Shown here: positions 1 to 64,000 of the stretch, piece after piece
Numbering within the stretch: position 1 is the first letter of the stretch
Layout: the number at the start of each line of letters is the position of its first letter
Made by a program: the position numbers and the translations under genes
From: Auanema rhodensis
Taxonomy: Eukaryota > Animalia > Nematoda
DNA: 64,000 bases
Direction: 5' to 3'
Assembly (NCBI GenBank): GCA_964057225.1
Contig: OZ059899.1
Location: 17,670,001-17,734,000 of the forward strand
The notes under the pieces: generated by a model
What the model saw: the letters and a program-made list of their open reading frames with translations, nothing else
Told to the model about the DNA's origin: nothing
The model's database searches: none

Positions 1-18
1 TGCAGGGTGAAAATCTAG

Positions 19-40
19 GATATAAGTGTGAACTTATATC
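19..40. other. Dyad 1 of the monomer: 9-bp perfect stem GATATAAGT/ACTTATATC with a 4-nt GTGA loop (recurs in every monomer)
   Basis: 19-27 is the exact reverse complement of 32-40. Confidence 0.9.
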
Positions 41-50
41 AGTTGATATC

Positions 51-117
51 TCGGTGCATTTTTAAGCTAGCGCAAATCTGATAACACAGATCGACGCAGC
101 TTAAAAATCCGCATCGA
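51..117. other. Dyad 2 of the monomer: 67-nt imperfect hairpin (~26 bp paired, 11-bp perfect core)
   Basis: TCGGTGC(51-57)/GCATCGA(111-117) with one G-T pair; ATTTTTAAGCT(58-68)/AGCTTAAAAAT(98-108) perfect; GCG(70-72)/CGC(95-97); ATCTG(76-80)/CAGAT(87-91); loop ATAACA. Confidence 0.88.
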
Positions 118-191
118 ATGCACTATACTACATTGAAAAACGCTTAATACAAAAATTAGTTATGATCGTTTGAAAAAAGATGCATTAGTGT

Positions 192-219
192 ATGTTGAGT
201 TTCCATGTACACTCAACAT
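192..219. other. Dyad 3 of the monomer: 9-bp perfect stem ATGTTGAGT/ACTCAACAT with a 10-nt loop
   Basis: 192-200 is the exact reverse complement of 211-219. Confidence 0.9.
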
Positions 220-226
220 TGCTTCC

Positions 227-292
227 AAAAACATTTTGACAAAAATTTTTCCAAAAAATTTCAAAATAATTTCGCAAAAAGTAAATGTTTTT
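227..292. other. Dyad 4 and A-tract block of the monomer: AAAAACATTT/AAATGTTTTT arms enclosing closely spaced A/T tracts
   Basis: 227-236 is the reverse complement of 283-292. Internal palindrome AAAAATTTTT at 241-250. A-tracts roughly every 10-13 bp. Low complexity weakens significance. Confidence 0.65.
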
Positions 293-3200
293 AGATTCCT
301 TTTTTCAAGGCAAAGACGATGGACAATGTTATTCAACGAAAAAATTAATTCTGCAGGGTGAAAATCTAGGATATAAGTGTGAACTTATATCAGTTGATAT
401 CTCGGTGCATTTTTAAGCTAGCGCAAATCTGATAACACAGATCGACGCAGCTTAAAAATCCGCATCGAATGCACTATACTACATTGAAAAACGCTCAATA
501 CAAAAATTAGTTATGATCGTTTGAAAAATGATGCATTAGTGTATGTTGAGTTTCCATGTACACTCAACATTGCTTCCAAAAACATTTTGACAAAAATTTT
601 TCCAAAAAATTTCAAGATAATTTCGCAAAAAGTAAATGTTTTTAGATTCCTTTTTTCAAGGCAAAGACGATGGACAATGTTATTCAACGAAAAAATTAAT
701 TCTGCAGGGTGAAAATCGAGGATATAAGTGTGAACTTATATCAGTTGATATCTCGGTGCATTTTTAAGCTAGCGCAAATCTGATAACACAGATCGACGCA
801 GCTTAAAAATCCGCATCGAATGCACTATACTACATTGAAAAACGCTTAATACAAAAATTAGTTATGATCGTTTGAAAAATGATGCATTAGTGTATGTTGA
901 GTTTCCATGTACACTCAACATTGCTTCCAAAAACATTTTGACAAAAATTTTTCCGAAAAATTTCAAAATAATTTCGCAAAAAGTAGATGTTTTTAGATTC
1001 CTTTTTTCAAGGCAAAGACGATGGACAATGTTATTTAACGAAAAAATTAATTCTGCAGGGTGAAAATCGAGGATATAAGTGTGAACTTATATCAGTTGAT
1101 ATCTCGGTGCATTTTTAAGCTAGCGCAAATCTGATAACACAGATCGACGCAGCTTAAAAATCCGCATCGAATGCACTATACTACATTGAAAAACGCTTAA
1201 TACAAAAATTAGTTATGATCGTTTGAAAAAAGATGCATTAGTGTATGTTGAGTTTCCATGTACACTCAACATTGCTTCCAAAAACATTTTGACAAAAATT
1301 TTTCCAAAAAATTTCAAAATAATTTCGCAAAAAGTAAATGTTTTTAGATTCCTTTTTTCAAGGCAAAGACGATGGACAATGTTATTCAACGAAAAAATTA
1401 ATTCTGCAGGGTGAAAATCTAGGATATAAGTGTGAACTTATATCAGTTGATATCTCGGTGCATTTTTAAGCTAGCGCAAATCTGATAACACAGATCGACG
1501 CAGCTTAAAAATCCGCATCGAATGCACTATACTACATTGAAAAACGCTTAATACAAAAATTAGTTATGATCGTTTGAAAAAAGATGCATTAGTGTATGTT
1601 GAGTTTCCATGTACACTCAACATTGCTTCCAAAAACATTTTGACAAAAATTTTTCCAAAAAATTTCAAAATAATTTCGCAAAAAGTAAATGTTTTTAGAT
1701 TCCTTTTTTCAAGGCAAAGACGATGGACAATGTTATTCAACGAAAAAATTAATTCTGCAGGGTGAAAATCTAGGATATAAGTGTGAACTTATATCAGTTG
1801 ATATCTCGGTGCATTTTTAAGCTAGCGCAAATCTGATAACACAGATCGACGCAGCTTAAAAATCCGCATCGAATGCACTATACTACATTGAAAAACGCTT
1901 AATACAAAAATTAGTGATGATCGTTTGAAAAAAGATGCATTAGTGTATGTTGAGTTTCCATGTACACTCAACATTGCTTCCAAAAACATTTTGACAAAAA
2001 TTTTTCCAAAAAATTTCAAAATAATTTCGCAAAAAGTAAATGTTTTTAGATTCCTTTTTTCAAGGCAAAGACGATGGACAATGTTATTCAACGAAAAAAT
2101 TAATTCTGCAGGGTGAAAATCTAGGATATAAGTGTGAACTTATATCAGTTGATATCTCGGTGCATTTTTAAGCTAGCGCAAATCTGATAACACAGATCGA
2201 CGCAGCTTAAAAATCCGCATCGAATGCACTATACTACATTGAAAAACGCTCAATACAAAAATTAGTTATGATCGTTTGAAAAATGATGCATTAGTGTATG
2301 TTGAGTTTCCATGTACACTCAACATTGCTTCCAAAAACATTTTGACAAAAATTTTTCCAAAAAATTTCAAGATAATTTCGCAAAAAGTAAATGTTTTTAG
2401 ATTCCTTTTTTCAAGGCAAAGACGATGGACAATGTTATTCAACGAAAAAATTAATTCTGCAGGGTGAAAATCGAGGATATAAGTGTGAACTTATATCAGT
2501 TGATATCTCGGTGCATTTTTAAGCTAGCGCAAATCTGATAACACAGATCGACGCAGCTTAAAAATCCGCATCGAATGCACTATACTACATTGAAAAACGC
2601 TTAATACAAAAATTAGTTATGATCGTTTGAAAAATGATGCATTAGTGTATGTTGAGTTTCCATGTACACTCAACATTGCTTCCAAAAACATTTTGACAAA
2701 AATTTTTCCGAAAAATTTCAAAATAATTTCGCAAAAAGTAGATGTTTTTAGATTCCTTTTTTCAAGGCAAAGACGATGGACAATGTTATTTAACGAAAAA
2801 ATTAATTCTGCAGGGTGAAAATCGAGGATATAAGTGTGAACTTATATCAGTTGATATCTCGGTGCATTTTTAAGCTAGCGCAAATCTGATAACACAGATC
2901 GACGCAGCTTAAAAATCCGCATCGAATGCACTATACTACATTGAAAAACGCTTAATACAAAAATTAGTTATGATTGTTTGAAAAAAGATGCATTAGTGTA
3001 TGTTGAGTTTCCATGTACACTCAACATTGCTTCCAAAAACATTTTGACAAAAATTTTTCCAAAAAATTTCAAAATAATTTCGCAAAAAGTAAATGTTTTT
3101 AGATTCCTTTTTTCAAGGCAAAGACGATGGACAATGTTATTCAACGAAAAAATTAATTCTGCAGGGTGAAAATCTAGGATATAAGTGTGAACTTATATCA

Positions 3201-5434
3201 GTTGATATCTCGGTGCATTTTTAAGCTAGCGCAAATCTGATAACACAGATCGACGCAGCTTAAAAATCCGCATCGAATGCACTATACTACATTGAGAAAT
3301 GCTTGATACAAAAATTAGTTATGATCGTTTGAAAAAAGATGCATTAGTGTATGTTGAGTTTCCATGTACACTCAACATTGCTTCCAAAAACATTTTGACA
3401 AAAATTTTTCCGAAAAATTTCAAAATAATTTTGCAAAAAGTAGATGTTTTTAGATTCCTTTTTTCAAGGCAAAGACGATGGACAATGTTATTCAACGAAA
3501 AAATTAATTCTCCAGGGTGAAAATCGAGGATGTAAGTGTGAACTTATATCAGTTGATATCTCGGTGCATTTTTAAGCTAGCGCAAATCTGATAACACAGA
3601 TCGACGCAGCTTAAAAATCCGCATCGAATGCACTATACAACATTGAGAAACGCTTAATACAAAAATTAGTTATGATCGTTTGAAAAATGATGCATTAGTG
3701 TATGTTGAGTTTCCATGTACACTCAACATTGCTTCCAAAAACATTTTGACAAAAATTTTTCCAAAAAATTTCAAAATAATTTCGCAAAAAGTAAATGTTT
3801 TTAGATTCCTTTTTTCAAGGCAAAGACGATGGACAATGTTATTCAACGAAAAAATTAATTCTGCAGGGTGAAAATCTAGGATATAAGTGTGAACTTATAT
3901 CAGTTGATATCTCGGTGCATTTTTAAGCTAGCGCAAATCTGATAACACAGATCGACGCAGCTTAAAAATCCGCATCGAATTCACTATACTACATTGAAAA
4001 ACGCTTAATACAAAAATTAGTTATGATTGTTTGAAAAAAGATGCATTAGTGTATGTTGAGTTTCCATGTACACTCAACATTGCTTCCAAAAACATTTTGA
4101 CAAAAATTTTTCCGAAAAATTTCAAAATAATTTTGCAAAAAGTAGATGTTTTTAGATTCCTTTTTTCAAGGCAAAGACGATGGACAAAGTTATTCAACGA
4201 AAAAATTAATTCTGCAGGGTGAAAATCGAGGATATAAGTGTGAACTTATATCAGTTGATATCTCGGTGCATTTTTAAGCTAGCGCAAATCTGATAACACA
4301 GATCGACGCAGCTTAAAAATCCGCATCGATTGCACTATACTACATTGAGAAACGCATAATACAAAACTTAGTTATGATCGTTTGAAAAAAGATGCATTAG
4401 TGTATGTTGAGTTTCCATGTACACTCAACATTGCTTCCAAAAACATTTTTACAAAAATTTTTCCGAAAAATTTCGAAATAATTTCGCAAAAAGTAGATGT
4501 TTTTAGAATCCTTTTTTCAAGGCAAAGACGATGGACATTGTTATTCAACGAAAAAATTGATTCTGCAGGGTGAAAATCGAGGATATAAGTGTGAACTTAT
4601 ATCAGTTGATATCTCGGTGCATTTTTAAGCTAGCGCAAATCTGATAACACAGATCGACGCAGCTTAAAAATCCGCATCAAATGCACTATACTACATTGAA
4701 AAACGCTTAATACAAAAATTAGTTATGATCGTTTGAAAAATGATGCATTAGTGTATGTTGAGTTTCCATGTACACTCAACATTGCTTCCAAAAACATTTT
4801 GACAAAAATTTTTCCGAAAAATTTCAAAATAATTTCGCAAAAAGTAGATGTTTTTAGATTCCTTTTTTCAAGGCAAAGACGATGGACAATGTTATTCAAC
4901 GAAAAATTTAATTCTGCAGGGTGAAAATCGAGGATATAAGTGTGAACTTATATCAGTTGATATCTCGGTGCATTTTTAAGCTAGCGCAAATCTGATAACA
5001 CAGATCGACGCAGCTTAAAAATCCGCATCGAATGCACTATACTACATTGAAAAACGCTTAATACAAAAATTAGTTATGATCGTTTGAAAAATGATGCATT
5101 AGTGTATGTTGAGTTTCCATGTACACTCAACATTGCTTCCAAAAACATTTTGACAAAAATTTTTCCAAAAAATTTCAAAATAATTTCGCAAAAAGTAAAA
5201 GTTTTTAGATTTCTTTTTTCAAGGCAAAGACGATGGACAATGTTATTCAACGAAAAAATTAATTCTGCAGGGTGAAAATCGAGGATATAAGTGTGAACTT
5301 ATATCAGTTGTTATCTCGGTGCATTTTTAAGCTAGCGCAAATCTGATAACACAGATCGACGCAGCTTAAAAATCCGCATCGATTGCACTATACTACATTG
5401 AAAAACGCTTAATACAAAAATTAGTTATGATTGT

Positions 5435-8400
5435 TTGAAAAAAGATGCATTAGTGTATGTTGAGTTTCCATGTACACTCAACATTGCTTCCAAAAACATT
5501 TTGACAAAAATTTTTCCAAAAAATTTCAAGATAATTACGCAAAAAGTAAATGTTTTTAGATTCCTTTTTTCAAGGCAAAGACGATGGACAATGTTATTCA
5601 ACGAAAAAATTAATTCTGCAGGGTGAAAATCGAGGATATAAGTGTGAACTTATATCAGTTGATATCTCGGTGCATTTTTAAGCTAGCGCAAATCTGATAA
5701 CACAGATCGACGCAGCTTAAAAATCCGCATCGAATGCACTATACTACATTGAAAAACGCTTAATACAAAAATTAGTTATGATCGTTTGAAAAATGATGCA
5801 TTAGTGTATGTTGAGTTTCCATGTACACTCAACATTGCTTCCAAAAACATTTTGACAAAAATTTTTCCAAAAAATTTCAAAATAATTTCGCAAAAAGTAA
5901 ATGTTTTTAGATTCCTTTTTTCAAGGCAAAGACGATGGACAATGTTATTCAACGAAAAAATTAATTCTGCAGGGTGAAAATCGAGGATATAAGTGTGAAC
6001 TTATATCAGTTGATATCTCGGTGCATTTTTAAGCTAGCGCAAATCTGATAACACAGATCGACGCAGCTTAAAAATCCGCATCGAATGCACTATACTACAT
6101 TGAGAAATGCTTGATACAAAAATTAGTTATGATCGTTTGAAAAAAGATGCATTAGTGTATGTTGAGTTTCCATGTACACTCAACATTGCTTCCAAAAACA
6201 TTTTGACAAAAATTTTTCCGAAAAATTTCAAAATAATTTTGCAAAAAGTAGATGTTTTTAGATTCCTTTTTTCAAGGCAAAGACGATGGACAAAGTTATT
6301 CAACGAAAAAATTAATTCTGCAGGGTGAAAATCGAGGATATAAGTGTGAACTTATATCAGTTGATATCTCGGTGCATTTTTAAGCTAGCGCAAATCTGAT
6401 AACACAGATCGACGCAGCTTAAAAATCCGCATCGAATGCACTATACTACATTGAAAAACGCTTAATACAAAAATTAGTTATGATCGTTTGAAAAAAGATG
6501 CATTAGTGTATGTTGAGTTTCCATGTACACTCAACATTGCTTCCAAAAACATTTTGACAAAAATTTTTCCGAAAAATTTCAAAATAATTTTGCAAAAAGT
6601 AGATGTTTTTAGATTCCTTTTTTCAAGGCAAAGACGATGGACAAAGTTATTCAACGAAAAAATTAATTCTGCAGGGTGAAAATCGAGGATATAAGTGTGA
6701 ACTTATATCAGTTGATATCTCGGTGCATTTTTAAGCTAGCGCAAATCTGATAACACAGATCGACGCAGCTTAAAAATCCGCATCGATTGCACTATACTAC
6801 ATTGAGAAACGCATAATACAAAACTTAGTTATGATCGTTTGAAAAAAGATGCATTAGTGTATGTTGAGTTTCCATGTACACTCAACATTGCTTCCAAAAA
6901 CATTTTTACAAAAATTTTTCCGAAAAATTTCGAAATAATTTCGCAAAAAGTAGATGTTTTTAGAATCCTTTTTTCAAGGCAAAGACGATGGACATTGTTA
7001 TTCAACGAAAAAATTAATTCTGCAGGGTGAAAATCGAGGATATAAGTGTGAACTTATATCAGTTGATATCTCGGTGCATTTTTAAGCTAGCGCAAATCTG
7101 ATAACACAGATCGACGCAGCTTAAAAATCCGCATCGATTGCACTATACTACATTGAAAAACGCTTAATACAAAAATTAGTTATGATTGTTTGAAAAAAGA
7201 TGCATTAGTGTATGTTGAGTTTCCATGTACACTCAACATTGCTTCCAAAAACATTTTGACAAAAATTTTTCCAAAAAATTTCAAGATAATTACGCAAAAA
7301 GTAAATGTTTTTAGATTCCTTTTTTCAAGGCAAAGACGATGGACAATGTTATTCAACGAAAAAATTAATTCTGCAGGGTGAAAATCGAGGATATAAGTGT
7401 GAACTTATATCAGTTGATATCTCGGTGCATTTTTAAGCTAGCGCAAATCTGATAACACAGATCGACGCAGCTTAAAAATCCGCATCGAATGCACTATACT
7501 ACATTGAAAAACGCTTAATACAAAAATTAGTTATGATCGTTTGAAAAATGATGCATTAGTGTATGTTGAGTTTCCATGTACACTCAACATTGCTTCCAAA
7601 AACATTTTGACAAAAATTTTTCCAAAAAATTTCAAAATAATTTCGCAAAAAGTAAATGTTTTTAGATTCCTTTTTTCAAGGCAAAGACGATGGACAATGT
7701 TATTCAACGAAAAAATTAATTCTGCAGGGTGAAAATCGAGGATATAAGTGTGAACTTATATCAGTTGATATCTCGGTGCATTTTTAAGCTAGCGCAAATC
7801 TGATAACACAGATCGACGCAGCTTAAAAATCCGCATCGAATGCACTATACTACATTGAGAAATGCTTGATACAAAAATTAGTTATGATCGTTTGAAAAAA
7901 GATGCATTAGTGTATGTTGAGTTTCCATGTACACTCAACATTGCTTCCAAAAACATTTTGACAAAAATTTTTCCGAAAAATTTCAAAATAATTTTGCAAA
8001 AAGTAGATGTTTTTAGATTCCTTTTTTCAAGGCAAAGACGATGGACAAAGTTATTCAACGAAAAAATTAATTCTGCAGGGTGAAAATCGAGGATATAAGT
8101 GTGAACTTATATCAGTTGATATCTCGGTGCATTTTTAAGCTAGCGCAAATCTGATAACACAGATCGACGCAGCTTAAAAATCCGCATCGAATGCACTATA
8201 CTACATTGAAAAACGCTTAATACAAAAATTAGTTATGATCGTTTGAAAAAAGATGCATTAGTGTATGTTGAGTTTCCATGTACACTCAACATTGCTTCCA
8301 AAAACATTTTGACAAAAATTTTTCCGAAAAATTTCAAAATAATTTTGCAAAAAGTAGATGTTTTTAGATTCCTTTTTTCAAGGCAAAGACGATGGACAAA

Positions 8401-8944
8401 GTTATTCAACGAAAAAATTAATTCTGCAGGGTGAAAATCGAGGATATAAGTGTGAACTTATATCAGTTGATATCTCGGTGCATTTTTAAGCTAGCGCAAA
8501 TCTGATAACACAGATCGACGCAGCTTAAAAATCCGCATCGATTGCACTATACTACATTGAGAAACGCATAATACAAAACTTAGTTATGATCGTTTGAAAA
8601 AAGATGCATTAGTGTATGTTGAGTTTCCATGTACACTCAACATTGCTTCCAAAAACATTTTTACAAAAATTTTTCCGAAAAATTTCGAAATAATTTCGCA
8701 AAAAGTAGATGTTTTTAGAATCCTTTTTTCAAGGCAAAGACGATGGAAATTGTTATTCAACGAAAAAATTGATTCTGCAGGGTGAAAATCGAGGATATAA
8801 GTGTGAACTTATATCAGTTGATATCTCGGTGCATTTTTAAGCTAGCGCAAATCTGATAACACAGATCGACGCAGCTTAAAAATCCGCATCGAATGCACTA
8901 TACTACATTGAAAAACGCTTAATACAAAAATTAGTTATGATCGT
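5435..8944 (+). repeat. Local higher-order repeat: 5-monomer (1755-bp) unit, two copies
   Basis: The same ordered diagnostic monomers recur at +1755: 5435/7190 (ATTACG), 6107/7862 (ATGCTTGAT), 6488/8243 (TTTTGC, ACAAAG), 6839/8594 (TTTTAC, TTCGAA, GAATCC). Boundaries approximate. Confidence 0.85.
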
Positions 8945-11900
8945 TTGAAAAATGATGCATTAGTGTATGTTGAGTTTCCATGTACACTCAACATTGCTTC
9001 CAAAAACATTTTGACAAAAATTTTTCCAAAAAATTTCAAAATAATTTCGCAAAAAGTAAAAGTTTTTAGATTTCTTTTTTCAAGGCAAAGACGATGGACA
9101 ATGTTATTCAACGAAAAAATTAATTCTGCAGGGTGAAAATCGAGGATATAAGTGTGAACTTATATCAGTTGATATCTCGGTGCATTTTTAAGCTAGCGCA
9201 AATCTGATAACACAGATCGACGCAGCTTAAAAATCCGCATCGAATGCACTATACTACATTGAAAAACGCTTAATACAAAAATTAGTTATGATCGTTTGAA
9301 AAAAGATGCATTAGTGTATGTTGAGTTTCCATGTACACTCAACATTGCTTCCAAAAACATTTTGACAAAAATTTTTCCAAAAAATTTCAAAATAATTTCG
9401 CAAAAAGTAAATGTTTTTAGATTCCTTTTTTCAAGGCAAAGACGATGGACAATGTTATTCAACGAAAAAATTAATTCTGCAGGGTGAAAATCTAGGATAT
9501 AAGTGTGAACTTATATCAGTTGATATCTCGGTGCATTTTTAAGCTAGCGCAAATCTGATAACACAGATCGACGCAGCTTAAAAATCCGCATCGAATTCAC
9601 TATACTACATTGAAAAACGCTTAATACAAAAATTAGTTATGATTGTTTGAAAAAAGATGCATTAGTGTATGTTGAGTTTCCATGTACACTCAACATTGCT
9701 TCCAAAAACATTTTGACAAAAATTTTTCCGAAAAATTTCAAAATAATTTTGCAAAAAGTAGATGTTTTTAGATTCCTTTTTTCAAGGCAAAGACGATGGA
9801 CAAAGTTATTCAACGAAAAAATTAATTCTGCAGGGTGAAAATCGACGATATAAGTGTGAACTTATATCAGTTGATATCTCGGTGCATTTTTAAGCTAGCG
9901 CAAATCTGATAACACAGATCGACGCAGCTTAAAAATCCGCATCGATTGCACTATACTACATTGAGAAACGCATAATACAAAACTTAGTTATGATCGTTTG
10001 AAAAAAGATGCATTAGTGTATGTTGAGTTTCCATGTACACTCAACATTGCTTCCAAAAACATTTTTACAAAAATTTTTCCGAAAAATTTCGAAATAATTT
10101 CGCAAAAAGTAGATGTTTTTAGAATCCTTTTTTCAAGGCAAAGACGATGGACATTGTTATTCAACGAAAAAATTGATTCTGCAGGGTGAAAATCGAGGAT
10201 ATAAGTGTGAACTTATATCAGTTGATATCTCGGTGCATTTTTAAGCTAGCGCAAATCTGATAACACAGATCGACGCAGCTTAAAAATCCGCATCAAATGC
10301 ACTATACTACATTGAAAAACGCTTAATACAAAAATTAGTTATGATCGTTTGAAAAAAGATGCATTAGTGTATGTTGAGTTTCCATGTACACTCAACATTG
10401 CTTCCAAAAACATTTTGACAAAAATTTTTCCGAAAAATTTCAAAATAATTTCGCAAAAAGTAGATGTTTTTAGATTCCTTTTTTCAAGGCAAAGACGATG
10501 GACAATGTTATTCAACGAAAAATTTAATTCTGCAGGGTGAAAATCGAGGATATAAGTGTGAACTTATATCAGTTGATATCTCGGTGCATTTTTAAGCTAG
10601 CGCAAATCTGATAACACAGATCGACGCAGCTTAAAAATCCGCATCGAATGCACTATACTACATTGAAAAACGCTTAATACAAAAATTAGTTATGATCGTT
10701 TGAAAAATGATGCATTAGTGTATGTTGAGTTTCCATGTACACTCAACATTGCTTCCAAAAACATTTTGACAAAAATTTTTCCAAAAAATTTCAAAATAAT
10801 TTCGCAAAAAGTAAAAGTTTTTAGATTTCTTTTTTCAAGGCAAAGACGATGGACAATGTTATTCAACGAAAAAATTAATTCTGCAGGGTGAAAATCGAGG
10901 ATATAAGTGTGAACTTATATCAGTTGATATCTCGGTGCATTTTTAAGCTAGCGCAAATCTGATAACACAGATCGACGCAGCTTAAAAATCCGCATCGATT
11001 GCACTATACTACATTGAGAAACGCTTAATACAAAAATTAGTTATGATCGTTTGAAAAAAGATGCATTAGTGTATGTTGAGTTTCCATGTACACTCAACAT
11101 TGCTTCCAAAAACATTTTGACAAAAATTTTTCCAAAAAATTTCAAAATAATTTCGCAAAAAGTAAATGTTTTTAGATTCCTTTTTTCAAGGCAAAGACGA
11201 TGGACAATGTTATTCAACGAAAAAATTAATTCTGCAGGGTGAAAATCTAGGATATAAGTGTGAACTTATATCAGTTGATATCTCGGTGCATTTTTAAGCT
11301 AGCGCAAATCTGATAACACAGATCGACGCAGCTTAAAAATCCGCATCGAATTCACTATACTACATTGAAAAACGCTTAATACAAAAATTAGTTATGATTG
11401 TTTGAAAAAAGATGCATTAGTGTATGTTGAGTTTCCATGTACACTCAACATTGCTTCCAAAAACATTTTGACAAAAATTTTTCCAAAAAATTTCAAGATA
11501 ATTTCGCAAAAAGTAAATGTTTTTAGATTCCTTTTTTCAAGGCAAAGACGATGGACAATGTTATTCAACGAAAAAATTAATTCTGCAGGGTGAAAATCGA
11601 GGATATAAGTGTGAACTTATATCAGTTGATATCTCGGTGCATTTTTAAGCTAGCGCAAATCTGATAACATAGATCGACGCAGCTTAAAAATCCGCATCGA
11701 ATGCACTATACTACATTAAAAAACGCTTAATACAAAAATTAGTTATGATCGTTTGAAAAATGATGCATTAGTGTATGTTGAGTTTCCATGTACACTCAAC
11801 ATTGCTTCCAAAAACATTTTGACAAAAATTTTTCCGAAAAATTTCAAAATAATTTCGCAAAAAGTAGATGTTTTTAGATTCCTTTTTTCAAGGCAAAGAC

Positions 11901-14900
11901 GATGGACAATGTTATTCAACGAAAAAATTAATTCTGCAGGGTGAAAATCGAGGATATAAGTGTGAACTTATATCAGTTGATATCTCGGTGCACTTTTAAG
12001 CTAGCGCAAATCTGATAACACAGATCGACGCAGCTTAAAAATCCGCATCGAATGCACTATACTACATTGAAAAACGCTTAATACAAAAATTAGTTATGAT
12101 CGTTTGAAAAATGATGCATTAGTGTATGTTGAGTTTCCATGTACACTCAACATTGCTTCCAAAAACATTTTGACAAAAATTTTTCCGAAAAATTTCAAAA
12201 TAATTTCGCAAAAAGTAGATGTTTTTAGATTCCTTTTTTCAAGGCAAAGACGATGGACAATGTTATTCAACGAAAAAATTAATTCTGCAGGGTGAAAATC
12301 GAGGATATAAGTGTGAACTTATATCAGTTGATATCTCGGTGCACTTTTAAGCTAGCGCAAATCTGATAACATAGATCGACGCAGCTTAAAAATCCGCATC
12401 GAATGCACTATACTACATTAAAAAACGCTTAATACAAAAATTAGTTATGATCGTTTGAAAAATGATGCATTAGTGTATGTTGAGTTTCCATGTACACTCA
12501 ACATTGCTTCCAAAAACATTTTGACAAAAATTTTTCCAAAAAATTTCAAAATAATTTCGCAAAAAGTAAATGTTTTTAGATTCCTTTTTTCAAGGCAAAG
12601 ACGATGGACAATGTTATTCAACGAAAAAATTAATTCTCCAGGGTGAAAATCGAGGATATAAGTGTAAACTTATATCAGTTGATATCTCGGTGCATTTTTA
12701 AGCTAGCGCAAATCTGATAACACAGATCGACGCAGCTTAAAAATCCGCATCGAATGCACTATACTACATTGAAAAACGCTTAATACAAAAATTAGTTATG
12801 ATCGTTTGAAAAAAGATGCATTAGTGTATGTTGAGTTTCCATGTACACTCAACATTGCTTCCAAAAACATTTTGACAAAAATTTTTCCAAAAAATTTCAA
12901 AATAATTTCGCAAAAAGTAAATGTTTTTAGATTCCTTTTTTCAAGGCAAAGACGATGGACAATGTTATTCAACGAAAAAATTAATTCTGCAGGGTGAAAA
13001 TCTAGGATATAAGTGTGAACTTATATCAGTTGATATCTCGGTGCATTTTTAAGCTAGCGCAAATCTGATAACACAGATCGACGCAGCTTAAAAATCCGCA
13101 TCGAATGCACTATACTACATTGAGAAACGCTTAATACAAAAATTAGTGATGATCGTTTGAAAAAAGACGCATTAGTGTATGTTGAGTTTCCATGTACACT
13201 CAACATTGCTTCCAAAAACATTTTGACAAAAATTTTTCCAAAAAATTTCAAAATAATTTCGCAAAAAGTAAATGTTTTTAGATTCCTTTTTTCAAGGCAA
13301 AGACGATGGACAATGTTATTCAACGAAAAAATTAATTCTGCAGGGTGAAAATCTAGGATATAAGTGTGAACTTATATCAGTTGATATCTCGGTGCATTTT
13401 TAAGCTAGCGCAAATCTGATAACACAGATCGACGCAGCTTAAAAATCCGCATCGAATGCACTATACTACATTGAAAAACGCTTAATACAAAAATTAGTTA
13501 TGATTGTTTGAAAAAAGATGCATTAGTGTATGTTGAGTTTCCATGTACACTCAACATTGCTTCCAAAAACATTTTGACAAAAATTTTTCCAAAAAATTTC
13601 AAGATAATTTCGCAAAAAGTAAATGTTTTTAGATTCCTTTTTTCAAGGCAAAGACGATGGACAATGTTATTCAACGAAAAAATTAATTCTGCAGGGTGAA
13701 AATCGAGGATATAAGTGTGAACTTATATCAGTTGATATCTCGGTGCATTTTTAAGCTAGCGCAAATCTGATAACACAGATCGACGCAGCTTAAAAATCCG
13801 CATCGAATGCACTATACTACATTGAAAAACGCTTAATACAAAAATTAGTTATGATCGTTTGAAAAATGATGCATTAGTGTATGTTGAGTTTCCATGTACA
13901 CTCAACATTGCTTCCAAAAACATTTTGACAAAAATTTTTCCGAAAAATTTCAAAATAATTTCGCAAAAAGTAGATGTTTTTAGATTCCTTTTTTCAAGGC
14001 AAAGACGATGGACAATGTTATTTAACGAAAAAATTAATTCTGCAGGGTGAAAATCGAGGATATAAGTGTGAACTTATATCAGTTGATATCTCGGTGCATT
14101 TTTAAGCTAGCGCAAATCTGATAACACAGATCGACGCAGCTTAAAAATCCGCATCGAATGCACTATACTACATTGAAAAACGCTTAATACAAAAATTAGT
14201 TATGATTGTTTGAAAAAAGATGCATTAGTGTATGTTGAGTTTCCATGTACACTCAACATTGCTTCCAAAAACATTTTGACAAAAATTTTTCCAAAAAATT
14301 TCAAAATAATTTCGCAAAAAGTAAATGTTTTTAGATTCCTTTTTTCAAGGCAAAGACGATGGACAATGTTATTCAACGAAAAAATTAATTCTGCAGGGTG
14401 AAAATCTAGGATATAAGTGTGAACTTATATCAGTTGATATCTCGGTGCATTTTTAAGCTAGCGCAAATCTGATAACACAGATCGACGCAGCTTTAAAATC
14501 CGCATCGAATGCACTATACTACATTGAAAAACGCTTAATACAAAAATTAGTTATGATCGTTTGAAAAAAGATGCATTAGTGTATGTTGAGTTTCCATGTA
14601 CACTCAACATTGCTTCCAAAAACATTTTGACAAAAATTTTTCCAAAAAATTTCAAAATAATTTCGCAAAAAGTAAATGGTTTTAGATTCCTTTTTTCAAG
14701 GCAAAGACGATGGACAATGTTATTCAACGAAAAAATTAATTCTGCAGGGTGAAAATCGAGGATATAAGTGTGAACTTATATCAGTTGATATCTCGGTGCA
14801 TTTTTAAGCTAGCGCAAATCTGATAACACAGATCGACGCAGCTTAAAAATCCGCATCGAATGCACTATACTACATTGAAAAACGCTTAATACAAAAATTA

Positions 14901-17900
14901 GTTATGATTGTTTGAAAAAAGATGCATTAGTGTATGTTGAGTTTCCATGTACACTCAACATTGCTTCCAAAAACATTTTGACAAAAATTTTTCCAAAAAA
15001 TTTCAAGATAATTACGCAAAAAGTAAATGTTTTTAGATTCCTTTTTTCAAGGCAAAGACGATGGACAATGTTATTCAACGAAAAAATTAATTCTGCAGGG
15101 TGAAAATCGAGGATATAAGTGTGAACTTATATCAGTTGATATCTCGGTGCATTTTTAAGCTAGCGCAAATCTGATAACACAGATCGACGCAGCTTAAAAA
15201 TCCGCATCGAATGCACTATACTACATTGAAAAACGCTTAATACAAAAATTAGTTATGATCGTTTGAAAAATGATGCATTAGTGTATGTTGAGTTTCCATG
15301 TACACTCAACATTGCTTCCAAAAACATTTTGACAAAAATTTTTCCGAAAAATTTCAAAATAATTTCGCAAAAAGTAGATGTTTTTAGATTCCTTTTTTCA
15401 AGGCAAAGACGATGGACAATGTTATTCAACGAAAAAATTAATTCTGCAGGGTGAAAATCGAGGATATAAGTGTGAACTTATATCAGTTGATATCTCGGTG
15501 CATTTTTAAGCTAGCGCAAATCTGATAACACAGATCGACGCAGCTTAAAAATCCGCATCGAATGCACTATACTACATTGAAAAACGCTTAATACAAAAAT
15601 TAGTTATGATTGTTTGAAAAAAGATGCATTAGTGTATGTTGAGTTTCCATGTACACTCAACATTGCTTCCAAAAACATTTTGACAAAAATTTTTCCAAAA
15701 AATTTCAAGATAATTACGCAAAAAGTAAATGTTTTTAGATTCCTTTTTTCAAGGCAAAGACGATGGACAATGTTATTCAACGAAAAAATTAATTCTGCAG
15801 GGTGAAAATCGAGGATATAAGTGTGAACTTATATCAGTTGATATCTCGGTGCATTTTTAAGCTAGCGCAAATCTGATAACACAGATCGACGCAGCTTAAA
15901 AATCCGCATCGAATGCACTATACTACATTGAAAAACGCTTAATACGAAAATTAGTTATGATCGTTTGAAAAATGATGCATTAGTGTATGTTGAGTTTCCA
16001 TGTACACTCAACATTGCTTCCAAAAACATTTTGACAAAAATTTTTCCAAAAAATTTCAAAATAATTTCGCAAAAAGTAAATGGTTTTAGATTCCTTTTTT
16101 CAAGGCAAAGACGATGGACAATGTTATTCAACGAAAAAATTAATTCTGCAGGGTGAAAATCGAGGATATAAGTGTGAACTTATATCAGTTGATATCTCGG
16201 TGCATTTTTAAGCTAGCGCAAATCTGATAACACAGATCGACGCAGCTTAAAAATCCGCATCGAATGCACTATACTACATTGAAAAACGCTTAATACAAAA
16301 ATTAGTTATGATCGTTTGAAAAAAGATGCATTAGTGTATGTTGAGTTTCCATGTACACTCAACATTGCTTCCAAAAACATTTTGACAAAAATTTTTCCAA
16401 AAAATTTCAAAATAATTTCGCAAAAAGTAAATGGTTTTAGATTCCTTTTTTCAAGGCAAAGACGATGGACAATGTTATTCAACGAAAAAATTAATTCTGC
16501 AGGGTGAAAATCGAGGATATAAGTGTGAACTTATATCAGTTGATATCTCGGTGCATTTTTAAGCTAGCGCAAATCTGATAACACAGATCGACGCAGCTTA
16601 AAAATCCGCATCGAATGCACTATACTACATTGAAAAACGCTTAATACAAAAATTAGTTATGATCGTTTGAAAAATGATGCATTAGTGTATGTTGAGTTTC
16701 CATGTACACTCAACATTGCTTCCAAAAACATTTTGACAAAAATTTTTCCAAAAAATTTCAAAATAATTTCGCAAAAAGTAAATGGTTTTAGATTCCTTTT
16801 TTCAAGGCAAAGACGATGGACAATGTTATTCAACGAAAAAATTAATTCTGCAGGGTGAAAATCGAGGATATAAGTGTGAACTTATATCAGTTGATATCTC
16901 GGTGCATTTTTAAGCTAGCGCAAATCTGATAACACAGATCGACGCAGCTTAAAAATCCGCATCGAATGCACTATACTACATTGAAAAACGCTTAATACAA
17001 AAATTAGTTATGATCGTTTGAAAAAAGATGCATTAGTGTATGTTGAGTTTCCATGTACACTCAACATTGCTTCCAAAAACATTTTGACAAAAATTTTTCC
17101 AAAAAATTTCAAAATAATTTCGCAAAAAGTAAATGGTTTTAGATTCCTTTTTTCAAGGCAAAGACGATGGACAATGTTATTCAACGAAAAAATTAATTCT
17201 GCAGGGTGAAAATCGAGGATATAAGTGTGAACTTATATCAGTTGATATCTCGGTGCATTTTTAAGCTAGCGCAAATCTGATAACACAGATCGACGCAGCT
17301 TAAAAATCCGCATCGAATGCACTATACTACATTGAAAAACGCTTAATACAAAAATTAGTTATGATCGTTTGAAAAAAGATGCATTAGTGTATGTTGAGTT
17401 TCCATGTACACTCAACATTGCTTCCAAAAACATTTTGACAAAAATTTTTCCAAAAAATTTCAAAATAATTTCGCAAAAAGTAAATGTTTTTAGATTCCTT
17501 TTTTCAAGGCAAAGACGATGGACAATGTTATTCAACGAAAAAATTAATTCTGCAGGGTGAAAATCTAGGATATAAGTGTGAACTTATATCAGTTGATATC
17601 TCGGTGCATTTTTAAGCTAGCGCAAATCTGATAACACAGATCGACGCAGCTTAAAAATCCGCATCGAATGCACTATACTACATTGAAAAACGCTTAATAC
17701 AAAAATTAGTGATGATCGTTTGAAAAATGATGTATTAGTGTATGTTGAGTTTCCATGTACACTCAACATTGCTTCCAAAAACATTTTGACAAAAATTTTT
17801 CCAAAAAATTTCAAGATAATTTCGCAAAAAGTAAATGTTTTTAGATTCCTTTTTTCAAGGCAAAGACGATGGACAATGTTATTCAACGAAAAAATTAATT

Positions 17901-20900
17901 CTGCAGGGTGAAAATCGAGGATATAAGTGTGAACTTATATCAGTTGATATCTCGGTGCATTTTTAAGCTAGCGCAAATCTGATAACACAGATCGACGCAG
18001 CTTAAAAATCCGCATCGAATGCACTATACTACATTGAAAAACGCTTAATACAAAAATTAGTTATGATCGTTTGAAAAAAGATGCATTAGTGTATGTTGAG
18101 TTTCCATGTACACTCAACATTGCTTCCAAAAACATTTTGACAAAAATTTTTCCAAAAAATTTCAAAATAATTTCGCAAAAAGTAGATGTTTTTAGATTCC
18201 TTTTTTCAAGGCAAAGACGATGGACAATGTTATTCAACGAAAAAATTAATTCTGCAGGGTGAAAATCGAGGATATAAGTGTGAACTTATATCAGTTGATA
18301 TCTCGGTGCATTTTTAAGCTAGCGCAAATCTGAAAACACAGATCGACGCAGCTTAAAAATCCGCATCGAATGCACTATACTACATTGAAAAACGCTTAAT
18401 ACAAAAATTAGTTATGATTGTTTGAAAAAAGATGCATTAGTGTATGTTGAGTTTCCATGTACACTCAACATTGCTTCCAAAAACATTTTGACAAAAATTT
18501 TTCCAAAAAATTTGAAGATAATTACGCAAAAAGTAAATGTTTTTAGATTCCTTTTTTCAAGGCAAAGACGATGGACAATGTTATTCAACGAAAAAATTAA
18601 TTCTGCAGGGTGAAAATCGAGGATATAAGTGTGAACTTATATCAGTTGATATCTCGGTGCATTTTTAAGCTAGCGCAAATCTGATAACACAGATCGACGC
18701 AGCTTAAAAATCCGCATCGAATGCACTATACTACATTGAAAAACGCTTAATACAAAAATTAGTTATGATCGTTTGAAAAATGATGCATTAGTGTATGTTG
18801 AGTTTCCATGTACACTCAACATTGCTTCCAAAAACATTTTGACAAAAATTTTTCCAAAAAATTTCAAAATAATTTCGCAAAAAGTAAATGTTTTTAGATT
18901 CCTTTTTTCAAGGCAAAGACGATGGACAATGTTATTCAACGAAAAAATTAATTCTGCAGGGTGAAAATCTAGGATATAAGTGTGAACTTATATCAGTTGA
19001 TATCTCGGTGCATTTTTAAGCTAGCGCAAATCTGATAACACAGATCGACGCAGCTTAAAAATCCGCATCGAATGCACTATACTACATTGAAAAACGCTTA
19101 ATACAAAAATTAGTTATGATTGTTTGAAAAAAGATGCATTAGTGTATGTTGAGTTTCCATGTACACTCAACATTGCTTCCAAAAACATTTTGACAAAAAT
19201 TTTTCCAAAAAATTTCAAGATAATTTCGCAAAAAGTAAATGTTTTTAGATTCCTTTTTTCAAGGCAAAGACGATGGACAATGTTATTCAACGAAAAAATT
19301 AATTCTGCAGGGTGAAAATCGAGGATATAAGTGTGAACTTATATCAGTTCATATCTCGGTGCATTTTTAAGCTAGCGCAAATCTGATAACACAGATCGAC
19401 GCAGCTTAAAAATCCGCATCGAATGCACTATACTACATTGAAAAACGCTTAATACAAAAATTAGTTATGATTGTTTGAAAAAAGATGCATTAGTGTATGT
19501 TGAGTTTCCATGTACACTCAACATTGCTTCCAAAAACATTTTGACAAAAATTTTTCCAAAAAATTTCAAAATAATTTCGCAAAAAGTAAATGTTTTTAGA
19601 TTCCTTTTTTCAAGGCAAAGACGATGGACAATGTTATTCAACGAAAAAATTAATTCTGCAGGGTGAAAATCTAGGATATAAGTGTGAACTTATATCAGTT
19701 GATATCTCGGTGCATTTTTAAGCTAGCGCAAATCTGATAACACAGATCGACGCAGCTTAAAAATCCGCATCGAATGCACTATACTACATTGAAAAACGCT
19801 TAATACAAAAATTAGTTATGATCGTTTGAAAAAAGATGCATTAGTGTATGTTGAGTTTCCATGTACACTCAACATTGCTTCCAAAAACATTTTGACAAAA
19901 ATTTTTCCAAAAAATTTCAAAATAATTTCGCAAAAAGTAAATGTTTTTAGATTCCCTTTTTCAAGGCAAAGACGATGGACAATGTTATTCAACGAAAAAA
20001 TTAATTCTGCAGGGTGAAAATCTAGGATATAAGTGTGAACTTATATCAGTTGATATCTCGGTGCATTTTTAAGCTAGCGCAAATCTGATAACACAGATCG
20101 ACGCAGCTTAAAAATCCGCATCGAATGCACTATACTACATTGAAAAACGCTTAATACAAAAATTAGTTATGATTGTTTGAAAAAAGATGCATTAGTGTAT
20201 GTTGAGTTTCCATGTACACTCAACATTGCTTCCAAAAACATTTTGACAAAAATTTTTCCAAAAAATTTCAAAATAATTTCGCAAAAAGTAAATGGTTTTA
20301 GATTCCTTTTTTCAAGGCAAAGACGATGGACAATGTTATTCAACGAAAAAATTAATTCTGCAGGGTGAAAATCGAGGATATAAGTGTGAACTTATATCAG
20401 TTGATATCTCGGTGCATTTTTAAGCTAGCGCAAATCTGATAACACAGATCGACGCAGCTTAAAAATCCGCATCGAATGCACTATACTACATTGAAAAACG
20501 CTTAATACAAAAATTAGTTATGATCGTTTGAAAAATGATGCATTAGTGTATGTTGAGTTTCCATGTACACTCAACATTGCTTCCAAAAACATTTTGACAA
20601 AAATTTTTCCAAAAAATTTCAAAATAATTTCGCAAAAAGTAAATGTTTTTAGATTCCTTTTTTCAAGGCAAAGACGATGGACAATGTTATTCAACGAAAA
20701 AATTAATTCTGCAGGGTGAAAATCTAGGATATAAGTGTGAACTTATATCAGTTGATATCTCGGTGCATTTTTAAGCTAGCGCAAATCTGATAACACAGAT
20801 CGACGCAGCTTAAAAATCCGCATCGAATGCACTATACTACATTGAAAAACGCTTAATACAAAAATTAGTTATGATTGTTTGAAAAAAGATGCATTAGTGT

Positions 20901-23900
20901 ATGTTGAGTTTCCATGTACACTCAACATTGCTTCCAAAAACATTTTGACAAAAATTTTTCCAAAAAATTTCAAGATAATTTCGCAAAAAGTAAATGTTTT
21001 TAGATTCCTTTTTTCAAGGCAAAGACGATGGACAATGTTATTCAACGAAAAAATTAATTCTGCAGGGTGAAAATCGAGGATATAAGTGTGAACTTATATC
21101 AGTTGATATCTCGGTGCATTTTTAAGCTAGCGCAAATCTGATAACACAGATCGACGCAGCTTAAAAATCCGCATCGAATGCACTATACTACATTGAAAAA
21201 CGCTTAATACAAAAATTAGTTATGATTGTTTGAAAAAAGATGCATTAGTGTATGTTGAGTTTCCATGTACACTCAACATTGCTTCCAAAAACATTTTGAC
21301 AAAAATTTTTCCAAAAAATTTCAAAATAATTTCGCAAAAAGTAAATGTTTTTAGATTCCTTTTTTCAAGGCAAAGACGATGGACAATGTTATTCAACGAA
21401 AAAATTAATTCTGCAGGGTGAAAATCTAGGATATAAGTGTGAACTTATATCAGTTGATATCTCGGTGCATTTTTAAGCTAGCGCAAATCTGATAACACAG
21501 ATCGACGCAGCTTAAAAATCCGCATCGAATGCACTATACTACATTGAAAAACGCTTAATACAAAAATTAGTTATGATCGTTTGAAAAAAGATGCATTAGT
21601 GTATGTTGAGTTTCCATGTACACTCAACATTGCTTCCAAAAACATTTTGACAAAAATTTTTCCAAAAAATTTCAAAATAATTTCGCAAAAAGTAAATGTT
21701 TTTAGATTCCTTTTTTCAAGGCAAAGACGATGGACAATGTTATTCAACGAAAAAATTAATTCTGCAGGGTGAAAATCTAGGATATAAGTGTGAACTTATA
21801 TCAGTTGATATCTCGGTGCATTTTTAAGCTAGCGCAAATCTGATAACACAGATCGACGCAGCTTAAAAATCCGCATCGAATGCACTATACTACATTGAAA
21901 AACGCTTAATACAAAAATTAGTTATGATTGTTTGAAAAAAGATGCATTAGTGTATGTTGAGTTTCCATGTACACTCAACATTGCTTCCAAAAACATTTTG
22001 ACAAAAATTTTTCCAAAAAATTTCAAGATAATTTCGCAAAAAGTAAATGTTTTTAGATTCCTTTTTTCAAGGCAAAGACGATGGACAATGTTATTCAACG
22101 AAAAAATTAATTCTGCAGGGTGAAAATCGAGGATATAAGTGTGAACTTATATCAGTTGATATCTCGGTGCATTTTTAAGCTAGCGCAAATCTGATAACAC
22201 AGATCGACGCAGCTTAAAAATCCGCATCGAATGCACTATACTACATTGAAAAACGCTTAATACAAAAATTAGTTATGATTGTTTGAAAAAAGATGCATTA
22301 GTGTATGTTGAGTTTCCATGTACACTCAACATTGCTTCCAAAAACATTTTGACAAAAATTTTTCCAAAAAATTTCAAAATAATTTCGCAAAAAGTAAATG
22401 TTTTTAGATTCCTTTTTTCAAGGCAAAGACGATGGACAATGTTATTCAACGAAAAAATTAATTCTGCAGGGTGAAAATCTAGGATATAAGTGTGAACTTA
22501 TATCAGTTGATATCTCGGTGCATTTTTAAGCTAGCGCAAATCTGATAACACAGATCGACGCAGCTTAAAAATCCGCATCGAATGCACTATACTACATTGA
22601 AAAACGCTTAATACAAAAATTAGTTATGATCGTTTGAAAAAAGATGCATTAGTGTATGTTGAGTTTCCATGTACACTCAACATTGCTTCCAAAAACATTT
22701 TGACAAAAATTTTTCCAAAAAATTTCAAAATAATTTCGCAAAAAGTAAATGTTTTTAGATTCCCTTTTTCAAGGCAAAGACGATGGACAATGTTATTCAA
22801 CGAAAAAATTAATTCTGCAGGGTGAAAATCTAGGATATAAGTGTGAACTTATATCAGTTGATATCTCGGTGCATTTTTAAGCTAGCGCAAATCTGATAAC
22901 ACAGATCGACGCAGCTTAAAAATCCGCATCGAATGCACTATACTACATTGAAAAACGCTTAATACAAAAATTAGTTATGATTGTTTGAAAAAAGATGCAT
23001 TAGTGTATGTTGAGTTTCCATGTACACTCAACATTGCTTCCAAAAACATTTTGACAAAAATTTTTCCAAAAAATTTCAAAATAATTTCGCAAAAAGTAAA
23101 TGGTTTTAGATTCCTTTTTTCAAGGCAAAGACGATGGACAATGTTATTCAACGAAAAAATTAATTCTGCAGGGTGAAAATCGAGGATATAAGTGTGAACT
23201 TATATCAGTTGATATCTCGGTGCATTTTTAAGCTAGCGCAAATCTGATAACACAGATCGACGCAGCTTAAAAATCCGCATCGAATGCACTATACTACATT
23301 GAAAAACGCTTAATACAAAAATTAGTTATGATTGTTTGAAAAAAGATGCATTAGTGTATGTTGAGTTTCCATGTACACTCAACATTGCTTCCAAAAACAT
23401 TTTGACAAAAATTTTTCCAAAAAATTTCAAAATAATTTCGCAAAAAGTAAATGGTTTTAGATTCCTTTTTTCAAGGCAAAGACGATGGACAATGTTATTC
23501 AACGAAAAAATTAATTCTGCAGGGTGAAAATCGAGGATATAAGTGTGAACTTATATCAGTTGATATCTCGGTGCATTTTTAAGCTAGCGCAAATCTGATA
23601 ACACAGATCGACGCAGCTTAAAAATCCGCATCGAATGCACTATACTACATTGAAAAACGCTTAATACAAAAATTAGTTATGATCGTTTGAAAAATGATGC
23701 ATTAGTGTATGTTGAGTTTCCATGTACACTCAACATTGCTTCCAAAAACATTTTGACAAAAATTTTTCCAAAAAATTTCAAAATAATTTCGCAAAAAGTA
23801 AATGTTTTTAGATTCCTTTTTTCAAGGCAAAGACGATGGACAATGTTATTCAACGAAAAAATTAATTCTGCAGGGTGAAAATCTAGGATATAAGTGTGAA

Positions 23901-26224
23901 CTTATATCAGTTGATATCTCGGTGCATTTTTAAGCTAGCGCAAATCTGATAACACAGATCGACGCAGCTTAAAAATCCGCATCGAATGCACTATACTACA
24001 TTGAAAAACGCTTAATACAAAAATTAGTTATGATTGTTTGAAAAAAGATGCATTAGTGTATGTTGAGTTTCCATGTACACTCAACATTGCTTCCAAAAAC
24101 ATTTTGACAAAAATTTTTCCAAAAAATTTCAAGATAATTTCGCAAAAAGTAAATGTTTTTAGATTCCTTTTTTCAAGGCAAAGACGATGGACAATGTTAT
24201 TCAACGAAAAAATTAATTCTGCAGGGTGAAAATCGAGGATATAAGTGTGAACTTATATCAGTTGATATCTCGGTGCATTTTTAAGCTAGCGCAAATCTGA
24301 TAACACAGATCGACGCAGCTTAAAAATCCGCATCGAATGCACTATACTACATTGAAAAACGCTTAATACAAAAATTAGTTATGATCGTTTGAAAAATGAT
24401 GCATTAGTGTATGTTGAGTTTCCATGTACACTCAACATTGCTTCCAAAAACATTTTGACAAAAATTTTTCCAAAAAATTTCAAAATAATTTCGCAAAAAG
24501 TAAATGTTTTTAGATTCCTTTTTTCAAGGCAAAGACGATGGACAATGTTATTCAACGAAAAAATCAATTCTGCAGGGTGAAAATCTAGGATATAAGTGTG
24601 AACTTATATCAGTTGATATCTCGGTGCATTTTTAAGCTAGCGCAAATCTGATAACACAGATCGACGCAGCTTAAAAATCCGCATCGAATGCACTATACTA
24701 CATTGAAAAACGCTTAATACAAAAATTAGTTATGATTGTTTGAAAAAAGATGCATTAGTGTATGTTGAGTTTCCATGTACACTCAACATTGCTTCCAAAA
24801 ACATTTTGACAAAAATTTTTCCAAAAAATTTCAAGATAATTTCGCAAAAAGTAAATGTTTTTAGATTCCTTTTTTCAAGGCAAAGACGATGGACAATGTT
24901 ATTCAACGAAAAAATTAATTCTGCAGGGTGAAAATCGAGGATATAAGTGTGAACTTATATCAGTTGATATCTCGGTGCATTTTTAAGCTAGCGCAAATCT
25001 GATAACACAGATCGACGCAGCTTAAAAATCCGCATCGAATGCACTATACTACATTGAAAAACGCTTAATACAAAAATTAGTTATGATCGTTTGAAAAATG
25101 ATGCATTAGTGTATGTTGAGTTTCCATGTACACTCAACATTGCTTCCAAAAACATTTTGACAAAAATTTTTCCAAAAAATTTCAAAATAATTTCGCAAAA
25201 AGTAAATGTTTTTAGATTCCTTTTTTCAAGGCAAAGACGATGGACAATGTTATTCAACGAAAAAATTAATTCTGCAGGGTGAAAATCTAGGATATAAGTG
25301 TGAACTTATATCAGTTGATATCTCGGTGCATTTTTAAGCTAGCGCAAATCTGATAACACAGATCGACGCAGCTTAAAAATCCGCATCGAATGCACTATAC
25401 TACATTGAAAAACGCTTAATACAAAAATTAGTTATGATCGTTTGAAAAATGATGCATTAGTGTATGTTGAGTTTCCATGTACACTCAACATTGCTTCCAA
25501 AAACATTTTGACAAAAATTTTTCCGAAAAATTTCAAAATAATTTCGCAAAAAGTAGATGTTTTTAGATTCCTTTTTTCAAGGCAAAGACGATGGACAATG
25601 TTATTTAACGAAAAAATTAATTCTGCAGGGTGAAAATCGAGGATATAAGTGTGAACTTATATCAGTTGATATCTCGGTGCATTTTTAAGCTAGCGCAAAT
25701 CTGATAACACAGATCGACGCAGCTTAAAAATCCGCATCGAATGCACTATACTACATTGAAAAACGCTTAATACAAAAATTAGTTATGATTGTTTGAAAAC
25801 AGATGCATTAGTGTATGTTGAGTTTCCATGTACACTCAACATTGCTTCCAAAAACATTTTGACAAAAATTTTTCCAAAAAATTTCAAAATAATTTCGCAA
25901 AAAGTAAATGTTTTTAGATTCCTTTTTTCAAGGCAAAGACGATGGACAATGTTATTCAACGAAAAAATTAATTCTGCAGGGTGAAAATCTAGGATATAAG
26001 TGTGAACTTATATCAGTTGATATCTCGGTGCATTTTTAAGCTAGCGCAAATCTGATAACACAGATCGACGCAGCTTAAAAATCCGCATCGAATGCACTAT
26101 ACTACATTGAAAAACGCTTAATACAAAAATTAGTTATGATCGTTTGAAAAAAGATGCATTAGTGTATGTTGAGTTTCCATGTACACTCAACATTGCTTCC
26201 AAAAACATTTTGACAAAAATTTTT

Positions 26225-26388
26225 CCAAAAAATTTCAAAATAATTTCGCAAAAAGTAAATGTTTTTAGATTCCCTTTTTCAAGGCACGGTTCCCGGTTCG
26301 GCCCCCAAAAAATTTCAAAATAATTTCGCAAAAAGTAAATGTTTTTAGATTCCCTTTTTCAAGGCACGGTTCCCGGTTCGGCCCCCAA
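26225..26388 (+). repeat. 80-bp tandem duplication of the satellite/insert junction (also at +1154, +4063, +5217)
   Basis: 26225-26304 is repeated at 26305-26384, with identity extending through CCAA to 26388. CCAA microhomology is shared by satellite TTTTCCAAAA and insert GCCCCCAAGT. Confidence 0.93.
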
Positions 26389-26738
26389 GTTATATTAGAG
26401 GAAACAAAAAGATCAAATAAGCAAACGATTTATTATAAAAAAAATAGAAATAATCAAACAAAAAATGAAAACAGAATCCCAAACTGCCTTTAATTTATTT
26501 CGAAAAAACAACAATACAATTTTTAGGCCAAAATTATGAATTTGGTTGCAAAAGATGATTACGGTAGTTTCATTGTCAAGGGAGCATTCTTTTGAAGACC
26601 AATTTTATCTTCTTTTTCTTTCATCGTAATTGAATCCAATCGTTTCTAAATGTTATTTTCAATGATATTTTGTTGTTATAAATATCTTTCATAATATTCT
26701 ATAATCAATATATTTAACAATATTCTCATTTCTTAACA
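26367..26738 (-). mobile_element. LTR-retrotransposon fragment, copy 1: single LTR (26388-26738) + tRNA-Pro PBS (26370-26387) + 3 nt
   Basis: Non-satellite 372 bp lying between satellite TCAAGGCA and AAGACGATGG. The minus strand begins TGTTAAG, has AATAAA at 26494-26499 and 26429-26434 with T-rich tracts, ends TAACT, and runs directly into TGGGGGCCGAACCGGGAA. No coding sequence. The terminal CA is ambiguous by 2 bp with the target. Confidence 0.8.
26370..26387 (-). promoter_or_regulatory. Primer-binding site complementary to the 3' 18 nt of tRNA-Pro (extra copy at 26290-26307 from the 80-bp duplication)
   Basis: Plus strand TT-CCCGG-TTCGGCC-C-CCA parses as tRNA positions 59-60, T-stem 3' strand 61-65, acceptor 3' strand 66-72, discriminator C73 and CCA. 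It resembles the classical tRNA-Pro PBS TGGGGGCTCGTCCGGGAT. The isotype is recalled from memory, not searched. Confidence 0.8.
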
Positions 26739-27520
26739 AAGACGATGGACAATGTTATTCAACGAAAAAATTAATTCTGCAGGGTGAAAATCTAGGATAT
26801 AAGTGTGAACTTATATCAGTTGATATCTCGGTGCATTTTTAAGCTAGCGCAAATCTGATAACACAGATCGACGCAGCTTAAAAATCCGCATCGAATGCAC
26901 TATACTACATTGAAAAACGCTTAATACAAAAATTAGTTATGATTGTTTGAAAAAAGATGCATTAGTGTATGTTGAGTTTCCATGTACACTCAACATTGCT
27001 TCCAAAAACATTTTGACAAAAATTTTTCCAAAAAATTTCAAAATAATTTCGCAAAAAGTAAATGTTTTTAGATTCCTTTTTTCAAGGCAAAGACGATGGA
27101 CAATGTTATTCAACGAAAAAATTAATTCTGCAGGGTGAAAATCTAGGATATAAGTGTGAACTTATATCAGTTGATATCTCGGTGCATTTTTAAGCTAGCG
27201 CAAATCTGATAACACAGATCGACGCAGCTTAAAAATCCGCATCGAATGCACTATACTACATTGAAAAACGCTTAATACAAAAATTAGTTATGATCGTTTG
27301 AAAAAAGATGCATTAGTGTATGTTGAGTTTCCATGTACACTCAACATTGCTTCCAAAAACATTTTGACAAAAATTTTTCCAAAAAATTTCAAAATAATTT
27401 CGCAAAAAGTAAATGTTTTTAGATTCCCTTTTTCAAGGCACGGTTCCCGGTTCGGCCCCCAAAAAATTTCAAAATAATTTCGCAAAAAGTAAATGTTTTT
27501 AGATTCCCTTTTTCAAGGCA

Positions 27521-27892
27521 CGGTTCCCGGTTCGGCCCCCAAGTTATATTAGAGGAAACAAAAAGATCAAATAAGCAAACGATTTATTATAAAAAAAATA
27601 GAAATAATCAAACAAAAAATGAAAACAGAATCCCAAACTGCCTTTAATTTATTTCGAAAAAACAACAATACAATTTTTAGGCCAAAATTATGAATTTGGT
27701 TGCAAAAGATGATTACGGTAGTTTCATTGTCAAGGGAGCATTCTTTTGAAGACCAATTTTATCTTCTTTTTCTTTCATCGTAATTGAATCCAATCGTTTC
27801 TAAATGTTATTTTCAATGATATTTTGTTGTTATAAATATCTTTCATAATATTCTATAATCAATATATTTAACAATATTCTCATTTCTTAACA
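27521..27892 (-). mobile_element. LTR + PBS fragment, copy 2 (LTR 27542-27892, PBS 27524-27541)
   Basis: Same sequence and junctions as copy 1, offset +1154. Confidence 0.8.
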
Positions 27893-30429
27893 AAGACGAT
27901 GGACAATGTTATTCAACGAAAAAATTAATTCTGCAGGGTGAAAATCTAGGATATAAGTGTGAACTTATATCAGTTGATATCTCGGTGCATTTTTAAGCTA
28001 GCGCAAATCTGATAACACAGATCGACGCAGCTTAAAAATCCGCATCGAATGCACTATACTACATTGAAAAACGCTTAATACAAAAATTAGTTATGATTGT
28101 TTGAAAAAAGATGCATTAGTGTATGTTGAGTTTCCATGTACACTCAACATTGCTTCCAAAAACATTTTGACAAAAATTTTTCCAAAAAATTTCAAAATAA
28201 TTTCGCAAAAAGTAAATGGTTTTAGATTCCTTTTTTCAAGGCAAAGACGATGGACAATGTTATTCAACGAAAAAATTAATTCTGCAGGGTGAAAATCGAG
28301 GATATAAGTGTGAACTTATATCAGTTGATATCTCGGTGCATTTTTAAGCTAGCGCAAATCTGATAACACAGATCGACGCAGCTTAAAAATCCGCATCGAA
28401 TGCACTATACTACATTGAAAAACGCTTAATACAAAAATTAGTTATGATCGTTTGAAAAATGATGCATTAGTGTATGTTGAGTTTCCATGTACACTCAACA
28501 TTGCTTCCAAAAACATTTTGACAAAAATTTTTCCAAAAAATTTCAAAATAATTTCGCAAAAAGTAAATGGTTTTAGATTCCTTTTTTCAAGGCAAAGACG
28601 ATGGACAATGTTATTCAACGAAAAAATTAATTCTGCAGGGTGAAAATCGAGGATATAAGTGTGAACTTATATCAGTTGATATCTCGGTGCATTTTTAAGC
28701 TAGCGCAAATCTGATAACACAGATCGACGCAGCTTAAAAATCCGCATCGAATGCACTATACTACATTGAAAAACGCTTAATACAAAAATTAGTTATGATC
28801 GTTTGAAAAATGATGCATTAGTGTATGTTGAGTTTCCATGTACACTCAACATTGCTTCCAAAAACATTTTGACAAAAATTTTTCCGAAAAATTTCAAAAT
28901 AATTTCGCAAAAAGTAAATGGTTTTAGATTCCTTTTTTCAAGGCAAAGACGATGGACAATGTTATTCAACGAAAAAATTAATTCTGCAGGGTGAAAATCG
29001 AGGATATAAGTGTGAACTTATATCAGTTGATATCTCGGTGCATTTTTAAGCTAGTGCAAATCTGATAACACAGATCGACGCAGCTTAAAAATCCGCATCG
29101 AATGCACTATACTACATTGAAAAACGCTTAATACAAAAATTAGTTATGATCGTTTGAAAAATGATGCATTAGTGTATGTTGAGTTTCCATGTACACTCAA
29201 CATTGCTTCCAAAAACATTTTGACAAAAATTTTTCCGAAAAATTTCAAAATAATTTCGCAAAAAGTAGATGTTTTTAGATTCCTTTTTTCAAGGCAAAGA
29301 CGATGGACAATGTTATTTAACGAAAAAATTAATTCTGCAGGGTGAAAATCGAGGATATAAGTGTGAACTTATATCAGTTGATATCTCGGTGCATTTTTAA
29401 GCTAGCGCAAATCTGATAACACAGATCGACGCAGCTTAAAAATCCGCATCGAATGCATTATACGACATTGAGAAACCCTCAATACAAAAATTAGTTATGA
29501 TCGTTTAAAAAATGATGCATTAGTGTGTGTTGAGTTTCCATGTACACTCAACATTGCTTCCAAAAACATTTTGACAAAAATTTTTCCGAAAAATTTCAAA
29601 ATAATTTCGCAAAAAGTAGATGTTTTTAGATTCCTTTTTTCAAGGCAAAGACGATGGACAATGTTATTTAACGAAAAAATTAATTCTGCAGGGTGAAAAT
29701 CGAGGATATAAGTGTGAACTTATATCAGTTGATATCTCGGTGCATTTTTAAGCTAGCGCAAATCTGATAACACAGATCGACGCAGTTTAAAAATCCGCAT
29801 CGAATGCACTATACTACATTGAAAAACGCTTAATACAAAAATTAGTTATGATTGTTTGAAAACAGATGCATTAGTGTATGTTGAGTTTCCATGTACACTC
29901 AACATTGCTTCCAAAAACATTTTGACAAAAATTTTTCCAAAAAATTTCAAAATAATTTCGCAAAAAGTAAATGTTTTTAGATTCCTTTTTTCAAGGCAAA
30001 GACGATGGACAATGTTATTCAACGAAAAAATTAATTCTGCAGGGTGAAAATCTAGGATATAAGTGTGAACTTATATCAGTTGATATCTCGGTGCATTTTT
30101 AAGCTAGCGCAAATCTGATAACACAGATCGACGCAGCTTAAAAATCCGCATCGAATGCACTATACTACATTGAAAAACGCTTAATACAAAAATTAGTTAT
30201 GATCGTTTGAAAAAAGATGCATTAGTGTATGTTGAGTTTCCATGTACACTCAACATTGCTTCCAAAAACATTTTGACAAAAATTTTTCCAAAAAATTTCA
30301 AAATAATTTCGCAAAAAGTAAATGTTTTTAGATTCCCTTTTTCAAGGCACGGTTCCCGGTTCGGCCCCCAAAAAATTTCAAAATAATTTCGCAAAAAGTA
30401 AATGTTTTTAGATTCCCTTTTTCAAGGCA

Positions 30430-30801
30430 CGGTTCCCGGTTCGGCCCCCAAGTTATATTAGAGGAAACAAAAAGATCAAATAAGCAAACGATTTATTATA
30501 AAAAAAATAGAAATAATCAAACAAAAAATGAAAACAGAATCCCAAACTGCCTTTAATTTATTTCGAAAAAACAACAATACAATTTTTAGGCCAAAATTAT
30601 GAATTTGGTTGCAAAAGATGATTACGGTAGTTTCATTGTCAAGGGAGCATTCTTTTGAAGACCAATTTTATCTTCTTTTTCTTTCATCGTAATTGAATCC
30701 AATCGTTTCTAAATGTTATTTTCAATGATATTTTGTTGTTATAAATATCTTTCATAATATTCTATAATCAATATATTTAACAATATTCTCATTTCTTAAC
30801 A
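30430..30801 (-). mobile_element. LTR + PBS fragment, copy 3 (LTR 30451-30801, PBS 30433-30450)
   Basis: Same sequence and junctions as copy 1, offset +4063. Confidence 0.8.
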
Positions 30802-31583
30802 AAGACGATGGACAATGTTATTCAACGAAAAAATTAATTCTGCAGGGTGAAAATCTAGGATATAAGTGTGAACTTATATCAGTTGATATCTCGGTGCATT
30901 TTTAAGCTAGCGCAAATCTGATAACACAGATCGACGCAGCTTAAAAATCCGCATCGAATGCACTATACTACATTGAAAAACGCTTAATACAAAAATTAGT
31001 TATGATTGTTTGAAAAAAGATGCATTAGTGTATGTTGAGTTTCCATGTACACTCAACATTGCTTCCAAAAACATTTTGACAAAAATTTTTCCAAAAAATT
31101 TCAAAATAATTTCGCAAAAAGTAAATGTTTTTAGATTCCTTTTTTCAAGGCAAAGACGATGGACAATGTTATTCAACGAAAAAATTAATTCTGCAGGGTG
31201 AAAATCTAGGATATAAGTGTGAACTTATATCAGTTGATATCTCGGTGCATTTTTAAGCTAGCGCAAATCTGATAACACAGATCGACGCAGCTTAAAAATC
31301 CGCATCGAATGCACTATACTACATTGAAAAACGCTTAATACAAAAATTAGTTATGATCGTTTGAAAAAAGATGCATTAGTGTATGTTGAGTTTCCATGTA
31401 CACTCAACATTGCTTCCAAAAACATTTTGACAAAAATTTTTCCAAAAAATTTCAAAATAATTTCGCAAAAAGTAAATGTTTTTAGATTCCCTTTTTCAAG
31501 GCACGGTTCCCGGTTCGGCCCCCAAAAAATTTCAAAATAATTTCGCAAAAAGTAAATGTTTTTAGATTCCCTTTTTCAAGGCA

Positions 31584-31955
31584 CGGTTCCCGGTTCGGCC
31601 CCCAAGTTATATTAGAGGAAACAAAAAGATCAAATAAGCAAACGATTTATTATAAAAAAAATAGAAATAATCAAACAAAAAATGAAAACAGAATCCCAAA
31701 CTGCCTTTAATTTATTTCGAAAAAACAACAATACAATTTTTAGGCCAAAATTATGAATTTGGTTGCAAAAGATGATTACGGTAGTTTCATTGTCAAGGGA
31801 GCATTCTTTTGAAGACCAATTTTATCTTCTTTTTCTTTCATCGTAATTGAATCCAATCGTTTCTAAATGTTATTTTCAATGATATTTTGTTGTTATAAAT
31901 ATCTTTCATAATATTCTATAATCAATATATTTAACAATATTCTCATTTCTTAACA
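31584..31955 (-). mobile_element. LTR + PBS fragment, copy 4 (LTR 31605-31955, PBS 31587-31604)
   Basis: Same sequence and junctions as copy 1, offset +5217. Confidence 0.8.
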
Positions 31956-34900
31956 AAGACGATGGACAATGTTATTCAACGAAAAAATTAATTCTGCAGG
32001 GTGAAAATCTAGGATATAAGTGTGAACTTATATCAGTTGATATCTCGGTGCATTTTTAAGCTAGCGCAAATCTGATAACACAGATCGACGCAGCTTAAAA
32101 ATCCGCATCGAATGCACTATACTACATTGAAAAACGCTTAATACAAAAATTAGTTATGATTGTTTGAAAAAAGATGCATTAGTGTATGTTGAGTTTCCAT
32201 GTACACTCAACATTGCTTCCAAAAACATTTTGACAAAAATTTTTCCAAAAAATTTCAAAATAATTTCGCAAAAAGTAAATGGTTTTAGATTCCTTTTTTC
32301 AAGGCAAAGACGATGGACAATGTTATTCAACGAAAAAATTAATTCTGCAGGGTGAAAATCGAGGATATAAGTGTGAACTTATATCAGTTGATATCTCGGT
32401 GCATTTTTAAGCTAGCGCAAATCTGATAACACAGATCGACGCAGCTTAAAAATCCGCATCGAATGCACTATACTACATTGAAAAACGCTTAATACAAAAA
32501 TTAGTTATGATCGTTTGAAAAATGATGCATTAGTGTATGTTGAGTTTCCATGTACACTCAACATTGCTTCCAAAAACATTTTGACAAAAATTTTTCCAAA
32601 AAATTTCAAAATAATTTCGCAAAAAGTAAATGGTTTTAGATTCCTTTTTTCAAGGCAAAGACGATGGACAATGTTATTCAACGAAAAAATTAATTCTGCA
32701 GGGTGAAAATCGAGGATATAAGTGTGAACTTATATCAGTTGATATCTCGGTGCATTTTTAAGCTAGCGCAAATCTGATAACACAGATCGACGCAGCTTAA
32801 AAATCCGCATCGAATGCACTATACTACATTGAAAAACGCTTAATACAAAAATTAGTTATGATCGTTTGAAAAATGATGCATTAGTGTATGTTGAGTTTCC
32901 ATGTACACTCAACATTGCTTCCAAAAACATTTTGACAAAAATTTTTCCGAAAAATTTCAAAATAATTTCGCAAAAAGTAAATGGTTTTAGATTCCTTTTT
33001 TCAAGGCAAAGACGATGGACAATGTTATTCAACGAAAAAATTAATTCTGCAGGGTGAAAATCGAGGATATAAGTGTGAACTTATATCAGTTGATATCTCG
33101 GTGCATTTTTAAGCTAGTGCAAATCTGATAACACAGATCGACGCAGCTTAAAAATCCGCATCGAATGCACTATACTACATTGAAAAACGCTTAATACAAA
33201 AATTAGTTATGATCGTTTGAAAAATGATGCATTAGTGTATGTTGAGTTTCCATGTACACTCAACATTGCTTCCAAAAACATTTTGACAAAAATTTTTCCG
33301 AAAAATTTCAAAATAATTTCGCAAAAAGTAGATGTTTTTAGATTCCTTTTTTCAAGGCAAAGACGATGGACAATGTTATTTAACGAAAAAATTAATTCTG
33401 CAGGGTGAAAATCGAGGATATAAGTGTGAACTTATATCAGTTGATATCTCGGTGCATTTTTAAGCTAGCGCAAATCTGATAACACAGATCGACGCAGCTT
33501 AAAAATCCGCATCGAATGCATTATACGACATTGAGAAACCCTCAATACAAAAATTAGTTATGATCGTTTAAAAAATGATGCATTAGTGTGTGTTGAGTTT
33601 CCATGTACACTCAACATTGCTTCCAAAAACATTTTGACAAAAATTTTTCCGAAAAATTTCAAAATAATTTCGCAAAAAGTAGATGTTTTTAGATTCCTTT
33701 TTTCAAGGCAAAGACGATGGACAATGTTATTTAACGAAAAAATTAATTCTGCAGGGTGAAAATCGAGGATATAAGTGTGAACTTATATCAGTTGATATCT
33801 CGGTGCATTTTTAAGCTAGCGCAAATCTGATAACACAGATCGACGCAGTTTAAAAATCCGCATCGAATGCACTATACTACATTGAAAAACGCTTAATACA
33901 AAAATTAGTTATGATTGTTTGAAAAATAATGCATTAGTGTATGTTGAGTTTCCATGTACACTCAACATTGCTTCCAAAAACATTTTGACAAAAATTTTTC
34001 CAAAAAATTTCAAAATAATTTCGCAAAAAGTAAATGTTTTTAGATTCCTTTCTCCAAGGCAAAGACGATGGACAATGTTATTCAACGAAAAAATTAATTC
34101 TGCAGGGTGAAAATCGAGGATATAAGTGTGAACTTATATCAGTTGATATCTCGGTGCATTTTTAAGCTAGCGCAAATCTGATAACACAGATCGACGCAGC
34201 TTAAAAATCCGCATCGAATGCACTATACTACATTGAAAAACGCTTAATACAAAAATTAGTTATGATTGTTTGAAAAAAGATGCATTAGTGTATGTTGAGT
34301 TTCCATGTACACTCAACATTGCTTCCAAAAACATTTTGACAAAAATTTTTCCAAAAAATTTCAAGATAATTACGCAAAAAGTAAATGTTTTTAGATTCCT
34401 TTTTTCAAGGCAAAGACGATGGACAATGTTATTCAACGAAAAAATTAATTCTGCAGGGTGAAAATCGAGGATATAAGTGTGAACTTATATCAGTTGATAT
34501 CTCGGTGCATTTTTAAGCTAGCGCAAATCTGATAACACAGATCGACGCAGCTTAAAAATCCGCATCGAATGCACTATACTACATTGAAAAACGCTTAATA
34601 CAAAAATTAGTTATGATCGTTTGAAAAATGATGCATTAGTGTATGTTGAGTTTCCATGTACACTCAACATTGCTTCCAAAAACATTTTGACAAAAATTTT
34701 TCCAAAAAATTTCAAAATAATTTCGCAAAAAGTAAATGGTTTTAGATTCCTTTTTTCAAGGCAAAGACGATGGACAATGTTATTCAACGAAAAAATTAAT
34801 TCTGCAGGGTGAAAATCGAGGATATAAGTGTGAACTTATATCAGTTGATATCTCGGTGCATTTTTAAGCTAGCGCAAATCTGATAACACAGATCGACGCA

Positions 34901-37779
34901 GCTTAAAAATCCGCATCGAATGCACTATACTACATTGAAAAACGCTTAATACAAAAATTAGTTATGATCGTTTGAAAAAAGATGCATTAGTGTATGTTGA
35001 GTTTCCATGTACACTCAACATTGCTTCCAAAAACATTTTGACAAAAATTTTTCCAAAAAATTTCAAAATAATTTCGCAAAAAGTAAATGTTTTTAGATTC
35101 CTTTTTTCAAGGCAAAGACGATGGACAATGTTATTCAACGAAAAAATTGATTCTGCAGGGTGAAAATCGAGGATATAAGTGTGAACTTATATCAGTTGAT
35201 ATCTCGGTGCATTTTTAAGCTAGCGCAAATCTGATAACACAGCTCGACGCAGCTTAAAAATCCGCATCGAATGCTTTATACAACATTGAGAAACGCTTAA
35301 TACAAAAATTAGTTATGATCGTTTGAAAAAAGATGCATTAGTGTATGTTGAGTTTCCATGTACACTCAACATTGCTTCCAAAAACATTTTGACAAAAATT
35401 TTTCCAAAAAATTTCAAAATAATTTCGCAAAAAGTAAATGGTTTTAGATTCCTTTTTTCAAGGCAAAGACGATGGACAATGTTATTCAACGAAAAAATTA
35501 ATTCTGCAGGGTGAAAATCGAGGATATAAGTGTGAACTTATATCAGTTGATATCTCGGTGCATTTTTAAGCTAGCGCAAATCTGATAACACAGATCGACG
35601 CAGCTTAAAAATCCGCATCGAATGCTTTATACTACATTGAAAAACGCTTAATACAAAAATTAGTTATGATCGTTTGAAAAATGATGCATTAGTGTATGTT
35701 GAGTTTCCATGTACACTCAACATTGCTTCCAAAAACATTTTGACAAAAATTTTTCCAAAAAATTTCAAAATAATTTCGCAAAAAGTAAATGGTTTTAGAT
35801 TCCTTTTTTCAAGGCAAAGACGATGGACAATGTTATTCAACGAAAAAATTAATTCTGCAGGGTGAAAATCGAGGATATAAGTGTGAACTTATATCAGTTG
35901 ATATCTCGGTGCATTTTTAAGCTAGCGCAAATCTGATAACACAGATCGACGCAGCTTAAAAATCCGCATCGAATGCACTATACTACATTGAAAAACGCTT
36001 AATACAAAAATTAGTTATGATCGTTTGAAAAATGATGCATTAGTGTATGTTGAGTTTCCATGTACACTCAACATTGCTTCCAAAAACATTTTGACAAAAA
36101 TTTTTCCGAAAAATTTCAAAATAATTTCGCAAAAAGTAAATGGTTTTAGATTCCTTTTTTCAAGGCAAAGACGATGGACAATGTTATTCAACGAAAAAAT
36201 TAATTCTGCAGGGTGAAAATCGAGGATATAAGTGTGAACTTATATCAGTTGATATCTCGGTGCATTTTTAAGCTAGTGCAAATCTGATAACACAGATCGA
36301 CGCAGCTTAAAAATCCGCATCGAATGCACTATACTACATTGAAAAACGCTTAATACAAAAATTAGTTATGATTGTTTGAAAAAAGATGCATTAGTGTATG
36401 TTGAGTTTCCATGTACACTCAACATTGCTTCCAAAAACATTTTGACAAAAATTTTTCCAAAAAATTTCAAGATAATTACGCAAAAAGTAAATGTTTTTAG
36501 ATTCCTTTTTTCAAGGCAAAGACGATGGACAATGTTATTCAACGAAAAAATTAATTCTGCAGGGTGAAAATCGAGGATATAAGTGTGAACTTATATCAGT
36601 TGATATCTCGGTGCATTTTTAAGCTAGCGCAAATCTGATAACACAGATCGACGCAGCTTAAAAATCCGCATCGAATGCACTATACTACATTGAAAAACGC
36701 TTAATACAAAAATTAGTTATGATTGTTTGAAAAAAGATGCATTAGTGTATGTTGAGTTTCCATGTACACTCAACATTGCTTCCAAAAACATTTTGACAAA
36801 AATTTTTCCAAAAAATTTCAAGATAATTACGCAAAAAGTAAATGTTTTTAGATTCCTTTTTTCAAGGCAAAGACGATGGACAATGTTATTCAACGAAAAA
36901 ATTAATTCTGCAGGGTGAAAATCGAGGATATAAGTGTGAACTTATATCAGTTGATATCTCGGTGCATTTTTAAGCTAGCGCAAATCTGATAACACAGATC
37001 GACGCAGCTTAAAAATCCGCATCGAATGCACTATACTACATTGAAAAACGCTTAATACAAAAATTAGTTATGATCGTTTGAAAAATGATGCATTAGTGTA
37101 TGTTGAGTTTCCATGTACACTCAACATTGCTTCCAAAAACATTTTGACAAAAATTTTTCCAAAAAATTTCAAAATAATTTCGCAAAAAGTAAATGGTTTT
37201 AGATTCCTTTTTTCAAGGCAAAGACGATGGACAATGTTATTCAACGAAAAAATTAATTCTGCAGGGTGAAAATCGAGGATATAAGTGTGAACTTATATCA
37301 GTTGATATCTCGGTGCATTTTTAAGCTAGCGCAAATCTGATAACACAGATCGACGCAGCTTAAAAATCCGCATCGAATGCACTATACTACATTGAAAAAC
37401 GCTTAATACAAAAATTAGTTATGATCGTTTGAAAAAAGATGCATTAGTGTATGTTGAGTTTCCATGTACACTCAACATTGCTTCCAAAAACATTTTGACA
37501 AAAATTTTTCCAAAAAATTTCAAAATAATTTCGCAAAAAGTAAATGTTTTTAGATTCCTTTTTTCAAGGCAAAGACGATGGACAATGTTATTCAACGAAA
37601 AAATTAATTCTGCAGGGTGAAAATCGAGGATATAAGTGTGAACTTATATCAGTTGATATCTCGGTGCATTTTTAAGCTAGCGCAAATCTGATAACACAGA
37701 TCGACGCAGCTTAAAAATCCGCATCGAATGCACTATACTACATTGAAAAACGCTTAATACAAAAATTAGTTATGATCGT

Positions 37780-40234
37780 TTGAAAAAAGATGCATTAGTG
37801 TATGTTGAGTTTCCATGTACACTCAACATTGCTTCCAAAAACATTTTGACAAAAATTTTTCCAAAAAATTTCAAAATAATTTCGCAAAAAGTAAATGTTT
37901 TTAGATTCCTTTTTTCAAGGCAAAGACGATGGACAATGTTATTCAACGAAAAAATTGATTCTGCAGGGTGAAAATCGAGGATATAAGTGTGAACTTATAT
38001 CAGTTGATATCTCGGTGCATTTTTAAGCTAGCGCAAATCTGATAACACAGATCGACGCAGCTTAAAAATCCGCATCGAATGCTTTATACAACATTGAGAA
38101 ACGCTTAATACAAAAATTAGTTATGATCGTTTGAAAAAAGATGCATTAGTGTATGTTGAGTTTCCATGTACACTCAACATTGCTTCCAAAAACATTTTGA
38201 CAAAAATTTTTCCAAAAAATTCAAAATAATTTCGCAAAAAGTAAATGTTTTTAGATTCCTTTTTTCAAGGCAAAGACGATGGACAATGTTATTCAACGAA
38301 AAAATCAATTCTGCAGGGTGAAAATCGAGGATATAAGTGTGAATTTATATCAGTTGATATCTCGGTGCATTTTTAAGCTAGCGCAAATCTGATAACACAG
38401 ATCGACGCAGCTTAAAAATCCGCATCGATTGCACTATACTACATTGAAAAACGCTTAATACAAAAATTAGTTATGATCGTTTGAAAAAAGATGCATTAGT
38501 GTATGTTGAGTTTCCATGTACACTCAACATTGCTTCCAAAAACATTTTGACAAAAATTTTTCCAAAAAATTTCAAAATAATTTCGCAAAAAGTAAATGTT
38601 TTTAGATTCCTTTTTTCAAGGCAAAGACGATGGACAATGTTATTCAACGAAAAAATTGATTCTGCAGGGTGAAAATCGAGGATATAAGTGTGAACTTATA
38701 TCAGTTGATATCTCGGTGCATTTTTAAGCTAGCGCAAATCTGATAACACAGATCGACGCAGCTTAAAAATCCGCATCGAATGCTTTATACAACATTGAGA
38801 AACGCTTAATACAAAAATTAGTTATGATCGTTTGAAAAAAGATGCATTAGTGTATGTTGAGTTTCCATGTACACTCAACATTGCTTCCAAAAACATTTTG
38901 ACAAAAATTTTTCCAAAAAATTTCAAAATAATTTCGCAAAAAGTAAATGTTTTTAGATTCCTTTTTTCAAGGCAAAGACGATGGACAATGTTATTCAACG
39001 AAAAAATCAATTCTGCAGGGTGAAAATCGAGGATATAAGTGTGAATTTATATCAGTTGATATCTCGGTGCATTTTTAAGCTAGCGCAAATCTGATAACAC
39101 AGATCGACGCAGCTTAAAAATCCGCATCGATTGCACTATACTACATTGAAAAACGCTTAATACAAAAATTAGTTATGATCGTTTGAAAAAAGATGCATTA
39201 GTGTATGTTGAGTTTCCATGTACACTCAACATTGCTTCCAAAAACATTTTGACAAAAATTTTTCCAAAAAATTTCAAAATAATTTCGCAAAAAGTAAATG
39301 TTTTTAGATTCCTTTTTTCAAGGCAAAGACGATGGACAATGTTATTCAACGAAAAAATTGATTCTGCAGGGTGAAAATCGAGGATATAAGTGTGAACTTA
39401 TATCAGTTGATATCTCGGTGCATTTTTAAGCTAGCGCAAATCTGATAACACAGATCGACGCAGCTTAAAAATCCGCATCGAATGCTTTATACAACATTGA
39501 GAAACGCTTAATACAAAAATTAGTTATGATCGTTTGAAAAAAGATGCATTAGTGTATGTTGAGTTTCCATGTACACTCAACATTGCTTCCAAAAACATTT
39601 TGACAAAAATTTTTCCAAAAAATTCAAAATAATTTCGCAAAAAGTAAATGTTTTTAGATTCCTTTTTTCAAGGCAAAGACGATGGACAATGTTATTCAAC
39701 GAAAAAATCAATTCTGCAGGGTGAAAATCGAGGATATAAGTGTGAATTTATATCAGTTGATATCTCGGTGCATTTTTAAGCTAGCGCAAATCTGATAACA
39801 CAGATCGACGCAGCTTAAAAATCCGCATCGATTGCACTATACTACATTGAAAAACGCTTAATACAAAAATTAGTTATGATCGTTTGAAAAAAGATGCATT
39901 AGTGTATGTTGAGTTTCCATGTACACTCAACATTGCTTCCAAAAACATTTTGACAAAAATTTTTCCAAAAAATTTCAAAATAATTTCGCAAAAAGTAAAT
40001 GTTTTTAGATTCCTTTTTTCAAGGCAAAGACGATGGACAATGTTATTCAACGAAAAAATTGATTCTGCAGGGTGAAAATCGAGGATATAAGTGTGAACTT
40101 ATATCAGTTGATATCTCGGTGCATTTTTAAGCTAGCGCAAATCTGATAACACAGCTCGACGCAGCTTAAAAATCCGCATCGAATGCTTTATACAACATTG
40201 AGAAACGCTTAATACAAAAATTAGTTATGATCGT
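37780..40234 (+). repeat. Local dimer/tetramer higher-order repeat with a shared 1-bp deletion
   Basis: ATTGATTC and ATCAATTC/GAATTTA monomers alternate. 350-bp monomers (AAAAAATTC, one T missing) occur at ~38220 and ~39623, 1403 bp apart. Confidence 0.8.
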
Positions 40235-43200
40235 TTGAAAAAAGATGCATTAGTGTATGTTGAGTTTCCATGTACACTCAACATTGCTTCCAAAAACATT
40301 TTGACAAAAATTTTTCCAAAAAATTTCAAAATAATTTCGCAAAAAGTAAATGTTTTTAGATTCCTTTTCTCAAGGCAAAGACGATGGACAATGTTATTCA
40401 ACGAAAAAATTAATTCTGCAGGGTGAAAATCGAGGATATAAGTGTGAACTTATATCAGTTGATATCTCGGTGCATTTTTAAGCTAGCGCAAATCTGATAA
40501 CACAGATCGACGCAGCTTAAAAATCCGCATCGAATGCACTATACTACATTGAAGAACGCTTAATACAAAAATTAGTTATGATCGTTTGAAAAAAGATGCA
40601 TTAGTGTATGTTGAGTTTCCATGTACACTCAACATTGCTTCCAAAAACATTTTGACAAAAATTTTTCCAAAAAATTTCAATATAATTTCGCAAAAAGTAA
40701 ATGTTTTTAGATTCCTTTTTTCAAAGGCAAAGACGATGGACATTGTTATTCAACGAAAAAATTAATTCTGCAGGGTGAAAATCGAGGATATAAGTGTGAA
40801 CTTATATCAGTTGATATCTCGGTGCATTTTTAAGCTAGCGCAAATCTGATAACACAGATCGACGCAGCTTAAAAATCCGCATCGAATGCACTATACTACA
40901 TTGAAGAACGCTTAATACAAAAATTAGTTATGATCGTTTGAAAAAAGATGCATTAGTGTATGTTGAGTTTCCATGTACACTCAACATTGCTTCCGAAAAC
41001 ATTTTGACAAAAATTTTTCCAAAAAATTTCAATATAATTTCGCAAAAAGTAAATGTTTTTAGATTCCTTTTTTCAAAGGCAAAGACGATGGACATTGTTA
41101 TTCAACGAAAAAATTGATTCTGCAGGGTGAAAATCGAGGATATAAGTGTGAACTTATATCAGTTGATATCTCGGTGCATTTTTAAGCTAGCGCAAATCTG
41201 ATAACACAGATCGACGCAGCTTAAAAATCCGCATCGAATGCTTTATACAACATTGAAAAACGCTTAATACAAAAATTGGTTATGATCGTTTGAAAAATGA
41301 TGCATTAGTGTATGTTGAGTTTCCATGTACACTCAACATTGCTTCCAAAAACATTTTGACAAAAATTTTTCCAAAAAATTTCAAAATAATTTCGCAAAAA
41401 GTAAATGTTTTTAGATTCCTTTTTTCTAGGCAAAGACGATGGACATTGTTATTCAACGAAAAAATTGATTCTGCAGGGTGAAAATCGAGGATATAAGTGT
41501 GAACTTATATCAGTTGATATCTCGGTGCATTTTTAAGCTAGCGCAAATCTGATAACACAGATCGACGCAGCTTAAAAATCCGCATCGAATGCACTATACT
41601 ACATTGAAAAACGCTTAATACAAAAATTAGTTATGATCGTTTGAAAAAAGATGCATTAGTGTATGTTGAGTTTCCATGTACACTCAACATTGCTTCCAAA
41701 AACATTTTGACAAAAATTTTTCCAAAAAATTTCAAAATAATTTCGCAAAAAGTAAATGTTTTTAGATTCCTTTTTTCAAGGCAAAGACGATGGACAATGT
41801 TATTCAACGAAAAAATTGATTCTGCAGGGTGAAAATCGAGGATATAAGTGTGAACTTATATCAGTTGATATCTCGGTGCATTTTTAAGCTAGCGCAAATC
41901 TGATAACACAGATCCACGCAGCTTAAAAATCCGATTCGAATGCACTATACTACATTGAGAAACGCTTAATACAAAAATTAGTTATGATCGTTTGAAAAAA
42001 GATGCATTAGTGTATGTTGAGTTTCCATGTACACTCAACATTGCTTCGAAAAACATTTTGACAAAAATTTTCCTTGAAAATTTCAATATAATTTCGCAAA
42101 AAGTAAATGTTTTTAGATTCCTTTTTTCAAAGGCAAAGACAATGGACATTGTTATTCAACGAAAAAATTGATTCTGCAGGGTGAAAATCGAGGATATAAG
42201 TGTGAACTTATATCAGTTGATATCTCGGTGCATTTTTAAGCTAGCGCAAATCTGATAACACAGATCGACGCAGCTTAAAAATCCGCATCGAATGCACTAT
42301 ACTACATTGAAGAACGCTTAATACAAAAATTAGTTATGATCGTTTGAAAAAAGATGCATTAGTGTATGTTGAGTTTCCATGTACACTCAACATTGCTTCC
42401 AAAAACATTTTGACAAAAATTTTTCCAAAAAATTTCAAAATAATTTCGCAAAAAGTAAATGTTTTTAGATTCCTTTTTTCAAGGCAAAGACGATGGACAA
42501 TGTTATTCAACGAAAAAATTAATTCTGCAGGGTGAAAATCGAGGATATAAGTGTGAACTTATATCAGTTGATATCTCGGTGCATTTTTAAGCTAGCGCAA
42601 ATCTGATAACACAGATCGACGCAGCTTAAAAATCCGCATCGAATGCACTATACTACATTGAGAAACGCTTAATACAAAAATTAGTTATGATCGTTTGAAA
42701 AAAGATGCATTAGTGTATGTTGAGTTTCCATGTACACTCAACATTGCTTCGAAAAACATTTTGACAAAAATTTTCCTTGAAAATTTCAATATAATTTCGC
42801 AAAAAGTAAATGTTTTTAGATTCCTTTTTTCAAAGGCAAAGACAATGGACATTGTTATTCAACGAAAAAATTGATTCTGCAGGGTGAAAATCGAGGATAT
42901 AAGTGTGAACTTATATCAGTTGATATCTCGGTGCATTTTTAAGCTAGCGCAAATCTGATAACACAGATCGACGCAGCTTAAAAATCCGCATCGAATGCAC
43001 TATACTACATTGAAGAACGCTTAATACAAAAATTAGTTATGATCGTTTGAAAAAAGATGCATTAGTGTATGTTGAGTTTCCATGTACACTCAACATTGCT
43101 TCCAAAAACATTTTGACAAAAATTTTTCCAAAAAATTTCAAAATAATTTCGCAAAAAGTAAATGTTTTTAGATTCCTTTTTTCAAGGCAAAGACGATGGA

Positions 43201-44450
43201 CAATGTTATTCAACGAAAAAATTAATTCTGCAGGGTGAAAATCGAGGATATAAGTGTGAACTTATATCAGTTGATATCTCGGTGCATTTTTAAGCTAGCG
43301 CAAATCTGATAACACAGATCGACGCAGCTTAAAAATCCGCATCGAATGCACTATGCTACATTGAAAAACGCTTAATACAAAAATTAGTTATGATCGTTTG
43401 AAAAAAGATGCATTAGTGTATGTTGAGTTTCCATGTACACTCAACATTGCTTCCAAAAACATTTTGACAAAAATTTTTCCAAAAAATTTCAAAATAATTT
43501 CGCAAAAAGTAGATGTTTTTAGATTCCTTTTCTCAAGGCAAAGACGATGGACAATGTTATTCAACGAAAAAATTAATTCTGCAGGGTGAAAATCGAGGAT
43601 ATAAGTGTGAATTTATATCAGTTGATATCTCGGTGCATTTTTAAGCTAGCGCAAATCTGATAACACAGATCGACGCAGCTTAAAAATCCGCATCGAATGC
43701 ACTATACTACATTGAAGAACGCTTAATACAAAAATTAGTTATGATCGTTTGAAAAAAGATGCATTAGTGTATGTTGAGTTTCCATGTACACTCAACATTG
43801 CTTCCAAAAACATTTTGACAAAAATTTTTCCAAAAAATTTCAAAATAATTTCGCAAAAAGTAAATGTTTTTAGATTCCTTTTTTCAAGGCAAAGACGATG
43901 GACATTGTTATTCAACGAAAAAATTGATTCTGCAGGGTGAAAATCGAGGATATAAGTGTGAACTTATATCAGTTGATATCTCGGTGCATTTTTAAGCTAG
44001 CGCAAATCTGATAACACAGCTCGACGCAGCTTAAAAATCCGCATCGAATGCTTTATACAACATTGAGAAACGCTTAATACAAAAATTAGTTATGATCGTT
44101 TGAAAAAAGATGCATTAGTGTATGTTGAGTTTCCATGTACACTCAACATTGCTTCCAAAAACATTTTGACAAAAATTTTTCCAAAAAATTTCAAAATAAT
44201 TTCGCAAAAAGTAAATGTTTTTAGATTCCTTTTTTCAAGGCAAAGACGATGGACAATGTTATTCAACGAAAAAATTGATTCTGCAGGGTGAAAATCGAGG
44301 ATATAAGTGTGAACTTATATCAGTTGATATCTCGGTGCATTTTTAAGCTAGCGCAAATCTGATAACACAGATCGACGCAGCTTAAAAATCCGCATCGAAT
44401 GCTTTATACAACATTGAGAAACGCTTAATACAAAAATTAGTTATGATCGT

Positions 44451-47400
44451 TTGAAAAATGATGCATTAGTGTATGTTGAGTTTCCATGTACACTCAACAT
44501 TGCTTCCAAAAACATTTTGACAAAAATTTTTCCGAAAAATTTCAGAATAATTTCGCAAAAAGTAGATGTTTTTAGATTCCTTTTCTCAAGGCAAAGACGA
44601 TGGACAATGTTATTCAACGAAAAAATTAATTCTGCAGGGTGAAAATCGAGGATATAAGTGTGAATTTATATCAGTTGATATCTCGGTGCATTTTTAAGCT
44701 AGCGCAAATCTGATAACACAGATCGACGCAGCTTAAAAATCCGCATCGAATGCACTATACTACATTGAAGAACGCTTAATACAAAAATTAGTTATGATCG
44801 TTTGAAAAAAGATGCATTAGTGTATGTTGAGTTTCCATGTACACTCAACATTGCTTCGAAAAACATTTTGACAAAAATTTTTCCAAAAAATTTCAAAATA
44901 ATTTCGCAAAAAGTAGATGTTTTTAGATTCCTTTTCTCAAGGCAAAGACGATGGACAATGTTATTCAACGAAAAAATTAATTCTGCAGGGTGAAAATCGA
45001 GGATATAAGTGTGAATTTATATCAGTTGATATCTCGGTGCATTTTTAAGCTAGCGCAAATCTGATAACACAGATCGACGCAGCTTAAAAATCCGCATCGA
45101 ATGCACTATACTACATTGAAGAACGCTTAATACAAAAATTAGTTATGATCGTTTGAAAAAAGATGCATTAGTGTATGTTGAGTTTCCATGTACACTCAAC
45201 ATTGCTTCCAAAAACATTTTGACAAAAATTTTTCCAAAAAATTTCAAAATAATTTCGCAAAAAGTAAATGTTTTTAGATTCCTTTTTTCAAGGCAAAGAC
45301 GATGGACATTGTTATTCAACGAAAAAATTGATTCTGCAGGGTGAAAATCGAGGATATAAGTGTGAACTTATATCAGTTGATATCTCGGTGCATTTTTAAG
45401 CTAGCGCAAATCTGATAACACAGCTCGACGCAGCGTAAAAATCCGCATCGAATGCTTTATACAACATTGAGAAACGCTTAATACAAAAATTAGTTATGAT
45501 CGTTTGAAAAAAGATGCATTAGTGTATGTTGAGTTTCCATGTACACTCAACATTGCTTCCAAAAACATTTTGACAAAAATTTTTCCAAAAAATTTCAAAA
45601 TAATTTCGCAAAAAGTAAATGTTTTTAGATTCCTTTTTCCAAGGCAAAGACGATGGACATTGTTATTCAACGAAAAAATTGATTCTGCAGGGTGAAAATC
45701 GAGGATATAAGTGTGAACTTATATCAGTTGATATCTCGGTGCATTTTTAAGCTAGCGCAAATCTGATAACACAGATCGACGCAGCTTAAAAATCCGCATC
45801 GAATGCTTTATACAACATTGAGAAACGCTTAATACAAAAATTAGTTATGATCGTTTGAAAAATGATGCATTAGTGTATGTTGAGTTTCCATGTACACTCA
45901 ACATTGCTTCCAAAAACATTTTGACAAAAATTTTTCCGAAAAATTTCAGAATAATTTCGCAAAAAGTAGATGTTTTTAGATTCCTTTTTTCAAGGCAAAG
46001 ACGATGGACAATGTTATTCAACGAAAAAATTAATTCTGCAGGGTGAAAATCGAGGATATAAGTGTGAATTTATATCAGTTGATATCTCGGTGCATTTTTA
46101 AGCTAGCGCAAATCTGATAACACAGATCGACGCAGCTTAAAAATCCGCATCGAATGCTTTATACAACATTGAAAAACGCTTATTACAAAAATTAGTTATG
46201 ATCGTTTGAAAAAAGATGCATTAGTGTATGTTGAGTTTCCATGTACACTCAACATTGCTTCCAAAAACATTTTGACAAAAAATTTTCCAAAAAATTTCAA
46301 GATAATTTCGCAAAAAGTAGATGTTTTTAGATTCCTTTTCTCAAGGCAAAGACGATGGACAATGTTATTCAACGAAAAAATTAATTCTGCAGGGTGAAAA
46401 TCGAGGATATAAGTGTGAATTTATATCAGTTGATATCTCGGTGCATTTTTAAGCTAGCGCAAATCTGATAACACAGATCGACGCAGCTTAAAAATCCGCA
46501 TCGAATGCACTATACTACATTGAAGAACGCTTAATACAAAAATTAGTTATGATCGTTTGAAAAAAGATGCATTAGTGTATGTTGAGTTTCCATGTACACT
46601 CAACATTGCTTCCAAAAACATTTTGACAAAAATTTTTCCAAAAAATTTCAAAATAATTTCGCAAAAAGTAAATGTTTTTAGATTCCTTTTTTCAAGGCAA
46701 AGACGATGGACATTGTTATTCAACGAAAAAATTGATTCTGCAGGGTGAAAATCGAGGATATAAGTGTGAACTTATATCAGTTGATATCTCGGTGCATTTT
46801 TAAGCTAGCGCAAATCTGATAACACAGCTCGACGCAGCGTAAAAATCCGCATCGAATGCTTTATACAACATTGAGAAACGCTTAATACAAAAATTAGTTA
46901 TGATCGTTTGAAAAAAGATGCATTAGTGTATGTTGAGTTTCCATGTACACTCAACATTGCTTCCAAAAACATTTTGACAAAAATTTTTCCAAAAAATTTC
47001 AAAATAATTTCGCAAAAAGTAAATGTTTTTAGATTCCTTTTTTCAAGGCAAAGACGATGGACATTGTTATTCAACGAAAAAATTGATTCTGCAGGGTGAA
47101 AATCGAGGATATAAGTGTGAACTTATATCAGTTGATATCTCGGTGCATTTTTAAGCTAGCGCAAATCTGATAACACAGATCGACGCAGCTTAAAAATCCG
47201 CATCGAATGCTTTATACAACATTGAGAAACGCTTAATACAAAAATTAGTTATGATCGTTTGAAAAATGATGCATTAGTGTATGTTGAGTTTCCATGTACA
47301 CTCAACATTGCTTCCAAAAACATTTTGACAAAAATTTTTCCGAAAAATTTCAGAATAATTTCGCAAAAAGTAGATGTTTTTAGATTCCTTTTTTCAAGGC

Positions 47401-47609
47401 AAAGACGATGGACAATGTTATTCAACGAAAAAATTAATTCTGCAGGGTGAAAATCGAGGATATAAGTGTGAATTTATATCAGTTGATATCTCGGTGCATT
47501 TTTAAGCTAGCGCAAATCTGATAACACAGATCGACGCAGCTTAAAAATCCGCATCGAATGCTTTATACAACATTGAAAAACGCTTATTACAAAAATTAGT
47601 TATGATCGT
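44451..47609 (+). repeat. Local 4-monomer (1404-bp) higher-order repeat, a little over two copies
   Basis: TTCAGAATA in monomers 44451, 45855 and 47259; GCAGCGTAA at ~45435 and ~46839; CTTATTAC at ~46183 and ~47587. Confidence 0.8.
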
Positions 47610-50600
47610 TTGAAAAAAGATGCATTAGTGTATGTTGAGTTTCCATGTACACTCAACATTGCTTCCAAAAACATTTTGACAAAAATTTTTCCAAAAAATT
47701 TCAAAATAATTTCGCAAAAAGTAAATGTTTTTAGATTCCTTTTTTCTAGGCAAAGACGATGGACATTGTTATTCAACGAAAAAATTGATTCTGCAGGGTG
47801 AAAATCGAGGATATAAGTGTGAACTTATATCAGTTGATATCTCGGTGCATTTTTAAGCTAGCGCAAATCTGATAACACAGATCGACGCAGCTTAAAAATC
47901 CGCATCGAATGCACTATACTACATTGAAAAACGCTTAATACAAAAATTAGTTATGATCGTTTGAAAAAAGATGCATTAGTGTATGTTGAGTTTCCATGTA
48001 CACTCAACATTGCTTCCAAAAACATTTTGACAAAAATTTTTCCAAAAAATTTCAAAATAATTTCGCAAAAAGTAAATGTTTTTAGATTCCTTTTTTCTAG
48101 GCAAAGACGATGGACATTGTTATTCAACGAAAAAATTGATTCTGCAGGGTGAAAATCGAGGATATAAGTGTGAACTTATATCAGTTGATATCTCGGTGCA
48201 TTTTTAAGCTAGCGCAAATCTGATAACACAGATCGACGCAGCTTAAAAATCCGCATCGAATGCACTATACTACATTGAAAAACGCTTAATACAAAAATTA
48301 GTTATGATCGTTTGAAAAAAGATGCATTAGTGTATGTTGAGTTTCCATGTACACTCAACATTGCTTCCAAAAACATTTTGACAAAAATTTTTCCAAAAAA
48401 TTTCAAAATAATTTCGCAAAAAGTAAATGTTTTTAGATTCCTTTTTTCAAGGCAAAGACGATGGACAATGTTATTCAACGAAAAAATTGATTCTGCAGGG
48501 TGAAAATCGAGGATATAAGTGTGAACTTATATCAGTTGATATCTCGGTGCATTTTTAAGCTAGCGCAAATCTGATAACACAGATCGACGCAGCTTAAAAA
48601 TCCGCATCGAATGCACTATACTACATTGAGAAACGCTTAATACAAAAATTAGTTATGATCGTTTGAAAAAAGATGCATTAGTGTATGTTGAGTTTCCATG
48701 TACACTCAACATTGCTTCCAAAAACATTTTGACAAAAATTTTTCCAAAAAATTTCAAAATAATTTCGCAAAAAGTAGATGTTTTTAGATTCCTTTTCTCA
48801 AGGCAAAGACGATGGACAATGTTATTCAACGAAAAAATTAATTCTGCAGGGTGAAAATCGAGGATATAAGTGTGAATTTATATCAGTTGATATCTCGGTG
48901 CATTTTTAAGCTAGCGCAAATCTGATAACACAGATCGACGCAGCTTAAAAATCCGCATCGAATGCACTATACTACATTGAAGAACGCTTAATACAAAAAT
49001 TAGTTATGATCGTTTGAAAAAAGATGCATTAGTGTATGTTGAGTTTCCATGTACACTCAACATTGCTTCCAAAAACATTTTGACAAAAATTTTTCCAAAA
49101 AATTTCAAAATAATTTCGCAAAAAGTAGATGTTTTTAGATTCCTTTTTTCAAGGCAAAGACGATGGACAATGTTATTCAACGAAAAAATTAATTCTGCAG
49201 GGTGAAAATCGAGGATATAAGTGTGAATTTATATCAGTTGATATCTCGGTGCATTTTTAAGCTAGCGCAAATCTGATAACACAGATCGACGCAGCTTAAA
49301 AATCCGCATCGAATGCACTATACTACATTGAAAAACGCTTAATACAAAAATTAGTTATGATCGTTTGAAAAAAGATGCATTAGTGTATGTTGAGTTTCCA
49401 TGTACACTCAACATTGCTTCCAAAAACATTTTGACAAAAATTTTTCCAAAAAATTTCAAAATAATTTCGCAAAAAGTAAATGTTTTTAGATTCCTTTTTT
49501 CAAGGCAAAGACGATGGACAATGTTATTCAACGAAAAAATTAATTCTGCAGGGTGAAAATCGAGGATATAAGTGTGAATTTATATCAGTTGATATCTCGG
49601 TGCATTTTTAAGCTAGCGCAAATCTGATAACACAGATCGACGCAGCTTAAAAATCCGCATCGAATGCACTATACTACATTGAAAAACGCTTAATACAAAA
49701 ATTAGTTATGATCGTTTGAAAAAAGATGCATTAGTGTATGTTGAGTTTCCATGTACACTCAACATTGCTTCCAAAAACATTTTGACAAAAATTTTTCCAA
49801 AAAATTTCAAAATAATTTCGCAAAAAGTAAATGTTTTTAGATTCCTTTTTTCAAGGCAAAGACGATGGACAATGTTATTCAACGAAAAAATTAATTCTGC
49901 AGGGTGAAAATCGAGGATATAAGTGTGAATTTATATCAGTTGATATCTCGGTGCATTTTTAAGCTAGCGCAAATCTGATAACACAGATCGACGCAGCTTA
50001 AAAATCCGCATCGAATGCTTTATACAACATTGAAAAACGCTTAATACAAGAATTAGTTATGATCGTTTGAAAAAAGATGCATTAGTGTATGTTGAGTTTC
50101 CATGTACACTCAACATTGCTTCCAAAAACATTTTGACAAAAATTTTTCCAAAAAATTTCAAAATAATTTCGCAAAAAGTAAATGTTTTTAGATTCCTTTT
50201 TTCAAGGCAAAGACGATGGACATTGTTATTCAACGAAAAAATTGATTCTGCAGGGTGAAAATCGAGGATATAAGTGTGAACTTATATCAGTTGATATCTC
50301 GGTGCATTTTTAAGCTAGCGCAAATCTGATAACACAGATCGACGCAGCTTAAAAATCCGCATCGAATGCACTATACTACATTGAAAAACGCTTAATACAA
50401 AAATTAGTTATGATCGTTTGAAAAAAGATGCATTAGTGTATGTTGAGTTTCCATGTACACTCAACATTGCTTCCAAAAACATTTTGACAAAAATTTTTCC
50501 AAAAAATTTCAAAATAATTTCGCAAAAAGTAAATGTTTTTAGATTCCTTTTTTCAAGGCAAAGACGATGGACAATGTTATTCAACGAAAAAATTAATTCT

Positions 50601-52579
50601 GCAGGGTGAAAATCGAGGATATAAGTGTGAATTTATATCAGTTGATATCTCGGTGCATTTTTAAGCTAGCGCAAATCTGATAACACAGATCGACGCAGCT
50701 TAAAAATCCGCATCGAATGCTTTATACAACATTGAGAAACGCTTAATACAAAAATTAGTTATGATCGTTTGAAAAAAGATGCATTAGTGTATGTTGAGTT
50801 TCCATGTACACTCAACATTGCTTCCAAAAACATTTTGACAAAAATTTTTCCAAAAAATTTCAAAATAATTTCGCAAAAAGTAAATGTTTTTAGATTCCTT
50901 TTTTCAAGGCAAAGACGATGGACAATGTTATTCAACGAAAAAATTGATTCTGCAGGGTGAAAATCGAGGATATAAGTGTGAACTTATATCAGTTGATATC
51001 TCGGTGCATTTTTAAGCTAGCGCAAATCTGATAACACAGCTCGACGCAGCTTAAAAATCCGCATCGAATGCTTTATACAACATTGAGAAACGCTTAATAC
51101 AAAAATTAGTTATGATCGTTTGAAAAATGATGCATTAGTGTATGTTGAGTTTCCATGTACACTCAACATTGCTTCCAAAAACATTTTGACAAAAATTTTT
51201 CCAAAAAATTTCAAAATAATTTCGCAAAAAGTAAATGTTTTTAGATTCCTTTTTTCAAGGCAAAGACGATGGACAATGTTATTCAACGAAAAAATTGATT
51301 CTGCAGGGTGAAAATCGAGGATATAAGTGTGAACTTATATCAGTTGATATCTCGGTGCATTTTTAAGCTAGCGCAAATCTGATAACACAGCTCGACGCAG
51401 CTTAAAAATCCGCATCGAATGCTTTATACAACATTGAGAAACGCTTAATACAAAAATTAGTTATGATCGTTTGAAAAATGATGCATTAGTGTATGTTGAG
51501 TTTCCATGTACACTCAACATTGCTTCCAAAAACATTTTGACAGAAATTTTTCCGAAAAATTTCAAAATAATTTCGCAAAAAGTAAATGTTTTTAGATTCC
51601 TTTTTTCAAGGCAAAGACGATGGACAATGTTATTCAACGAAAAAATTGATTCTGCAGGGTGAAAATCGAGGATATAAGTGTGAACTTATATCAGTTGATA
51701 TCTCGGTGCATTTTTAAGCTAGCGCAAATCTGATAACACAGCTCGACGCAGCTTAAAAATCCGCATCGAATGCTTTATACAACATTGAGAAACGCTTAAT
51801 ACAAAAATTAGTTATGATCGTTTGAAAAATGATGCATTAGTGTATGTTGAGTTTCCATGTACACTCAACATTGCTTCCAAAAACATTTTGACAAAAATTT
51901 TTCCAAAAAATTTCAAAATAATTTCGCAAAAAGTAAATGTTTTTAGATTCCTTTTTTCAAGGCAAAGACGATGGACAATGTTATTCAACGAAAAAATTGA
52001 TTCTGCAGGGTGAAAATCGAGGATATAAGTGTGAACTTATATCAGTTGATATCTCGGTGCATTTTTAAGCTAGCGCAAATCTGATAACACAGCTCGACGC
52101 AGCTTAAAAATCCGCATCGAATGCTTTATACAACATTGAGAAACGCTTAATACAAAAATTAGTTATGATCGTTTGAAAAATGATGCATTAGTGTATGTTG
52201 AGTTTCCATGTACACTCAACATTGCTTCCAAAAACATTTTGACAAAAATTTTTCCAAAAAATTTCAAAATAATTTCGCAAAAAGTAAATGTTTTTAGATT
52301 CCTTTTTTCAAGGCAAAGACGATGGACAATGTTATTCAACGAAAAAATTGATTCTGCAGGGTGAAAATCGAGGATATAAGTGTGAACTTATATCAGTTGA
52401 TATCTCGGTGCATTTTTAAGCTAGCGCAAATCTGATAACACAGCTCGACGCAGCTTAAAAATCCGCATCGAATGCTTTATACAACATTGAGAAACGCTTA
52501 ATACAAAAATTAGTTATGATCGTTTGAAAAAAGATGCATTAGTGTATGTTGAGTTTCCATGTACACTCAACATTGCTTC

Positions 52580-52600
52580 CAAAAACATTTCAAGGCAAAG
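52580..52600 (+). other. Junction of a 69-bp internal deletion (282-bp monomer)
   Basis: AAAAACATTT joins directly to CAAGGCAAAG at 52590/52591. ORF starts 52173 and 52806 differ by 633 = 702-69. Confidence 0.93.
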
Positions 52601-55600
52601 ACGATGGACAATGTTATTCAACGAAAAAATTAATTCTGCAGGGTGAAAATCGAGGATATAAGTGTGAATTTATATCAGTTGATATCTCGGTGCATTTTTA
52701 AGCTAGCGCAAATCTGATAACACAGATCGACGCAGCTTAAAAATCCGCATCGAATGCACTATACTACATTGAAAAACGCTTAATACAAAAATTAGTTATG
52801 ATCGTTTGAAAAAAGATGCATTAGTGTATGTTGAGTTTCCATGTACACTCAACATTGCTTCCAAAAACATTTTGACAAAAATTTTTCCAAAAAATTTCAA
52901 AATAATTTCGCAAAAAGTAAATGTTTTTAGATTCCTTTTTTCAAGGCAAAGACGATGGACATTGTTATTCAACGAAAAAATTGATTCTGCAGGGTGAAAA
53001 TCGAGGATATAAGTGTGAACTTATATCAGTTGATATCTCGGTGCATTTTTAAGCTAGCGCAAATCTGATAACACAGCTCGACGCAGCTTAAAAATCCGCA
53101 TCGAATGCTTTATACAACATTGAGAAACGCTTAATACAAAAATTAGTTATGATCGTTTGAAAAATGATGCATTAGTGTATGTTGAGTTTCCATGTACACT
53201 CAACATTGCTTCCAAAAACATTTTGACAAAAATTTTTCCGAAAAATTTCAAAATAATTTCGCAAAAAGTAGATGTTTTTAGATTCCTTTTTTCAAGGCAA
53301 AGACGATGGACAATGTTATTCAACGAAAAAATTAATTCTGCAGGGTGAAAATCGAGGATATAAGTGTGAATTTATATCAGTTGATATCTCGGTGCATTTT
53401 TAAGCTAGCGCAAATCTGATAACACAGATCGACGCAGCTTAAAAATCCGCATCGAATGCACTATACAACATTGAGAAACGCTTAATACAAAAATTAGTTA
53501 TGATCGTTTGAAAAAAGATGCATTTGTGTATGTTGAGTTCCCATGTACACTCAACATTGCTTCCAAAAACATTTTGACAAAAATTTTTCCAAAAAATTTC
53601 AAAATAATTTCGCAAAAAGTAAATGTTTTTAGATTCCTTTTTTCAAGGCAAAGACGATGGACATTGTTATTCAACGAAAAACTTGATTCTGCAGGGTGAA
53701 AATCGAGGATATAAGTGTGAACTTATATCAGTTGATATCTCGGTGCATTTTTAAGCTAGCGCAAATCTGATAACACAGCTCGACGCAGCTTAAAAATCCG
53801 CATCGAATGCTTTATACAACATTGAGAAACGCTTAATACAAAAATTAGTTATGATCGTTTGAAAAATGATGCATTAGTGTATGTTGAGTTTCCATGTACA
53901 CTCAACATTGCTTCCAAAAACATTTTGACAAAAATTTTTCCGAAAAATTTCAAAATAATTTCGCAAAAAATAGATGTTTTTAGATTCCTTTTTTCAAGGC
54001 AAAGACGATGGACAATGTTATTCAACGAAAAAATTAATTCTGCAGGGTGAAAATCGAGGATATAAGTGTGAATTTATATCAGTTGATATCTCGGTGCATT
54101 TTTAAGCTAGCGCAAATCTGATAACACAGATCGACGCAGCTTAGAAATCCGCATCGAATGCACTATACTACATTGAGAAACGCTTAATACAAAAATTAGT
54201 TATGATCGTTTGAAAAAAGATGCATTAGTGTATGTTGAGTTTCCATGTACACTCAACATTGCTTCCAAAAACATTTTGACAAAAATTTTTCCAAAAAATT
54301 TCAAAATAATTTCGCAAAAAGTAAATGTTTTTAGATTCCTTTTTTCAAGGCAAAGACGATGGACATTGTTATTCAACGAAAAAATTGATTCTGCAGGGTG
54401 AAAATCGAGGATATAAGTGTGAACTTATATCAGTTGATATCTCGGTGCATTTTTAAGCTAGCGCAAATCTGATAACACAGCTCGACGCAGCTTAAAAATC
54501 CGCATCGAATGCTTTATACAACATTGAGAAACGCTTAATACAAAAATTAGTTATGATCGTTTGAAAAATGATGCATTAGTGTATGTTGAGTTTCCATGTA
54601 CACTCAACATTGCTTCCAAAAACATTTTGACAAAAATTTTTCCAAAAAATTTCAAAATAATTTCGCAAAAAGTAGATGTTTTTAGATTCCTTTTTTCAAG
54701 GCAAAGACGATGGACAATGTTATTCAACGAAAAAATTAATTCTGCAGGGTGAAAATCGAGGATATAAGTGCGAATTTATATCAGTTGATATCTCGGTGCA
54801 TTTTTAAGCTAGCGCAAATCTGATAACACAGATCGACGCAGCTTAAATATCCGCATCGAATGCTTTATACAACATTGAGAAACGCTTAATACAAAAATTA
54901 GTTATGATCGTTTGAAAAATGATGCATTAGTGTATGTTGAGTTTCCATGTACACTCAACATTGCTTCCAAAAACATTTTGACAAAAATTTTTCCGAAAAA
55001 TTTCAAAATAATTTCGCAAAAAGTAGATGTTTTTAGATTCCTTTTTTCAAGGCAAAGACGATGGACAATGTTATTCAACGAAAAAATTAATTCTGCAGGG
55101 TGAAAATCGAGGATATAAGTGTGAATTTATATCAGTTGATATCTCGGTGCATTTTTAAGCTAGCGCAAATCTGATAACACAGATCGACGCAGCTTAAAAA
55201 TCCGCATCGAATGCACTATACAACATTGAGAAACGCTTAATACAAAAATTAGTTATGATCGTTTGAAAAAAGATGCATTTGTGTATGTTGAGTTTCCATG
55301 TACACTCAACATTGCTTCCAAAAACATTTTGACAAAAATTTTTCCAAAAAATTTCAAAATAATTTCGCAAAAAGTAAATGTTTTTAGATTCCTTTTTTCA
55401 AGGCAAAGACGATGGACATTGTTATTCAACGAAAAAATTGATTCTGCAGGGTGAAAATCGAGGATATAAGTGTGAACTTATATCAGTTGATATCTCGGTG
55501 CATTTTTAAGCTAGCGCAAATCTGATAACACAGCTCGACGCAGCTTAAAAATCCGCATCGAATGCTTTATACAACATTGAGAAACGCTTAATACAAAAAT

Positions 55601-58339
55601 TAGTTATGATCGTTTGAAAAATGATGCATTAGTGTATGTTGAGTTTCCATGTACACTCAACATTGCTTCCAAAAACATTTTGACAAAAATTTTTCCAAAA
55701 AATTTCAAAATAATTTCGCAAAAAGTAGATGTTTTTAGATTCCTTTTTTCAAGGCAAAGACGATGGACAATGTTATTCAACGAAAAAATTAATTCTGCAG
55801 GGTGAAAATCGAGGATATAAGTGTGAATTTATATCAGTTGATATCTCGGTGCATTTTTAAGCTAGCGCAAATCTGATAACACAGATCGACGCAGCTTAAA
55901 AATCCGCATCGAATGCTTTATACAACATTGAGAAACGCTTAATACAAAAATTAGTTATGATCGTTTGAAAAATGATGCATTAGTGTATGTTGAGTTTCCA
56001 TGTACACTCAACATTGCTTCCAAAAACATTTTGACAAAAATTTTTCCAAAAAATTTCAAAATAATTTCGCAAAAAGTAGATGTTTTTAGATTCCTTTTTT
56101 CAAGGCAAAGACGATGGACAATGTTATTCAACGAAAAAATTAATTCTGCAGGGTGAAAATCGAGGATATAAGTGCGAATTTATATCAGTTGATATCTCGG
56201 TGCATTTTTAAGCTAGCGCAAATCTGATAACACAGATCGACGCAGCTTAAAAATCCGCATCGAATGCTTTATACAACATTGAGAAACGCTTAATACAAAA
56301 ATTAGTTATGATCGTTTGAAAAAAGATGCATTAGTGTATGTTGAGTTTCCATGTACACTCAACATTGCTTCCAAAAACATTTTGACAAAAATTTTTCCGA
56401 AAAATTTCAAAATAATTTCGCAAAAAGTAGATGTTTTTAGATTCCTTTTTTCAAGGCAAAGACGATGGACAATGTTATTCAACGAAAAAATTAATTCTGC
56501 AGGGTGAAAATCGAGGATATAAGTGCGAATTTATATCAGTTGATATCTCGGTGCATTTTTAAGCTAGCGCAAATCTGATAACACAGATCGACGCAGCTTA
56601 AAAATCCGCATCGAATGCACTATACAACATTGAGAAACGCTTAATACAAAAATTAGTTATGATCGTTTGAAAAAAGATGCATTAGTGTATGTTGAGTTTC
56701 CATGTACACTCAACATTGCTTCCAAAAACATTTTGACAAAAATTTTTCCAAAAAATTTCAAAATAATTTCGCAAAAAGTAAATGTTTTTAGATTCCTTTT
56801 TTCAAGGCAAAGACGATGGACCTTGTTATTCAACGAAAAACTTGATTCTGCAGGGTGAAAATCGAGGATATAAGTGTGAACTTATATCAGTTGATATCTC
56901 GGTGCATTTTTAAGCTAGCGCAAATCTGATAACACAGCTCGACGCAGCTTAAAAATCCGCATCGAATGCTTTATACAACATTGAGAAACGCTTAATACAA
57001 AAATTAGTTATGATCGTTTGAAAAAAGATGCATTAGTGTATGTTGAGTTTCCATGTACACTCAACATTGCTTCCAAAAACATTTTGACAAAAATTTTTCC
57101 GAAAAATTTCAAAATAATTTCGCAAAAAATAGATGTTTTTAGATTCCTTTTTTCAAGGCAAAGACGATGGACAATGTTATTCAACGAAAAAATTAATTCT
57201 GCAGGGTGAAAATCGAGGATATAAGTGTGAACTTATTTCAGTTGATATCTCGGTGCATTTTTAAGCTAGCGCAAATCTGATAACACAGATCGACGCAGCT
57301 TAAAAATCCGCATCGAATGCACTATACAACATTGAGAAACGCTTAATACAAAAATTAGTTATGATCGTTTGAAAAATGATGCATTAGTGTATGTTGAGTT
57401 TCCATGTACACTCAACATTGCTTCCAAAAACATTTTGACAAAAATTTTTCCAAAAAATTTCAAAATAATTTCGCAAAAAGTAGATGTTTTTAGATTCCTT
57501 TTTTCAAGGCAAAGACGATGGACAATGTTATTCAACGAAAAAATTAATTCTGCAGGGTGAAAATCGAGGATATAAGTGTGAACTTATATCAGTTGATATC
57601 TCGGTGCATTTTTAAGCTAGCGCAAATCTGATAACACAGATCGACGCAGCTTAAAAATCCGCATCGAATGCTTTATACAACATTGAGAAACGCTTAATAC
57701 AAAAATTAGTTATGATCGTTTGAAAAAAGATGCATTAGTGTATGTTGAGTTTCCATGTACACTCAACATTGCTTCCAAAAACATTTTGACAAAAATTTTT
57801 CCAAAAAATTTCAAAATAATTTCGCAAAAAGTAAATGTTTTTAGATTCCTTTTTTCAAGGCAAAGACGATGGACAATGTTATTCAACGAAAAAATTAATT
57901 CTGCAGGGTGAAAATCGAGGATATAAGTGTGAACTTATATCAGTTGATATCTCGGTGCATTTTTAAGCTAGCTCAAATCTGATAACACAGATCGACGCAG
58001 CTTAAAAATCCGCATCGAATGCACTATACTACATTGAAAAACGCTTAATACAAAAATTAGTTATGATCGTTTGAAAAAAGATGCATTAGTGTATGTTGAG
58101 TTTCCATGTACACTCAACATTGCTTCCAAAAACATTTTGACAAAAATTTTTCCAAAAAATTTCAAAATAATTTCGCAAAAAGTAAATGTTTTTAGATTAC
58201 TTTTTTCAAGGCAAAGACGATGGACAATGTTATTCAACGAAAAAATTAATTCTGCAGGGTGAAAATCGAGGATATAAGTGTGAACTTATATCAGTTGATA
58301 TCTCGGTGCATTTTTAAGCTAGCGCAAATCTGATAACAC

Positions 58340-58356
58340 AGATCGACAGTTATGAT
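58340..58356 (+). other. Junction of a 62-bp internal deletion (289-bp monomer)
   Basis: GATCGAC joins directly to AGTTATGA at 58347/58348. ORF starts 58071 and 58360 differ by 289 = 351-62. Confidence 0.93.
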
Positions 58357-58710
58357 TGTTTGAAAAAAGATGCATTAGTGTATGTTGAGTTTCCATGTAC
58401 ACTCAACATTGCTTCCAAAAACATTTTGACAAAAATTTTTCCAAAAAATTTCAAAATAATTTCGCAAAAAGTAAATGTTTTTAGATTTCTTTTTTCAAGG
58501 CAAAGACGATGGACAATGTTATTCAACGAAAAAATTAATTCTGCAGGGTGAAAATCGAGGATATAAGTGTGAACTTATATCAGTTGATATCTCGGTGCAT
58601 TTTTAAGCTAGCGCAAATCTGATAACACAGATCGACGCAGCTTAAAAATCCGCATCGAATGCACTATACTACATTGAAAAACGCTTAATACAAAAATTAG
58701 TTATGATCGT

Positions 58711-61700
58711 TTGAAAAAAGATGCATTAGTGTATGTTGAGTTTCCATGTACACTCAACATTGCTTCCAAAAACATTTTGACAAAAATTTTTCCAAAAAAT
58801 TTCAAAATAATTTCGCAAAAAGTAAATGTTTTTAGATTTCTTTTTTCAAGGCAAAGACGATGGACAATGTTATTCAACGAAAAAATTAATTCTGCAGGGT
58901 GAAAATCGAGGATATAAGTGTGAACTTATATCAGTTGATATCTCGGTGCATTTTTAAGCTAGCGCAAATCTGATAACACAGATCGACGCAGCTTAAAAAT
59001 CCGCATCGAATGCACTATACTACATTGAAAAACTCTTAATACAAAAATTAGTTATGATCGTTTGAAAAAAGATGCATTAGTGTATGTTGAGTTTCCATGT
59101 ACACTCAACATTGCTTCCAAAAACATTTTGACAAAAATTTTTCCGAAAAATTTCGAAATAATTTCGCAAAAAGTAGATGTTTTTAGATTCCTTTTTTTAA
59201 GGCAAAGACGATGGACAATGTTATTCAACGAAAAAATTAATTCTGCAGGGTGAAAATCGAGGATATAAGTGTGAACTTATATCAGTTGATATCTCGGTGC
59301 ATTTTTAAGCTAGCTCAAATCTGATAACACAGATCGACGCAGCTTAAAAATCCGCATCGAATGCATTATACTACATTGAAAAACGCTTAATACAAAAATT
59401 AGTTATGATCGTTTGAAAAAAGATGCATTAGTGTATGTTGAGTTTCCATGTACACTCAACATTGCTTCCAAAAACATTTTGACAAAAATTTTTCCAAAAA
59501 ATTTCAAAATAATTTCGCAAAAAGTAAATGTTTTTAGATTTCTTTTTTCAAGGCAAAGACGATGGACAATGTTATTCAACGAAAAAATTAATTCTGCAGG
59601 GTGAAAATCGAGGATATAAGTGTGAACTTATATCAGTTGATATCTCCGTGCATTTTTAAGCTAGCGCAAATCTGATAACACAGATCGACGCAGCTTAAAA
59701 ATCCGCATCGAATGCACTATACTACATTGAAAAACGCTTAATACAAAAATTAGTTATGATCGTTTGAAAAAAGATGCATTAGTGTATGTTGAGTTTCCAT
59801 GTACACTCAACATTGCTTCCAAAAACATTTTGACAAAAATTTTTCCGAAAAATTTCGAAATAATTTCGCAAAAAGTAGATGTTTTTAGATTCCTTTTTCA
59901 AGGCAAAGACGATGGACAATGTTATTCAACGAAAAAATTAATTCTGCAGGGTGAAAATCGAGGATATAAGTGTGAACTTATATCAGTTGATATCTCGGTG
60001 CATTTTTAAGCTAGCTCAAATCTGATAACACAGATCGACGCAGCTTAAAAACCCGCATCGAATGCATTATACTACATTGAAAAACGCTTAATACAAAAAT
60101 TAGTTATGATCGTTTGAAAAAAGATGCATTAGTGTATGTTGAGTTTCCATGTACACTCAACATTGCTTCCAAAAACATTTTGACAAAAATTTTTCCAAAA
60201 AATTTCAAAATAATTTCGCAAAAAGTAAATGTTTTTAGATTCCTTTTTTCAAGGCAAAGACGATGGACAATGTTATTCAACGAAAAAATTAATTCTGCAG
60301 GGTGAAAATCGAGGATATAAGTGTGAACTTATATCAGTTGATATCTCGGTGCATTTTTAAGCTAGCGCAAACCTGATAATACAGATCGACGCAGCTTAAA
60401 AATCCGCATCGAATGCACTATACTACATTGAGAAACGCTTAATACAAAAATTAGTTATGATCGTTTGAAAAATGATGCATTAGTGTATGTTGAGTTTCCA
60501 TGTACACTCAACATTGCTTCCAAAAACATTTTGACAAAAATTTTTCCAAAAAATTTCAAAATAATTTCGCAAAAAGTAAATGTTTTTAGATTTCTTTTTT
60601 CAAGGCAAAGACGATGGACAATGTTATTCAACGAAAAAATTAATTCTGCAGGGTGAAAATCGAGGATATAAGTGTGAACTTATATCAGTTGATATCTCGG
60701 TGCATTTTTAAGCTAGCGCAAATCTGATAACACAGATCGACGCAGCTTAGAAATCCGCATCGAATGCACTATACTACATTGAGAAACGCTTAATACAAAA
60801 ATTAGTTATGATCGTTTGAAAAAAGATGCATTAGTGTATGTTGAGTTTCCATGTACACTCAACATTGCTTCCAAAAACATTTTGACAAAAATTTTTCCGA
60901 AAAATTTCAAAATAATTTCGCAAAAAGTAGATGTTTTTAGATTCCTTTTTTCAAGGCGAAGACGATGGACAATGTTATTCAACGAAAAAATTAATTCTGC
61001 AGGGTGAAAATCGAGGATATAAGTGTGAACTTATATCAGTTGATATCTCGGTGCATTTTTAAGCTAGCGCAAATCTGATAACACAGATCGACGCAGCTTA
61101 ACAATCCGCATCGAATGCACTATACTACATTGAAAAACGCATAATACAAAAATTAGTTATGATCGTTTGAAAAAAGATGCATTAGTGTATGTTGAGTTTC
61201 CATGTACACTCAACATTGCTTCCAAAAACATTTTGACAAAAATTTTTCCAAAAAAATTCAAAATAATTTCGCAAAAAGTAAATGTTTTTAGATTCCTTTT
61301 TTCAAGGCAAAGACGATGGACAATGTTATTCAACGAAAAAATTAATTCTGCAGGGTGAAAATCGAGGATATAAGTGTGAACTTATATCAGTTGATATCTC
61401 GGTGCATTTTTAAGCTAGCTCAAATCTGATAACACAGATCGACGCAGCTTAAAAATCCGCATCGAATGCATTATACTACATTGAAAAACGCTTAATACAA
61501 AAATTAGTTATGATCGTTTGAAAAATGATGCATTAGTGTATGTTGAGTTTCCATGTACACTCAACATTGCTTCCAAAAACATTTTGACAAAAATTTTTCC
61601 AAAAAATTTCAAAATAATTTCGCAAAAAGTAAATGTTTTTAGATTTCTTTTTTCAAGGCAAAGACGATGGACAATGTTATTCAACGAAAAAATTAATTCT

Positions 61701-64000
61701 GCAGGGTGAAAATCGAGGATATAAGTGTGAACTTATATCAGTTGATATCTCGGTGCATTTTTAAGCTAGCGCAAATCTGATAACACAGATCGACGCAGCT
61801 TAGAAATCCGCATCGAATGCACTATACTACATTGAGAAACGCTTAATACAAAAATTAGTTATGATCGTTTGAAAAAAGATGCATTAGTGTATGTTGAGTT
61901 TCCATGTACACTCAACATTGCTTCCAAAAACATTTTGACAAAAATTTTTCCGAAAAATTTCAAAATAATTTCGCAAAAAGTAGATGTTTTTAGATTCCTT
62001 TTTTCAAGGCGAAGACGATGGACAATGTTATTCAACGAAAAAATTAATTCTGCAGGGTGAAAATCGAGGATATAAGTGTGAACTTATATCAGTTGATATC
62101 TCGGTGCATTTTTAAGCTAGCGCAAATCTGATAACACAGATCGACGCAGCTTAAAAATCCGCATCGAATGCACTATACTACATTGAAAAACGCTTAATAC
62201 AAAAATTAGTTATGATCGTTTGAAAAAAGATGCATTAGTGTATGTTGAGTTTCCATGTACACTCAACATTGCTTCCAAAAACATTTTGACAAAAATTTTT
62301 CCAAAAAATTTCAAAATAATTTCGCAAAAAGTAAATGTTTTTAGATTTCTTTTTTCAAGGCAAAGACGATGGACAATGTTATTCAACGAAAAAATTAATT
62401 CTGCAGGGTGAAAATCGAGGATATAAGTGTGAACTTATATCAGTTGATATCTCGGTGCATTTTTAAGCTAGCGCAAATCTGATAACACAGATCGACGCAG
62501 CTTAAAAATCCGCATCGAATGCACTATACTACATTGAAAAACGCTTAATACAAAAATTAGTTATGATCGTTTGAAAAAAGATGCATTAGTGTATGTTGAG
62601 TTTCCATGTACACTCAACATTGCTTCCAAAAACATTTTGACAAAAATTTTTCCGAAAAATTTCGAAATAATTTCGCAAAAAGTAGATGTTTTTAGATTCC
62701 TTTTTTCAAGGCAAAGACGATGGACAATGTTATTCAACGAAAAAATTAATTCTGCAGGGTGAAAATCGAGGATATAAGTGTGAACTTATATCAGTTGATA
62801 TCTCGGTGCATTTTTAAGCTAGCTCAAATCTGATAACACAGATCGACGCAGCTTAAAAATCCGCATCGAATGCATTATACTACATTGAAAAACGCTTAAT
62901 ACAAAAATTAGTTATGATCGTTTGAAAAAAGATGCATTAGTGTATGTTGAGTTTCCATGTACACTCAACATTGCTTCCAAAAACATTTTGACAAAAATTT
63001 TTCCAAAAAATTTCAAAATAATTTCGCAAAAAGTAAATGTTTTTAGATTTCTTTTTTCAAGGCAAAGACGATGGACAATGTTATTCAACGAAAAAATTAA
63101 TTCTGCAGGGTGAAAATCGAGGATATAAGTGTGAACTTATATCAGTTGATATCTCGGTGCATTTTTAAGCTAGCGCAAATCTGATAACACAGATCGACGC
63201 AGCTTAAAAATCCGCATCGAATGCACTATACTACATTGAAAAACGCTTAATACAAAAATTAGTTATGATCGTTTGAAAAAAGATGCATTAGTGTATGTTG
63301 AGTTTCCATGTACACTCAACATTGCTTCCAAAAACATTTTGACAAAAATTTTTCCGAAAAATTTCGAAATAATTTCGCAAAAAGTAGATGTTTTTAGATT
63401 CCTTTTTCAAGGCAAAGACGATGGACAATGTTATTCAACGAAAAAATTAATTCTGCAGGGTGAAAATCGAGGATATAAGTGTGAACTTATATCAGTTGAT
63501 ATCTCGGTGCATTTTTAAGCTAGCGCAAACCTGATAACACAGATCGACGCAGCTTAAAAATCCGCATCGAATGCACTATACTACATTGAAAAACGCATAA
63601 TACAAAAATTAGTTATGATCGTTTGAAAAAAGATGCATTAGTGTATGTTGAGTTTCCATGTACACTCAACATTGCTTCCAAAAACATTTTGACAAAAATT
63701 TTTCCAAAAAATTTCAAAATAATTTCGCAAAAAGTAAATGTTTTTAGATTCCTTTTTTCAAGGCAAAGACGATGGACAATGTTATTCAACGAAAAAATTA
63801 ATTCTGCAGGGTGAAAATCGAGGATATAAGTGTGAACTTATATCAGTTGATATCTCGGTGCATTTTTAAGCTAGCGCAAACCTGATAACACAGATCGACG
63901 CAGCTTAAAAATCCGCATCGAATGCACTATACTACATTGAAAAACGCTTAATACAAAAATTAGTTATGATCGTTTGAAAAAAGATGCATTAGTGTATGTT
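58711..64000 (+). repeat. 10-monomer (3509-bp) spaced duplication with an internal 3-monomer (1053-bp) duplication
   Basis: 1-bp-deleted monomers at 59764 and 63273 and TTCGAA monomers at 59062 and 62571 are each 3509 bp apart. GGCGAAG/TTAGAAAT monomers at 60816 and 61869 are 1053 bp apart. Confidence 0.8.

Follow-up and report, generated by a model that had tools for sequence, protein, structure and literature searches.

The locus analysed here raises the question of how a segment ending in the complement of a tRNA 3' end came to lie inside a monomer of satellite DNA. The window, that is, the whole stretch of 64 kb that was analysed, is one homogeneous tandem satellite array (positions 1..64000, no strand assigned) with a period of 351 bp and a GC content of approximately 31.5%. 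When each monomer was anchored on a conserved 10-mer, 177 monomers were counted, 162 of them exactly 351 bp long. The monomers are approximately 98.4% alike at every multiple of 351 bp that was tested, which leaves a difference of about 1.6% between ordinary monomers, and no higher-order period is evident at the multiples tested in positions 1-25700 and 52600-58200. The array departs from 351-bp monomers only in four intervals of 803 bp, which hold the insert described below, and in two monomers shortened to 282 and 289 bp. The latter, located at 52316-52598 and 58214-58503, carry a 69-bp deletion near 52588 and a 62-bp deletion near 58348, respectively, and shift the phase of the array.

A foreign insert of 372 bp interrupts one monomer. 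The first-pass annotation had read its minus strand at 26738-26367 as a block, an 18-mer, the bases CCG and then satellite, and reading of the sequence gave the same order: an AT-rich block of 351 bp (26388..26738, 23.6% GC), the 18-mer TGGGGGCCGAACCGGGAA (26370..26387), which is either a primer-binding-site sequence or a copied primer, and three extra bases CCG (26367..26369), all on the minus strand. At the left joint of this strand the satellite ends in CGTCTT and the block begins with TGTTAAG; at the right joint CCG is followed by satellite that resumes at TGCCTTG. The count of the motif in the window is far above chance, its 17-base core being matched 8 times, versus no match in 100 shuffled sequences.

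The site as it was before the insertion can still be read in the same window. A rare variant, GAAAAAGGG, lies just to the right of the joint and is found in the insert-bearing monomer and in the uninterrupted monomers around 22777 and 19969. The first of these paralogous monomers (22700..22800, minus strand) presents the empty site as CGTCTT immediately followed by TGCCTTGAAAAAGGG, and a second such monomer lies around 19969. Both match the filled monomer base for base along 200 bp to the left and 59 bp to the right of the joint, and both read CGTCTT joined directly to TGCCTTG. Thus the insertion added 372 bp with neither duplication nor loss of target sequence, leaving only a 2-bp TG/CA ambiguity, and the earlier statement that the satellite is continuous across the insert, with at most 2 bp of ambiguity and no target-site duplication, is confirmed by the two empty sites.

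As to the nature of the block, LTRs usually have the termini 5'-TG...CA-3' within short inverted repeats. The block starts with TGTTAAG and ends with TATAACT, which gives a 5' TG and a 4-bp terminal inverted repeat (GTTA at the TGTTA start, TAAC at the TAACT end), and its 3' end is CT, not CA. It contains two AATAAA motifs, and an 18/18 complement of tRNA-Pro begins at the base directly after it. No polypurine tract was seen upstream of the block in the insert copy in the window. Neither a paired copy of the block flanking coding sequence nor gag/pol or any other internal region was seen in the 64-kb window, and an exact look-up of a 33-aa open reading frame inside the block returned no record. 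Judged by the adjoining perfect 18-nt primer-binding-site sequence, the TG start, the terminal inverted repeat with the AATAAA motifs, and the lack of a polypurine tract upstream, set against the CT end, the block is probably an LTR and putatively a whole one (U3-R-U5).

Two other identities of the block were considered and rejected. The block has exactly the length of the satellite period, 351 bp, and could be suspected to be a diverged monomer; its best local alignment with two satellite monomers scores 26, no better than shuffled sequences (24.5 +/- 3.2), and the whole insert is 372 bp, with which the register is lost. The equal length of two unrelated sequences looks like a coincidence, one by which the period-351 call of TRF runs straight through the insert. 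A solo LTR resembles the insert in having a single LTR and no internal region, but solo LTRs arise by LTR-LTR recombination, keep the target-site duplication of 4-6 bp and lack a primer-binding site, whereas here the duplication is absent and the 18-mer is present.

By base-for-base comparison, the 18-mer is fully complementary to positions 59-76 of a eukaryote-type mature tRNA-Pro, the terminal CCA included. The corresponding genes were sought with a pattern that consisted of the window's own letters for positions 59-73, to which the universal G53 and bases of the T-loop were added so that a plain primer-binding site could not match it. In a metagenome collection the pattern matched 13 loci; 12 of them hold 13 genes, all of which ARAGORN assigned to tRNA-Pro(AGG), and the thirteenth is cut by the contig end and hence untyped. 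A prokaryote genome collection yielded two further matches, a tRNA-Pro(TGG) belonging to the same type and a locus with no recognisable tRNA. Each of the 14 public genes that share this 3' end and could be typed is therefore a tRNA-Pro (13 AGG and 1 TGG). The matching genes are not the host's own; they come from unrelated metagenomes with 43-53% GC. In the metagenomic genes CCA is not encoded, and a T-rich sequence follows, as in eukaryotic genes. CCA is added only to mature tRNA, and with genes that do not encode it the CCA of the window must stem from a mature tRNA copied by reverse transcription. The tRNA-Pro primer and its mature origin, both asserted in the first-pass annotation, are thus upheld. 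No tRNA gene was found in the window, and no known RNA family (Rfam match) was found in the region.

The tRNA-Pro(TGG) gene from the prokaryote collection is one of seven tRNA genes clustered in 1.4 kb (2729-4141 of L015), on a contig labelled as a Magnetovibrio metagenome-assembled genome, and it differs little from the eukaryote-type metagenomic tRNA-Pro(AGG). Contamination is one possible explanation of the contig, and a mobile or viral cluster of tRNA genes is another.

The complementarity to tRNA-Pro is perfect through position 59 and breaks exactly at position 58, the site of m1A58, where the insert reads G and the matching tRNA-Pro genes have A; the earlier parse of the tRNA-like part, ending at position 59 with G in place of A58, agrees with the public genes. 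Read on the tRNA-sense strand, the three extra bases place C, G, and G in positions 56, 57, and 58. In the 13 genes of the 12 complete metagenomic loci these positions hold C, A, and A, and the tRNA-Pro(TGG) of L015 and a fragment, L013, which share the same 3' end, have C, G, and A. Compared with a tRNA-Pro of this G57 type, the 21-mer formed by the 18-mer and CCG matches at 20 of 21 bases, the sole mismatch falling on the m1A58 position, and CCG itself matches positions 58-56 at two of three bases. It is possible that CCG is filler templated from an internal GAACCG, which occurs twice, so that realignment of a stalled 3' end could add these bases. A short read-through of tRNA positions 58-56 is equally possible, and CCG may also belong to the leader of the parent element; the sequence in the window favours none of the three readings. 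Two further sources were discarded: skipping of the T-loop by the polymerase, which with two of three bases matched explains CCG no better than the other readings, and fold-back priming, for which there is no paired primer end.

The first-pass annotation had treated the insert as single, and in this respect it has to be corrected, for four copies with 100% identity, eight 21-mers and nested duplications had been missed. Besides copy A, the complete insert of block, 18-mer and CCG is present on the minus strand as copy B (27521..27892), copy C (30430..30801), and copy D (31584..31955). In copy A, the 21-mer together with 59 bp of satellite forms an 80-bp tandem duplication (26225..26388, minus strand; in TRF, period 80, 2.0 copies, 100% match), which is bounded by the 4-bp microhomology TTGG and places a second 21-mer at 26287-26307, 80 bp further on. 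The same duplication accompanies copy B (27379-27542), copy C (30288-30451), and copy D (31442-31605), and this accounts for the eight 21-mers. All four copies lie in nested tandem segmental duplications (25724..33925, no strand assigned), where a 4063-bp unit occurs twice and each such unit contains a 1154-bp unit twice. At the offset of 4063 bp, the identity is perfect over 25724-29862 (with 29787-33925), and at the offset of 1154 bp it is perfect over 25801-27064. The 1154-bp unit corresponds to two monomers plus 351, 21, and 80 bp. At ordinary monomer divergence approximately 65 differences would be expected over 4 kb, and none is present; therefore the 1154-bp and 4063-bp duplications are very recent, unless this is an effect of the assembly. 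The four copies represent one insertion event followed by amplification, and they do not replicate each other independently.

Several other features of the array touch this region. The only long perfect repeats in the array are those carrying the insert. One end of the 69-bp deletion in the 282-bp monomer is approximately 10 bp from the position that the insert occupies in its own monomer, and the deletion covers the right edge of the 80-bp duplication, so that a single segment of the monomer, approximately 80 bp long, contains three breakpoints of rearrangements. The 21-mer also lies inside open reading frames of 59-65 aa that arise mechanically from the satellite (26134-26331 on the minus strand and 26144-26323 on the plus strand). 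A satellite open reading frame was searched by exact look-up and by protein search with no homologue and no record returned, and thus nothing suggests a coding role for the frames around the 21-mer.

The explanation that we favour, with a probability of about one half, is that a strong-stop-like intermediate was joined into a break in the satellite by end joining; this estimate covers the sub-case in which the tRNA copy extends beyond position 58. A tRNA-Pro-primed LTR retroelement would have made an LTR-length by-product of reverse transcription, consisting of U3-R-U5 and the copied 3' end of the primer tRNA, either as plus-strand strong-stop DNA or as the duplex formed with the minus strand. 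Host end joining, not integrase, would then have joined this by-product into a double-strand break of one satellite monomer. The donor, we infer, would be a cDNA intermediate, and the joint a product of end joining with 0-2 bp of microhomology. The later history comprised the 80-bp microhomology-bounded tandem duplication of the 21-mer and 59 bp of satellite, then the 1154-bp tandem duplication, and then the 4063-bp tandem duplication; none of the three has yet acquired a mismatch, which makes them recent. We prefer the capture of a strong-stop intermediate since it predicts both ends of the insert and the absent target duplication. The first-pass annotation had already proposed that such an intermediate patched a satellite break, and its proposal stands in part: tRNA-Pro, CCA, the 18-nt boundary and the lack of a target duplication agree with it, and the three extra bases beyond the 18 and the CT end of the block weigh against it. 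At the 3' end of the insert the perfect complement is interrupted at position 58, and the satellite begins after 18 + 3 nt instead of after 18.

The main competitor, which we consider rather unlikely though by no means negligible, is a truncated provirus or full-length cDNA, reduced to its 5' LTR, its primer-binding site and the initial 3-5 nt of its leader either after deletion from an integrated element or after capture of a broken linear cDNA. An 18-nt perfect primer-binding site beside an LTR is what the 5' end of any such element carries, and thus the 18-mer cannot separate capture from truncation. The bases CCG are most simply read as leader sequence under truncation, and the 2 bp of TG repeated at the right joint might have promoted a deletion; should the leader of the parent element carry on with CCG, truncation of a provirus or cDNA would account for the insert as well as the capture of a strong-stop intermediate does. 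On the other hand, such a deletion needs one breakpoint within 3-5 nt of the primer-binding site and another precisely on the outer boundary of the 3' target-site duplication, or at the equivalent phase of some later monomer, for the satellite to read on without a seam, and internal sequence, a 3' LTR and a target duplication were not found anywhere in the 64 kb. Capture is preferred because a random truncation needs both a break within approximately 3 nt of the end of the primer-binding site and the exact satellite phase (1 in 351). In a variant of the capture explanation that we regard as unlikely, the tRNA copy itself extends to position 56: reverse transcriptase would have got past m1A58 with a misincorporation and copied G57 and C56 before it stopped, so that all 21 nt are primer-derived and no filler is needed. 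Consistent with this, G57 in the tRNA-Pro(TGG) of L015 and in the L013 fragment gives the 20 of 21 matches with the mismatch at 58; passage of m1A with misincorporation is substantial in vitro (PMC4787781), and with another primer tRNA a further stop has been documented around positions 54/55 (PMC8599865). However, 12 of the 13 metagenomic genes have A57, which makes two mismatches in three bases, the laboratory enzyme in an m1A-U context mainly misincorporates dATP and not the dCTP needed here (PMC4787781), the documented second stop is one base later than here (PMC8599865), and C56 and G57 would match by luck in about 1 of 16 cases.

All junctions were read in one assembly of a highly uniform satellite. 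An artefact of assembly or polishing, in which a chimeric or mis-collapsed read put a retroelement end into the satellite and the assembler propagated it, has to be weighed as well. Such satellites are hard to assemble, and the four copies with their multi-kilobase flanks are 100% identical, versus a difference of approximately 1.6% between ordinary monomers. Nevertheless we hold an artefact to be very improbable, given that the joints are exact at the level of single bases and match the phase of the monomer, that the 80-bp duplication bears a biological signature of microhomology, and that the nested 1154/4063-bp pattern is of the kind that unequal exchange generates.

The favoured capture of a strong-stop intermediate has counterparts in well-studied systems. 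Plus-strand strong-stop DNA of retroviruses consists of U3-R-U5 and 18 copied tRNA bases, with the stop before m1A58 (PMC8599865). The structure predicted for the insert is likewise U3-R-U5 plus 18 nt of copied tRNA, and its complementarity breaks at 58; the insert differs in the three bases that follow the 18, and its U3 start is putative. In yeast, the LTR is the hotspot for the capture of Ty1 cDNA at breaks, and nucleotides that occur only in the cDNA were found in 40 of 56 such inserts (PMC11372161). The yeast captures and the present insert have in common that integrase takes no part, that a target-site duplication is absent, that the donor comes from the LTR region and is end-joined, and that the ends show features peculiar to a cDNA intermediate (PMC11372161). 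In contrast to the yeast captures, the event described here is natural, fixed and germline-transmitted in a non-yeast host, and the insert, apparently a whole LTR with the copied primer end, lies within a satellite and was later amplified with the array. The aborted strong-stop LTR products of the Arabidopsis element ATHILA show similarity to the 106B centromeric repeat family; there, as here, LTR-only products of reverse transcription are tied to centromeric or satellite repeats (PMC7197481). The link between ATHILA and 106B is a suggestion from similarity, whereas at the present locus the end copied from the tRNA and the empty site are readable, and the satellite is unrelated to the LTR.

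Overall, the best reading of the insert is that of a natural case of a process already known, in which a reverse-transcription intermediate is captured by end joining and then amplified within the satellite. The capture of cDNA intermediates at breaks is well documented in yeast experiments, and in natural genomes such events are rarely readable to the base. Here the empty and the filled site are present in one window, the copied primer end marks which intermediate took part, and the later duplications show how a satellite adopts and multiplies foreign DNA. A bolder version, which we hold to be quite improbable, is that the locus preserves, as a natural fossil that can still be read, a plus-strand strong-stop intermediate that extends a few bases past m1A58, was patched into a satellite break, and is now spreading as a composite 1154-bp repeat unit; if true, this would provide a direct route by which by-products of reverse transcription seed new satellite variants. 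If the parent element confirms the favoured explanation, the locus would be clean natural evidence of an integrase-independent route of LTR sequences into satellite DNA, as has already been suggested for LTR-derived centromeric repeats.
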